Shown here: piece by piece, positions 1 to 64,000 of the stretch
How the letters are laid out: each line of letters begins with the position of its first letter
Position numbering within the stretch: position 1 is the first letter of the stretch
Source of the DNA: Narcine bancroftii
Lineage: Eukaryota
NCBI RefSeq assembly: GCF_036971445.1
Contig: NC_091473.1
Coordinates: 204,414,001-204,478,000 of the forward strand
DNA: 64,000 nt
Reading direction: 5' to 3'
Position numbers and translations under genes: made by a program
Notes under the pieces: model-generated
Seen by the model: the letters and a program-made list of their open reading frames with translations, nothing else
What the model was told of the DNA's origin: nothing
Databases searched by the model: none

Positions 1-1567
1 AGACATTTCCCTACAATTGGCAGAGGCAAATGAAAATATTCTAATGGGGGGGGGGTGACTCTGTCTGGATCCGGTGCTGGATAAGTCCACAAAACTAATA
101 ACTAAGACCAGGGTGGCAAAAGCCACCATTGACTGCATGAAAGAGCTGAATTTGATAGATGTGTGCTGGAAAAAGCACTCAAAGCAACATGACTCCTACT
201 CTAGAATAGACTATAGACTATTTTTTGGCTTCAGCCCATATAGAGGATAGGATCATGGAAGCCGAGTGTGGGGTAAGGCTTTTCTTGGACCATTCCCGCC
301 CTGGATTTGACTATAGAAATGCCAGATAAACAGGACACAGCATACAGGTGGCATCTTAACACTGTTGTTAAAAAAAGCTGGAGTTTTATAGTTTCATAAA
401 GAGCCAAAATAGCCTTGTTTTGTGAGGCCAACTGCCCCTCTACTCCAGGTAAATTCCTTCTGTTGGACATCCCTAAGGCATACTTGAGGGGCCAGATAAT
501 TGAGTACACAAAGATGGTCAAGAAAAATTATATGAGGGAGGTGGAGGAATTAGTGAAGGACGTTACCCAATTAGAGAAGGATTTTCAGAAATCAGGCTCA
601 GAGAACCACTATCGAGCTCTTACAAACAATAAATTGGAAAATAATACACTTCAAACATTTAGTATGGAGATGGCCCTTACAAAGTCGATGGAAAATTATT
701 GAGTTGGGGGAAATAACTCACAAGGTCCTCACCTGACAGTAAAGGGTAGACAAGCCTCTAAAACAATCAAGGCAATACAAACAGAGAATAGCCAGATCTC
801 ATATAAACCAAAGGAAATTAATGAGACCTTAAGAGAATTTTATGAAGGATTGAACAAATCTGAATTGACTGCAGATTCTAATTGAATGGATGAGTTTCTG
901 GCCAGATTAAATCTCCCACACTTAAACTTGGAGGAGCAGGAGAAATTAGACCTTACAGAGGAAGAGCTGGGGAAAGCATTGAGTGTGCTACAAGCTGGCA
1001 AGTCTCCAGGGGAGGACAGATTCCCACCTGAGTTCTATTGTGAATTTAAGGATTTACTAATGCTTCTGTATGTAGAGGTAATAAACCAGGCAAAGGAAAC
1101 ACGGACCCTCCTGGAATCTTTCACAATGGTGATTGTCACAACGATCTTAAAGAAGGGTAAAGATGAACTTTTACCTCCTTATAGACCAATTTCCCAGGTG
1201 AATACTGATTATAAGATACTTGCCAAGGTCCTGGAAACAGGTTGGCATTGTATTTACCAAAATTCATAAATAAAGACGACAGGCTTTGTGCAGGAGAGCC
1301 AAGCAGTGGACAACATTGGCAGACTGTTGAGTGTAATGCATCTGGCACAAATCAGAAATGAGAGGAGATTGGCTGTTTCCCTGGATGCAAAGAAGGGTTT
1401 TGATAGACTGGAGTGGGAATTTTCATTTAAAGTGTTGAAGAAGGTGGGGTTAGGGCCAACTTTTTGAAATTGGATTAAGCACCCAAGGCAAAGGTTGTGA
1501 CCAATGGACAAATCTCTTCAACTTTCCTACTTACCAAATCTAGTAGACAAAGATGCCCATTGTCACT
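1..1567 (+). mobile_element. Decayed L1/Tx1-clade LINE ORF2 fragment (end of APE endonuclease to RT)
   Basis: ORF pieces 415-702 and 886-1269 (KAYLRGQII, GKSPGEDRFPPEFY, YRPISQVNTDYKILAK) resemble the intact L1 ORF2 at 51847-54876; many stops and frameshifts. Confidence 0.9.
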
Positions 1568-1593
1568 GGCAACAAACTCCACAGGTTTACCAT

Positions 1594-2609
1594 TGTGACA
1601 GATTATGTTGTGTTTGTATTGTGTATGTTTTGGGGAGATAAATTGGGGTTGGATTTTTAGTGTAGGCCACATACAAACACTTCAAAACAGATCTCATTTA
1701 AAATACTGGAGCTCTACTCAAGCCAGACAGGGTGGCTCCTGGGGCCCTTTGCAAAAGCTTTGGGGAGTGAAGGAGATCAGAGGAGTAGTTCGGAGCCACA
1801 GGCTGCCTGGAATGCAGCTTGCTGTTCTAAGAGGGTCATGTGGTTTTTGCAAGCAGAGAGTGTCAAACAGGCTTTTCTCAGAGAGAGAGTTTAACAGGTT
1901 TTTTTCTGTGAGAGGTAATTCAGTTCTGCAGTTTTGCAGTCAGCAGCAGCAGCTGGGACTGGAACAGGACAAGCTGGCAAGCTTGTGGAAAACCCCATTT
2001 GGAAGATGGGTTGTGAGTGCTTAGTTCAGCCTGGTCAAAGACCTTGTGGTTCATGCAAGAGGAGAGGACTGGCTGCCTAATATTTCACTTGAAATAGAGA
2101 AACAAAAATAAACTTTGTGGTGACCTGAAAGAAAGAGGTTATCATCTGGAGAATCCTGATGGGGTAAGTTTCTTTAGCAAGACACTGAAGTGGCTGATTT
2201 TTAAAAAGAAATCAGTTGTGGATATCCAGAGAAAACAACAAATCTCTCTCTGAAAACCAACAAGAACCTTCCTGAGCGGTAACCATTTACTTTTCAAACA
2301 CCAAAGCCTGGTTAAATGTTAAATTCTGTGCACTGTATAAGAACTACCTGCAACCAGTAAATTTGGAGGAATGAGTAGTGAGATTGGACTGTATATCAAA
2401 GAACTTTTCTGAACTTACACACACATTACATACATGTGCACTTAGAATTAGAAGGGGGTTAAGTTAGGTTAGTTAAGTTAATAGTGATAAGTTAAAATGT
2501 GATTCTGTTTTCATGTTTGAAGATAATTAAAAGCAACTTTTGTTTAAGTAACCATTTGGCTTGGTGAATATCTATTGCTGCTGGTTTATGGGTCCTCTGG
2601 GCTTGTAAC
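1594..2609 (+). mobile_element. Probable solo LTR (~1 kb) inserted into a CR1 fragment
   Basis: Starts TGTGACA and ends TGTAAC. The flanks rejoin as ccacaggtttacca|cctctggcaaaagaaatttctc, matching the CR1 sequence at ~13393-13430. No clean TSD. Confidence 0.55.
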
Positions 2610-2729
2610 CCTCTGGCAAAAGAAATTTCTCTGCGCTTCTGTTCCAAGTGGACTCAGTTCAGTCTTGAAGTTGTACCCTGTTGTGTTGGCCCCCTACCCC
2701 TCCATTCCCACTCCCCCCTCAACCCTCAA

Positions 2730-3550
2730 TCTAAGTTGTCTGAGGTTACAGAGGGACATTGATAGGATGCAGAGCTGGGCTGAGCAGCGGATGGAATTTA
2801 ACTCAGAAAGGTGCGAGGTGGTTCATTCTGGTCAGACAAATTTAAAGGCAGAAAACAATGTCAATGGGAGAACAACGAGCAGTGTGGATGGACCGAGAAA
2901 CCTTGGGGTCTGTGTTCATAATTTTAACAATGTTGTTACGAAGGTATCATGGTGCGTTGGCCTTTGTTCACCATGGGATCAAGTTCAAGAGCTGTGAGGT
3001 AATGTTACAGCTGTATTAGACCTTAGTTAGATCCCACTGGGAATGTTGTGTTCAGTTCTGGCCACCTCACCCCAGGAAGGATGTGGATGGTACAGAGATT
3101 CACACAGATGTTGCCTGGACTGAGGAGGGTATCTTGTGAGGGGATGTTGAGTGAACTTGGTCTTTTGGAGTGACCTGATGGAGGTGAACAAGATGATGAG
3201 AGGCATTGATCGTGTGGATGGATGGGGGTTCTCCCCCCCCCCCCCCCCACCCAGGGCTGAAAGGGCTGACATGAGGGGGCAGAGTTTTAAGGTGTTTGGG
3301 AGTAAGTACAGGGGGGGGGGGGTCTGGTGTTAGAGGTAAGTGCTTCACACAGAGAGTGGTGGATTCATGGAGCAGTGGTGGGGGCAGGTACAATGGGGTA
3401 TTTCAAGAGATGATTAGATAGATGCATGGAACAGAGAGAAATGGAGGGTTGTGCAGTCATGAAATTCTCTGCAGTGATTAGAGTATGTAATTAGGTTAGC
3501 ACAGCAATGCAGGCTGAATGGCCTGTACTGTACTGTGGGTTTCTTCATTC
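2730..3550 (+). mobile_element. CR1 LINE 3' fragment, decayed
   Basis: LQRDIDRMQSWAEQRMEFNSERCEVVH and DLMEVNKMMRGIDRVD are typical CR1 RT C-terminal motifs. Confidence 0.85.
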
Positions 3551-3779
3551 TATCCAAGGAAACTGTTGGGCCTGCCTCCACAATTTTGTGTGGTAGCTAA
3601 ATCCATGACCCCTTCAACCTCTGAGTTTAAAAACCATCTCTTCTAAATCACCCTCCCACCCTGACGAGCCCTTTCTTGTCTGTGGTTCTCCCATTCCAGG
3701 AAACAGACAGTTGACATTGCCCCTCATTGTTTAAATTGTTCATGATAAGATCCCCTCTCAACCTCCTGTTCGTTTAGGG

Positions 3780-4503
3780 CACACATGTCAAACTCAGACC
3801 TGCGGGCCAAATTTGGCCCGTGATATAATTATATTTGGCCCGCAAGATCATATCAAATATGTATCAGAGCTGGCCCACTGGCCGCCGCGCCAGTATAGCG
3901 CATGCACAGCTAATACTACAAATCCCAGAATGCTTTGCAAATGCATTGGCGTCAGCCCGCTAATCGTCCCCACCTCCTCTCTTTACTTTACGCCCAACTC
4001 ACGTGTAATAAACCCCTTACGAAAAATGGCCAAACAAAAGACACAAAACAGGACCTTTCAAGACAGGTGGGAGGCAAACTCTGACCCCAGAGTTTGATGA
4101 ACTTGCATCTAAGAAGAGATGCCAAGTATCTGGTTTAGACCCAGGTGCATCAGAGTAAATCACAATGTGGCAAGCTAAGCTTGGATTAATATTTTCTTTG
4201 GTTAACTTTGGACTGTTCATAGTTGAAAGATTGGATTTTCATTGAAGCAAGTTGTTATTTTTTTGACTTGTTGGCTTGTGAAAAAAATACATTTAAAAGG
4301 AGCTTAAAGGCTATAGAGAAATATTATTTATTGAATATTTTATTTCTCATTTGTTATTGCTTCTTCTGGAAAGAGTTTAACCAAAACTACTATTAAACAT
4401 TTACTTTAATAAGAAAAAGTTTAACATTACATATGTTGAAAGAAGAGAAAACATGCAGATGTTGTTGAAAATTTTCAATAAATATTTAGTTTGGCCCACG
4501 ACT
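3780..4503 (+). mobile_element. Internally deleted hAT (Charlie/SPIN-like) DNA transposon
   Basis: 5' end cacacatgtcaaactc...cctgcgggccaaatttggcccg. The transposase N-terminus MAKQKTQNRTFQDRWE (ATG 4026) abuts the C-terminus LTPEFDELASKKRCQVSG near 4080. Confidence 0.7.
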
Positions 4504-4625
4504 TAAGTTGTATTCCAAATGATTGAGCCCTATCACATTTGGTTAAGCACCATAATGTCTGGGACATTTGGCTTCACTGGGGGTTGGGAATACTCGGTTA
4601 TGTTTAATTGGTTACAAGAGAGCTT

Positions 4626-4815
4626 GAATGGCCAAGTTGGTCACCTGATCCAAATCCAACTGAGCATGTTTTCCATGTACTGAAGAAAAAATGTAAGGGG
4701 ACGAGCCTCTAAAACAAGCAGGGGCTGCAGAGAAGGGGCTCAGCACCTGATGATGTCTCTGAATCACAGACTTGGAGCAGTCATTGCAGGCAAGGGATAT
4801 GCCACAAAGTACTGA
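4626..4815 (+). mobile_element. Tc1/mariner transposase C-terminal fragment
   Basis: EWPSWSPDPNPTEH resembles WPSQSPDLNPIE; ends RLGAVIAGKGYATKY*. Confidence 0.8.
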
Positions 4816-4899
4816 ACGTGACTAATATACATACTGTGGCCACTGGAGTCACAGAGGACACTACGGAATAACCACACAAGGCGGTTTTAGAGCACAGTG

Positions 4900-7040
4900 G
4901 CATTAGGCAGCAAACCTTTCATCTTCAAGAAGGCATGGTTTCCCTCTTCAGTCCAGTGGATAGTTCTGGCATTTTCAGATGGGAAATTGAAGAGGCTTCA
5001 TGATATGAGCTGCTCCTGGAAGAAAACGACAGTAAAAATTCGCCATTCCCAAGAATTCCTGCAGGCTTTTAACCGCAGCAGGTCTTGAGTATTTGGTAAT
5101 GGCCTCAGCTTTGGATGGCAGCAGGGTCCCGTCCTCCTGAACAATCGTGTGCCCCAAGAAATCAATAATGTCCAAAAACACATTTATCTGGATTGATGGT
5201 CGGTCCAAAGTTTTGAAGACTAATAAAAAGTGTATCAAGATGTTCCAAATGTTCTTCCTTAGTCCCACTGGCCACTAAAATGTCATCGAGGTAAATGAAA
5301 ACATTGGTCATACCACATCCTATAGCATCCATCACCCGTTGAAATGATTGAGGGGCATTCTTTAATCCCAATGGCATTCATAAAAATTCAAACAACCCAA
5401 AGGGGGTAATTATTGCTGTTTTTGGAATGTCTTCTGGCTCTACTGGTACTTGGTGATAGCTACGCACCAAGTCTATTTTGGAGAAGATCTTCACTCCATG
5501 CAGATTAGCGTAGAAATCCTGAATATGAGGTATTGGATAACGATCCAGGATGGTGGCATCGTTAACCCACCTGTAATCTCCATGTGGTTGCCACCCTCCA
5601 TTGTGTTTCGGGACCATATGTAGTGGAGATGCCCGGGATTGTCGAATTATGCCCAGTTCCTCCATCTTGGCAAACTTTTCCTTGGCTAAACGCAGCTTCT
5701 CTGGAGGTAAGTGGCATGATTTAGCATGGATAGGAATTCGATGAGTAATACTGAGCTTTGCAGTGGAGCCACAAAATTGTAGAATAGTAATCTCAGGGAA
5801 ATCTTCCATCAGCTTGGAGAATTCATCTACTGGTTTACTTAATGTTTGGAGGTGCAGAGCAGGGGGAGAGGCGTCTGCCAGAGGAATGGTCTGAAAAGTA
5901 GTTCCATCTATTAGCTGATGCCCTTTTAAGTTGATGAGGAATGAATGAGCCCGAAGAAAATCTGCACCAAGCAAAGGAGAGGATACTCCTGCTATAATGA
6001 ATGGCCAAGTGTAGAGATGATTCTCAAACTTGACATTCATCTTCCTGGTGCCAAAGGTCAGAATGTTGGACTGTTAACTGCTTGTAGTTGCAGGTCTGGG
6101 ATAGGATGGTGTGTGTCAGAACCAGTAGGTGGAAATACACTAACTTCTGAACCTGTGTCCACCAGAAATTTTCACTGGTCCCATACATACAGTAGGCTTG
6201 CAGATTTCTTGCCAACTGCCTCAGCCTTTACTGGTGGTTGGCCTGGGCATTTCCCACAAACGGGCAGGGTGGAAGGCACTTGCGGACATTTACTCCCCAA
6301 TGCCTGTGGTAATAACTCCAAGATGAGGTGTCCACAGGCTGCTTGCTTGAATTGGGGTGTTGCCTGCTTGTAGGGAGTGATGTGCTAAGAGCACTAGAGT
6401 GTGACACGGGGTCAATATTGGAGGGGTTGGTTGTGCAGATTTGTCTTTCCTTGCTGTGCTTTTTAGCCAGCCATAGAATGTCTGCTTCCACCGTTACAGC
6501 CCTTTGGTCTTCAAATGAACACTTGGATAACAAGAAGCTAATCTCATCTGGCATTTGCTCTAAAAGAGCTGCTTGAATAACATATTGGGCCTTTCGCCAA
6601 CTGCCAGGAACAGCATTTCACCTATTAGTTCTGAAGGGGCGCGATCTCCCAACCCATCGGGATGTCGCAGCTTGGCTCCCCTTTCCCTACAGGACATACC
6701 ATATACATGTAATAAAAGTGGTTTTAAAGCATCATATTTACTGGTATGTGGTGGATCCCGTAGGAAGTCACCAATCCCTTTAGTGATGGCCTGGTCCAGG
6801 GCACTGATAAGATGGTGATAACGAGTGATGTCCAACTCGACTTTGTGAAGGTGAAATTGAGCTTCAGCCTGTTGGAACCACAGTTCAGCCTCAGCTGTCC
6901 AGAAAGGCAGCAGGTTCACAGCGATGGCTGCAGAGTCCACATTTGTCCCAAAATACATTTTTGGACTTGTCGGGGTGGCTACTGGAATCGCAGTGGACAC
7001 AACGAAATAACCACATGAGGCCAAATCAAATGTATTCACT
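4900..7040 (-). mobile_element. Ty3/Gypsy LTR retrotransposon internal region (gag-protease-RT), decayed and truncated
   Basis: Gag LLPFWTAEAELWFQQAEAQF (6560-7039), protease FLVDTGSEVS (~6170), [31 protein letters not shown] and YLDD; stops and frameshifts; no RNase H/integrase seen. Confidence 0.9.
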
Positions 7041-7549
7041 CTTCATCACCTGCACAACCTTTTAAGAGCCTGAATCCCGTATTGAAGTCACACGGCTAGT
7101 TTGATGTCCCTTAAAGCCCCTTAATGCCTCCTGCAAACATTATGATGGGACTGTCAAAATATACTGTAATTTCCACATGGTCAAATTTCCAAAATGTCTA
7201 CAAATGCACTTTAATCACGTGTGGATTGCTTGATTATAAATTTAAAACCATGGAGCACAGGAGCAAAAGTGCCTTTGCCCCAAACATTATGGAGGGCACT
7301 GTAGCTTGGTGGCCAAAACAGACACACAGTATTCCAGACATGGCCTTGTGGGACTTCGAAAGGACATCCCAGTTCATTGCCGCAACCAACAATGGCGAGC
7401 ATCCAAAAGTGCTCCGCTACTCTACCTGTGCTGTGGACCATAAAGAGTGACGTACTTGCGCCCTGGGCCCCTCTGCTCCTTCCCTGCCATTGACAGGGTA
7501 AATCCTGTCCTGGTTTGATTGGCTCCAATCAGGTTGGGGCAGTAGGTAG

Positions 7550-7772
7550 CCCAACGGCCTTACAACACCACCCATGGGGTTCAAATCCTGTGCTGTGTGT
7601 CAGGAGTTTGAACCCTCTCCCTGTGTCCGTGTGGGTTTCCCCGGGGGCTCCGGTTTCCTCCCACCCTTGAAAATGTACCGGGGGTTGTAGGTTGATTGGG
7701 TGTAATTGAGGTTAATGGCTGATGGGCCGAAATGGCTTGTTACTGTGTCTGCATTTAAAGTTAAATGTTTGG
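7550..7772 (+). mobile_element. tRNA-derived SINE (V-SINE/HE1-like); related copies at ~16090-16270 (+), 23080-23200 (-), 32540-32770 (-), 40400-40610 (-)
   Basis: B-box-like ggggttcaaatcc, then the shared core gtgggtttccccgggggctccggtttcctccca repeated at the listed sites. Confidence 0.65.
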
Positions 7773-9016
7773 GAGCTGGGCTCCTGGTTAGGTGTGAGCA
7801 AAAGCAGGCAGGCATCTGAATGTAAAGATGGAGGGGGGAGGAGATTGTGCCCAGGGCAATGGGGGTCCTTCATACCATCGGCTGCCTTCTTGAGGCAGTG
7901 TCTCACATCTTCGAGACACAGGAGGTCAGGACCCACATCATCCTAGGGCCACTTTAGAAACCTATGACACCCCAGCAGAGAACTAGGCCCTTCGGCCCAT
8001 CTAGAACTATATTTCCTACCTGGTCCCATTGACGTGCACCTGGATCATAGCCCTCTACACCCACGTAGTTATCCAAGTATTTCCGAACTGGCAGAATGGA
8101 TTCACCACCTGAGCTGGCAGCTCGTTCCACACTCCCACCGCTCTCTGTGTGAAGAAGTTCCCCTTTAAGCATCGCACTCTTAACCCGTGTCCTCTCGCCC
8201 TCGTCTCAGCGGTAAAGGTCTGCTTGCATTAATCCATCTACAATATCACCCTAATAATTTTAAATTTCTGCAGCCTTCTGCAATCCTGGGCACTTGAATT
8301 TCCAAAACAGGCTGTCGGGGTACCTTCCACAGTACATTTGACGATGGGTCAAATCTCCCCAGATCCCAAAGTGGAGGTGACTGATTGAAACAAGAAAGTC
8401 TGTAGATACTGTGATTGCTTGAGAAAGTCAGCAGGCCACGCATTGTCGATAGGAAGCAAAGGTATATATATCCAACCATTCTGGCTGAGCCCTTCATCAA
8501 GATGAGAGCAGAAATCAGGCAGGCACCTCAATAAAAAGGTGGGGGGAGGGGGAGAGGGGGAAAAGGACAGGAGTCCAGGTCAACAGGAGGATAGGGTAGG
8601 AGGGCAGAAGGGGGGGAACTGAGAAATAATAGGGGGAGGGAGCAGCTCTCTGAATGGAGAGGGAAGGGGGTGGAGAACTGAAGGAAAGGGAGATGGGACA
8701 GGGAAAGGAGGGGCCTGACAGACACTGGAGAAATTAATGTTCATGCCATTTGGTTGGGAAGGCCTGGGCCCTTCACAGTTGCCCCTGTGCTGCCTCAAAG
8801 AGGACCCTTCTACAGCCATCCCTCCAATGAAGATCAGGTGGGTCTCAAAAATGGATGGTACAATGGGAAGATTGTGCAGTGCAGCACCAAACCTGGCCCT
8901 TCAGCCCATTTTGACCACGTTGACCTTCCACACTGACAGCCTGTGGCCCACTACTCTCTAAAGAAAAGCACTCATGCCTTGCAGATTCACTTTGTTGTGT
9001 GGAATAATGGTCAGTG

Positions 9017-9285
9017 TATGGCGGCACACTTCTTCATGGCGAACTGGCCCAGCTTGTATCGCCATGTGGCAGGGCAGCCATGGGGAAATGGCATCATCAG
9101 AGGTTTCTCTCTGACTCCAGCATCCCTTCCAGCGCACACCCTGGGCAGCGATTATGATGTCACAATGCACCAGGTGACTGAGCTTATGCTGCCCTTAAAG
9201 GAGGGTGCTGAATTTGAATAAAAACTGTTGTTAACGACCATCGGTGTGGTAGCAGTGATTTCCTTTAGCTCCTGCAAGCACCACA
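9017..9285 (+). mobile_element. Solo LTR, 269 bp, with 4-bp TSD AGTG
   Basis: AGTG at 9013-9016 and 9286-9289; termini tatgg...ccaca (decayed TG...CA); internal cttaaag and AATAAA. Confidence 0.75.
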
Positions 9286-9389
9286 AGTGTTTAATTGAGT
9301 ACCCTTCCCCACTCTCCATCCCTAATGATAGAGTGGATCACTTGCCTGAGCAAGGTCCATTAATGATTAGGACAAACTCAATAATCCTT

Positions 9390-9799
9390 TACCAAGATGG
9401 CCGGCCCTCAATTCCACATTGTCCATACCAAGATGGCCAGCTCCCATTTCCACATTGTCCATACCAAGATGGCCGGCCCTCAATTCCACATTGTCCATAC
9501 CAAGATGGCCAGCTCCCATTTCCACATTGTCCATACCAAGATGGCCAGCTCCCATTTCCACATTGTCCATACCAAGATGGCCGGCCCTCAATTCCACATT
9601 GTCCATACCAAGATGGCCAGCTCCCATTTCCACATTGTCCATACCAAGATGGCCGGCCCTCAATTCCACATTGTCCATACCAAGATGGCCAGCTCCCATT
9701 TCCACATTGTCCATACCAAGATGGCCAGCTCCCATTTCCACATTGTCCATACCAAGATGGCCGGCCCTCAATTCCACATTGTCCATACCAAGATGGCCA
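9390..9799 (+). repeat. 36-bp minisatellite, 11 full units plus a partial one, two variants in order ABABB-ABABB-A
   Basis: Unit ccaagatggcc[ggccctcaa|agctcccat]ttccacattgtccata; exact 180-bp higher-order periodicity (lines 9421, 9601 and 9781 start identically). Confidence 0.97.
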
Positions 9800-9839
9800 A
9801 CAGAAGCTAGGACGCATGCTCTTCATATTCCCTTGATGA

Positions 9840-10240
9840 TGATGGCCGACCCCACAAGTTTAATGTCGCCACAAACTACCCATTATTAAGATGGGCGCGC
9901 GGTTATTGCGCAGGCGCATGACGGGGTCCTTTGCTCTGACCCGAGTCGTTCATTGTCCTATGGCTGCTGCGTGACCTGGGAGCTTCTCCAGCACGTCGTG
10001 CAGCATCTGTGTGGGGTGGGGGAGGCTTTTGTTTGTATACATCCTTTACAAATATGGCTACCGCCCCTCGCCGCGGACAGGGTGGGAGGATCGCGCCTCC
10101 TATACCAAGATGGCCGACGACAAGCTGCGAGAGATCAATGTAAGCGGAGGGAAGGAAAAGGGGGACGGATCGATTTCTGGCGGCGGACACGAGGCAGGTT
10201 GGACCGCTTCCGGCGTGCGAGACCAGTCGCTGGAAGAGCA
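9840..10240 (+). promoter_or_regulatory. CpG-rich NOP9 promoter/5' region with NRF1-like and YY1-like motifs
   Basis: CpG-dense stretch; TGCGCAGGCGCA at 9907-9918 (NRF1-like); AAGATGG motifs at ~9888 and ~10107; housekeeping-type architecture upstream of exon 1. Confidence 0.65.
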
Positions 10241-10603
10241 TGGCGCGGGCAAGGGAAAAGGAACGGGGAAGGGAAAAGGAAAGTGGAAGGGGAAAAGGAA
10301 GGGGAATGGGAAAGAGAAAGGAACGGGGAATGGGAAAGGGAAAGGTACGGAAAATGGGAAAGGGAAAGGTACGGAAAATGGGAAAGGGAAAGGTACGGAA
10401 AATGGGAAAGGGAAAGGAACGGGCGATGGGAAGAGAACGGGCGGCGGGAAGGGAACGGGAGGGAAGGGAACGGGCGGGGGGAAGGCCAATGGGAGGGGGA
10501 AAGGCAAAGGAGTCCGAGCCCCAGCTGGATAGCGCGACCCTCAGCTACTGTTCCGAGCTCGACAAGGCCCTGAAGCAACAATTCGATACTGAAGAAGAAA
10601 AGT
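10240..10603 (+). CDS. NOP9: NOP9 (nucleolar PUF-repeat protein) coding exon 1; start codon uncertain (10240 or 10110)
   Basis: Basic low-complexity N-terminus, then PQLDSATLSYCSELDKALKQQFDTEEEK; donor T|GTGAGT, phase 1. Confidence 0.8.
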
Positions 10604-10789
10604 GTGAGTATGAGTTGGTCACTGCGCCAGCCCAGTGTGTGGGAAGGGTGGGTGAAAGTTGGCCTCGGTATCTCTGGTGTGAGGGGAGGAGGAGGGTTTA
10701 GAGTTGGCCTTGGTGCTCCCCCTGCTCCCTACCCCACAGACTGAGGCAATGGGGTTGCTCCTGCTCCCTCAGTACCAACTAGATGAGCT

Positions 10790-11832
10790 CATCGACTCCA
10801 GCTACCATTATTCCTTCAGAGTTGGTCAAGAAGCTACAAATTCTGGGCCTCTGTGCCTGCCTCTGCAACTGGATCCTTGACTTCCTCATCAGAAGTCCAC
10901 AGTCCGTAGGAATTGGGAACAACGTCTCCTCACTGATTATCAACACAGGGACACCCCAGCGATGTGGGCTTAGCCCACTGCTCTACATGTTATACACCAG
11001 ACACAATCCCAATGCCATCTACGTTTGCAGATTACACCACAGTTGGCAGAATCACAAACGGCAATGAGGAAACATACAGGAAGGAGATGGATAGATAGAT
11101 AAGGTCGTTGAATGGTGTAATAACTACAACCTTGCGCTCAATGTCAGCAAAATCAAACAGATGATTGTAGACTTCAAGAAGAAGTCAGGGAAACACGACC
11201 CAGACCTCATTGAGGGCTCAGTGGAGAGGGTCTTCAAATTCCTGGATATCAACATCTCCGAGGATCTGTGCTGGAGCCTCCACGTTGATGTAATCACAAA
11301 GAAGGCTCACCAGCAGCTATACTTTGTGAGGTGTTTGAGGAGGTTCAGTACGTCACCAAAGACTCGTAAACCTCTACAGTTGTAGCAGGGAGAGCATTCT
11401 ACTGGTTGCATCACTGCCTGGTATGGAGGCGCCAACTCTCAGGACAAGAATAAACTTCAGAATAAACTCAGCCTGCAGCATCACAGGCACCAGACTTCAC
11501 TCCATCGAGGAAATCTACACGAGGCAGTGTCTTAAAAAAGCAGCCTCTATCCTCAAAGACCCCCACCACCCAGGCCGTGCCCTCTTCACTCTGCAACCAT
11601 CGGGGAAAAGGTCCTGGAGCCTAAAGATGAGCACTCAGCGGCACAAGGACAGCTTCTTGTGCCATCAGATTCCCGAATAATCAATGAACCAAAGACCCTG
11701 CCACACTTTTAGTGCACTATTATTTTTATTTATAGTAATGTAGTAAGATGTTTATAATATGAATGTTTGCACTAAGATGCTGCTGCAAAAACAGAATTTC
11801 ACGACTTATTCATGACAATAAATTCTGATTTT
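10790..11832 (+). mobile_element. Rex1/Babar-type LINE, 5'-truncated, in NOP9 intron 1
   Basis: LCNWILDFL and GTPQRCGLSPLLY; 3' end aataaattctgatt; same family as 26880-28215. Confidence 0.8.
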
Positions 11833-12472
11833 GAAGGGCTTCTTGTCTATCCAGTGACCCCCTCCCCTGCGGTGTGCTGGGTGCAGAGGGCCACGGGAGT
11901 AAAAGATGGAGTGGCTTTGAAGGTTTACCAGGTTAATTCCAGAGATGAGGGGGGGTTACCTCATGAGGGGAGACTGAGTCGCCTGGGATGACCCTTGGTG
12001 GAATTCAAAAAGGATGAGAGGGGATCAAAGCATGAAATTAAGAAAAGGTTGGATGAGATAGAAGCAGGGAGGGTTTTTTTTTCACTGGAAGGTGAGACTA
12101 GAACCAGGGAATGGAGCATCAAGATTTAGGGCGAGTGGATTTTAGGGTGGAGATGAGGAGGAATGCTTTTCCCAGAGGCCAGTGAATCCGTGGAGTTCCC
12201 CACCCAAGGAAGCTGTCGAGGCTGCCTCATTGAATGTGTTTAAGATGCAGATGGATAGGTTTTTGGACGGTTGGGGGTGGGTCCTGAGGGAGCTGGGACC
12301 ATGGCCAGATCAGCTGCTATATCGTTGAATGTTGGAGCAGGCTTGACAGATCAGATAGGACAACTCCTGCTGCTCCACTCCTCCATCCTTGTTATTGTGG
12401 GGCAGGTGTTGGGGGAGACTGTTGCCTACTTTTGACCATCTCGCCTCTTTCCTGTTCTCCCCATCACCACAG

Positions 12473-12925
12473 TGCTCTTCACTTCCAATGTCCTGATGGA
12501 GATCCGGGGCAAGGAGGCTAAGCTCTGTACTGACCCCAAAGCCAGTGTCTTCCTGGAGAACCTGCTGAAGGAGTGCGACGGGTCAGCCCTGCGCAGCATC
12601 CTGTCCGCAATCGTGCCCCACCAGGCCCAGCTTGGGTACCACCGCTGTGGGGCGCATGTGCTGCAGACCGCCCTCCTGCAGGTGGCCAGACTGCAGGGCT
12701 CTCTGCAGGAGCAAAAGGAGGAGGAGGAAGGAGAAGGGGGTGGCAGCAGTGAGAGCCTGGAGAGCTTGGTCCTGAAGCTGAGCCGTGGGGTGCGGGCGAG
12801 TTTCCTGGAGTATGCGGAAGACGTCCATGGCAGCTTCGTGCTGCGCACACTGCTGCAGGTCCTGGGCGGCGCGGTGCCAAGCGTGGCAGGAGGGGAGCAA
12901 GGCCCCTCGAAGAAATCAGCCCGAG
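12473..12925 (+). CDS. NOP9: NOP9 exon 2
   Basis: cacag acceptor; HRCGAHVLQTALLQ, acidic EEEEGEG and DVHGSFVLRTLLQVLGG match vertebrate NOP9; donor G|GTGAGG. Confidence 0.95.
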
Positions 12926-12989
12926 GTGAGGCAGGTCCTTCTGAGCCGCAAGAGGATCTTTTCCACTGTTCCCTATCCAAAAACTCCCC

Positions 12990-14225
12990 CTATCTGCATC
13001 CCACTCTAAGCAATTCACAGGGCTCCATCCATAAACCCCAACCCCCAGATTAGATCCCAGCCTCTAACCAACATCCAGGGATCCAACGGTAAACCAGAAT
13101 CCCTGGGATCCCAGCCTATAATTTCCCACAATCGGTAATAAACTCCCCGTACCCCAGGATTAGGTGGCTGCCTGTAACTCATAGAAACATAGAAGATAGG
13201 AGCAGGAGTAGGTCATTCGACCCTTCGAGCCTGCTCCGCCATTCAACGAGATCATGGCTGATCTTAAAGTTCAGTACCCCGTACCCGCCTTCTCTCCGTA
13301 ACCTTTAATACCCTTATACTGAAGAAATATATCTAATTTCCTCTTAAATATATTTAATGAACCTGCCGCTACTGTCCTCTGTGGCAATGAATTCCACAGA
13401 TTCACCACCCTCTGGGTAAAGAAATTCCTCCTCATCTCGGTCCTAAATGGTTTGCCTATTATCCTCAAACCATGGCCCCGGGTTCTGGATTTTCCCATCA
13501 TTGGAAACATCCCATCTGCATCCAACTCACTCCCAGGATTCATCTGTAAACCAGAATCTCTGGGATTTGATCCCAGCCTGTAACCCACATTATGAGATCT
13601 GTAGTTTTACAAATAACCCACTGATCACCTGGATTAGATCCCAGCATATAACTCTTGGGCATTAATCTAAACCAAATCCTTCCAGTTTAGATCCCGTCTG
13701 GTGACGTACTCTCAGGAATCTGTTACTCTATATATAACACCCCCCACCCCGAACCTTGGAATTCGATCACAGTCAGTAACCGATTCCCAGTGATGTATTC
13801 TGTCCATCAGTGGTTCTCAACCTTTTTCTTTCCACCCACATCACACTTTAAGCAATCCCTTACTAATCACAGTGGGTTACAGACTGGGATCTCATCTGGG
13901 GGTCAGGGTTTATGTACAGCAGTGGTTCTCAATCTTTTTTTCCACTCATTTACCACTTTTAAGTATTCCTTATGCCATATTCTATAATATAAATCCCCGG
14001 ACAAGATCCCAGCCTGTGACCCACTCCCAGGGATCTGTTCTATAAGACAAATCCTCAATCCCTGGATGAGATCCCAGCCTGTAGCCCATTCGCAGGGATC
14101 TGTTCTATTATACAAATCCCAATCCCTGGACAAGATCCCAGCCTGTAGCCCACTCGCAGGGATCTGTTCTGTTATACAAATCCCCAATTCCTGGATGAAA
14201 TCCCCCCAGCCTGTGACCCACACCT
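12990..14225 (+). repeat. Degenerate ~60-bp tandem repeat (gatcccagcctgt..cccactcccagggatctg), interrupted by insertions
   Basis: Clear copies at 14005-14225; degenerate copies at 12990-13180 and 13525-13800. Confidence 0.7.
13182..13523 (-). mobile_element. Young CR1 3' end with TSD-like AACTCA
   Basis: Open frame SRTRGHGLRI...FFTQRVVNLWNSLP; 3' (ttctatgt)-type tail; AACTCA at 13176-13181 and 13524-13529. Confidence 0.85.
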
Positions 14226-14366
14226 GGGCATCTCTTAACTCAGCTCCTCCAGTTAGTTTCCAGCTGGGTCTCTAGTCATTCGATGGCTGTGCGCATCCCC
14301 TGATCTGCTCGTACTTCCTGCCGCCCCCACTCCTCCCCTGACTGATGGCCCCTGATCTTGATCCAG

Positions 14367-14471
14367 GTCTGGATCCCCGGGGTGAAGTCGTGGAGTTTGA
14401 GGTCCCCGAAGATTTCCTGGACGAGCTGCGAAGCTTCGCTGAGTTGCTGGAAGAGAAAGAGAACCTGCAAG
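14367..14471 (+). CDS. NOP9: NOP9 exon 3
   Basis: atccag acceptor; EFEVPEDFLDELRSF; phase 1-1. Confidence 0.9.
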
Positions 14472-14640
14472 GTGAGGGGCTGGTGTGGGGTGGAGGGAGA
14501 GGCTGGACAAGGTTGCTGTGCAGTGGTCTCCACCTGTCCTGTGGCTGGGCGAGTGGTGGGAGTTTTCCAGATGTGTGCATCACTATCTTCTCTCTCTCTC
14601 TTTCTCCCCCCCCCCACCACCACCCTTCCCTGCCCCGCAG

Positions 14641-14782
14641 TATTCTTGGCCAGCAACATCGCCAGCCTTGTTTTCCAAGTGGGCATCCAGGTTCTGAGCC
14701 GGAGACTCCCAGCAGCTGCCCGGCACCTGTGCTCCACGGTGCTGGAGTCCTGGGGAGCATCGGAACAGACAGGAAAGCGCAG
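14641..14782 (+). CDS. NOP9: NOP9 exon 4
   Basis: ccgcag acceptor; VFLASNIASLVFQVGIQVLSRRLP; phase 1-2. Confidence 0.9.
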
Positions 14783-16486
14783 GTACCTGCGAGCGACCTG
14801 AGGTCGGGGGCCCGCGCTCTTGCAAGATCACAGGCCCCATTATTCTATCTGCGTGCACCCTGGTGCAGTGCACCAATCGTGCCCATGGGCACGGGCCTCG
14901 GTTGCCCTCATGTGCGCGGTCCCTGGCTCCTGTCTCGCACTTGCGTCCGTCTTTGCAAAATCCCTCCTTCGCCCCCCCCCGACCAAGTGCTTTTCTTTGC
15001 AAATGTGCTCCTTGGGCACGTAAGCATGCATTTGTCTGTGACCCTGCCCTGGTTAACGAGGAGCGTTCAACACCGACGCCTCCTTCTCCTTCCCCGGAGA
15101 AGAGGCAATTTACAACAGGTGTCGAAAAGCAAGAGGGATGGTAGGAGGATTGTTGCGGGGAGGGGGTAGGGAGAGGAGAAGAGGCCACCCAAAGCAAGGC
15201 CCAAGTGGGCAATGATTAGAATTGAAGAATGGCAGAGAGTTCGTTGGGGATAGGGGATTTCAAGAGCACAGATATCCTGGCAGGGAGGAGGAAGTGTCAA
15301 AGGCAGCGTCAAGACTGTAGAGTGTTAACATGGGGCGAGAGAAGGCGCAGACTACTTTCTGAATTGGAACACTCATGCAGGAGTTCCCGAAGGTTAATCT
15401 GCAGGTCGTAAGGAAGACATTTCCTTTCCCGAGGTCTAGAACAGGATGGAACACCCAGTAAATGCACAAAAGTGCTGGAAGAACAGCTTCTGCAGCGTCT
15501 GTTAGAGAGAGAGGTGATTGGGGCCTGAGCACTTCATCAAGATGGCATTAACATCGGGCTACGTGTAAATTGGAGGAGGAACACCTCAGCACACTTCAGC
15601 CAGGTGGCATTAACGATGACTCTCCCCCCCCCCCCCCACCCCAATCCCTGTACCTCTTCTTCTTTGAGGAGAGGTACCCCCTTTCCCCATCACTTCTCAG
15701 CTTCTTTCTGTACTACCCTCCCACCCTAAACCCTCCCTCCCCCTCACTAAAACATCATCATCCTGAAATGATCCGAACAGAGCAATTAAAGGGCAAGGTT
15801 CTTATTTGAAGTTGATAATGTGTGACTGACATCTTTCCCAAATGTTTATAAACTAGGGTAAGTCCAGAACGTGAACCAAAGAAGTTGCACTAATTTTACA
15901 TAGAGGGAGAAAACGAGCTCATTTAACTTTAGATCCATGTACTCTATGGGCCACTTTTAATTGCAACAGTGTCGTGCTCTGAAGGAGGGCACATTAATCA
16001 GATCCAAATAGAGTCCCACTCTTCATCCCAGAATGAAAGTTTCAGTTTCGATTGGGAACCCTCCCTACCCCCGTACTGTCCCTCCACTGTTGGCTCGTTC
16101 CCCCCTTGTCTGCGTGGGTTTTCCCCCGGGGGGTGGGGCTCTCCAGTTTCCTCCCACCGTTCGAAACGAACCAGGGGTTGGAGGTTAAGGTAATTGGGTG
16201 GCACGGGCTTGTGGGCCATAATGGCCGGTCACCCTGCCGTATGTCTACATTTTGTTTAAAAATTACATTTATAAAAACTTAAAAGGTGTAGGGGGGATAT
16301 TACAGAAAGGTTCCCAGGTAGGAGGTAGGGGTGGGGCAGGGAGAGTACGGTCCTGTGAGAGGTGGGAATCTTTGCCTCAAGCGTAACCTTGGGTCGGAAG
16401 CTTGGTGTCCAGTGTGGGTGGGTTGGTGGGTCAGAGAGGAATGTAGTGACACCTTGCTGCCCTTGCCCACCACCCCCACCCCCCAG

Positions 16487-16679
16487 GTCCCTGTTGGTGT
16501 TCCTCAAGGACAAGACCGGCAGCCGTCTGCTGGAGCAGGTCATCGTGGCCTCTGACCAGGAGCTGTTTGGCCGGCTGTGTGACACACAGCTGGAGGGACG
16601 ACTGCTTGAACTCGCCCTGCACCCCATCGCTAACTACACCCTGCAGCGGGCCCTGGCCTCTGCTCCCACCCCACCCCTG
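16487..16679 (+). CDS. NOP9: NOP9 exon 5
   Basis: SLLVFLKDKTGSRLLEQV...HPIANYTLQR; donor GTAAGT; phase 2-0. Confidence 0.95.
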
Positions 16680-16897
16680 GTAAGTGGGCTCATTGTGGGG
16701 TGGGGGGGGGGAAGAGTGGGGTGGGGAGTCGGCTTGGGGAGGGTGGGAGTACTCCACTGTTCCCCGCTCCTGCCCCCTCTGTATACATGTGATTATTGTG
16801 TGTGGGGGGGTGGGCTGTGGGGTGGGGGGGTGAGGCTGTGTGTGAGGGGGTGGGTTGCGGTGTGGGGGGTTGCGTGTATGTGTTTGGGGGGGTGAGA

Positions 16898-17494
16898 GGG
16901 TGAAGGTGTGTGGGGGGTGAAGGTGTGTGGGGGGTGAAGGTGTGTGGGGGGTGAAGGTGTGTGGGGGGTGAAGGTGTGTGGGGGGTGAAGGTGTGTGGGG
17001 GGTGAAGGTGTGTGGGGGGTGAAGGTGTGTGGGGGGTGAAGGTGTGTGGGGGGTGAAGGTGTGTGGGGGGTGAAGGTGTGTGGGGGGTGAAGGTGTGTGG
17101 GGGGTGAAGGTGTGTGGGGGGTGAAGGTGTGTGGGGGGTGAAGGTGTGTGGGGGGTGAAGGTGTGTGGGGGGTGAAGGTGTGTGGGGGGTGAAGGTGTGT
17201 GGGGGGTGAAGGTGTGTGGGGGGTGAAGGTGTGTGGGGGGTGAAGGTGTGTGGGGGGTGAAGGTGTGTGGGGGGTGAAGGTGTGTGGGGGGTGAAGGTGT
17301 GTGGGGGGTGAAGGTGTGTGGGGGGTGAAGGTGTGTGGGGGGTGAAGGTGTGTGGGGGGTGAAGGTGTGTGGGGGGTGAAGGTGTGTGGGGGGTGAAGGT
17401 GTGTGGGGGGTGAAGGTGTGTGGGGGGTGAAGGTGTGTGGGGGGTGAAGGTGTGTGGGGGGTGAAGGTGTGTGGGGGGTGAAGGTGTGTGGGGG
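16898..17494 (+). repeat. Near-perfect 17-bp tandem repeat (tgaaggtgtgtgggggg) x ~35 in NOP9 intron 5
   Basis: Directly visible. Confidence 0.97.
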
Positions 17495-17763
17495 TGGGCT
17501 GCGGGGTTGCGTGTGTGTGTGTTTAGGGGGTGAGAGTGTGTGTGCGTGGGGGGTGGGGTGTGGGGATGGGCGGTGGGGTGGGGGGGGGTGAGGGTGTGTG
17601 TGTGTGGGGGGAGTGTGTGAGGGGGGTGGATGGTGGGGGTGCGTGTGTGTGGGGGGGGGGTGGGTGCATGTGTGTGTGCGTTCCGTGATCTGGAGGAACA
17701 CTGTTGCGTTGGGTCGTAGATAGGGACATTAATTTTCTCCCTGCCCTCTCTCCTGTTTTGCAG

Positions 17764-17904
17764 TTTTCCAAGTTGTTCCATGAGATCCTGCTGGACCTGG
17801 AGGTGGTGGTGGCCAAGGGTCACCTGGGTGTCGTGGTGGAATTGGCAGCTGGCTGTGTCAGGCACCGAGAAGGCCAGGACAAGTTGCTAGGCAAGCTGTA
17901 CCAG
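17764..17904 (+). CDS. NOP9: NOP9 exon 6
   Basis: ttgcag acceptor; LEVVVAKGHLGVVVELAAGC; donor GTAAGG. Confidence 0.93.
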
Positions 17905-18421
17905 GTAAGGTAGGCGTCCCCTCTCTCCACCCCTCCCCTTCATCCCTGGAGGGCGTTCCACCTCCCTCGATCCCCTCCCACCCACCCAGAACTCAGTGTG
18001 GTATGAAGGCTTCTTTTGTTTTATGGGGTAAGGGTGAGTGAGAGGGAAATGGGTGGGGTCAGGGAACTAAGGAGGGAGGTGAGAAGGAGGGGAAGTTGAA
18101 CCAGGTGAGGATAGGCGAGGCTGAGGGAAGGAAGGAAGTGAGGGAAGGGTAAAGGAGGAGAGCAGCGATCGAGGCGAGGTTTAGGCAAGGTTACGGAAGG
18201 AGGTGAGGGTGGGAAGAAGGATGTGCCTGGTGGAAGGGAGGTTGGGTCGAGAGAGAGGGAGAGAGAAGGGGAGGGCAACAAGTAGAGGGGGTGAAGGATG
18301 GAAAGACAGGGAATGGGGTGGTATGGGAGAGAGAGGGTCAGTCAGAGGGAGAGGGCAGAGGGTTGGGAACTTGGACCCTGAGGAGGATGCACTTCATCTC
18401 TCTCTCGCCCCCCAACTGCAG

Positions 18422-18541
18422 ATCTTCCACTGTGACAAGCCGACCTCTCGCAGGACGTCCTGCCTTTCACTCTTCGTCTCCCTGCAGACCTATGAGGTGT
18501 TCCACAGCGTGGCAGCGGATGGAGCTAGCACCGATCTCCAG
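18422..18541 (+). CDS. NOP9: NOP9 exon 7
   Basis: IFHCDKPTSRRTSCLSLFVSLQTYEVF; phase 0-0, weak donor GTCTGT. Confidence 0.9.
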
Positions 18542-18936
18542 GTCTGTCCCTCCCAGGGGTCGGGGATCTGGGCAGAGGGGTGGGGACATTGCCTCTACCG
18601 CCATCAGAGGCTGCAGACAAAGAGACATCCCTTGGGGTTCGGGGGGTGGGGGGGTTGTGGAGCGGCTCATGCCTCCCTCAGGGAAGGGGGCATGTTCGGG
18701 CCCCTTGATAATCCCTTCCAACCCCTGAATCTGTGTTCCCTGGTCCCAGGTGGGGCACAATTTCTGCTTGTCCTGGGATACCCCATCACTGATCATCCTG
18801 CCTCTCCTCTTCCCCCCACCCCTCACTGATGACCATGCCTCTCCTCTCTCTGCTCATCTCTCATTCCTCCTCTACCTCCCCACCCCCCCACATCTCTCTC
18901 TATTTCTACCTCCTTCTCCCCACTCCCTCCCTGCAG

Positions 18937-19167
18937 CCTTCGGACCAGCCTCTGCTCCGATCTGTGAACTACCATGGATCGCTGCTGGTTCAGAACCTCC
19001 TTCGCTTTGACAGACCTGACGAACTTGTGGGCAGCTTTGTGGACACCCCAGCAGAGGACCTCCTGACGTTGGCTTGTGACCCTGCCGGCAAATACGTCTT
19101 TGATGCGCTGTTCAGGAGCAGTCTCGTTCCGGGCAAACGAAAGAAGGCTGTGGCCCGGAAGTTCCAG
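18937..19167 (+). CDS. NOP9: NOP9 exon 8
   Basis: GSLLVQNLLRF...LACDPAGKYVFDAL; donor GTGAGA. Confidence 0.93.
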
Positions 19168-19467
19168 GTGAGAGGGGTGGGAGGCACACACCAGAACAGA
19201 GATGGAGGGGCCAGACATCTGGCAGGAAAGTGGAGTGCAGCAGTCAGGACGAACGGTTTAGCGGTGGATGAATGGTTAAACAGGACGATGAGGGGCTCAA
19301 TCGAGGGGGTACTATGGTAAATAAGGCTGAGGGAGCTGATTGGTGTGTGGAAGGTTCATGGGGGGCTGCATTGGGGTTTATTAAACAGGACAGAAGTGGT
19401 AAACAAATGACACGATTAAGGTGGGGGGGGGGTAGTATTCACGTCTGTCTCGTCCTGTACACCCTGA

Positions 19468-19541
19468 GGCTCAGTTAGCTCACTGGTTAGAGCCATGGCC
19501 TTGTAAACTAGGGATTACGAGTTTGATCCTCGCTAGGGCCT
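19468..19541 (+). pseudogene. Degenerate tRNA-Thr(TGT) copy or tRNA-derived SINE head in NOP9 intron 8
   Basis: GGCTCAGTTAGCTCACTGGTTAGAGCCATGGCCTTGTAAACTAGGGATTACGAGTTTGATCCTCGCTAGGGCCT resembles vertebrate tRNA-Thr-TGT, with A and B boxes and anticodon loop cttgtaa; acceptor stem and T-loop are damaged. Confidence 0.7.
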
Positions 19542-19793
19542 CAATTCATGAGGGGCGCTGGACAAATGGGGATGTTCTTCCTTACAGTTGGTACAGTTAA
19601 AGAATCTCACATGTAGTTTTACAATAATGGAACCTTTAACCCCTCCCTCCTCCTCCTTCCCTCTCCTCTCCTTGCCCCCCGCCTCCTCTCCTCCCCCCCT
19701 CTCCTCCTTACCCCCCAACCCCCTCCTCCCCACATTCCTGTCCACCTCATTCTGCCCCTCCTTTTCTCCCTTCCCCTCCCCCACCCCCACCAG

Positions 19794-19899
19794 GGCCTCT
19801 ACATGCGCCTGGCCTGTGACAAAAGTGGTAGCAGGGTTTTGGACCAGATCTGGGCCTTCGTTACTGTTTTGATGCGACGGGACATTGCCGAGGAACTCG
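19794..19899 (+). CDS. NOP9: NOP9 exon 9
   Basis: GLYMRLACDKSGSRVLDQIW...DIAEEL; phase 0-1. Confidence 0.93.
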
Positions 19900-20737
19900 G
19901 TGAGCCCCCTCCCCTCCCCCGCTGAGGACCAGGGACTGGCCCAGAGAGTGAACAGAGAGGGGGGAGCGAGGCACAAATGGGTTTGAGGTCACAGGGATTT
20001 TGGGGAGCAAGACAGGTCAGGAGGGGGAGTTGTGGGAGGGTATGCATGTTATAACCAGGGGTGGTGGGGGGAGGGGAAATCAGATGATGCGTCTCACGAA
20101 GGGAAGAAGAGGGTTGGTCCCCGGATCCTTGGCATGGGGTAGGTTGGAGGTGGACAGAGGGACCCAGAACCTTGTGGTGTGAGTTGGTGGTGGGAAGAGG
20201 GTTCCAGATCCTCGGGGAGTGGTTAGGGCAGGGAAAGGGTCCCAAGAGGCTGCAATGAGGATTTCCACAGGCACTTGGAATGGGTTACAAGACAGGGAAA
20301 GGGTCCCAGGAGCTGGGGAGACAGGTTCAGCAGGTTCTAGAATGGGGGATGAGTGCAGAGATGAAACCGACTAATTCTCAAATTCAGCTCAGAGAGGAAG
20401 CACAGGGATGGGCAAGGTGTCTATGAGCACATCTCCCTCCCATCCTTCTACTGACGTTTACCATCTCTCCCCTTTCCCCACCTCCCTCACCCTCTCCCCC
20501 TCACCATCTCTCCATCCCTCACTCTCTCTGTTCTCTCCCTCTCATCCTCCCTCCTTCTCACCTCGCCATCCCTCCCTATCATCCTCCCTCCCCATCCTTT
20601 CTCTCTCCCCCTTGCCCTCTCTCCCTCCCTCACTGCCCCTCCCTTCCTCTCCTCCCCTCCCTCACTGCCCCTCCCTCTCTCTCTCTCTTTCCCTCCTCCC
20701 CCGGCCCGTCTCTCCAACCCCTCTTCCCCTACCCCAG

Positions 20738-20895
20738 CCTGTGAAGTGGACACCCTGCAGAATGACTACATTGGCCGTCACGTTGCCCGGAATCTCGCAC
20801 TGTCCCACTTCCGGGACCGCCGGGAAGACTGGGAGAAGGTTCAGCAGACTGACAGCAAAAAGCGGAAAATGTTTGCTGAGATGCTGAGTGACTGA
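20738..20895 (+). CDS. NOP9: NOP9 exon 10 (last coding exon)
   Basis: LQNDYIGRHVARNLALSHFRDRREDWE...KRKMFAEMLSD*; stop TGA at 20893-20895. Confidence 0.93.
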
Positions 20896-21545
20896 TCGGG
20901 TCCCTGGACAGTGTGGGAGATCTCAGTGAATGCTGCTGGGAGATAGATTGTTCCTCGTGCCCCTCTCACCCTCCATGCTCGATTTCCCGGGGAGGAGCCT
21001 GATCCCACTCCCGACGGATACCACAGTTTGGAGGTGGAGAAGGATTTAAGGCTAAGACCGAAGGCATCCAGCCAGTTTCCCAGCTTTGGCGAGGAATCCA
21101 CACCTCTTCCCCCCCCCCCCCCCCCCCACCGGAGGCCAGGGTTCACGGGATCCACCCAAACTCAACTGATGGACCCTCTCCTGGCATTCTCCAAGGCACC
21201 AGCTCACTTCCCCAGGTGAAATCCCGCTCCCACCGCTGTTTCCTGAAAAATCCGTTGAGTTTTTGCGGGAATGAACTGCAGGTTGGGGAGCTGTTGGGAA
21301 GAGAATTCTGATGGTCCGCTGCCTTCTGGGCCCAACCAATTCCTCTCCCTCACCCCTTTTCCTGCCTTCTTCCCAATCTGGGAACACCCCCAACCCTCTT
21401 CTCTCCCTGGTCCCAAATCCAGATCACACATCAGCCCTTGTGAACTGGATACAACTTGCCTCCTATGGAACCAGTGGTTCCAGATTCAAGGCCACTTGTC
21501 TGCAGTGTAAACTGGCAGAGAATGTAGCACAGGAAGGGCAAAAAA

Positions 21546-21551
21546 AATAAA
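21546..21551 (+). terminator. Candidate NOP9 polyadenylation signal AATAAA
   Basis: First AATAAA ~650 nt after the stop codon, followed by a T-rich stretch. Confidence 0.55.
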
Positions 21552-24035
21552 AGACTTTTTATAATGATTTAAATTTTTTAAAAAACTCGAGCCAACCCAC
21601 TTGGGAGCGAGCTGGGGTATCACCCGGTCAGCTAATGGTTTGAGGCCTTCTGAGTGGTCATTTTACTCAGAGGTCTGAGTGCGGAGTAGTCACAGATCTC
21701 TGTGTGTCTTTTCTGCCTTCTCTCCACACCAGCCCGACCTTCCAAGGTTCAGGCGACAATTTCACGGTCGCACCGCAGGATTACCCCCACCCAGCATGGT
21801 AGGTACTGTCCCAACACTTTGGACAGATACACAGATAGGACAGGTTTTGAGGGGCAGGTGGGACGAGTGTGGGTGGGACACTAGTCAGCATAGGCAGTTT
21901 GGGCCCAAGGGCATGATTCCAGGTGCTACTTAAGCCAAGAGAGTCCCCTCACAGACATTGTGAGTGTGCCTGGATCCAGGCATCCACCTCACCCCCGGCT
22001 TCTGAGCATCACGGCCCACCCCGCCCCGTCCTCCGGACAGAACTGCCTTGCTACTTGGTTCTCCCGGAAACAAGTTCCCTTTTGTGCTCCCCCTCAAAAG
22101 TAAACAATGTCATACACATGGTAACACTGCGTACATGCACTGAAAGCCCTTCATCCTGCTGGATAGGTACTTCGCAAAAAAAAAGTTAATTGAATTAACA
22201 AGAGGTTCTAAAAACAAGATTACATTGTTAGCCTCATGCAGTGGTACAGTCTAATGCCGAGTGGGAGCACTCCCTGGTCAGTGTGACAAAAGGCGATGGC
22301 TGTTGGGAAGGACCTGTCCTTGAACCTGAAGGTGCTGGACCTGAGGCGACTGCACCTTCTGACAGAAGGTAGCCGCGAGGAGAGATTGTGGCCAGGGTGA
22401 TGGAGGGGCTTCTCTCGATGGGTTTTAACCAGAAACCAGCTCCAACTTCCTCACGTTCCCTGCCTGCCTGCCGTTGGCCCCTGACAGCAGAGATAAACAC
22501 ACGCAAATGGTGGAGGAATTCAGCCAGTCTTCAGCGGCCGTAGCAGGTAAATCTAGGTTACTGACGTTTGGGCCTGATCCCTTCACTAAAGAATAAGCAG
22601 AGCAGGAATGCGTCACTGGATGGGAGGAGGAGGAATTTGGACACACACCACGGGAACGGACCATTTCTGTGCCACCGATTTATGCTGAGGTGAGAATTGA
22701 TGTTCTGGAAGGAGATAGAGCTGGGGGTAAAGCGACGGAGAAGGCGCGAGGAGGGGGGTTTTAACAGAAACCAGATACATTGATGTTTGTGCCACCGAGT
22801 TGGAGGGCGTCCAGGCAAGGTGAGGTGTTCCTCTGATTTCCAGGTCGTCTCAAGTGTGCAGTTCATGAAACCATGGGCCGACACATCAGCAGGGGAATGG
22901 GTGGGGAAATGAAGCAATGCCCCAACTAACGTTACCCCCTCCCTCAGACCCGTGTCACCGATTGTACCCCAACTGACGTCAACCCCCCCCCCGACCCAGC
23001 GCCCCGTGTCACTGTACCCCACTGACCTACAGAGGACACAGCAGCCCAGTTGCTGCCTCATGTCCTCAGAGACGCAGGTTCGATCCATTCCTCTACCTGT
23101 GTGTGAGCAGATTGAACAACCTCCCTGTGACTGGTTGGGTTTCCCCATCCCCCGGGGGGCTCTGGTTTCCTCCCAAAAGACCCTGCGCAGATCAGTGGGT
23201 TAATTAAGCATACACAGGACATCACATGCAACAGCAGGAAAAATCATCTCGGGCCTCCACGTGTGTACTCGACGATAAAGTGGACGTTGCCGTCTGTGTG
23301 AAGGTGAAAATCCAGGAGTTGACAGATCCGTGGGGAGAATTAAATGAGATGGACCCAAGGCCCTGTTTCTCCCTGGCCCAACCCTCCTCTCAAGACCCTA
23401 CCCTTTTGTCCCCGCTGTGCTATGGCCACTGTGGTACCAGGGTCTCGTCTCCTCACCAGGACTCCTCAGTGTTCAGCAAGTGGCTTGTCCAGGGAAGGTT
23501 CTGCGGATTCTTCGTGGAGCCGAAGCGGGTGTTGGTTAACGTGGAAAGGATGGGCAATTTCTCCCTGGACTGTTGGAAGCTGAAGGAGGGACCTGAGAGA
23601 GGTTTATAAAAATCAGGAGGGGCATGGGTGGTCATAGTCTCTCTCTCCAACCCGGGATCAGGGAGTCTTAAAACCAGAGGGAATGGGTTTAAGGTGAAGG
23701 GGGGTGGGGGTGGAGATTTAATGGGGACACCTTCACACAGGGTGTGTGGGTCAAACTATCAGAGGAAGGGGTGGGGGGGCTACAGTGGTTGAAACATACA
23801 GAGAGGGAAGGTCTAGAGGGGTGCGGGCAGGACACAGGGAAATGGGACGGATGGGGAAAAGGGCGTGTCCTCCTATTGTGTCATCATGAATTGCATTGCC
23901 AGCTCCCCTGGTGAGCAGAGGAGAGAGTTCCCCAGAGGAGGGGGTGGGGAGGTGGGAGACCTATGGGGAAGGGGTGTTTGCGCCCAATCACTTCAACTAA
24001 ACAAAGAGAAACCATTCGGGAGAACTTGATTCCAG

Positions 24036-24041
24036 TTTAAT
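24036..24041 (-). terminator. Candidate CIDEB poly(A) signal ATTAAA
   Basis: tttaat on the + strand, ~290 nt past the CIDEB stop codon. Confidence 0.4.
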
Positions 24042-24330
24042 CCAGATGCTGAGCAGTTTGGTGGAGCACAGGCACGTGGCTCCCGTCTGTGTTCATGTCT
24101 AAAACGTGTTTGTGTGCGGACAGTGTCTGTGTGTGAAGCGTGTGCATGGACGGATCACGTGGACGCCGCCCACTCTGCGTCTGGGTGAGGGGGTGTCACC
24201 CTTTTTGGTGAGTGTCTCTATTTCCATGTGTGTGCAGTGGTCTCCAGCTGACGGTGTGTGCAGGTGAGTGTAGTTCGGGAGGATGTGTGAGGTGTTCTTT
24301 GGCCTATGAAGCTTCGCAGGATGGGGCAGC

Positions 24331-24451
24331 TCAGTCGTCGAATTCCACCAGGCGCTCGGTGCCCTCCACAAGGCGCCTGGTGAAAGAGGACGCAGCGAGC
24401 AGCAGCTGGCCAATCGCAGACATCAGGGACGAGGCGACACGGAGAACCTGT
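24331..24451 (-). CDS. CIDEB: CIDEB last coding exon
   Basis: ttccctcag acceptor; QVLRVASSLMSAIGQLLLAASSFTRRLVEG...* (CIDE-C amphipathic region). Confidence 0.9.
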
Positions 24452-24539
24452 CTGAGGGAACCAAATACAGCCTTCAGACCATGGAGCGAGAGTTCCCCCC
24501 TCCCCCGTCCCGACGCACAATCCTCCAGGGTCAGACCGA

Positions 24540-24700
24540 CTGAAGCTCCCAGCGCAGCATCCCGACACAGACACAGAGTGAAGCTCCTTCCACACCGTCC
24601 CGTCACACACTCCCGGGGACAGACACAGAGTGAAGCTCCCTCCGCACCGTCCCGTCACACACTCCCGGGGACAGACACAGAGTGAAGCTCCCTCCTCACT
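24540..24700 (+). repeat. 52-bp dispersed minisatellite (acagacacagagtgaagctcc..caccgtccc.tcacacactcccgggg)
   Basis: 2-3 units here; the same unit occurs at 43505-43723 and 49507-49708. Confidence 0.9.
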
Positions 24701-24938
24701 GTCCCTTTTTTCCTGGTTAACGATGTGTCTTGCGAACTTCTCTTCCCATCCTTCCCCACCCTCCCCTCCACCTCACATCCTCCCCCTACCCTCCCATCCC
24801 TTGCTGGACAATCTCTCCTGACTATTCCCCCCGAGAAAGCTGCATCGATGGCAGTGGGGCTCACCTTCCCTGCCATGTGGAGACGCACTTCTGTTACCTC
24901 CACCCTGGCCCTCCCCCACACTCATTAGTCTAAGGTAC

Positions 24939-25126
24939 CTGATAATCTTCTTTGGCCCCAGGCACTTGACTTCAAAGGTCATGGAGTAGAAGTCGTAGAA
25001 GGTGGCCCTGATGTTTAGTGAGCCAAAAAGATCCCTGGGGTTGAGTTTGTAGATGTCGAAGGTTATCCGGGCGATGTCTTTGCTGTCCTTGGGTTTTTGA
25101 GTCAGTGTGTAGGAGATCATTCCCCT
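24939..25126 (-). CDS. CIDEB: CIDEB coding exon 4
   Basis: KPKDSKDIARITFDIYKLNPRDLFGSLNIRATFY...LGPKKIIR; the RDLFGSLN motif is CIDEB-type; phase 0-2. Confidence 0.95.
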
Positions 25127-25459
25127 CTGTAAGACACCACATCATTGGTCAGACACAGGCTGAATCTTCCTCTGCATCCTCCCGCCACACCCTCCCCCAG
25201 TGACAGACACTGCCCCTTATAATCTCATACGCCTCTATTAAGTTGCTCCTCACTTTTGTCGCACCAAAGAGAAAATCACCAGCTCCATTAACCTGACCTC
25301 ATGTGGCCCATTCTCCAATTTGGGCAACATCCTGTTAAATCTCCTCTGCCCCCACTCCAGGCCTCAGTTCCCTCAGTTCTTCCAATGTATCGAATTATCA
25401 CGGGCTGTGACTTTTTAAATTTATTTTTGTAGTAACAGGCCCTTTCCGCCCATGAGGAA

Positions 25460-26060
25460 AACCACAAAATGCTGGAGAAGCTCTGCAGGTCGAACAGCGT
25501 CCTTTATGTAAAGGTGTCGAACAAGAGGGTAGGGGGGTGGGGAAGGCAGGAGATGATGGGTGGAGAAAGGAGGGAGGATGCAGTAGCGATGAGGGGGGAG
25601 GAGGGAGGGCTGGGTGGTAGAAAGGGAAAGGAGAAGGGGGAAGAGAGGGCAAGCAGCTTGGGTGGATGACAGTACTGTCCATGTTCATGCTATGTGTCTG
25701 GAGGGAGGTCGGGGGGAGGTCAGGGGGGTGGTGAGGTGAGGGAGGAATGTGGGAAGTCGGGGTTTGTGAGGGAGAAGAGGATAGGGGAGGGTAGCCAGAA
25801 AGTGGGGAGTGAGGTTTGAGGGTTTAGGAGATGACTCCGCCGACTGGTCGTAGACTGGGAGATCGCTTTGCCTAGCACCTCCTCTCCAACCCCAACCACA
25901 GTGACCTCCCCGTGGCCGACCACTTCAATTCCAGGGCACTCTCCCACGGTCACATGCCTGTCCATGACCTTGTGGATTGTCCCACCCTGGCCACCCGCAG
26001 ATTGGAGGAACCACCCCTTATTTTCCCATCTGGGCTTCCCTCCAGACACATGGCATGAAC
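25460..26060. mobile_element. Penelope-like (GIY-YIG) element remnants; similar pieces at ~8400-8840, 15050-15730 and 22490-22910
   Basis: agactgggagatcgctttg..gcacct, gccgaccacttcaattcc and attggaggaa..ccc..attttccc.tctggg resemble the GIY-YIG C-terminus; recognised from memory, not aligned. Confidence 0.55.
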
Positions 26061-26064
26061 ACTG

Positions 26065-26520
26065 GGCCCTTTCAAACTGCCGTGTAAAATGGGGTTAACG
26101 GGTCAATCTGCCCAGTTTGCACCTCAGTTATGTGGCAGTTAGAAAGGGTCTGACCCAGCCAACCCCGTTGAAATCCGACCAGGTCCCTGACTTACCTCAG
26201 AGGTAGTCAGGGAACCCAGCTAAACATACCTAGCTCACTTCCTCAGGCGAGCTGAACAGGAATATGACCGACTCGCTTATTCCAGTGACGCCAGCATTTG
26301 CATGCATGCATCACTGGGCAGCCAGCATCCGAACATCCGGCAGTACTTCCGGTGAGTGTGTGGCGCATCATCGCCGGGGTGGGGGTGGGATCCCCCTTAA
26401 ATCACTGGGTTGGCAATTTAATGGGTCCACTCCCCTGTGATTTAAAAGGGGCTTCCAGTCCCAGTCATCGCTCCCTGCTCCCAGGAGGATGACCCAGGTG
26501 CGCTACAATTTGAAGGGGCT
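26065..26520. mobile_element. Putative non-autonomous TIR DNA transposon (MITE-like)
   Basis: Terminal inverted repeat gccctttcaaactg ... caatttgaaggggc, with internal short palindromes. Confidence 0.45.
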
Positions 26521-26879
26521 GTTGATTTTACTGCTTTCCACTAAATCAGCTCGCCTTTTCTTTTCCCCTCCCCCTTTTCCTGCCTTTCCAGTTCTTTTAC
26601 CCAGCACAGCCCTCCCCCTCATCACTACTGTCCCCTCCCTCCTTTCTCCACCCATCATCTTCTGCCTTTACCACCCCCTTCTCCCCCTCTTGTTCGATGC
26701 CTGACGGCATTCCCCACCCCCCACACCTTGACAAAGGGCTTAAGCCCGACATGTCTTTCCCTTTGCTGCATAAAGGAGACAGTTCAACCTGCTGAGTTTC
26801 TCCAGCATTTTGTGTTTGAACAGATTATTACAGCAGGGATGATCATTTTGAATAACTTCCGTCTTGTTAGATTCAGAAT

Positions 26880-28215
26880 CAGGTTTCCACCTGCTTCAAA
26901 AGGGCATCAATCATCCTGGTGCCCAGGAAGAGTAGTGTGAGCTGCCTCAATGTCTATTGCCCAATAGCACTAACATCTGCTGTGATGAAAGGCTTGGAGA
27001 GGCTGGTCATGGTCAGAATTAACACGTACCTAAGCAAAGATCTGGACCCACTGGAATTACCCTATCGTCACAATCGCTCCACGGCTGATGCAGTATTGCT
27101 GGCTCTCCACTCAGCTCTGGATGATCACCTCGAAAACAGCAACTCATACATATGGCCACTCTTCATAGACTACAGCTCAGCCTTCAATACCATTATACCC
27201 TCAGTGCTGGTCAAGAAGCTACAAACTCTGGGCTTCTGTACCCCACTCTGCAACTGGATCCTTGACTTCCTCATCAGAAGACCACAGTCCGTAAGAATTG
27301 GGAACAACGTCTCCTTCTCACTGATTATCAACACAGGCACACCCCAGGGATGTGAGCTTAGCCAACTGCTCTACTCATTATACACCCATGACTGTGGCCA
27401 GACACAATCCCAATGCCATCTACAAATTTGCTGACGACAGCACAGTTGTCTGCAGAATCACAAATGGCAATAAGGAAGCGTACAGGAGGGAGATAGATCA
27501 GCTCGTTGAAGGTGTAACAACAACCTTGCATTCACCATCAACAAAACCAAGGAGACGATTGTGGTCTTTAGGAGGAAGTCAGGGGAACATGACCCAGTCC
27601 TCATCGAGGGCTCAGTAGTGGAGAAGGTCAAGAACTTCAAATTTCTGGGTGTCAATATCTCCGAGGATCTGTCCTGGAGCCTCAATTTTGAAGGGTCACC
27701 AGTGGCTATACTTTGTGAGGAGTTTGAGGAGGTTCATTATGTAACCAAAGATTCTCGTAAACCTCTACAGGTGTACCATGGAGAATGTTCTGGCTGGTTG
27801 CATCACTGCCTGGTTTGGAGATGCCAACTCTCAGGACAAGAATAAACTCCAGAGGGTTGTTAACTCGGCCTGCGACATCACAGGCACCAGACCACTCCAT
27901 CGAAGACATCTATGTGAGGAGGTGTCTTAAAAAATCAGCCTCTATCCTCAAAGATCCCACCATCCAGGCCTTGCCCTCTTCACTCTGCTACCATCAGGAA
28001 AAAGGGACCGGAGCCTAAAGACGAGCACTCAGCGGCACAAGGACAGCTTCTTCCCTGCTGCCATCAGATTCCTGAACCACAGACCCTGCCGCACTTTTCG
28101 TGCACCGTTATTTATAGTATTGTTGTAAGATGGTTATAATATGAATATTTGCTCTATGACGCTGCTGCAAAAACACTGAATTTCGTGACTTGTTCATGAC
28201 AATAAATTCTGATAC
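26880..28215 (+). mobile_element. Rex1/Babar-type LINE RT fragment in CIDEB intron 3
   Basis: PIALTSAVMKGLERL, FIDYSSAFNTIIP, PQGC, KFADD; 3' end aataaattctga. Confidence 0.85.
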
Positions 28216-28369
28216 TATATCCCAAGCTGCAGACACTGTGATTGTAGTAAAGACCCTAGAAAGGCTGGAGGAACTCTGCCGGTCTCACAGCATCCAGACG
28301 AGGTGAAGATGTATAACTGATGTTTCAGGCCTGAGCCCTTCCTCAAGGTATGAGTGAAAAAAAAGACAG

Positions 28370-31300
28370 GGTGTCTGTGTTAAAAGGAGTTGAGTAAAAT
28401 GGAGGGTTATGGAGGAGGGAGATTCCAGGCAGTGGTTACAGTTGGTTATTGGGTCAGCACAACACCGTGGGCTGAAGGGCCTGAACTGGGCAGAGGATCC
28501 ACGTTCTTCCCTTGGTGAGGTGACCAGAAATAGATACAATATTCCAAGTGGAGACTAACCTACGTGTAACACATGTCTCTTGAACTCGATCCCACGGCTA
28601 ATGAAGGTAAAGGCACCATTAAACCTCCTTTTCAACCTGTGCAGCAGATTTCAGTCCTGCGGACACAGACCCCAAGGTTTCTCGGTCTGTCCACACTGCT
28701 CGTTGTTCTCCCATTAACATTGTTTTCTGCCTTTAAATTTGTCTGACCTGAATGAACCACCTCGCACCTTTCTGGGTTAAACTCCATCCACTGCTCAGCC
28801 CAGCTCTGTATCCTGTCACTGTCCCTCTGTATCCACAACACGACTAACCCAGCCTCCACTTCCTCATCCAGGCCATTTATAAAAATTGGAGGAGACCCCG
28901 GAACAGATCCCTGTGGAACACCACTGGTCACTGGGCTCCACACTGGAAATCAACCATCTACAACCACCCTCTCTCCCTTCTCTAAGCAGCCAATTCTGTG
29001 TCCACAAAGCAAGGCTTCATTGGATTCCCTGTCAAAATAAGCCTTGCATGGGGAACCTCATCAAATGCTTTACTGAAATCCATATACACTGCATCCACTG
29101 CTCTACCTTCATCATCATTCCTCATTACAGCCTCACAAACTTTTATCAGGCTCGTGAGATGTAGTCGTCCCCGTGCCAAAGCCAAGTTGGCAGGCCCCAA
29201 TCTCAGTGGGCCTCTCTCACCATCTTCACCACTTTTCATGTCAGAGAGGAAGGAAACAGAAAGAAAAGGTGGAGCCACAGAGGGCAGGGGCAGGGGATGC
29301 ATAGGCAAAGGCTGCTAGCGCTGGTGGTCAGGACAGGCACCCACTCTGCTTCTTAAGTGTGGAGGGACTGCAGAGAGCAGAGGTCCAAAGGAGATCTGGG
29401 ACCCCCAGGGCAGGATTCCCCGAAGGGTGGAGTTGGTGGGCAAAGATGGTGTAATGCGTATTGCTGAGGCTTCAGACCACATTTGGAGTCTCATAGCATG
29501 GGGGGCATAGTACAGGCCCATCGAACACTGCAGCATGGACCCATTCGGCCCCAAAAGTCTGTGCCAAAACATCATGCCACTAGTCCCACTGACCTGCACC
29601 CACTCCAGGCCTCTCCCTTTCAAGTCGTTCTTAAGACAGGTGGTCGAGCGTGTTCACTGCATCGAATGGCAGCTCATTCCACTCTCTGAGGGGTGAACCT
29701 CCCCCTGAAAACTATGACCTTTCATACTGACCTCCTCCAATCTAGGTGGAAACAGGCCACTTGTAACCCACTCTGTCTGTGCCTCTCATAATCTTGTGAA
29801 CCTGCCCTCGTTTCACTTTGCTCCGAGGAATAACGTCCTAATCTGTTTAATCTTTCCCTGTAACTCAACTCCTGAAGACCCGGCAATGTCCGAGTCAATC
29901 TTCTCTGCAAATGGATCGTTGGCTGTCACCATTAGAGGAACTGAATTAAAGAGCAGGGAGGTCACGCTGCAACTGTAAAAGGTCCTGGTGAGGCCGCACC
30001 TGGAGCACTGGACGCAGTTCTGGTCTCTGTCCATGAGGAAGGATAGACTGGCCTTGGAGGCTGTCCAGAGGAGATTCACCAGGTTGCTCCTGGAGATGAG
30101 ATGAGGGGGTTGTCCCACGAGGACGGACTCAATCGTCTGGGATTATACTTGCTCGAATTCCGAAGAATGAGAGGAGATCTTATAGAAACATATAAACATG
30201 AAAGGGATAGAGGCAGGAAAATGGTTTTCACTGGTGGGTGAGACCAGACCTAGGGGACACAAGATTCAAGATGGAGATGAGGAAGAACTTTTTCCCAGAG
30301 GGTCGTGAAGCTGTGGAATTCTCCTCCCAGGAAAGCAGATGAGGCGACTTCATGAAACATATTTAAGGTTCACTTAGATTGATTTTTATATTAAAAAAAT
30401 GGAATTAAGGGATATGGGGAGAAGGCAGGTCGGTGGGGTTGAGACAATGATCAGATCAGCCATGGGGGGAGCAGGGCTTGATGGGCCGGATGGCCGACTC
30501 CTGCTCCTAGTTTTTATGCTCTCTTTCAATCTTACTGGAGTCCTTCCTGCCCCCAGGTGCCCAGAACTGCTGCAATACTCTGAATTTGGCCTCACCTTCA
30601 GCCCACTACCTTGTACTGACCCATGTCAACCTACGCCCTTCCCCACCCCATGTCCATGACCCTCCTTCCACATGCCTGAGTCTTTTTTGAATGCCCCTAT
30701 TGTCCCAGCCTCCAGCATTGCCACTGGCAACACCTTTCAGGCTCCCAACACTCGCTGTGCAAAGAAACTTACCCCTGACACCTCCCCTGAACTGTCCACC
30801 CTATCTCATAACCCCCTTCAATCTGTTACTCCTTGTCTCGTCTGGCGCTCCAAAGAGAAAAGCCCCAGCTCGCTCAACCTTGCTAACACCATCGCCAGCC
30901 CGACACATCTGAGGGAGGAGGAGTTTGGAGAGGGTCTGGAGGAGTTTAAGAAAATGATCCTGGGGATGAGGGGTTAATTTGATGGCTTTGGGTCTGTACC
31001 CGCTGGAGTTTCGAAGGATGATGGGATGTTGTGAAACCTGCTGGATATTGAGAGGGCAGGGTAGAGTAGATGTGGAGAGGCTTGGACTGCGGGGGTGGGG
31101 GGGGGGGTGGGGGGGTTGGTGGGGCACAGCCTCAGAATAAAAAGGATGTCCCTTTGGACTGGAGATGAGAAGCCATTTCTTCAGTCAGAGGGTGCCGAAT
31201 CAGTGGAGCTTGTTGTCCCAGGTGAACATGGAGGCCAAGCCGTTGGTTAGATTTAAAGCTGAGATCAATGGGGGCAGGGAGAGGCCAGGACAGAGGGGTT

Positions 31301-31910
31301 GAGAGGAAGTGTTCCTCACCCAACCTCGGTGGAAAAAGTTTCTATCAATACCTCTCTTAATTTTGGACACCTCCATCAAATCTCCTCTCATTCTCTGACG
31401 CTCCAGGGAATAAAGACCTAACGTGCTTAACCTTCCCCCCTGAAAGTCAGCTGCTGAAGTCCCGGCAACATCCTTAGAAATCCTCTCTGCACTCTTTCGA
31501 TCTTATTGACAGCTTTCCAGAAGCCAGGTGACCGAAACGGCCCACAGTACTCTGAATTTATCTCACCGACGTCGGATACAACGTCAACACAATGCCCCAA
31601 CTCAGCACTTTGATCTATGAAAGCCAACGTGCCACAGACTCTTTCCACTTTCGGGGAATTGTGTATCTGTATTCCCAGATCCCTCTGATCTACTGTGTCC
31701 CCAGTGCCCAACCCTTCACCGTGTACGTCCTGCCCAGGTGTATGTCCTCTCAGAGATGCTACACTTGTCTGCATTAAACTCTATTTTCCTCACTGCAGCC
31801 CATGTTTCCAGCTGGTCCAGATCCATCTGAAAGCTTGGAAAACCTTCCTCGCTGTCCACAATTGCATCAACTCTCTAATCCAATTTACCACATTATCAAT
31901 GATATATAAC
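28370..31910. mobile_element. Cluster of nested CR1 fragments on both strands
   Basis: YMDFSKAFDEVPH, SGVPQGSV, MQRRLTRTLPGL, MRGDLMEV and similar motifs in several short ORFs. Confidence 0.85.
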
Positions 31911-33056
31911 ATACTTGTGTAATTGTTGAGTTTTGGCGACCAATTTTTCTGGACAAAATTGTGGAGGGGGGGGTCAACTTTTATAGGGATACTACTTTTG
32001 ACCGTGTTAAGTACCTGTGTTGTTCAAGGCTCTGGGAGCTTGGATAGCCAGAGACTGGTGGGGCGGGGGGTGGGGGGGTGCAGGGTGGGTAAGTCTGCAT
32101 TTGGAACGTGGGCGAGGATCTGCAGTCGGGGTGAGTCGGGAGCTCCGGTGGGCAGGCGGCCAGGGCGAGGATCCACAGCTGGGGCATCGTTGTCCCTTTT
32201 CCAAAACCATCAGGACCCTGTCGTCTCCCAGGGGCGTAGGCGGGTGACCTGGGGAGGGATCCATGTTTGGGGTGTTGGGAGGGCAGGTAGCTGGGGCAAG
32301 GGTCTGTGGACAGGGAGCCTGGATTTCAGATGGGGCAGTCAGTGTGTCAGGAGCTCAGATAGAGGGGGAGGGGGTGAAGTCGGGGCCAAAAATAGTGGGA
32401 GAGACTTTTACACAGCATCGAAAATTACACAGGCATGTAGAGAAGATGAGAAACAACGCTGGTCCCAGCGCCAATCCCAGAGGTACAGGCCTCCAGTTGG
32501 GGACCCAATCATGCCTGTTAATTCTCTGACCAGTTTTTTTAACATTTTAAATTTAAACACGTCGGTGCCGTCCAATTTACACCCCATTGACCTACACCTC
32601 CCGGTACGTTTCGAGTGGCGGGAAGAAAGTGGAGTCCCCGGGGAAAACCCACGCAGACATGGGGAGAATGGACCAACTCCTAACAGACAGCGTGGGATTC
32701 GAACCCAAGTCAGTCCCCATTGCCGGCGCTGGAACAGCGATGTGCTGACCACTACGCTAAATGTGCCCCTCACTATGAGTGGGAGGGGGGAAAGATTCCA
32801 ACCCTCTCCCCAGGTGACGCCTTCTGCTCTATTGCCTCACCCCTCACCTTCACTCCAGGATGGGGTGGAGTGAGTCCCAGTCTCCCCATGGGTATCAACA
32901 CCCAAACGGAATGGACCAGGAGACGCCTCAGGGAATCGGCTCCACCTCTTCTCTAACCTCTTTGGGACCCCGTCCGATCTCTCCCTGGTCCCTCCGACCC
33001 ATGGGCATTCCCTCCATCCCCTCTCCTGCCCCATCTCGTCCCTCCATCTGGCTGAC

Positions 33057-33206
33057 CTTGGGAGGCCTCCATCGTTGTCCTTTTTCCAAAGCCATCAGGA
33101 CCCTGTCGTCTTCCAGGTGCTCAAAGACATCCTCGCTGTCGATGACTGTCCCATCCTCCTCCAGGACGAGCGTGGCCAGCTCGCTGATGAGCAGCACATC
33201 CAAAGC
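33057..33206 (-). CDS. CIDEB: CIDEB coding exon 3 (CIDE-N domain)
   Basis: TLVLEEDGTVIDSEDVFEHLEDDRVLMALEKGQRW; phase 0-0. Confidence 0.95.
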
Positions 33207-33709
33207 CTGGGAAGGGGAGAGGTACCGTGACCCACTGTAGGGATTCCCCACTGGTGGGGGGGGGGGGGAAGGAGGGGTGAGGTGAGGGGGGAGAGGTACC
33301 ATCACCTGCTGTGGGGTTTAAATTCTGGGAGAGGGATGGGCAGATGGCAGGGATCAGGGGAGGGGGACCATCACCCAATGTGGGAATTTCCTATTTGGAG
33401 TGGCAGTAGGAGCAGGAGAGAGGAGGAGAGAAGGGTTTGAAGATTGGGGGAGAGGGAGAGAGGAGGAGAGAAGGGTTTGAAGATTGGGGGTTAGGAGTGG
33501 GAGAGAAGATAGAGAGAGGGAAGGGAGGGGGAGAGGGGAGAGGAAAGGGGTTGGGGACAGGTGAGGGGTGAGAGGAGGGGAAGAGGGTGTAAAGGGGTAG
33601 AGGGGCATGCGCATGTGACTCTGTGTGCGTGTCTGACCCCTCCCCCACTGTATGCCTGTGATCCCTGGGAACCACCACCCCTCTTTCCTCGAGACACCCC
33701 AGGACCCAC

Positions 33710-33851
33710 CTTGTTGATCAGCTCCCCGAGGGTGCCAGCCGTCACGCCATGGCGCTGGGACCGGTCGTGGTTACAGAGCCGGAAGGGGCGGCGGTGGGGT
33801 GAGGAGCTCCACAGCCTCCTGGTCATCTCGGTGCTGGCAGCTGTAATCGAT
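33710..33851 (-). CDS. CIDEB: CIDEB coding exon 2
   Basis: RRLWSSSPHRRPFRLCNHDRSQRHGVTAGTLGELINK; phase 2-0. Confidence 0.95.
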
Positions 33852-34364
33852 CTGGGGGTGTGGAAATCAGCGTCACTCACCCTCGATTTCCCTCGATCCC
33901 ATCACCCCGACTCCTCTCAATTCCCCTCACACAACCCTATGATTCCCCTCGGTAGGGAGGGAAATGGAGGAAAGGGAGGATGGGGAGGAAGTGGTGGTAG
34001 GGAGGGGAAGAGGTGAGGGGGGAGAGAGGGAGGTGGGGGAGGGAGAGAGGGTGGAGGGGGAGAGAGGGTGGAGGGGGAGAGAGGGTGGAGGGGGAGAGAG
34101 GGTGGAGGGGGAGAGAGGGTGGAGGGGGAGAGAGGGTGGAGGGGGAGAGAGGGTGGAGGGGGAGAGAGGGTGGAGGGGAGGAAGTGGTGGAGGGGAGGAA
34201 GTGGTGGAGGGGAGGAAGTGGTGGAGGGGGAGAGAGGGTGGAGGGGGAGAGAGGGTGGAGGGGGAGAGAGGGTGGAGGGGGAGAGAGGGTGGGGGGTTGG
34301 AGTGAGGGATGGTGGGGTGGGATGGGAGGGGGCGCCCCTTACCCTCGGAGGGGACGGAACTAAC

Positions 34365-34417
34365 CTGACCAATGAGGATGCTGTGGTCACGTAGTCCTGG
34401 GTCTTGGGAGAGTCCAT
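34365..34417 (-). CDS. CIDEB: CIDEB coding exon 1
   Basis: MDSPKTQDYVTTASSLVR; donor AG|GTTAGT, phase 2 matches exon 2; total ~217 aa. Confidence 0.75.
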
Positions 34418-34579
34418 TTCAACCCGTCTGCTCTGCTTGGTTCGGGATCCACGTTCCGGAGATGGGTGCTGCTCCTGGAAGTGGGTGTCACTTCAGACCC
34501 TACTTTGACTTGGGAGTCTGTGATGTATTCAGTGCTGGTGGAGAATCTCGGAACGTGCCGGAAAGGCAGGAGCAGGTCC

Positions 34580-34617
34580 TGGACTTTGAGCCCTGAGCCA
34601 GGCAGGTCCAAAGTCCC
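34580..34617. promoter_or_regulatory. Two HNF4-type DR1 motifs upstream of CIDEB
   Basis: TGGACTTTGAGCCC (34580-34593; reverse complement GGGCTCAAAGTCCA) and GGTCCAAAGTCCC (34605-34617), 160-200 bp upstream of the CIDEB ATG. Confidence 0.6.
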
Positions 34618-34677
34618 AGAGAATTCCTCCGTGTTGTCATGGGCAAGGGATTACAGAGATCAGGCTGGGTCATGAGG

Positions 34678-34968
34678 CCCAGCCCAACCCAGCCCACTCG
34701 CTGGGAAATCAGCTGACGCAGAGGGCCTTTGGTACATGAATGTACCCCAGTTTTGGCCCACCTGAGCTGATCCCACTCCCTCCCTCCCTTTGGCCTGTGT
34801 CTCTCAAAAAGGATCAGACACGCAAACAGACCAGAGGGGAGAGGGTCACAGGCCAAAGGGAGGGAGGGAGTGGGATCAGCTCAAGTGGGCCAAATCTGGG
34901 GTACATTCATGTACCGAAGGCCCTTTGCGTCGGCTGATTTCCCAGCGAGTGGGCTGGGTTGGGCTGGG
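34678..34968. repeat. Long inverted repeat: 122-bp arms, 47-bp spacer, 5 mismatches
   Basis: 34678-34799 is the reverse complement of 34847-34968. Confidence 0.95.
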
Positions 34969-34969
34969 A

Positions 34970-36340
34970 AAGGAGGGTGAGGGAGAGGGATACAATAGGA
35001 GAGGGAGAGAGAGAGGGATGAGGGAATGGGGGAGAGGAAGAGGGGTGTGAGAGATAGAAGGTGACTATGGGAGGGGTGAGGGAAAGGGAGAAGGAGGGGG
35101 AGGGTGAGGGATAGGGAGAAGAATAAAGAGGGAGTAGGAGGAAAAGGGAGGGAGTAGAAGAGGGAGGAAGGGTATAGAAGAGGGGAGGGAGGGAGTAGAA
35201 GAGGGAGGGAGTAGAAGAGGGAGGGAGGGAGTAGGAGGGAGGGAGTAGAAGAGGGAGGGAGTAGGAGGAGAAGAGGGAGTAGGAGGAAGGAGAAGAGGGA
35301 GTAGGAGGGAGGAGAAGAGGGAGTAGGAGGGAGGAGAAGAGGGAGTAGGAGGGAGGAGAAGAAGGAGAGAGGAAGGGAAGGCAAAGGGAGGGAGGGAAGG
35401 CAAAGGGAGGGAGGGAAGGCAAAGGGAGGGAGGGAGAGAAGGCAAAGGGAGGGAGGGAAAGGAAGGGGAGGGTGGAGAGGGAAAAGGGAGGGGGAGGGTG
35501 GAGAGGGAAAAAGGAGGGGGAGGGTGGAGAGGGAAAAGGGAGGGGGAGGGTGGAGAGAGAAAAGGGAGGGGGAGGGTGGAGAGGGAGAGAGGGAGGTAGG
35601 ATGGAGGGGAGAAGGGGGAGAGAGGAAGAGGGATGGAGGGGAGAAGGGGAAGGGATGGAGGGGGTGAGAGAGGGTAGGGAGAGGGGAGGAGTGAGACAGG
35701 AGGAGGGAGGGGAAGAGAGGGAGAGGGAGGTCAAGGAAGAGACTGGAAGGAGGGAGGGGAGAGGGAGGGAGGGCAAGGAAGAGACTGGAAGGAGGGAGGG
35801 GAGAGAGAGGAAGAGGGAGGGGAAGAGAGGGAGAGGGAGGGCAAGGAAGAGACTGGAAGGAGGGAGGGCAAGGAAGAGACTAGAAGGATAGGAAGGAAGA
35901 TGGAGGGGAGAGAGGGAGGGAGGGCAAGGAAGAGACTGGAAGAGGGAGGAGGGAGGGGAGAGGCAGAGGGAGGGGAAGACAATAGGAGAACAGAACCTCG
36001 GCAGCATTTAATGTGGTTTTAAGAGGGGGGTTTCAGAGGAACAGAGAGAGGGAGAGGGCGGGGTCAGCAGAGGGGGTGGCTGGGAGCAGGAGGGTATGGA
36101 GGGAGGGACAGAGGGAGTCAGACAAAGGGGAGGTGGGGTGGGTCGGGGGAGGAGGTAGGGTGTTCAGGGGAAGGAGAGGGGGTTTGGGGAGGGAGAGGGT
36201 GTTTGAGGGAGAGGGAAGAGGGGTGTTGGGGAGAGGGTGTTTGAGTGAGAGGGGGGAATGGGGTGTTGGAGGGAGGGTAGAGGGGGTTCGGGGAGGGAGG
36301 GGAGTTTGGGGGAGGGGAGAGGGTGGATGAGAAAGGGTGG
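34970..36340 (+). repeat. Polypurine (G/A) low-complexity tract; similar tracts at 33960-34320 and 37790-38680
   Basis: Almost pure G/A with short internal tandem units. Confidence 0.9.
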
Positions 36341-36662
36341 GGGAGGGGTGCTGTGACAGGAAGAGAGGCCAGCCTTGGCCCTGAGCCCAGCCGTCTCGTT
36401 GGCGTCTGCCTCCTCCATGTGCAGGAAACGAGATGGACCCCTTGGGATCTCTCAACTGCTTGAGGCACAGGGTGGGTCCCAGGACCCAGGGGGGTGGGGG
36501 GTGTGTGATGTGGAATCTCTGGCCCACACAAGATGGGGGGGGAGGGAGGGGAGGACATGGTGGATTGGCTGAGGCTGGAGTGATGTCTGTACAGCCCCCT
36601 CTCCCCTCTCCCCTCCTGTTTTCTTCTGTCTCCTGCTCTCCCATCCCCACACTGGCCTTGGG

Positions 36663-37068
36663 ATGAAGACAGAGAAGGGGTCCGAGGGAGCAGAGGGGGA
36701 GGCTGGCCATCTTTGGGATGTCTCGCTTGGAAATCCCCGGCACCTGAAGCTCCAGGCGCTGGACTTCACTGACCTGCGTGAGGAGGAGGAGGAGGCAGTT
36801 GGGGATGAGAAGGGTGGGACCGCCGAGCCCCTCTCCCACCCCCCTTCTCCCCCTCTCCCTCCCCCCCCCACCCCTCGGGATCCCCAAGCCCGCGTGGGCT
36901 GGGACGCGCAGGCTGCACTGGAAGGGGATACAGGAGCTGCCTTCCGTCCCCAAGTACAGCCGCTTTGGGCCGTCCACCATCTGGGCCAGACTGGACCCTG
37001 TGCCTTTGGACACCGACCACCTGCGGGATCTCTTCGGACGGAGCCCCAGCGACTTCAGGACCCCTCAG
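36663..37068 (+). CDS. FHOD-family formin exon A (LDFTDL motif, short FH1, FH2 lasso); apparent 1-nt frameshift in the C-run near 36861-36869; 5' boundary uncertain
   Basis: LKLQALDFTDLREEEE-PPSPPLPPPP, then in the next frame RRLHWKG...SRFGPSTIWARLDPVPLDTDHLRDLF, similar to FHOD1/3; donor CAG|GTGAGC. Confidence 0.8.
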
Positions 37069-40000
37069 GTGAGCACACCCTGGAAGGGAGACAGCAGGAG
37101 GTGCAGACACAGCCTGCGGGTGGGGTGGGGGGGGGGAGGTGGGGCATTTGCCTGCCTCGCTGTGCAGGGGGCTGAGCACAGAAACCAGGAGCTCATGGTA
37201 CAGGCGCCAGAGAGAGGACACCCCAACTTCCTGGACACAGGAAGGGCAGAGTGAGTTCACCGGGACATTCCCCAGGACTGGATGCGCTCTCGGGTTATTG
37301 GAGAGGGGACAGAACACAGGAGTGGCTTCTCACTGGAAGTGGATGTTTCGGATCTGAGCCCCTCATTGTGGGGGAGGGTGGTTGGGGGGTGCAGAAGGAA
37401 CGCAGGCTGCCTCGTGCCCAACCACTTCCACTCCATGCCCCATTCCCACAGCCAAACTGAGACCACCCACCCAAACTGGAGAAATAACAGGGCTCCCTCA
37501 GCTAGACAGCCATTCCTGTTCACCCCCTCCCCCCAGTATCTCCCCCTGTTCCTCTGTCTCCTCCAGCTTCCCACCCCTCACCTTCCCACTCCTACCAGAG
37601 ACCCCCCCCTCTCTCTCTCTCTACCCTCCCACCTGTAGCCACCTCTCCCTTCCCCTTCCTTCCCCCACCACCTCCGCTCCCTCCCCCCCACCTCCACACC
37701 CTCCCCCCCACCTCCACACCCTCCCCCCCACCATTTTTATTCAGGGGCCTGCCTGCTTTTTCACAAGTGGGAGGTGGGGCTGTTCCTGAAGAAAGAGGTG
37801 GAGGGAGAGAGAGAGAGAGAGAGAGGTGGAGAGGAGGAGGGAAGGGGAGCGGGAGGAGGAGACAGGCAGAGGAGAGGTGGAGGAGGAGGGAGAGAGGGAG
37901 GGAAAGAGGCATAGAGTTAGAGAGGGAGAGTGGGCAGGAGAGAGTAAGAAAGAGGAGGGGGAGAGACGGAGAAAGGGAGAGGAGGGAGGGGGAGAGATGG
38001 AGAAGAGGGGAAGAGGAAGGAGGGGGAGAAATAAAGGGAGGGGAGAGATGGTGAGAGAGGAGGGAGAGGGAGAAGAGGGGGTGAGAGAGGAGGAAGGAGG
38101 GGAGAGATGGAGAGGGGAGAGAGAAGGGAGGGGAGAGATGGAAAGGAGGGGGAGAGAGAAATAGAGGGAGAGGAGAGATAGAGGAGGGGAAGAGAGAGGA
38201 AGAGGGGTAGAGAGAGAAGGGAGGGGAGAGATGGAGAAGAGGGGGAGCGGGGGGAGAGAAATAGGGGAGAGAGATGGAGAAGAGAGAGATAGGGAGGGAG
38301 AAGGGAGGGGAGAGACAGAGAAGAGGGGGAGAGGGGGGAGAGAAATAGAGGAGAGACGGGGAAGAGAGGGGACAGAGGGAGGAGGATGGAGGGGAGCGAT
38401 GGAGAGGAGGGAGGGGACAGATGGAGAAGAGGGGAGGAGAGAGAGGAGGGAGGGGAGAGACCAAAAAGAGGGGGAGAGAGAGAGGGGAGGATGGAGGAGG
38501 AGAGAGGAAGAGAGAGGAGGGAGGGGAGAGAAGGAGAAGAGGGAGAGAGGAGGATGAAGGGGATGGAGAAGAGGGGAGAGAGAGAGGAGGAGGGAGGGGA
38601 GAGATGGAGAAGAGGGGGTGAGAAAGAGGAAGAGGGAGGAGAGAGAGTAGAGACAGAGGAGAAAAGGGGAGGGAGAGAGGGTCAGGCTTAAAATGTAGAT
38701 GTGCTGCCTGACCTTGTGTCCCTCTCTTCAAGTGGAGAGGTTTTCTCTCTCTCCTGCGCCCCCCTCCCCCCCACCTTCACGGACTCTGCTCGGCCCCCCC
38801 TTTCCCTCTCTCCCAGTGGGCAGTGTCTAGCTTTGGATTAATTTTGCTTGCTACCAAATACTTGGTATTGGCGAGCGAGGTCCTTCTGTGAGCTGTCTGG
38901 TTGTTCGGACGTGTCAAGGTCCCAGTTTATGGAGTGTGGGGAGGTGGGGGTTTACAGTGAGGAGGGTCCTTTCGCGAGCTGTCTAGCTGGTCATCTCTCA
39001 CCTTCGTGGACCCATGTAACCAGCCCGGTTTCTGGACTGTGGGGTGTCAGTGAGGAAGGAGATCAGTTTGCTCTGAGCAGGAGAGCACTGCTCTGGGGGG
39101 TGGGTCCAATGGCTGCAGGGAAGGAACCATATCTGAGACTGTGGGGGTGCGATGTAGAACATTACAGGCCCTTCAGCCCATTATGTGCTGAAACCTATCC
39201 CACAGCAATCCTTCTCTTGCACCCACCGGCCTCCATGTTCCTGCCTCCGAGTCCTTTGAATGCCTTTATGGTCCCATCCTTCACCCCTACCCCCCAGTGA
39301 GGCTTTCCCCTGTGTGGAAAAACCCACCCTGACGTCTCCCCTAACTCAGCCAAAAGATGGGCACAGAATAAGGCCATTCGACCTATTGCATGTGCTTCCC
39401 CCATTTGATCCATGGCTGATGTATTCCTCTCAACCCTTTTTTTCCAGCCATCTCCCCACAGTCTCGACACTCTTACCAATCAACAATTTCCACTTTCTAA
39501 ATTCCAGTGAGCACTGGCCCAGAGCTCCCTGTATGTTAACCATTAATCCTCCCATCCCCGGGATCATTCTTATGAACCTCTTCCGGACTCCCTCCAGTAC
39601 CTTTGACATGGCAAAGGTGGAGCGACCAATGCCTGATAAAGCCTCAGTGTTTTATCCTTGCTTGTACATTCTAGTCCTCTTTAAATGAATGGTGACACAG
39701 GATTTGCCATCCTCCCTGCCCACTCAACCCACAGGTTGTTGGTGTAGTTGTGGTTGTTGACAGGAATGGAAAGTGACAGTAGATTTAGTGGTGCACTTGG
39801 CCTCATTGGACAGAGGGTACTGAAATTCAGAGCAAGTTCATTATCATCAGGCTGTAAATCTACAACCAGACGAAACAGCATTTTCCCAGACCATGATGCT
39901 TGATATAGCACATAATAATTGTATAAATACAGTATAAAACAAACAGATATAATATTTTGGGATGATTTACTAGGCTACAGGATACTGTTCATCAATCAGA

Positions 40001-40629
40001 CATGATTTTGATGCTCCTGTACCTCCTTCCTGCTGGTAGTGGGTCAAAGATGCTGTGTCTTCGATAATCCTTTGAGCCCTCTTTCAACAACACTCCCGTT
40101 CTCAGCTACTCCCCCCCCCCCACCCCCCCACCACCGCCCCCCGGACTCTGCTTGACGTGTGTGAGCCCCCTTTCCCTGCGGAGCGGCCAAGTCCTGGCCT
40201 CTTCCATCCTGTTCTCTTACCAACTGCACCAACTGCATTTCAAAAGGTTACACGAGGGGGAAAGGAAACAAGGTTTTTACTTGAATGTGTTGCAGAACCT
40301 TCTCCCCCCCCCCCCCCCCACCGAGAGGGACCGTAGAGATTCCCCCACCCTAGAGAAAGTCTGCCCCAAACTTTCCCCCACTCACCTTAAATCTGTGTAA
40401 TTTTTAAATTTAAATGTAGACAGGCAGCATGGCCATTTTGGCTCATGTGTCCATTAACCTATACCCCCAACCCTGGTACGTTTTGAACGGTGGGAGGAAA
40501 CTGGATCCCCTCCCTGAGAAAACATACAAACTTCTTACAGACAGCGTGGGATTCGAACCCAAGTTGCTGAGGCTGTAAATGTGTGGCACTGGCTGCAAGG
40601 CCAACCATCAGACATGATGGTGTGAGTGA

Positions 40630-40900
40630 ATGTTTCTGGTGTCTCTTACTGTCATCCCGGGATACAGGTGCTGGCTGTCTGCCCTATCTCTAGTGTCTCC
40701 TACTGTTGTCCCGCAAAACAGGCGCCGGCTGTCCACCCTATCTCTGGTGTCTCCTACTGTCGTTCCGCAAAACAGGTGCCGGCTGTCCACCCTTTCTCTG
40801 GTGTCTCCTACTGTTGTCCCAGGAAACAGGTGCCAGCTGTCCACCCTTTCTCTGGTGTCTCCTACTGTTGTCCCGGGATCAAGGCGCCGGCTGTCCACCT
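40630..40900. repeat. 54-bp tandem repeat x ~5, apparently amplified from a CR1-like segment
   Basis: Unit tctctggtgtctcctactgttgtcccg.aaaacagg.gccggctgtccaccct; the minus frame reads RVDSRHLFP. Confidence 0.85.
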
Positions 40901-41199
40901 TATCTTTGCCTCTCTCTCACAATCTTGCAGACATCTATCACACCACCTCTTCTCCAAATCCCCCGGCCCTGTCTTGCTTCCTGTGGCCATGACCTCCAGT
41001 CCGGGCCATGTCCTGGTAAATCTCTTCTACATCCTTCCTGTAATGAAGTGACTAGAGCTGAATGCAATGATCCCAAGTGTGGAGTTTTACAGAGCTGCAC
41101 AGTACCTAGTGGCTCTTGGACACTGCACCCCCCCCCCTCATTTCCATCATCTCCCCATGGATTCTGCTCCTCCACCCACACTGTGTGGCTGGACTTGTA

Positions 41200-41636
41200 A
41201 ACTACAGGTGTACCATGGAGAATATTCTGGCTGGTTGCATCTCTGCCTGGTACGGAGGTGCCAACTCTCAGGTCAAGAATAAACTCCAGAGGATTGTTAA
41301 CTCGGCCTGCGACATCACAGGCACCAACGGTGTCTTAAAAAAATGGCCTCTATCCTCAAAGACCCCCACCCCCCAGGCCTTGCCCTCTTCACTCTGCTAC
41401 CATCTGGGAAAAGATACAGAAACCTTAAGATGAGCACTCAGCGGCACAAGGACAGCTTTTTCCCCGCTGCCATCAGATTCCGGAATGATCAGTGAACCAG
41501 AGACCCTGCTGCACTTTGGCTTTTGTTCACCACTGTTATTTATTGTTATGAGGTGGTTTGTATGAACGTTGGCTCTATGACGTTGCGCGAAACAATGAAT
41601 TTAGTGACTTGTCTGTGACAATAAATCCTGATTCTG
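41200..41636 (+). mobile_element. Rex1/Babar LINE 3' fragment
   Basis: YRCTMENILAGCISAWYG; 3' end aataaatcctgattctg. Confidence 0.75.
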
Positions 41637-42066
41637 GTCCTATCTCTCTTTCCCTCTCCTCATCTCTTCTCCCCTTTCACTCTCCCTCTTCCCATCTCCC
41701 CACCCCTCTCCCTCTCTCTATCATCTGCCTCCCTCCATCTCTTTCCCTCTCCCCCTATCTCCGCATCTCCCACTCTTTATCATCTATCACTCCATCTGTA
41801 GCTCTCCATCTTTGCCTTTCTCTCCCCTCCTCTCCTCCTCTCCGTGATGTACCGTAGGGGACAAGTGGGCTGAGCTGATAGTTTGGAATTCACCACAATA
41901 TTCTTGGGGTTCAGAGGGGGCTGGGATTATCAGGAGAGGCTGGGTCGGCTGGGAGGTTTCTCCCTGGAGTGTCGGAGCTCAGCATCCCACTGGGAGGGGG
42001 TGGGGCTGAAGTGCTGCTTCTGTAACTGTTCCCTGAGAGCTGCGCCCCTTGTCCGTGGCCTTGCAG

Positions 42067-42219
42067 CATGGAGTGGGCCGGAGATACGAGCTCAACGTGC
42101 TGCCAGCGAAGAGGAGCAACATGGTCAATATCGCACTGAAGGCACTGCCAGCCCCACATCTGGTCCATGCCGCCCTGCTCTCCCTCGACCGCTGTGTCCT
42201 GGGCAGGGAAGCCCTGCAG
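42067..42219 (+). CDS. FHOD-family formin FH2 exon B
   Basis: VLPAKRSNMVNIALKALPAPHLVHAALL resembles FHOD VLDPKRSNAINIGLT; phase 0-0. Confidence 0.9.
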
Positions 42220-42269
42220 GTGAGAATGGGGAGGCTTGTGGCCTTAGCCAGAGGGGCCAGGGGTCGGGA

Positions 42270-42820
42270 CAGGTGTGTTGGGGTGTGTGGGAGTGAGTGT
42301 TTCGGGGTGTGAGTCAGGGTGTGAGTGAATGTTTCGGTGTGTGAGTGTGCAGGGGTGAGGTGTTTTTCGGGGTGGGGGTGTATGACTGAGTATTTCAGTG
42401 GGAGTGTGTGTTGGGAAGTGTGTGTGTGAGTGAGTGTTTTGGGGTGTGTGAGTGTCGGGATGTGTGTGTGAGTGTGTCGGGGAGTGTGTGTTGGGGTGTG
42501 CGTCAGGGAGTGTGAGTGTGTTGGGTGTGTGTGACTATTTTGGGGTGTGTGTCAGGGTGTGTGAGTGAGTGTTTCGGGGTGAGTGTGTCAGGGTGTGTGT
42601 GTGTCAGGGTGTGTGTGTGTCAGGGTGTGTGTGTGTCAGGGTGTGTGTTTGAGTGTGTATGTCGAGGGTGTGTGTGTCAGGGTGTGTGTGTGTCAGGGTG
42701 TGTGTTTGAGTGTGTATGTCAAGTGTGTGTGTGTGTATGTGAATGTGTCAAGGTGAGTGTGTGTGTGTGTGTGATCTTTTGGGGTGTGTACATCGGGATG
42801 TGTGTGTGAGTGTGTCGGGG
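42270..42820 (+). repeat. GT-rich low-complexity/microsatellite tract
   Basis: (gt)n with cagg interruptions. Confidence 0.9.
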
Positions 42821-42892
42821 TTTGCGTCGACACGCGACGGTGTTGAGTTATGAGCTCTGACCATGCCCTTGACCCTGGCCCCTCTCCCACAG

Positions 42893-43075
42893 AGACTCCA
42901 GTCCCTTGTCCCGACAGAGGATGAGATTCGGCTGATTCGAGGGGCCCAGGCATCCCACCCGGGCCGGACCCTGGGCAGTGCCGAACAGTTCCTGCTGCGA
43001 CTGTTCTCGGTCCCTCAACTCCATGCCAGGCTCAGCTTATGGGTCTTCACCCTCGACTACGACAGCAGAGAGAAG
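42893..43075 (+). CDS. FHOD-family formin FH2 exon C
   Basis: PTEDEIRLIRGAQ...LGSAEQFLL...ARLSLWVFTLDYDSREK; phase 0-0. Confidence 0.92.
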
Positions 43076-43374
43076 GTGAAGGGAATGGGGAGGGGGTTAC
43101 GGAGAGGGGGGTGGGTGTTGACAGTGAGCGGTGTGGGGGGTGACAGTGAGGAGTGTGGGTGTGACGGTGTGGGGGTGATGGTGAGGGGTGTGTGGGGTGA
43201 CGGTGAGGGGTGTGGGGGTGACGGTGTTGGGGGTGACGGTGAGGGGTGTGGGGGCTGACGGTGAGGGTTATGGGGGACACAGTGAGGGGTGTGGTGGACA
43301 AGGTGAAGGGTGTGGTGGACAAGATGAGGGGTGTATTGGAAGTGATATTGCCCCCCTCTTCCTCCTCCATGCAG

Positions 43375-43494
43375 GAGATTGCGGAACCTCTCTTTGACCT
43401 CAAGCTCGGTATGGAGCAGTTGGCTGGGAACAAAACCTTCCACTGTGTTCTTGCTACCCTGCTGGCAATCGGGAATTTCCTCAATGGTGTCAAC
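43375..43494 (+). CDS. FHOD-family formin FH2 exon D
   Basis: [16 protein letters not shown]...[13 protein letters not shown] (FH2 GNxxN motif, FHOD-type). Confidence 0.95.
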
Positions 43495-43726
43495 GTGAGT
43501 TTCTTATCCCGTCATACACTCCCGGGGACGGACACAGAGTGAAGCTCCCTCCACACCGTCCCCTCACACACTCCCGGGGACAGACACAGAGTGAAACTCC
43601 CTCAACACTGTCCCCTCACACACTCCCGGGTACGGATATAGAGTGAAGCTCCCTCCGCACCGTCCCCTCACACACTCCCGGGTACGGATATAGAGTGAAA
43701 CTCCCTCAACACCGTCCCCTCACGTT

Positions 43727-46700
43727 GGGAGTCACATGATGGAGTAGTGGCTGGTCGGGGAACTCCAGCCCTCTCCGGAAAAGTTTAAAAAAAACACACA
43801 AAACACAAAGGCACAAACATAAAAATTAAAATAAAGTGAAAGTAAAGGTGGGAAGAAAATGGCAGCGAAGAAAGAAAAGTCGAAAGCAACGGGAAGAAGA
43901 GAAGAAGAAAGAACGTCGGAAGAAGAAGGTGAAGGCCTTACCTGTCCGAGGAGGCCCACTGTGGAGAGAGAAGCCCGCTCCCTAAGGTCAGTTAGTCCTC
44001 GGGACTACAAAAATGGCTCGCGGAGCCAAGTAAAAGTGCGCGATGCGCATGACAAAAAAAACACTGACGGGAGGGGGGACCAGCTGAGGAGTCGATCTCC
44101 ACAGCTGAGAATGACAGCTACAACACAACAACAGGAAGAGAACATAGAAAACAATGAGAACAAGAAAGAAGAGAGCAAAAAGAAAACAAGGAAACAACAG
44201 ATGACCAACCCAGAGGAAGAAGAAGAACATAGAGAAATGGAAAAAGAAGGGAAAGGCAAGACAATGGATATATTTTTTTTAAAGAATATATGGAATCAGT
44301 AAAAGAATGGCAATTACAAGAATTTAGTGAAATAAAAAGAAGAATTAAAAGTACAGAAGAAAAAATGAATAGATTAGAGATGGTCATGTCAGATATAGGA
44401 AAAAGAGTGGACAAGGTGGAAGAACGAGAAACAGCCATAGAAATGGAAGTAGAGGACTTAAAAAAGAAATTAGAAGAATCTAATCAAAAAGTTAAAGAGA
44501 CACAAGAGCTGTTAGCTCAGAAGATCGATATAATGGAAAATTATAATAGAAGAAATAATATAAAGATAGTGGGCCTGAAGGAAGATGAAGAAGGCAAGAA
44601 TATGAGAGAATTTATAAAAGATTGGATCCCCAGGGTCCTAGGAAGACCAGAATTACAGGAAGAAATGGAAATAGAAAGGGCACATAGAACATTAGCCCCT
44701 AAACCACAGCCACAACAAAAACCATGATCCATTTTAGTAAAATTCTTAAGATATACAACAAGAGAAAATATTTTGGAGAAAGCAATGAAGAAAATAAGAG
44801 AGACAAAAAGTCACTGGAATACAAAGGTCAAAAAATTTTTTTCTATCCAGATATAAGTTTTGAACTCCTGAAGAAGAGAAAGGAGTTTAATACAGCAAAA
44901 GCGATCCTATGGAAAAAAGGATATAAATTTATGCTAAAGTACCCAGCGGTATTTAAAATAGTTATTCCAGGACAGCAAAACAGACTATTCTCGGATCCGG
45001 AGGAAGCACGAAAATTTGCAGAACAACTACAAAACAGACAGAGAGATGAAGACATGTAATGAGAGTAAAAATGACCACGAACTATATGTATGTGTGTATA
45101 TGGGTATATATATATATATATGTGTGTGTATGTATATATGTGTGTACATGAGTGTATCCGTATTTAAAGGATCCGTATTTGTATATATATGAAAATTAAA
45201 ATCTTTTCTGGGGGGGGCTGAGTGGGGAGGAGTTACGGTCACTGCGAAATAATTTGACGCTTGCGAGTGAATTCCCAAATCCAAATGGAGAGGGGAGATG
45301 GTTGCCCGACAAGGGATAAAGGGCAACTCAGGAAGGGGAGGGAATAATGGGGTTAAAGAAATTTTAGATAGGAGAATAAGGGAAATGTTTGATGTTTTAG
45401 AAATGTTGTCTTATAAAGTGTTCAAAACAAGAAAGCAGAAATGGATAAGAAGGAAAGGTGATGATGAGGAAAACGGAAAGGAAAGATAAACAAAGTATGA
45501 AATGGTTACGTTGAATTATATGACTTTAAATATTAACGGAATACATAACCAAATCAAAAGGAAGAAACTGCTAAATTTACTGAAAAAAGAAAAAATTGAT
45601 ATAGCATTCGTGCAAGAAACACATTTAACAGAAATGGAGCACAAGAAATTAAAGAGAGATTGGGTAGGACATGTAACAGCAGCGTCATATAATTCAAAAG
45701 CTAGAGGAGTAGCAATATTAATCAGTAAAAATGTACCAATTAAAATAGAAGAGGAAATAATAGATCCAGCAGGGAGATATGTAATGATAAAATGTCAGAT
45801 AATCAGAGTTTTGGAATTTACTCAATGTATATTCATCTAACGAAAAAGATCAAAAATTTATGCAAGATATTTTTTTGAAGATAGCAGACACGCAAGGGAA
45901 CATACTAATAGGAGGGGATTTCAACCTTAATTTGGATTCAAACATGGATAAAACTGGGAAAAAAATTAACAGAAAGAACAAAGTAACCAAATTTATAATT
46001 AAATCGATGCAAGAAATGCAACTTTTGGATATATGGAGGAAACAACACCCAAAGGAAAAGGAATATTCATATTATTCAGGTAGACATAAAACATACTCAA
46101 GAATAGACCTATTCCTGTTATCAGCTCGTATGCAAGATAGAGTAAGAAAAACAGAATATAAAGCTAGAATATTATCGGACCACTCACCCCTGATATTGAC
46201 AATAGAGTTAGAGGACATCCCTCCAAGAATGTATAGATGGAGATTAAACTCCATGCTACTTAAAAGGCAGGATCATTGAAAGACAAATTAAAATGTACTT
46301 TGAAATAAATACGGAATCAGTGAAAGATAAGTTTATACTATGGGACGCAATGAAAGCGTTCATCAGAGGGCAAATAATAAGTTATGTAACCAAGATGAAG
46401 AAGGACTACAATCAGGAAACAGAGCAGTTGGAAAGGGAAATAGTAAATATAGAAAAAGAATTAGCAATGAAGGAAGACACAACTAAAAGAAGAGAATTGG
46501 CAGATTAAAAAAAATAAAATATGAAACACTACAAACATAAAAGATGGAGAAGAACATAATGAAGACAAAACAGAAATATTATGAACTAGGAGAAAAAACG
46601 CACAAAATTCTTGCATGGCAGCTTAAGACAGAACAAAGTAAGAGAATGGTATTGGCATCAGTGAAAAAAGACAAACAAATCACATATAATCCAACGGAGA

Positions 46701-49506
46701 TTAATGAAAACTTCAGAGAATTTTATGAACAATTATACCAAATTGAAAACGAAGGGAAAGAAGACAAAATAGATGAATTTTTAACTAAAATTGAACTACC
46801 AAAATTACAAATAGAGGAACAAAACAAATTAACAGAACCATTTGAAATAGTAGAAATACAAGAGATAATAAAAAAACTACCAAATTATAAAACACCAGGA
46901 GAGGATGGATTCCCAATAGAATTCTATAAAACATTTAAAGATTTATTAAATCCTCTCCTCCTGGAAGTAATCAACCAGATTGATAAAACACAAAGCTTAC
47001 CAGATTCTAGGAAAACAGCAATAATTACAGTAATACCAAAGACAGGGAAAGATCCACTCACACCAGCGTCATATAGACCAATATCTTTACTTAACACAGA
47101 TTATAAGATAATAGCTAAACTATTAGCAAACAGATTGGCCGACTATGTACCAAAAATGGTAAATCTAGATCAAACTGGATTTATTAAAAAAAGACGAACA
47201 ACAGACAATATTTGTAAATTTATTAACTTAATTCATGCAGGAAATAAAGCTCCAACTGTAGCAGTTGCTTTATACGCAGAGAAGGCCTTTGACAGAGTAG
47301 AATGGAATTATTTATTCAAAGTATTACAAAAATTCAGTTTACTAGAGAAGTATATTAATTGGATTAAAGCATTATATAAGGGGCCATTGGCGAAAGTGAC
47401 AGTAAATGGATATATATCAAAGCAATTTAACTTAAGCAGATCAACAAGGCTGGGATGCCCACTATCACCCTTATTGATCATGTTAGCTATAGAACCACTA
47501 GCAGAATTGATAAGAACAGAAAGTAAAATAAAAGGGATAAAAATAAAAGACAAGGAATATAAAATCAGTTTATTTGCAGATGACGTTATAGTATACTTAA
47601 CAGAACTGGAAATATCAATAAAAGAATTACATAAGAAATTGAAGGAATATGGAGAAGTGTCGGGTTACAAGATTAACGCAAATAAAAGTGAAGCAATGCC
47701 AATGAATAATGCGGATTTCTCAAAATTTAAGAAAGAATCACCATTCAGATGGCAAACGCAAGCAATGTGATATCGAGGTATACAAATAAATAAAAACCTC
47801 GGCCATCTATATAAACTCAATTATTATCCGCGAATGAAAAAATTACAGGACAACTTAGAGCATTGGAAAGATTTACCACTAACACTAATAGGAAGGATAA
47901 ACTGTATTAAAATGAGCATTTTCCTAAGGATGCAATACCTATTTCTGGCATTGCCAATACACTTGACGGAGAAATTCTTCAAGGAGTTAAAGAAAATAAT
48001 AAGGAAATTTTTATGGAAAGGGGGAAAACCGAGGATAGCACTAGATAAATTAACAGAATGGTATAAACAAGGAGGCTTACAATTGCCAAACTTTAAAAAT
48101 TATTATAGAGCTGCACAATTAAGATACCTATCAGATATTTATCAAACAAGGGAAAAGCCAGATTGGACTAGATTAGAACTAGATAAAATAAGGGAGAAGA
48201 TACCTGAACATATATTATATAAATGGGATGAAAAATTGGTACAACGTAGGAATTCTCCAGTATTACATCATCTGCTCAATATTTGGAAGAAGATTCATGT
48301 AGAAAGGAATAAAACAAATTACCAATTACCAAAACTAATACTGACGCAATCAGCTAATCCCTTTTACAATAGATAACCTTTCCTTTAGAGAATGGGAGAA
48401 AAAAGGGATCAAAAGAATAGAAAATTGCTTTTCAGGAAATAAATTATTATCCTTTGAACAAATGAAGGATAAATATAATATAACTCAAGATACAGTGTTG
48501 GCATACTACCAACTGAAATCCTACTTGAAGGATAAATTGGGAAGCAGTCTGAGGTTACCAGAGGGAAGTAATTTTGAATATGTGACTACAAACACAATGA
48601 TAATCAAAACATTTATTACAAAAATGTATATTAAACTGCAAGAAAAGGAGAATGAGGAAACAAATGGTAAAACTAAACAAAAATGGGAACAAGATTTAAA
48701 TATAAAGATTAAAAAGAAACATGGGAGAAGTTATGCTCTGGAACTATGAGAAATACAATAAACACGAGGCTACGTATGATACAATATAACTGGATACACA
48801 GGCTATACATTACACCTCAAAAGTTAAATAAATGGGACCCAACAGTATCTGACATGTTTTCGTTGTAAAAAGGAAATGGGAACAACGATTCATGCAATCT
48901 GGACGTGTGAGAAAATGAAAAAATTTTGGGAAGATCTAAACCAGATATTAAATAAAATCACAGAAAGCAATATACCAAAAAACCCAGAGATCTTCCTCCT
49001 AATTAACATAAAAAACAAAGAATTTGGACTTGATTTGGATGGTGCACAAAAAAGATTTGTTCGGATAGCCCTAGCTGAAGCAAAAAAATGTATTATGTCA
49101 GCCTGGAAATTAGAAGATAACTTGAGAATACAACAATGGTATATACCATATATAACATATAATTTAAGAAATAATTTTGAAATATTTGAACAAATATGGG
49201 AGCCATACATGAAACACAATAGAGAAAACCTACCGGGGACATCTACCACCTAAAATGACAGAAGGAGAAGGAAATGAAAAGCATTGACTCAGTGGAATTT
49301 CTTGTTTATTTTTATTGAGTGACAACATTGTTTGACGGGTTTAATGTATTTTAGATTCTGTACTTTAAATGAATGGGAGGGGAGGTAGGTAGGGAGGGTG
49401 GGATGGGAAGGGGGGGAGAAAACGACACTGTATATATTTGAAAACAAAAATGTATGTATCTTGATCAATGTGGTTTATAGTGTGAAAAATAAAATTAAAA
49501 AAAAAA
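43727..49506 (+). mobile_element. Full-length L1 LINE (sense to the formin), ORF1 and ORF2 disrupted, poly(A) tail, 16-bp TSD
   Basis: 5' gggagtcacatgatgg; ORF1 pieces 43859-45059 (NYNRRNNIKIVG); ORF2 pieces 45502-49253 (APE, FADD); AATAAA at 49488; TSD aacaccgtcccctcac at 43708-43723 and 49507-49522. Confidence 0.95.
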
Positions 49507-49899
49507 AACACCGTCCCCTCACACACTCCCGGGTACGGACATAGAGTGAAGCTCCCTCCACACCATCCCCTCACACACTCCGGGTCAGATACAGAGTGAA
49601 ACTCCCTCTGCACCGTCCCCTCACACTCCTGGGGACAGACACAGAATGAAGCTCCCTCCGCACCGTCCCCTCACACACTCCAGGGGACAGGGTCAGAATG
49701 AAGCTTTCCATGAGGATGTTTACAGGGGTAGAGCATTCCAGTAATAAGGAGATGGATGGTGGTCTTTGGAATGAGTATGGGCTGCTGCTATCGGTTGGAG
49801 AGGTGTTTGGTAAACTTGCAGGGGTATGGGCATGTGGGTAGTCTGGCCGTGGGAAGAGGTGGTCTGTGGGGTTGGGAGTAGGTGAGATGGTCATGTATG

Positions 49900-50290
49900 G
49901 ATGGTGTGCTGGATGAGGGGAGTGGTGGTCTGTCCATTGGAGTGGAGGAGGGGTGGTCTGTCCATGGGAGTGAGGAAGGGTGGTTTGTCCCTGAGAGTGA
50001 GGGAGGGAGGCCTGTCCCTGGGAATGAGGGAGGGTGGTCTGTCCCTGGGAGAGAGGGAGGGTTGTCTCTTCCTGGGAGTGAGTGTGAGTGGTCTGTTCCT
50101 GGGAGTGGGGAAGGGTTGTCATTCCCTGGAAGTGAGAGAGGGTGTTCTGTCTTTGGGAGTGGGGGAGGTTGATCCGTCTCTGGGAGTGAGGGAGGGTGGT
50201 CCGTCCCTGGGAGTGGGGTAAGGTGGCCTGTCCGTGAGAGTGAAGGATGGTGGTCTGTCTCTGGGAATGAGGGAGGGTTGTCTGTGGGTT
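49900..50290 (+). repeat. Degenerate ~28-30-bp tandem repeat (gggagtgagggagggtggtctgtccct)
   Basis: Directly visible upstream of exon E. Confidence 0.75.
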
Positions 50291-50341
50291 GTGGTGGGCT
50301 GTTACCTTGCTGTGCTGATCGCTGTACTGTCTCCCCTACAG

Positions 50342-50503
50342 GCCAAGGGCTTTGAGCTGTGCTACCTGGAGCGGGTGCCTGGGGTACGGGACACGGTGAA
50401 CAAGAAGCCACTGCTCCATCACGCCTGCTCCATCATCATCCAGAATTTCCCTGACACCACCGACTTGTTCTCTGAGATCACCGGACTTACTCGCTCAGCC
50501 AAG
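50342..50503 (+). CDS. FHOD-family formin FH2 exon E; the gene continues beyond the window
   Basis: AKGFELCYLERVPGVRDTVNKKPLLHH...DLFSEITGLTRSAK; phase 0-0. Confidence 0.92.
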
Positions 50504-50521
50504 GTAGCCCCAGGGCAGCCA

Positions 50522-50792
50522 TCCCATCTCTCCCTGGAATCGACCCATCTCCCCCTGGAATCGACCCATCTCCCCCCTGGAATCGACCCATCTCCCCCCT
50601 GGAATCGACCCATCTCCCCCCTGGAATCGACCCATCACCCCCTGGAATCGACCCATCTCCCCCTGGAATCGACCCATCTCCCCCTGGAATCGACCCATCT
50701 CCCCCTGGAATTGACCCATCTCCCCCTGGAATTGACCCATCTCCCCCTGCACCCGACCCATCTCCCCCTGCACCCGACCCATCTCCCCCTGC
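50522..50792 (+). repeat. 21-22-bp tandem repeat (cccatctccccctggaatcga) x ~12
   Basis: Directly visible after the exon E donor. Confidence 0.93.
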
Positions 50793-50820
50793 ACCACAAC
50801 TGTTGAAACTATAATTCTTT

Positions 50821-53800
50821 TTTTTTAAATTTTTTTATTTTTCACACCATAAATCACGTTAGCCATGATATACACTTTTTCTTTTTCACACATATACAGT
50901 GACTTTTTCTCCGCCCCCCTCCCTCCTCCCAAGCCACCCCCCCACCCCCCCCTCTCATCCATTTTAGGTATACAATCTAGGTTGCATTAAGCCAGTCAGA
51001 CAATGTTGTCATTCAACAAAAATACACCAGAAATTCTACTGAGTCCATTCTTTTCTTTTCTTCTCCTTCCATCAACTTAGGTAATGTTTGTTCCCGGTAG
51101 GTTTTCGCTATTGTATTTAATGTAAGGCTCCCATACTTGTTCGAATATTTCAATATTATTTCTTAAACTATATGTTATTTTTTCTAATGGGATACATTTA
51201 TTCATTTCTATATACCATTGTTGTATTTTCAAATTATCTTCCAATTTCCAGGTTGACATAATACATTTTTTTGCTACGGCTAGGGCTATCTTAACAAATC
51301 TTTTTTGTGCATCCTCCAAGTCAATTCCAAATTCTTTATTTTTTATGTTACTTAGGAGAAAGATCTCTGGATTCTTTGGTATATTATTTTCTGTTATTTT
51401 ACTTAATATCTGATTGAGATCATCCCAAAATTTTTCTACTCTCTCACATGTCCAGATTGCATGAATTGTTGTTCCCCTTTCTTTTTTACATCGAAAACAT
51501 CTATCAGATACTATTGGGTCCCATTTATTTAACTTTTGCAGTGTAATGTATAGTCTGTGTAACCAATTATATTGTATCATACGCAGCCTCGTATTTATTG
51601 TATTTCTCATCGTTCCAGAACATAATTTCTCCCATGTTTCCTTTTTTTTATCTTTATATTTAAATCTTGTTCCCATTTTTGTTTAGTTTTACCATTTGTT
51701 TCCTCATTCTCCTTTTCTTGCAGTTTAATATACATATTTGTTATAAATTTTCTGATTAACATTGTATCTGTAATCACATATTCAAGGTTACTTCCCTCTG
51801 GTAAACTCAAATTGCTTCCTAATTTATCTTTCAAGTAGGATCTCAGTTAGTAATATGCCAGCGCTGTATCTCCAGTTATATTGTACTTATCTCTCATTTG
51901 TTCAAAGGATAAGAATCTACTTCCTGAAAAACAATTTTCTATTCTTTTAATCCCTTTTTTTCCCCATTTTCTAAAGGAAAGGTTGTCTATTGTAAAAGGG
52001 AGTAGCTTATTTTGCGTCAATATTAGTTTTGGTAATTGATAATTTGTTTTATTTCTTTCTACATGAATCTTCTTCCATATATTGAGGAGATGGTGTAATA
52101 CTGGAGAAGTTCTATGTTGTACCAATTTTTCGTCCCATTTATATAATATGTGTTCAGGTATCTTTTCCCCTATTTTATCTAATTCTAATCTCGTCCAGTC
52201 TGGTTTTTCCCTTGTTTGATAAAAATCTGATAGGTACCTTAATTGTGCGGCTCTATAATAATTTTTGAAGTTTGGCAATTGTAAGCCTCCTTGTTTATAC
52301 CATTCTGTTAATTTATCTAGTGTTATCCTCGGTTTCCCCCCTCTCCATAAAAATTTCCTTATTATTTTCTTTAACTCTTTGAAGAATTTTTCTGTCAGTT
52401 GTATTGGCAATGGCTGAAATAAGTATAGTATCCTTGGAAAAATGTTCATTTTAATACAGTTTATCCTTCCTATCAGTGTTAGTGGTAGCTCTTTCCAATG
52501 CTCTAAATCGTCCTGTAATTTTTTCATTAGTGGATTGTAATTGAGTTTATATAATTGGCCTAGATTTTTGTTTATTTGTACACCTAGGTATCTTATTGCC
52601 TGCATTTGCCATCTGAATGGGGATTCCTTCTTAAATTTTGAGAAATCTGCGTTATTCATAGGCATTGCTTCACTTTCATTTACGTTTATCTTGTATCCCG
52701 ACACTTCTCCATATTTCTTCAATTTCTTGTATAGTTCTTTTATTGATAGTTCTGGTTCTGTTAAGTACACTATCACATCATCCGCAAATAGACTGATTTT
52801 ATATTCCCTGTCTTTTATTTTTATTCCTTTTATATTATTATCTATTCTTATCAGTTCTGCTAGTGGTTCTATAGCTAGCGCAAACAATAATGGTGATAGT
52901 GGGCATCCCTGCCGCGTTGACCTGCTTAAGTTAAATTGCTTTGATACATGTCCATTTACAGTCACTTTCGCTAACGGTCCCTTATATAATGCTTTAATCC
53001 AATTAATATACTTCTCCGGTAAACTGAATTTTTGCAATACTTTGAACAAATAATTCCATTCTACTCTGTCGAAGGCCTTCTCTGCGTCTAAAGCAACTGC
53101 TACTGCAGGTGCTTTATTTCCTTCTACTGCATGAATTAAGTTAATAAATTTACAAATATTGTCTGTTGTGCGTCTTTTTTTGATAAATCCAGTTTGGTCT
53201 AAATTTACCATTTTCGGTACCTGTTCTGCTAATCTGTTTGCTAATAGTTTAGCTATTATCTTATAATCTGTGTTTAGCAAAGATATTGGTCTATATGACG
53301 CTGGTGAGAGTGGATCTTTCCCTTGTTTTAGTATCACTGTAATTATTGCTGTTTTACATGAATCTGGTAAGTTTTGTGTCTCATCAATCTGGTTGATTAC
53401 ATCCAGGAGGGGCGGTATTAATAGGTCTTTAAATGTTTTGTAGAATTCTATTGGGAGTCCATCCTCTCCTGGTGTCTTATTATTTGGTAATTTTTTTATT
53501 ATCTCTTGTATTTCTACTGTTCCTAATGGTTCTGTTAATTTATTTTGTTCCTCTATTTGTAGTTTTGGTAGTTCAATTTTAGTCAAAAATTCATCTATTT
53601 TCCCTTCTTTCCCTTCGTTTTCAGTTCGGTATAATTGTTCATAGAATTCTCTGAAGTTTTCCTTAATTTCTTTTGGATTATATGTAATTTGTTTGTCTTT
53701 TTTCCTTGTTGCCAATACCATTTTCTTAGTTTGCTCTGTCTTAAGCTGCCATGCTAAGATTTTGTGTGTTTTTTCACCTAGTTCATAATATTTCTGTTTT

Positions 53801-56723
53801 GTCTTCATTATATTCTTCTCCACCTTATATGTTTGTAATGTTTCATATTTTATTTTTTTATCCGCCAATTCTCTTCTTTTGGTTGTATCTTCCTTCATTG
53901 CTAATTTTTTTTCTATGTTTACTATTTCCCTTTCCAACTGCTCTGTTTTCTGATTATAGTCCTTCTTCATCTTGGTTACATAACTTATTATTTGCCCTCT
54001 AATGAATGCTTTCATTGCGTCCCATAGTATAAACTTATCTTCCACTGATTCCGTATTTACTTCAAAATACATTTTTAATTGTTTTTCAATAAATTCTCTA
54101 AAATCCTGTATTTTAAGTAGCATGGGGTTTAATCTCCATCTATACATTCTTGGAGGGATGTCCTCTAGTTTTACTGTCAGTATTAAGGGTGAATGGTCCG
54201 ATAGCATTCTCGCTTTATATTCTGTTTTTCTTACTCTATCCTGCATACTAGCTGATAACAAAAATAGGTCTATTCTTGAGTATGTTTTATGTCTAGTCGA
54301 GTAGTATGAGTATTCCTTTTCTTTTGGGTTTTGTTTCCTCCATATGTCCACAAGTTTCATTTCTTGCATTGATTTAATTATAAATTTGGTTACTTTGTTC
54401 TTCCTGTTAATTTTTTTCCCCGTTTTATCCATATTTGGATCCAAATTCAGATTGAAATCCCCTCCTATTAGTATGTTCCCTTGCGTATTAGCTACCTTCA
54501 AAAAGATATCTTGGATAAACTTTTGATCTTCTTCGTTAGGTGAATATATATTAAGTAGATTCCAAAGCTCCGAATATATCTGACATTTTATCATAACATA
54601 TCTCCCTGCTGGATCTATTATTTCCTCTTCTATTTTAAATGGCACATTTTTGCTATTTAATATAGCCACTCCTCTTGCTTTTGAATTATACGATGCTGCT
54701 GTTACATGTCCTTCCCAATCTCTCTTTAATTTCTTGTGCTCCAATTCAGTTAAGTGTGTTTCTTGGACAAATGCTATATCTATTTTTACCTTTTTCAGTA
54801 AATTTAGTAGTTTCTTCCTTTTAATTTGGTTATGTATTCCATTAATATTTAAAGTCATATAGTTCAGCGTAGCCATTTTATATTTTGTTTATCTTCTCTT
54901 TCCGTTTTTCCATCATTACCTTTCCTCCTTTTCCATTTCTGTTTTCTTATTTTCAACTCTTTACAAGACAACATTCCTACAACATCCAACATTTTCCTTA
55001 TTCTCCTATTTCTATCTTCTTTATCCCCAATCTCCCCTTCCCCTCCTGAGTTGTCCTTTATCCCTTGTCGGACAACCACATCTCCCCTCTCCATTTGGAT
55101 TTGCGAATCCACTCGCAAGCGTCAACTGATTTTGCGGTGACCGTTCTTTTCCCCCACCCAGCCCCCCCCAGAAAAGATTTCACTTTTCATATGTCACAAA
55201 GGTCACTCTTTTAATTCCCTCCTTATTCTCTCTATTCCATTACCTTCCCTTATTAATTCTTGTCTATACTATCTATATTTTCCTCTAATTACAGATACTT
55301 TCACGTATGCACATTGTCTCTATTCACTCTTATACCTCTGTACCCGCATACATATCAATCGTGGTCATTTTTACCCTCATTACCCGTCTTCATCCCTCAG
55401 TCTATTTTTGTAATTGTTCTGCAAATTTTCGTGCTTCTTCTGGATCTGAGAATAGTCTGTTTTGTTGTCCTGGAATAAATATTTTCAATACCGCAGGATG
55501 CTTCAGTATAAATTTATACCCTTTCTTCCATAAAATCGCCTTTGCTGTATTGAACTCTTTTCTCTTCTTTAGGAGTTCAAAACTTATATCTGGATAAATG
55601 AAGATTTTTTGCCCTTTATACTCCAGTGGTTTGTTGCCCTCTCTTACTTTTTCCATTGTCTTCTCCAGTACCTTTTCTCTTGTAGTATATCTTAGGAATT
55701 TTACTACAATAGATCTTGGTTTTTGTTGTGGTTGTGGTTTAGAGGCCAATGCTCTATGTGCCCTTTCTATTTCCATTTCTTGCTGTAGTTCTGGACATCC
55801 TCGGGTCTTAGGGATCCACTCTTTTATAAACTCCCTCATATTCTTGCCTTCTTCATCTTCCTTAAGGCCCACTATCTTTATGTTATTTCTTCTGTTATAA
55901 TTTTCCATTATATCTATTTTTTGAGCTAGTAGTTCTTGTGTCTCTTTAGTTTTTTTATTAGATTCCTCCAATTTCTTTTTTAAGTCTTCTACCTCCATTT
56001 CTGCTGCTATTGCCCGTTCTTCCATCTTGTCCATTTTTTTCCCCATTTCTGTAAAGGTCATATCTATTTTGTTCACTTTCTCTTCTGTGTTGTTTATTCT
56101 TCTTCTTAAATAATTGAATTCCTGTGTTTGCCATTCTTTAAATGACTCCATGTATCCTCTAACAAGAGAAAGTATATCCTTTACCTTGCCTTTCCCTTCA
56201 TCTATTTCACTGTATTCTTCCTCTTCTTCTTCCTCTGGGTTGGCCATCTGTTGTTTCTTTGTTGCCCTTTCCTTCTCTTCTTTCTTGTTTCTATTGTCTT
56301 CTGTGGTCTCTTCTTGCTGCAGGTGTTCTGCAGCTGTCGTTGCCGGCTGTGGAGATCGACTCCCCAGCTGGTCCCCCCTCCCGTCGGTGTGTTTTTTTTC
56401 ATGCGCGGTTGCGCACTTTTACTCGGCTCTGTGAGCCATTGTTGTAGTTCTTTTTCTACTGACCTGAGGTAGCGGGCTCCTCTCTCCACAGCGGGCCTCT
56501 TCGGACAGGTAAGGCCTTCACCTTTTTCCTCCGTTGTCTTCTCTTCCTCTCTTCTTACCGTTGATTTTGATTTTTCTTCTTTTGTCTCCATCTTCTTTCC
56601 ACCTTTATACTCACTTTTCTTTAACTTTTGTTTCTGTGCCTTTGTATTTTCTCTTGTTTTTCCCGACTTTTCTGGAGAGGGCTGGAGTTCTCCGTCCGGC
56701 CACTACTCCATCACGTGACTCCC
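50821..56723 (-). mobile_element. Full-length young L1 LINE (antisense to the formin), near-intact, 16-bp TSD
   Basis: ORF1 55402-56247; ORF2 51847-54876 (1009 aa, APE + RT with RQGCPLSP and FADD), then a premature stop and a frameshift before the CCHC tail (51077-51834); TSD gaaactataattcttt at 50805-50820 and 56727-56742. Confidence 0.97.
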
Positions 56724-56949
56724 TGCGAAACTATAATTCTTTGATGTGACCATCACCTCTCTCCCTCTCATCATCCATTATTGCAACAGTCAAATCTGTC
56801 CATGCACCCTCTGGGACCCAACTCTCCCTCCAATGCAGTCATCTCACTGCCTCTTCCAGAGCAACTGAACATTGCTTCCCCAACACCAGAAGCGTTACAT
56901 CTCACCCTGTGCTCACAATGTCTCATTCCTCCTGACACCCCTTCGCCCA

Positions 56950-59900
56950 TGATGGGGCATTTACCCTCGCCCCTCTCCCCCGGTGGGGTGCTGACCCTTG
57001 CCCCTCTCCCCCAGTGGGGTGCTGACCCTCGCCCTTCTCCCCCGGTGGGGTGCTGACCCTCGCCCCTCTTCCCCGGTGGGGTGCTAACCCTCGCCCCTCT
57101 TCCCCGGTGGGGTGTTGACCCTCGGCTCTCTCCCCAGGTGGGGAGATGACCCTCGACCCACTCCCTCAGTGGGATGTTGACCCTTGCCCCTCTCCCCAGG
57201 TGGGATGTTCACCTTCACCCCTCTCCCCAGATGGGGTGCTGACCCTCGTCCCTCTCCCCAGGTGGGGTGTTGACCCTTGTCCCTCTCCCAAGGTGGGGTG
57301 TTGACCCTCGTCCCTCTCCCCAGGTGGGGTGTTGACCCACGTCCCTCTCCCCAGAAGCGGTCGACCACCCCTCTACCCAGCTGGGGTGTTGACCTTCGCC
57401 TCTCTCCCCCGTTGAGGTGTTGACCCTTGCCCTTCTCCCCTGGTGGGATGTTGACCTTTGCCCCTCTCCCCCGGTAGGATGTTGACCTTCTCCCCTCTCC
57501 CCCGGTGGGATGTTGACTGCCCCTCTCCCCAGGTGGGATGTTGATCTTTGCCCCTTTCCACAGGTGGGATGTTGACTTTCGCCCATCTCCCCAGGTGGGA
57601 TGTTGACCCTCGCCCCTCTCCACCGGTGGGATGTTGACCGCCCCTCTCCCCCAGTGGGATGTTGACCCTCGCCCCTCTCCCCCGGTGGGATGTTGACCCT
57701 CGCCCCTCTCCCCCGGTGGGATGTTGACCACCCCATTCCCTAGGTGGGGTGTTGACCCACGTCCCTCTCCCCCGGTGGGGTGTTGACCCTTGCCCCTCTC
57801 CCCAGGTGGGATGTTCACCTTCACCCCTCTCCCCAGATGGGGTGCTGACCCTCGTTCCTCTCCCCAGATGGGGTGCTGACCCTCGTTCCTCTCCCCAGGT
57901 GGGGTGTTGACCCTCGTCCCTCTCCCCCGGTGGGATGTTGACCACCCCACTCCCTAGGTGGGGTGTTGACCCACGTCCCTCTCCCCCGGTGGGGTGTTGA
58001 CCCTTGCCCCTCTCCCCAGGTGGGATGTTCACCTTCATCCCTCTCCCCAGATGGGGTGCAGACCCTCGTTCCTCTCCCCAGATGGGGTGCTGACCCTCGT
58101 TCCTCTCCCCAGGTGGGGTGTTGACCCTCGTCCCTCTCCCCCGGTGGGATGTTGACCACCCCACTCCCTAGGTGGGGTGTTGACCCTCGTCCCTCTCCCA
58201 AGATGGGGTGTTGACCACCCCTCTCCCCGGCTGTGGTGTTGACCTTTGCCTTTCTCCCCCGGTGGGCTGTTGACCCTTGCCCCTCTCCCCAGGTGGGATG
58301 TTGACCTTTGTCCCTTTCCACAGGTGGGATGTTGACCTTCGCCCCTCTCCCCCATTGAGGTGTTGACCCTCGCCCCTCTCCCTGGTGGGATGTTGAACTT
58401 TTCCCCTCTCCCCCGGTAGGATGTTGACCTTCTCCCCTCTCCCCCGGTGGGATGTTGACTGCCCCTCTCCCCCAGTGTGGTGTTGACCCTTGCCCCTCTC
58501 CCCAGGTGGGATGTTGACCTTTGCCCCTTTCCACAGGTGGGATGTTGACTTTCGCCCCTCTCCCCAGGTGGGATGTTGACCCTCGCCCCTCTCCACCGGT
58601 GGGATGTTGACCGCCCCTCTCCCCCAGTGGGATGTTGACCCTCGCCCCTCTCCCCCGGTGGGATGTTGACCCTCGCCCCTCTCTCCCGGTGGGATGTTGA
58701 CCACCCCACTCCCTCGGTGGGGTGTTGACCCTCGTCCCTCTCCCCCGGTGGGGTTTTGACCCTTGCCCCTCTTCCCAGGTGGGATGTTCACCTTCACGCC
58801 TCTCCCCAGATGGGGTGCTGACCCTCATTCCTCTCCGCAGGTGGGGTGTTGACCCTCGTCCCTCTCCCCCGGTGGGATGTTAACCTTCGGCGCTCTACCC
58901 CGGTGGGATGTTCACCCTCGCCCCACTACCAAGGTGGGATGTTGACCCTCGCCCCTATCCCTCGGTGGGATGTTGACCCTCACCCCTCTCCCCAGGTGGG
59001 ATGTTGACCCTCGCCCTTCTCCCCCGGTGGGATGTTGACCCTTGCCCCTCCCCCCAGGTGGGTTTTTGACCCTCGCCCCTCTCCCCCGGTGGGTTGTTGA
59101 CCCTCGCACCTCTCCCCCGGTGGGATGTTGACCCACGCCCCTCTCACCCGGTGGGATGTTGACCCTTGCCCCTCTCCCTAGGTGGGATGTTGACCGCCCC
59201 TCTCCCCCGGTGGGATGTTGACCCTCGCCCCTCTCCCCCGGTGGGGTGTTGACCCTTGCCCCTCTCCCCAGGTGGGATGTTCACCTTCACCCCTCTCCCC
59301 AGATGGGGTGCTGACCCTTTTTCCTCTTCCCCAGGTGGGGTGTTGACCCTTGTCCCTCTCCCCAGGTGGGGTGTTGACCCTCGTCTCTCTCCCCAGATGG
59401 GGTGTTGACCACCCCTCTCCCCGGCTGTGGTGTTGACCTTCGCCTCTCTCCCCCGGTGGGGTGTTGACACTTGCCCCTCTCCCCAGGTGGGATGTTGACC
59501 TTTGTCCCTTTCCACAGGTGGAATGTTGACCTTTGCCCCTCTCCCCCCGGTAGGATGTTGACCTTCTCCCCTCTCCCCCGGTGGGATGTTGACTGCCCCT
59601 CTCCCCAGCTGGGGTGTTGATCCTCGCCCCTCTCCCCCAGTGTGGTGTTGACCCTTGGCCCACTCCCCAGGTGGGATGTTGACCTTCGCCCCTCTCCCCC
59701 AGTGGGATGTTGACCACCCCACTCCCGAGGTGGGGTGTTGACCCTCGTGCCTCTCCCCCAGTTGGATGTTGACCCTCGTCCCTCTCCCCAGATGGGGTGT
59801 TGACCACCCCTCTCCCCGGCTGTGGGGTTTACCTTCGCCTCTCTCCCCCGGTGGGGTGTTGACCCTTACCCCTCTCCCCAGGTGGGTTGTTGAGCTTTGT

Positions 59901-62900
59901 CCCTTTCCACAGGTGGGATGTTGACCTTCGCCCCTCTCCCCAGATGGGATATGACCCTCGCCCCTCTCCCCCAGTGGGATGTTGACCGCCCCTCTCCCCC
60001 AGGTGGGATGTTGACCTTTGCCTCTCTCCCCCGGTAGGATGTTGACCTTCTCCCCTCTCCCCCGGTGGGATGTTGACTGCCCCTCTCCCCCAGTGTGGTG
60101 TTGACCCTTGCCCCTCTCCCCAGGTGGGATGTTGACCTTTGCCTCTTTCCACCGGTGGGATGTTGACCGCCCCTCTCCCCCAGTGGGATGTTGACCTTTG
60201 CCTCTCTCACCCAGTGGGATGTTGACCTTCTCCCCTCCCCCCCGGTGGGATGTTGACTGCCCCTCTCCCCCAGTGGGATGTTGACCCTCGCCCCTCTACC
60301 CCAGTGGGATGTTGTCCCTCGCCCCCCTCCCCCGGTGGTATGTTGACCACCCCACTCCCTAGGTGGGGTGTTAACCCTCTTCCTTCTCCCCCGGTGGGGT
60401 TTTGACCCTTGCCCCTCTCCCCAGGTGGGATGTTCACCTTCACCCCTCTCCCCAGATGGGGTGCTGACCCTCATTCCTCTCCCCAGGTGGGGTGTTGACC
60501 CTCGTCCCTCTCCCCCGGTGGGATGTTAACCCTCGGCGCTCTAACCCGGTGGGATGTTCACCCTTGCCCCACTACCCAGGTGGGATGTTGACCCTCGCCC
60601 CTATCCCTCGGTGGGATGTTGACCCTCACCCCTCTCCCCAGGTGGGATGTTGACCCTCGGCCCTCTTCCCCAGTGGGATGTTGACCCTCGCCCCTCTCCC
60701 TCGGTGGGCTGTTGACCCTCGTCCCTCTCCCCCGGTGGGATGTTGACCCTCCCCCTTCTCCCTCGGTGGGATGTTGACGCACCTCCCCCCAGGTGGGTTT
60801 TTGACCCTCGCCCCTGTCCCCCGGTGGGATGTTGACCCTCGCCCCTGTCCCCCGGTGGGATGTTGACCCTCGCACCTCTCCCCAGGTGGGATGTTGACCT
60901 TTGAACCTTTCCACAGGTGGGATGTTGACCTTCGCCCCTCTCCCCAGATGGGATGTTGACCACCCCACTCCCGAGGTGGGGTGTTGACCCTCGTCCCTGT
61001 CCCCTGGTGGGGTGTTGACCCTTACCCCTCTCCCCCGGTGGGATTTTGACCCTCGCCCCTCTCCCCTGGTGGGATGTTGACCTTTGCCCCTCTCACCGGT
61101 AGGATGTTGAACTTCTCCCCTCTCCCCCGGTGGGATGTTGACTGCCCCTCTCCCCCAGTGTGGTGTTGAACCTTGCCCCTCTCCCCAGGTGGGAGGTTGA
61201 CCTTTGCCTCTTTCCACCGGTGGGATGTTGACCGCCCCTCTCCCCCAGGTGGGATGTTGACCTTTGCCTCTCTCACCCAGTGGGATGTTGACCACCCCAC
61301 TCCCGAGGTGGGGTGTTGACCCTCGTCCCTCTCCCCCGGTGGGGTGTTGACCCTTGTCCCTCTCCCCAGTTGGGATGTTGACCCTCACCCCTCTCCCCGG
61401 TGGGATGTTGACACTCGTCCCTCTCCCCTGGTGGGATGTTGACCTTTGCCCCTCTCCCCCGGTAGGATGTTGACCTTCTCCCCTCTCCCCCGGTGGGATG
61501 TTGACTGCCCCTCTCCCCCAGTGTGGTGTTGACCCTTGCCCCTCTCCCCAGGTGGGATGTTGACCTTTGCCCTTTTCCACAGGTGGGATGTTGACCTTTG
61601 AACCCTCTCCCCCGGTAGTATGTTGACCTTCTCCCCTCTCCCCAGGTGGGATGTTGACTGCCCCTCTCCCCAGTGTGGTGTTGAACCTTGCCCCTCTCCC
61701 CAGGTGGGATGTTGGCCCTCGCCCCTCTCCACCGGTGGGATGTTGACCGCCCCTCTCCCCCAGTGGGATGTTGACCCTCGCCCCTCTACCCCAGTGGGAT
61801 GTTGTCCCTCGCCCCCCTCCCCCGGTGGGATGTTGACCACCCCACTCCCTAGGTGGGGTGTTGACCCTCTTCCTTCTCCCCCGGTGGGGTTTTGACCCTT
61901 GCCCCTCTCCCCAGGTGGGATGTTCACCTTCACCCCTCTCCCCAGATAGGGTGCTGACCCTCATTCCTCTCCCCAGGTGGGGTGTTGACCCTCGTCCCTC
62001 TCCCCCGGTGGGATGTTAACCCTCGGCGCTCTAACCCGGTGGGATGTTCACCCTTGCCCCACTACCCAGGTGGGATGTTGACCCTCGCCCCTATCCCTCG
62101 GTGGGATGTTGACCCTCACCCCTCTCCCCAGGTGGGATGTTGACCCTCGGCCCTCTTCCCCAGTGGGATGTTGACCCTCGCCCCTCTCCCTCGGTGGGCT
62201 GTTGACCCTCGTCCCTCTCCCCCAGTGGGATGTTGACCCTCCCCCTTCTCCCTCGGTGGGATGTTGACCCTTGCACCTCCCCCCAGGTGGGTTTTTGACC
62301 CTCGCCCCTGTCCCCCGGTGGGATGTTGACCCTCACACCTCTCCCCAGGTGGGATGTTGACCTTTGAACCTTTCCACAGGTGGGATGTTGACCTTCGCCC
62401 CTCTCCCCAGATGGGATGTTGACCACCCCACTCCCGAGGTGGGGTGTTGACCCTCGTCCCTGTCCCCTGGTGGGGTGTTGACCCTTACCCCTCTCCCCCG
62501 GTGGGATTTTGACCCTCGCCCCTCTCCCCTGGTGGGATGTTGACCTTTGCCCCTCTCACCGGTAGGATGTTGAACTTCTCCCCTCTCCCCCGGTGGGATG
62601 TTGACTGCCCCTCTCCCCCAGTGTGGTGTTGACCCTTGCCCCACTCCCCAGCTGGGATGTTGACCTTTGCCTCTCTCACCCAGTGGGATGTTGACCTTCT
62701 CCCGTCTCCCCCGGTGGGATGTTGACTGCCCCTCTCCCCCAGTGTGGTGTTGAACCTTGCCCCTCTCCCCAGGTGGGAGGTTGACCTTTGCCTCTTTCCA
62801 CCGGTGGGATGTTGACCGCCCCTCTCCCCCAGGTGGGATGTTGACCTTTGCCTCTCTCACCCAGTGGGATGTTGACCACCCCACTCCCGAGGTGGGGTGT

Positions 62901-64000
62901 TGACCCTCGTCCCTCTCCCCCGGTGGGGTGTTGACCCTTGTCCCTCTCCCCAGGTGAGGATGTTGACCCTCACCCCTCTCCCCGGTGGGATGTTGACACT
63001 CGTCCCTCTCCCCTGGTGGGATGTTGACCTTTGCCCCTCTCACCGGTAGGATGTTGAACTTCTCCCCTCTCCCCCGGTGGGATGTTGACTGCCCCTCTCC
63101 CCCAGTGTGGTGTTGACCCTTGCCCCACTCCCCAGCTGGGATGTTGACCTTTGCCTCTCTCACCCAGTGGGATGTTGACCTTCTCCTTCTCCCCCGGTGG
63201 GATGTTGACTGCCCCTCTCCCCCAGTGTGGTGTTGAACCTTGCCCCTCTCCCCAGGTGGGAGGTTGACCTTTGCCTCTTTCCACCGGTGGGATGTTGACC
63301 GCCCCTCTCCCCCAGGTGGGATGTTGACCTTTGCCTCTCTCACCCAGTGGGATGTTGACCACCCCACTCCCGAGGTGGGGTGTTGACCCTCGTCCCTCTC
63401 CCCCGGTGGGGTGTTGACCCTTGTCCCTCTCCCCAGGTGAGGATGTTGACCCTCACCCCTCTCCCCGGTGGGATGTTGACACTCGTCCCTCTCCCCTGGT
63501 GGGATGTTGACCTTTGCCCCTCTCCCCCGGTAGGATGTTGACCTTCTCCCCTCTCCCCCGGTGGGATGTTGACTGCCCCTCTCCCCCAGTGTGGTGTTGA
63601 CCCTTTCCCCTCTCCCCAGGTGGGATGTTGACCTTTGCCCCTTTCCACAGGTGGGATGTTGACCTTTGAACCCTCTCCCCCGGTAGGATGTTGACCTTCT
63701 CCCCTCTCCCCCGGTGGGATGTTGACTGCCCCTCTCCCCAGTGTGGTGTTGAACCTTGCCCCTCTCCCCAGGTGGGATGTTGGCCCTCGCCCCTCTCCAC
63801 CGGTGGGATGTTGACCGCCCCTCTCCCCTAGTGGGATGTTGACCCTGGCCCCTCTACCCCAGTGGGATGTTGTCCCTCGCCCCCCTCCCCCGGTGGGATG
63901 TTGACCACCCCACTCCCTAGGTGGGGTGTTGACCCTCTTCCTTCTCCCCCGGTGGGGTTTTGACCCTTGCCCCTCTCCCCAGGTGGGATGTTCACCTTCA
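56950..64000. repeat. ~31-bp satellite (gttgaccctcgcccctctcccccggtgggat), >200 units with higher-order blocks; runs off the window
   Basis: Directly visible; diagnostic variants recur at 1490-bp spacing (gttgtccctc at 60311 and 61801; cggcgctcta at ~60534 and ~62024). Confidence 0.97.

Follow-up and report, generated by a model that had tools for sequence, protein, structure and literature searches.

We found that a formin gene beside a CIDE-family gene in the ray Narcine bancroftii is real and spliced and that, judged from sequence profiles, it belongs to a clade of short FHOD proteins that lacks the GBD/FH3 region and, newly found here, the DAD as well. The window (the whole stretch of 64,000 nucleotides that was analysed, on C11) contains the start of the gene. 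It is likely, in our view, that this gene is a third jawed-vertebrate FHOD, that is, a genome duplicate of the FHOD1 lineage which was trimmed at both ends, is constitutively active and was lost in tetrapods. The gene structure, the transcript splice, the clade and the domain losses are directly supported, and the activity is what we infer.

The formin gene lies on the + strand and has nine coding exons, four of them past the end of the window, encoding a 533-residue FH1-FH2 product (Table 1). It starts at ATG 36663, and this start is conserved, reading MKTEK here and in Latimeria, MKTG in Hypanus and MKQ in many teleosts. The five exons with GT-AG sites and named motifs that had been described earlier were recovered, but the FH2 is not limited to them, as it runs past 50503 into the four further exons 23-25 kb beyond the window. 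The divergent CIDE-N gene, reported at about 2.2 kb, indeed lies close by, its ATG at 34417 (minus strand, predicted start) being 2,246 bases from ATG 36663; we take it to be CIDEB, a paralog name that comes from synteny.

Table 1. Features of the locus. Positions are those of the window; L003 is C11:204498001-204508000 of the same genome.
Feature	Position	Strand	Remarks
NOP9	12436..20895	+	approximate exon span; PUF_NOP9 E 4.5e-26 and 4.3e-8
CIDE-family gene taken as CIDEB	24331..34417	-	CIDE-N matches in two exons; other exons read from sequence
G/A simple-repeat tract	34950..36340	+	between CIDEB and formin
5' leader	36408..36662	+	unspliced in probable RNA contigs; several short upstream ATGs; in-frame stop 36570-36572
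Coding exon 1	36663..37068	+	start codon, helix, LDFTDL and acidic stretch, single polyproline FH1, FH2 lasso (both Trp)
C-run stretch in FH1	36840..36877	+	assembly 1 base longer than probable RNA contigs; frameshift as assembled
Coding exon 2	42067..42219	+	FH2; bears invariant actin-binding Ile (FHOD3L I1163)
Coding exon 3	42893..43075	+	FH2
Coding exon 4	43375..43494	+	FH2 post, GNFLN
Coding exon 5	50342..50503	+	FH2; Arg where FHOD3L has K1309
Intron 5, portion in the window	50504..64000	+	LINE and long minisatellite
Coding exon 6	L003:3098-3288	+	GC donor directly after
Coding exon 7	L003:4039-4213	+	FH2 end
Coding exon 8	L003:4594-4774	+	tail with basic SLPR motif
Coding exon 9	L003:5159-5190	+	10 residues and stop, occupying the FHOD1/FHOD3 DAD-exon position

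The short-form orthologs form a clade of their own, comprising 48 of the 240 compared proteins (branch 0.316, support 1.0), and all 17 chosen rows grouped together (100/100). Proteins of this clade are 357-682 aa long (median 557), and no longer match fell within it among the 120 listed. The DFxDL motif is present in 40 of the 48, always in the first 77 residues, and 29 of these 40 begin with MK; a basic LPR tail is found in 38 and a final Trp in 28. The members come from sharks, rays, coelacanth, lungfish and ray-finned fishes including zebrafish, while protein searches gave no tetrapod short form among the matches listed (the best 120 of 295 of near length), and the short FHOD was apparently lost in tetrapods. 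Orthologs include those of zebrafish (LOC101886613/XP_021333332), gar (XP_069044706), coelacanth (XP_014348267), lungfish (XP_043914674) and stingray (XP_059807479). The preliminary description had proposed a loss in mammals; no mammal is among the matches, but the loss seems wider than that. Matches from the ESM Atlas carry taxa at phylum level only. One catshark model, P0004, has a different, CCDC102-like N-terminus; a real start of this kind was rejected, no such gene occurring in the 264 kb around the formin or on C11, and the model is probably fused since another Scyliorhinus protein starts with MKTET.

The gene was assigned to the FHOD subtype by its FH2 grouping, intron pattern and DFxDL motif, and all eight of its introns coincide with FHOD1/FHOD3 introns in place and phase. 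The earlier proposal of a third paralog agrees with the FH2 tree, where the short forms make up their own clade (100/100) outside both FHOD1 and FHOD3 and a grouping of shark and ray short forms with shark and ray FHOD1 is rejected (AU p 1e-56). The short gene is not nested in either clade, nor is it this genome's copy of either, since C22 carries a full FHOD1 and C1 a full FHOD3, and FH3 as well as DAD exons are present in both. The short, FHOD1 and FHOD3 groups all belong to the vertebrate clade (100/99), from which amphioxus and Saccoglossus are excluded, and each contains cartilaginous and bony fish members; this tree position and membership date the duplication to after the divergence of the invertebrate chordates and before that of sharks and bony fishes. 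The tree favours the short clade as sister to FHOD1 (98/96), and its branches exceed those of FHOD1/3 severalfold in length.

The absence of GBD/FH3 exons, noted previously, extends to 264 kb around the formin, where the best tblastn match had E 0.27 and no HMM match fell under E 3.4; seven FH2 exons were recovered in the same way. A GBD/FH3 region nested in CIDEB or NOP9 introns or lying upstream was rejected on the same 264 kb. Genome-wide, eight of nine FH3_FHOD1-3 matches are on C1 and C22, and the ninth, on C21, has E 0.98. In Pfam, each of 13 short forms had FH2 alone, and both controls had FH2, FH3 and GBD. A DAD profile matched 117 of 120 full-length proteins at E<1e-5, none of 57 short forms under E 0.088 and nothing in the 264 kb. 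The formin is thus without the canonical FHOD N-terminal SRBM/GBD and FH3/DID and without the C-terminal DAD with its ROCK sites, in whose exon position a 10-residue ending is found.

The FH2 profile PF02181 matched at E 4e-66 over 11-371 of 372 residues, and the lasso Trp residues (W39, W60) and the Ile (I110) are invariant; the FH2 fold was predicted with high confidence for the Hypanus ortholog and matches the solved FH2 of mDia1, DAAM1 and INF2. In FH1, a single polyproline run is found here and in most orthologs counted, and Latimeria has no run of four Pro.

Since both halves of the off-switch are lost, the product is probably an always-on formin, and the absence of the DAD in addition to GBD/FH3 strengthens the idea of escape from autoinhibition put forward in the preliminary description. 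The protein (533 aa here) would be an FH1-FH2 formin dimer that DID-DAD pairing is unable to close, with neither ROCK switching at DAD sites nor nesprin binding. It is predicted to nucleate and bundle actin, and may elongate more processively than FHOD1/3 because the DAD-adjacent basic stretch is absent; control would fall on expression, turnover or new conserved N- or C-terminal motifs. Removal of the DAD is known to activate FHOD proteins (PMC4601495, PMC10192571), the DAD-less Drosophila Fhod-B shows processive runs of about 20 um (PMC10797183), and FHOD3L-CT, whose start point is nearly the same as that of the short protein, nucleates (PMC12263155).

The same domain losses could also have left a real paralog that is a weak capper or bundler, a heterodimer partner tuning FHOD1/3, or a protein shut by contact between its acidic N-terminal motif and basic tail, instead of an always-on elongator; we consider this rather unlikely. 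The second actin-contact residue (FHOD3L K1309, 146 residues after the Ile) is Arg in this ray and nearly all ray-fins, and this Lys-to-Arg change and the reduced FH1 would suit weak activity, as would the finding that FHOD1 itself is a weak polymeriser (PMC10192571). However, Hypanus, most sharks, coelacanth and lungfish retain the Lys, and the Ile does not vary. A contact between the ends would agree with the conserved acidic DFxDL-EEE start and the basic, often Trp-ended tail, but the predicted structure has no confident fold or placement for either terminal motif, which speaks neither for nor against it.

As for the origin of the gene, a whole-genome duplication is favoured over a segmental one. 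The FHOD1 lineage would have been duplicated at the DNA level before sharks and bony fishes parted, most likely in the second whole-genome duplication, with the copy lying in the GMPR-NOP9-CIDEB segment; the 5' exons for SRBM/GBD, FH3/DID and most of the disordered region would then have been lost, and the DAD exon replaced by the 10-residue ending. Human 14q11-12 and 16q are paralogous segments, carrying EMC9/EMC8, IRF9/IRF8, CARMIL3/CARMIL2 and NFATC4/NFATC3. The EMC8/9 family has two loci only in the ray, one on C22 and one on C11 at 0.6 Mb from the window, and is the one of four marker families searched that pairs C11 with C22. Searches for NDRG, CARMIL and NFAT-like genes gave C22 matches and none on C11, weak blanks in which only the best candidates were scored; the earlier argument from NFATC4 gained nothing from the PF00554 and PF16179 searches, which likewise scored the best candidates and had no C11 match. 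CIDE-N loci do not adjoin FHOD1 or FHOD3 in this genome, and inspection by eye of the long ORFs in 95 kb downstream showed no LTB4R-, ADCY4- or RIPK3-like gene.

This thin paralogon evidence leaves some room for a third gene that arose by partial (3' half) segmental duplication of FHOD1, or by a split older than FHOD1/FHOD3, which we judge improbable. A partial copy would explain the missing 5' half in one step, and the short-gene start does sit within an internal FHOD1 exon; for the deeper split, a position of the short clade outside FHOD1, FHOD3 and cyclostomes is not rejected (AU p 0.104). Against these origins stand the EMC8/9 pair and the human paralogous segments, together with the best tree placement, which is that predicted by the second duplication, and a 3' partial copy leaves the DAD loss unexplained.

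As assembled, LDFTDL is in frame 0 and the FH2 start in frame 1 of exon 1 of the formin, so that the two are mutually out of frame and translation of the spliced exons ends after 196 aa; the previous five-exon coding reading holds for exons and motifs, but the break in exon 1 had gone unnoticed. In all three probable RNA runs used, the contigs lack one letter of the assembly at the C-run (one gap, no other mismatches), the exact gap place being unlisted and bounded by gap-free pieces within 36840-36877. This difference restores the formin frame, with 533 codons open, and no further stop or shift occurs across the nine exons. The RNA status of the runs is a guess (four are so marked), all are from a single study, and depth was not taken as expression. 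A spliced transcript is indicated by the exon 1 to 42067 splice, which is present as a loose end in contigs X4, X5 and X6. A pseudogene in this ray with a real FH1 frameshift, to which the assembly, a DNA run (X1) falling short of the site and a database model (P0001) beginning at a wrong-frame ATG might point, is highly improbable given the three shorter RNA contigs and the otherwise intact exons.

It is equally improbable that the gene is a normal FHOD of full length with 5' exons that assemblies or gene models have missed, as the label 'partial' in PMC5047451 would imply. The segment is rich in GC and in repeats, P0004 has a different N-terminus, and the contigs, which cannot reveal the true transcript start, cover the leader over 36408-36839 (X4), from 36536 (X5) and from 36548 (X6). 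However, there is no N run in the 264 kb, the in-frame TGA at 36570 is covered by contigs from each of the three probable RNA runs, the MK start is common to sharks, coelacanth, lungfish and ray-fins, and the DAD is absent too, with FH3 on C1 and C22 only. A short exon at 36425-36471 (ATG 36433) spliced to 36669 had been suggested and was not borne out, X4 being colinear across the region with the joint absent and the TGA in frame; the same colinear cover, missing joint and stop reject its use as an internal exon of a gene with a remote 5' portion. The interpretation in the preliminary description is supported in its main lines, a third paralog that would escape autoinhibition, while co-regulation with CIDEB, also raised there, is a possibility. 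None of the three outcomes named there as refuting it was seen: the FH2 is not nested in FHOD1 or FHOD3, GBD/FH3 exons are absent from the 264 kb, and there is a spliced transcript.

Two FHOD genes have been counted in vertebrates and three in teleosts, and a 2025 preprint also counts three teleost fhod genes; the short gene changes this count. No description of it was found in the literature searched, with most subscription journals and the preprint supplements lying outside the search, and LOC101886613 occurred in none of the main texts. The short gene is overlooked, hidden under FHOD1 and FHOD3-like names. The loss of an ohnolog is in itself nothing unusual. Mild phenotypes of zebrafish fhod mutants have been ascribed to fhod3a/fhod3b redundancy, and the short gene bears on their interpretation. 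Tentatively, it could be a constitutive, highly processive and nesprin-independent FHOD1 ohnolog of the same age as the jawed vertebrates, steered by its conserved N-terminal helix/acidic motif and basic Trp tail, kept in lungfish and fishes and lost when tetrapods arose, forming an undescribed vertebrate formin class and, as a fourth zebrafish fhod, masking fhod1/fhod3 mutants; this full combination is possible, though doubtful. With DID and DAD both gone, it is a natural counterpart of laboratory-activated constructs, offering a direct test of whether the tails and N-termini of FHODs restrain processivity and of how cells tolerate an unbraked formin; since zebrafish has an ortholog, knockouts, expression studies and in vitro assays are readily done.

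Compared with known systems, the short gene is nearest in the tree to FHOD1, with an FH2 54% identical to that of this genome's FHOD1 and the same intron positions, DFxDL, lasso Trp and critical Ile. Unlike FHOD1, it is without SRBM/GBD, FH3/DID, most of the disordered region, and the DAD and ROCK sites, mostly has one polyproline run instead of 3-4 and a tail of about 80 versus 155 residues, and evolves much faster. With FHOD3 it shares introns and 52% FH2 identity in this genome, and databases often label short proteins 'FHOD3-like', whereas the domain losses are the same, the clade is separate and FHOD3 itself is on C1; the FHOD3L-CT construct begins about 33 residues ahead of DFxDL, versus 32 here (PMC12263155). 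Zebrafish LOC101886613 (Pruyne 2016, PMC5047451 S1 Table, S1 Text) has FH2 rows identical to P0047/P0398, the zebrafish clade member, and was entered as 'FHOD (partial)', meaning regions missing from incomplete data; it goes unnamed in the main text and was not regarded as a conserved gene. Precedents exist in FHDC1/INF1, FMN and delphilin for formins without DID/DAD control and in PHCF for loss of a formin in a vertebrate lineage, all of other subtypes than the FHOD-type FH2 found here (partly after PMC5047451). The Drosophila Fhod-B isoform is a rare splice form of a full-length gene, whereas the short gene is also without the N-terminal half; as a natural DAD-less FHOD that is processive in vitro, this isoform is the best working model for activity (PMC10797183).

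The short FHOD gene of Narcine bancroftii, a forward-strand formin with nine coding exons on chromosome C11, is real and spliced, an ancient third FHOD gene of jawed fishes in which both autoinhibitory elements are missing. In Pfam, all 13 short forms examined gave only FH2, and both full-length controls gave FH2, FH3 and GBD. Custom GBD/FH3 and DAD profiles gave no match in 57 short proteins or in 264 kb around the gene, a stretch with no N; the DAD profile matched 117 of 120 full-length proteins, and the FH2 profile matched seven exons. Across 13 aligned rows there is no variation at the lasso Trp residues or at the Ile corresponding to FHOD3L I1163. The K1309 position, 146 residues after the Ile, is Arg in Narcine and nearly all ray-fins; both lobe-fins and most other cartilaginous fishes have Lys. 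In the AlphaFold model of the stingray ortholog, most of 170-480 has a pLDDT above 90, and this confident FH2 core matches solved FH2 domains; the two ends and the lasso are modelled with low confidence.

The five exons of the preliminary description are present, all with GT-AG sites, and four further exons lie beyond a minisatellite of about 30 kb. Exon 1 is frameshifted as assembled: LDFTDL lies in frame 0 and the beginning of the FH2 in frame 1, and translation of the spliced exons meets a stop after 196 aa; with the C-run one base shorter, the nine exons encode 533 aa and a single stop. The database protein identical to the frame of the short gene (P0001, 486 aa, named FHOD3 at source, Narcine bancroftii) bypasses the frameshift by starting at an ATG of the other frame. 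Both the frameshift and the loss of the DAD had escaped the preliminary description.

Transcription was assessed at 36340-37500 with four of the eight listed sequencing runs, three of them presumed to be RNA (one study, three samples) and one DNA. The gene is spliced: each of the three presumed RNA runs yields a contig that breaks off at 37068, and its overhanging end carries the first letters of exon 2 (42067). All three contigs have one gap, no other changed letter and one letter fewer than the window (253/254, 532/533 and 520/521), and gap-free pieces bound the gap to 36840-36877. An assembly error and an allele at the C-run are both possible, because the DNA run does not extend across it. 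The contig of one presumed RNA run (X4) is colinear over 36408-36839 with no joint listed, and the upstream first exon proposed earlier is therefore not spliced as suggested. An in-frame TGA lies inside the contigs of all three presumed RNA runs, which do not mark the start site. Six upstream ATGs, opening frames of 8-77 codons, lie in the transcribed leader; some of these frames end on a stop overlapping the main ATG, and they could dampen translation of an unbraked formin.

Features of the short FHOD locus (window numbering, position 1 being 204,414,001 and the last 204,478,000 on C11, extended beyond the window end where marked "equivalent"; L003 is contig interval 204,498,001-204,508,000)
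Feature	Position	Strand	Remark
GMP reductase exons	8-14 kb before window
NOP9	in window	+	domain match
CIDE-N gene (taken as CIDEB)	in window	-	CIDE-N match
Copy of CIDEB coding-exon end (33070-33120)	32185-32235		51-base, 92%; in the following intron
Inverted repeat, MITE-like	34678-34805 / 34841-34968		128-base, 95%; ~260 bases upstream of CIDEB ATG, in shared upstream region
Upstream ATGs, six, in the transcribed leader	36417-36583	+
First exon proposed earlier	36425-36471	+	not spliced as suggested
In-frame TGA	36570	+
Exons 1-5 (ATG 36663)	36663-37068, 42067-42219, 42893-43075, 43375-43494, 50342-50503	+
LINE, near-full, intron 4	about 43800-49510	+
LINE, near-full, intron 5	about 50820-56720	-	1013-aa open piece of ORF2 retained
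Minisatellite, intron 5, between coding exons 5 and 6	56950-64000, on to about L003:3080		~30 kb, extent estimated from two ends
Four further exons	equivalent 87098-89190 (L003:3098-5190)	+
Intron 6 start, GC	equivalent 87289 (L003:3289)	+	GT in FHOD1 and FHOD3 of this genome
Retrovirus-like gag/pol/env open frames, several (L006-L008)	equivalent about 115000-136600		26-47 kb downstream of formin; by eye

Three FHOD-type loci were found in this genome with P0001: the short gene, FHOD1 on C22 and FHOD3 on C1, the latter two with FH3 and DAD exons. The eight introns of the short gene all agree with those of FHOD1/FHOD3 in place and phase, which makes it a DNA-level copy rather than a retrocopy. 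Its start sits within the equivalent of an internal FHOD1 exon, and its last exon occupies the place of the DAD exon and ends after 10 residues. In an IQ-TREE analysis (LG+C20, 48 chosen rows, 387 columns), support was 100/100 for the short clade, 99/96 for FHOD1, 98/96 for these two together and 100/99 for vertebrates; a branch with 98/96 places FHOD3 on one side and the short and FHOD1 groups on the other, with two cyclostome rows not firmly placed relative to FHOD3. The short gene is not a recent copy, since joining the shark and ray short forms with shark and ray FHOD1 was rejected (AU p 1e-56). A short clade outside FHOD1, FHOD3 and the cyclostomes was not rejected (p 0.104). Within the clade, there is broad agreement with the species tree, with long branches. 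The earlier idea of a shortened third FHOD paralog is borne out by a clade of its own, the absence of GBD/FH3 and splicing.

The comparison covered the best 120 of 295 near-length matches to P0001 and, among 3605 longer matches, the best 120. A FastTree of their 240 FH2 regions has a branch (0.316, support 1.0) that sets 48 proteins apart from the FHOD1 (114) and FHOD3 (78) proteins; all 48 come from the listed near-length matches, and none of the 120 listed longer proteins joins them. Clade members are 357-682 aa long (median 557); 40 of the 48 carry a DFxDL motif, always in the first 77 residues and with an MK start in 29 of the 40, and an LPR-type tail motif occurs in 38 and a final Trp in 28. 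The 44 named members are from rays, sharks, coelacanth, lungfish, reedfish, paddlefish, gars and teleosts including zebrafish, and the other four, without names, fall within the teleosts. A further, word-free search, over 1.84 billion representatives, added 143 rows, of which 13 are short-type, all from fishes. No tetrapod, chimaera or cyclostome member appeared among the 240 compared matches or these 143 rows, though an amphibian copy that evolves fast could rank too low to be listed. In a catshark model (P0004), residues 40-135 form a CCDC102-like coiled coil fused ahead of the short FHOD FH2, a possible sign that a CCDC102 paralog lies next to the gene in this catshark; no CCDC102-like gene was found near the window in Narcine bancroftii.

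The names CIDEB and GMPR2 at this locus depend on the human 14q12 gene order, GMPR2-NOP9-CIDEB. Human 14q and 16q share a wider paralogy. The EMC8/9 family has two loci here, one on C22 and the other 0.6 Mb from the window on C11, while NDRG, CARMIL and NFAT-like searches matched C22 and not C11, and one further NFAT-like search matched neither. Paralogon support in this genome is therefore one of four families, as only EMC8/9 pairs C11 with C22; NFATC4, NDRG2 and CARMIL3 may have been lost or missed in this ray.

Among titles and abstract beginnings, with subscription journals largely outside the scope, no paper describing the short FHOD gene was found, and gene-tree databases may already group these proteins. 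The S1 Table of PMC5047451 lists zebrafish LOC101886613 as "FHOD (partial)", a term used there for regions missing through incomplete data, and its aligned rows (S1 Text) read as the zebrafish member of the short clade. The same table gives human, mouse, opossum and chicken FHOD1 and FHOD3 only. Three fhod genes are mentioned for teleosts in PMC4601495 and in the main text of 10.1101/2025.05.17.654676, whose supplement may bear on the count.

According to PMC10192571 and PMC4601495, FHOD proteins are shut by DID-DAD pairing, ROCK phosphorylation of the DAD opens them, removal of the DAD activates them, the N-terminal module is a nesprin tether, and bundling proceeds via FH2. With one half of such a switch lost, the other would be useless, which fits the loss of both. 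The short protein is probably an always-open formin, independent of ROCK and nesprin and more processive than FHOD1/3; unlike activated FHOD1, it would not be expected to decorate actin bundles, because most of the disordered region is gone. Given its Arg change, reduced FH1 and new terminal motifs, the protein could instead be a weak capper or bundler, or be subject to a new kind of control. Drosophila Fhod-B without the DAD is described as processive over about 20 um as compared to about 2 um, and shorter tails nucleated better in the same work (PMC10797183). FHOD3L-CT (963-1622) is reported to be a nucleator, in which I1163A abolishes nucleation and K1309A cuts it by ~85% (PMC12263155); this construct starts ~33 residues ahead of the DFxDL motif, and the natural short protein does likewise.

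Follow-up and report, generated by a model that had tools for sequence, protein, structure and literature searches.

In hominoids, exon 6 of TBXT is skipped by a loop-out between AluSx1 and AluY, and the skipped isoform is reported as seen and as requiring both Alus (PMC10901737). The mouse Sry circular RNA is described as derived from a single exon that is flanked by inverted repeats of more than 15 kb, and the reporter tests given in the same source indicate that short exons circularised poorly and that G-U wobbles and poly(A) limited circles (PMC4201285). Furthermore, maize circRNAs are reported to be flanked by LINE1-like reverse complementary pairs, on the basis of a statistical enrichment with one locus tested (10.1101/100578). 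Inverted Alu pairs have been linked genome-wide with exon skipping, with inverted L1 pairs given as a minor contributor, and many human constitutive exons are also described as having flanking Alu pairs (PMC13019027). A literature search on inverted L1 pairs with skipping or circles, and on the genus Narcine with genome and LINE (the genus part judged from the listing), found no paper on the locus described here.

We analysed a 64,000-nt stretch of the genome of the electric ray Narcine bancroftii (hereafter the window), in which a single formin exon, exon E, lies between two full-length related L1s, L1-A and L1-B, arranged tail to tail (Table 1). This arrangement, the starting point of the original prediction, was recovered both by self-BLAST of the window and by global alignment. 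The inverted match falls into two pieces, 45187-49508 against 55192-50815 (4,382 bp, 87.9% identity) and 43727-45108 against 56723-55331 (1,398 bp, 82.0%), and the global alignment contains 5,020 matches, 753 mismatches and 137 gap columns, which is 87.0% identity without gaps; the longest uninterrupted match is 86 bp. The ORF2 sequences had been called closely similar; this similarity amounts to 87% identity, between two subfamilies of different age. Each L1 carries its own 16-bp TSD pair, each TSD occurring only twice in the window, in agreement with the independent insertions proposed earlier. L1-A and L1-B are independent insertions of different age. An assembly artefact, in which a single L1 was duplicated in inverse, is ruled out by the 13% divergence and the different TSDs; likewise, a single twin-primed or inverted insertion is ruled out, since each copy is complete from its 5′ end to its tail, has a TSD pair of its own and comes from a different subfamily.

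Table 1. Positions of the L1 pair, the formin exons and neighbouring features, counted from the first nucleotide of the window.
Feature	Position	Strand	Description
First coding exon, formin	36663..37068	+	proline-rich stretch and FH2 start; exon start uncertain
Exon B, formin	42067..42219	+	
Exon C, formin	42893..43075	+	
Exon D	43375..43494	+	120 nt; joined to exon E in four of four RNA runs
L1-A 5′ TSD	43708..43723	+	16 bp, within 52-bp minisatellite yet unique at 16 bp
L1-A	43727..49506	+	older subfamily, many stops/frameshifts; intron D-E, sense to host gene
L1-A 3′ TSD	49507..49522	+	16 bp
Predicted loop between L1 tails	49523..50804	+	52-, 27- and 21-bp minisatellites and exon E
Exon E, FHOD3-like formin	50342..50503	+	162 nt, phase 0-0, AG/GT-bounded; residues 241-294 of P0001, FH2 post region
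L1-B 3′ TSD	50805..50820	-	16 bp
L1-B	50821..56723	-	younger subfamily; intron E-F, antisense to host gene
L1-B ORF2	51077..54888	-	endonuclease, reverse transcriptase, C-terminal part; broken
L1-B ORF1 frame	55402..56418	-	open, 338 aa stop to stop; LINE-1 ORF1p homology
L1-B 5′ TSD	56727..56742	-	16 bp
31-bp minisatellite	56963..64000	+	continues ~23 kb past window; occupies most of intron E-F
Exon F	L004:3098-3288		beyond window

By homology, L1-A and L1-B are L1-clade non-LTR retrotransposons, sharing with vertebrate members of the clade an ORF1p, an APE endonuclease followed by a reverse transcriptase, a poly(A) tail and TSDs. The L1-B ORF1 matches the solved LINE-1 ORF1p (PDB 2ykp, E 2.5e-13), and L1-A aligns to the same frame, interrupted by stops; a Pfam search gave no match to an L1 ORF1 family. 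Exo_endo_phos and RVT_1 (Pfam) are present in both copies, and the best PDB match of the L1-B ORF2 is LINE-1 ORF2p (E 2.4e-174, compared to 3e-20 for R2). A-rich tails accompany the TSDs at both copies. The pair differs from vertebrate L1-clade elements in its short 5′ and 3′ UTRs, its length of 5.8-5.9 kb, the many full-length copies and the broken state of both copies here. By ORF alignment, neither copy has the two intact ORFs of an autonomous element: ORF1 of L1-B is open and its ORF2 has one stop and one frameshift, while both ORFs of L1-A have several stops and frameshifts. L1-A differs by 2.8-4.3% substitutions from 15 of the 20 sampled copies nearest to it, and L1-B by 1.1-1.7% from 18 of 20 over the full length; all 39 other scored 5′ ends of the L1-B subfamily are 99-100% identical. 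Because L1-A is more diverged and more broken, it would have landed first and L1-B later.

The geometry of the exon E pair is uncommon but within chance expectation. The genome holds roughly 10,000-15,000 full-length L1s, and uniform placement yields by chance 12-24 full-length tail-to-tail pairs with a gap of up to 1.5 kb, or 0.7-2.3 such pairs with an exon inside (exon number assumed). Among L1 copies sampled with the 3′ end in view, none of 33 had an inverted L1 behind its tail and 5 of 33 had a same-strand L1; the idea that tail-to-tail pairs are commonplace was accordingly not borne out. In the surrounding 604 kb, L1-family coverage is 12.8% and we found four inverted pairs (arms of at least 2.9 kb, within 6.1 kb), the exon E pair included. 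The pair probably arose as a harmless side effect of a large L1 expansion. In the local block, L1s often have inverted neighbours of other kinds, most of them nested.

The host gene was assigned to the FHOD formins, as all four matches are named FH1/FH2 domain-containing protein 3 or 3-like and the Pfam FH2 domain is present. The N-terminal GBD/FH3 regulatory region is absent from P0001-P0004 (468-569 aa), in which Pfam finds FH2 only, a result that covers these four proteins. The exon E translation corresponds to FH2 positions 222-275 of 372; a literature search on FHOD FH2 post residues yielded nothing useful. In three other cartilaginous fishes (sharks/rays), exon E is 80-83% identical, equalled by exon D only, and exons A-C reach 43-73% in the same comparison. 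Given this conservation, which puts exon E in the top two, its skipping would likely cripple the FH2 domain. Its acceptor, a pyrimidine tract with CAG/G, is consensus-like by eye (unscored). Repeated as a circle, exon E has no in-frame stop but no ATG in that frame either, and a coding circle is ruled out by the latter. The downstream intron E-F spans ~36.6 kb, of which ~30 kb is the 31-bp minisatellite beyond L1-B.

A long, stable L1-A/L1-B duplex is predicted in the pre-mRNA. The predicted fold has 526 pairs for the 607 L1-A bases in the folded stretch. Two 300-nt arms have predicted energies of -327 and -404 kcal/mol, whereas 10 shuffles average -84. Of the 753 mismatches, 256 would form G-U, and counting G-U the copies pair in 43 runs of at least 30 bases. 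The stem is predicted to close 836 nt before the exon E acceptor and 314 nt after the donor; neither intron D-E nor intron E-F contains a competing inverted match, and with L1-B removed in silico the predicted local fold at the acceptor was unchanged. As for TBXT, inverted related elements that are predicted to pair are found in both flanking introns. The proposal that the pre-mRNA folds into a duplex looping out exon E is therefore supported as far as a stable predicted duplex with a frame-preserving exon in its loop is concerned, but not as to the resulting products.

We found the exon D-E and E-F joints in the contigs of all four RNA runs. The same contigs contain no back-splice joint to 50342, although rare forms and non-polyadenylated circles escape contigs, and no D-to-F skip joint, although contigs drop rare variants; the circRNA or in-frame isoform lacking exon E that had been foreseen was thus not recovered. 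The suggested A-to-G clusters did not appear within exon E either, where the differences in the four runs are limited to C>T and T>C. At a contig depth of 1,310-1,804 in run X7, one contig covers exon E and 709 nt upstream, and the following one reaches 545 nt past the exon with no break at the start of exon F. A retained skip or circle would interrupt the contigs at the D|E joint and at the start of F; in the deepest run they continue across both points. A 33-nt side branch in run X7 was ruled out as a back-splice, as it tracks the reference through 50505, where a back-splice would diverge. The four runs come from one study, with library type and tissue unrecorded (a poly(A) library would miss circles), and were classed as RNA from their exon-exon joints, there being no RNA label on record. 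They contain 5-13% of the words in 49500-50850, which is about exon E's own share, and L1 reads are not assignable to the locus.

Collectively, the reading that we favour, with a probability of about 0.72, is that two L1s of different age inserted independently in the flanking introns and are predicted to pair, that exon E is spliced D-E-F, and that both L1s leave with the introns and have no function. The D-E-F splicing in the contigs makes it likely that both L1s are removed with the introns and that the pair is functionless. The duplex could form only before intron D-E is spliced, and its by-products would be minor, such as some A-to-I editing in the stem and a trace circle or skip. High inclusion would be maintained by selection on the conserved exon. 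Furthermore, exon E, at 162 nt, is under the 500 nt above which the ZKSCAN1 reporter circularised well, a context-dependent threshold as reported (PMC4201285), and the 256 mismatches that would form G-U are of the wobble type that limited circles in those reporter tests. The very stable predicted duplex and the uncommon geometry (0 of 33 sampled copies) speak against the favoured reading.

The alternative that survives best, though it is unlikely, is that L1-B is still polymorphic, that the fish sampled for RNA lack it and that the effect of the pair is allele-specific. The inclusion result has to be read with this in mind, as these fish may lack L1-B; the unique L1-B flank 56739-56935 has no cover in DNA runs X1 and X3, RNA run X5 or run X10 (other organism). 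The nearly identical 5′ ends of this young subfamily (39 of 39) and the exon E alleles, which differ from the assembly in three of the four RNA runs, point in this direction. On the other hand, L1-B is already 1.1-1.7% from its nearest copies over the full length, with two ORF2 breaks, and at the 7e-10 per base per generation given for the epaulette shark, another species (PMC10587355), this corresponds to an order of ten million generations. Moreover, run X5, which matches the assembly allele in exon E, also shows inclusion.

Long inverted repeats are substrates of ADAR. Heavy editing of the stem, resulting in slower splicing or retained pre-mRNA and less formin with exon choice unchanged, is slightly less probable than a polymorphic L1-B. 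The long imperfect predicted duplex with its many paired runs is consistent with it, but spliced mRNA was assembled in all four runs, with high contig depth in one (depth being a poor measure).

We consider it improbable that exon E is looped out by the duplex at some stage or in some tissue, yielding sizeable amounts of in-frame skipped mRNA or a circle of 162 nt, in the manner of AluSx1-AluY at TBXT exon 6. The geometry and reading frame fit, the predicted stem closes 836 nt before the acceptor and 314 nt after the donor with no competitor in either intron, and TBXT provides a precedent (PMC10901737); the skipped protein, without the FH2 post region, could lower or poison formin activity. 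Against this, the contigs of the four runs hold neither skip nor circle, exon E is short and conserved, and the ~30 kb minisatellite lies between the stem and exon F, while skippable exons with inverted Alu pairs are reported to have tended to shorter downstream introns (PMC13019027). Equally doubtful is the idea of a full-length L1 pair acting as a lineage-specific splicing switch in the electric ray. In some tissue, the 5.8-kb stem would loop out the exon that encodes the FH2 post region of this short FHOD-like formin, and the product would be either an exon circle or an in-frame formin that is inactive or dominant-negative, as an L1 counterpart of the TBXT Alu pair. Finally, an effect at the DNA level, with ectopic recombination inverting or deleting the exon in some cells of the germline or soma, is very improbable: 5.8 kb of inverted homology lies 1.3 kb apart, the human genome is reported to be depleted of inverted Alu pairs (PMC6961855) and a like deficit is hinted at here (0 inverted versus 5 same-strand, two-sided chance 0.06), but the copies diverge by 13% with no perfect run above 86 bp, inverted-Alu recombination is reported to drop about tenfold per 10% divergence (PMC6961855), and the TSD pair of each L1 is still in place, so that the assembled allele did not arise by inversion.

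If a skip or circle were real, it would extend from Alus to whole L1s the ability to rewire splicing, here in a non-mammalian vertebrate and in a conserved gene of the cytoskeleton. As the evidence stands, the locus is mainly a negative example, indicating that an exon can stay in the main mRNA even with a 5.8-kb inverted repeat of 87% identity at 0.3-0.8 kb from it. It is also a clean and cheap test case for the tolerance of long inverted L1 pairs in a genome with more than 10,000 full-length copies.

Among known systems, TBXT as described (PMC10901737) resembles the exon E locus in that a frame-preserving exon has a retroelement in each of its two introns, one older and one younger and in opposite orientation, with a predicted stem-loop. 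It differs in that no skip is present here in the contigs of the four runs, the arms are 5.8-kb L1s instead of 0.3-kb Alus, and exon E lies in the catalytic FH2 core with a downstream intron of ~36.6 kb. The Sry gene (as described in PMC4201285) likewise has multi-kilobase inverted repeats around a single exon; here, in contrast, the contigs of the four runs show no back-splice joint, the exon has 162 nt, and the arms, 87% alike, are two separate L1 insertions. In maize, inverted LINE1-type pairs in flanking introns are similarly proposed as circle drivers and show presence/absence variation (10.1101/100578), whereas ours is a single vertebrate locus with no circle detected in contigs. The arrangement belongs to the same class as the inverted Alu pairs of PMC13019027; skipping there is reported to go with 3′ acceptors that are weak and downstream introns that are shorter, whereas exon E combines a consensus-like acceptor with a very long downstream intron. 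Taken together, the exon E pair is probably a functionless, rare and chance-level new example of an arrangement known from the TBXT Alu pair and the Sry repeats.

Self-BLAST of the window, alignment and target-site duplications (TSDs) agree with the L1 and exon coordinates of the original prediction. The two L1s match in inverted orientation at 87.9% (45187-49508 versus 55192-50815) and 82.0% (43727-45108 versus 56723-55331), and globally aligned, with gaps excluded, they are 87.0% identical: ORF2 reaches 87-94%, the 5′ UTR and ORF1 about 80-85%, and the last 200 columns 75%. The claimed close similarity amounts to this 87%. Each L1 has its own 16-bp TSD, as had been claimed, either TSD occurring just twice in the window, and in both L1s the TSD is separated from the 5′ end by 3 additional bases. 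Among six insertion sites where the TSD is clear, four have TC/AA in place of TT/AA. ORF1 and ORF2 of L1-B resemble solved LINE-1 ORF1p (E 2.5e-13) and LINE-1 ORF2p (E 2.4e-174), and endonuclease and reverse transcriptase domains are found in both elements (Pfam). Neither is intact: one stop and one frameshift break ORF2 of L1-B, and L1-A has many of both.

Features of the locus (bare coordinates, window; L004, flanking DNA beyond it)
Feature	Coordinates	Strand	Location or basis
L1-A	43727-49506	+	intron D-E
Exon E	50342-50503		FH2 positions 222-275
L1-B	50821-56723	-	intron E-F
31-bp array	56963-64000, on to about L004:3077		fills intron E-F
Exon F	L004:3098-3288		P0001 mapping
Apparent GC at intron start	L004:3289-3290		after exon F
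Displaced frame	36663-36880		ATG at 36663

Exon E is 100% identical to P0001, the database protein of the host formin, labelled by its source FH1/FH2 domain-containing protein 3, Narcine bancroftii; the remaining three of its four protein matches are FHOD3-like (two sharks and one stingray, 80-83%). Nine coding exons of P0001 were mapped onto the window and 140 kb of flanking DNA, with conservation highest in exons D and E (80-90%; exons A-C, 43-73%). Exon E aligns to the DAAM1 stretch after the GNYMN motif, which we take to be the post region with its actin-binding lysine, matched here by Arg256. Intron D-E is 6,847 nt long (about 1,050 without L1-A), and intron E-F, of about 36.6 kb, contains L1-B and the 31-bp array (30 kb, about 989 copies), in which about 200 sense-strand sites look like 3′ splice sites (pyrimidine tract, CAG, then GTG). 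GC rather than GT apparently opens the intron after exon F. The host formin is short and FHOD-like: in each of the four cartilaginous-fish proteins retrieved (468-569 aa), Pfam detects FH2 alone and no N-terminal regulatory domain. The displaced frame resembles the N-termini of shark and ray homologues, one base off the FH2 frame, and breaks in or near a C-rich tract; the break is likely an assembly indel, with the P0001 start at 36805 in the wrong frame.

Folding 48900-51450 as RNA predicted 526 inter-arm pairs per 607 L1-A bases, the innermost being 49505-50818, which would leave a 1.3-kb loop with the stem 836 nt from the exon E acceptor and 314 nt from its donor. Two 300-nt arm pairs gave -327 and -404 kcal/mol, where 10 shuffles averaged -84; the arms share 16 perfect runs of at least 30 nt, and G-U wobbles are possible at 256 of 753 mismatches. 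No further inverted match was found within or between introns D-E and E-F. With such a stable fold, long perfect runs and no competing inverted match, low identity does not refute the original prediction, and arm pairing in the pre-mRNA is a sound prediction.

Chance was assessed on 1.604 Mb (604 kb around the window and, away from it, five blocks of 200 kb set at round positions). This sample holds seven full-length copies of the family, five without the window pair; coverage is 12.8% in the local block and 0-8.6% in the others. Scaled to about 10,000-15,000 full-length L1s per genome, uniform placement predicts 12-24 tail-to-tail full-length pairs with a gap of at most 1.5 kb, and 0.7-2.3 whose gap contains a coding exon (for an assumed total of 150,000-250,000 exons), so that such a pair is rare, at about one per genome by chance. 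Inverted pairs with arms of at least 2.9 kb within 6.1 kb numbered four in the local block, including the window pair, and none in the other 1.0 Mb. Our first view of the geometry as commonplace was dropped: among 40 copies fetched, 33 had the 3′ end in view, and none of these showed an inverted L1 behind the tail (2.4-5.4 kb inspected), compared with five showing a same-strand L1. These counts, too few for more, hint at a deficiency of inverted neighbours like that reported for human Alus (PMC6961855). The family is also unusually often complete, as all 20 L1-B-type copies chosen by the 5′ end extend to the 3′ end.

Ten sequencing runs contain part of 49500-50850, and four of them, all from one study, are taken as RNA; their contigs were compared over 50290-50522. 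We found that the contigs of all four cover exactly 50342-50505, with the final 30 nt of exon D ahead of this stretch and exon F behind it. In these contigs exon E is normally included, and the account set out below, of passively transcribed L1s and normal inclusion, is given a probability of roughly 0.7. In the run X7 (depth 1,310-1,804; 17-83 in the other three, depth being a poor measure of expression), one contig extends from 709 nt upstream to the exon E end and the next from 50476 for 575 nt; we infer that a retained skip would interrupt them at the D-E joint and the start of F, and a retained circle at 50342. A 33-nt X7 side branch (depth 10 versus about 1,800) departs after 50505; a back-splice, departing one base earlier, was rejected, and the branch would fit splicing into a look-alike site of the array.

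An unlikely alternative, though the strongest, is that the RNA-sampled fish lacked L1-B, which would place the effect of the pair outside these data. The L1-B 5′ end is 99-100% identical in all 39 other scored copies (40 scored of 2,006 candidates); the best other copy for L1-A reaches 96% among 40 scored (5,299 candidates). Full-length comparison of each element with its 20 nearest copies puts L1-B at 1.1-1.7% divergence from 18 of them and L1-A at 2.8-4.3% from 15 (the seven remaining rows, inflated by neighbouring or rearranged elements, were left out), so L1-A is older. At the rate reported for the epaulette shark (PMC10587355), borrowed from another species, the age of L1-B would be about ten million generations, and fixation is the likelier state. 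Run X5, which matches the assembly at the two variant positions of exon E, includes the exon. At the L1-B 5′ junction the unique flank had no coverage in the DNA runs X1 and X3, the RNA run X5 or run X10 (another organism), a result with no bearing on L1-B presence.

Slightly less likely is that editing of the stem alters formin output. The A-to-G search, made within exon E, returned none in the contigs of the four runs, the differences being confined to C>T at 50372 (three of four) and T>C at 50465 (two of four). The former, an allele or editing, replaces Arg251 by Trp, where the three homologues have Lys or Arg.

In the most likely account, L1-A would have entered a minisatellite of intron D-E by target-primed reverse transcription and L1-B, judging by divergence, intron E-F afterwards, both being passively transcribed within the formin pre-mRNA. 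The arms could pair only once the polymerase had passed 50821 and while intron D-E was still present, and for a D-to-F skip the D donor would have to stay unused until another 30 kb of minisatellite had gone by. A sizeable skip or circle, which the predicted duplex and its lack of inverted competitors would favour, is very unlikely given a short exon, an acceptor judged consensus-like by eye, that minisatellite and D-E-F joints in the contigs of all four runs. In reporters, circularisation was reportedly poor for exons of at most 400 nt and was restricted by G-U wobbles and poly(A) (PMC4201285). No back-splice joint was found in the four runs, whose contigs lose rare forms and whose tissue and library type are unrecorded (poly(A) selection would lose circles). 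The result argues against the proposed circRNA or in-frame isoform without exon E as a major form in the sampled RNA and says nothing firm on minor forms or editing. DNA rearrangement as the main effect of the pair is scarcely credible.

Taken together, the observation of the original prediction is confirmed and its interpretation partly supported; the boldest reading, in which the L1 pair acts as a splicing switch for a formin of an electric ray, is very improbable. Our literature search, with subscription journals outside its coverage, returned no publication on this locus. The pair has the inverted-repeat loop-out architecture, and is not classed as a working case because a search of the contigs for the defining product found none. 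Genome-wide human data report an enrichment of inverted Alu pairs around exons that can be skipped; such pairs also occur at many constitutive exons, and exons with weak acceptors are the most prone to skipping (PMC13019027). Long inverted repeats, as around exon E, are described as flanking mouse Sry (PMC4201285), and maize, where LINE1-like pairs are reported near circRNAs (10.1101/100578), shares the inverted LINE1-type arrangement. TBXT exon 6 lies between AluSx1 and AluY in the same architecture; there skipping is reported and both elements are needed (PMC10901737), whereas no exon E skip was found in the contigs of the four runs.
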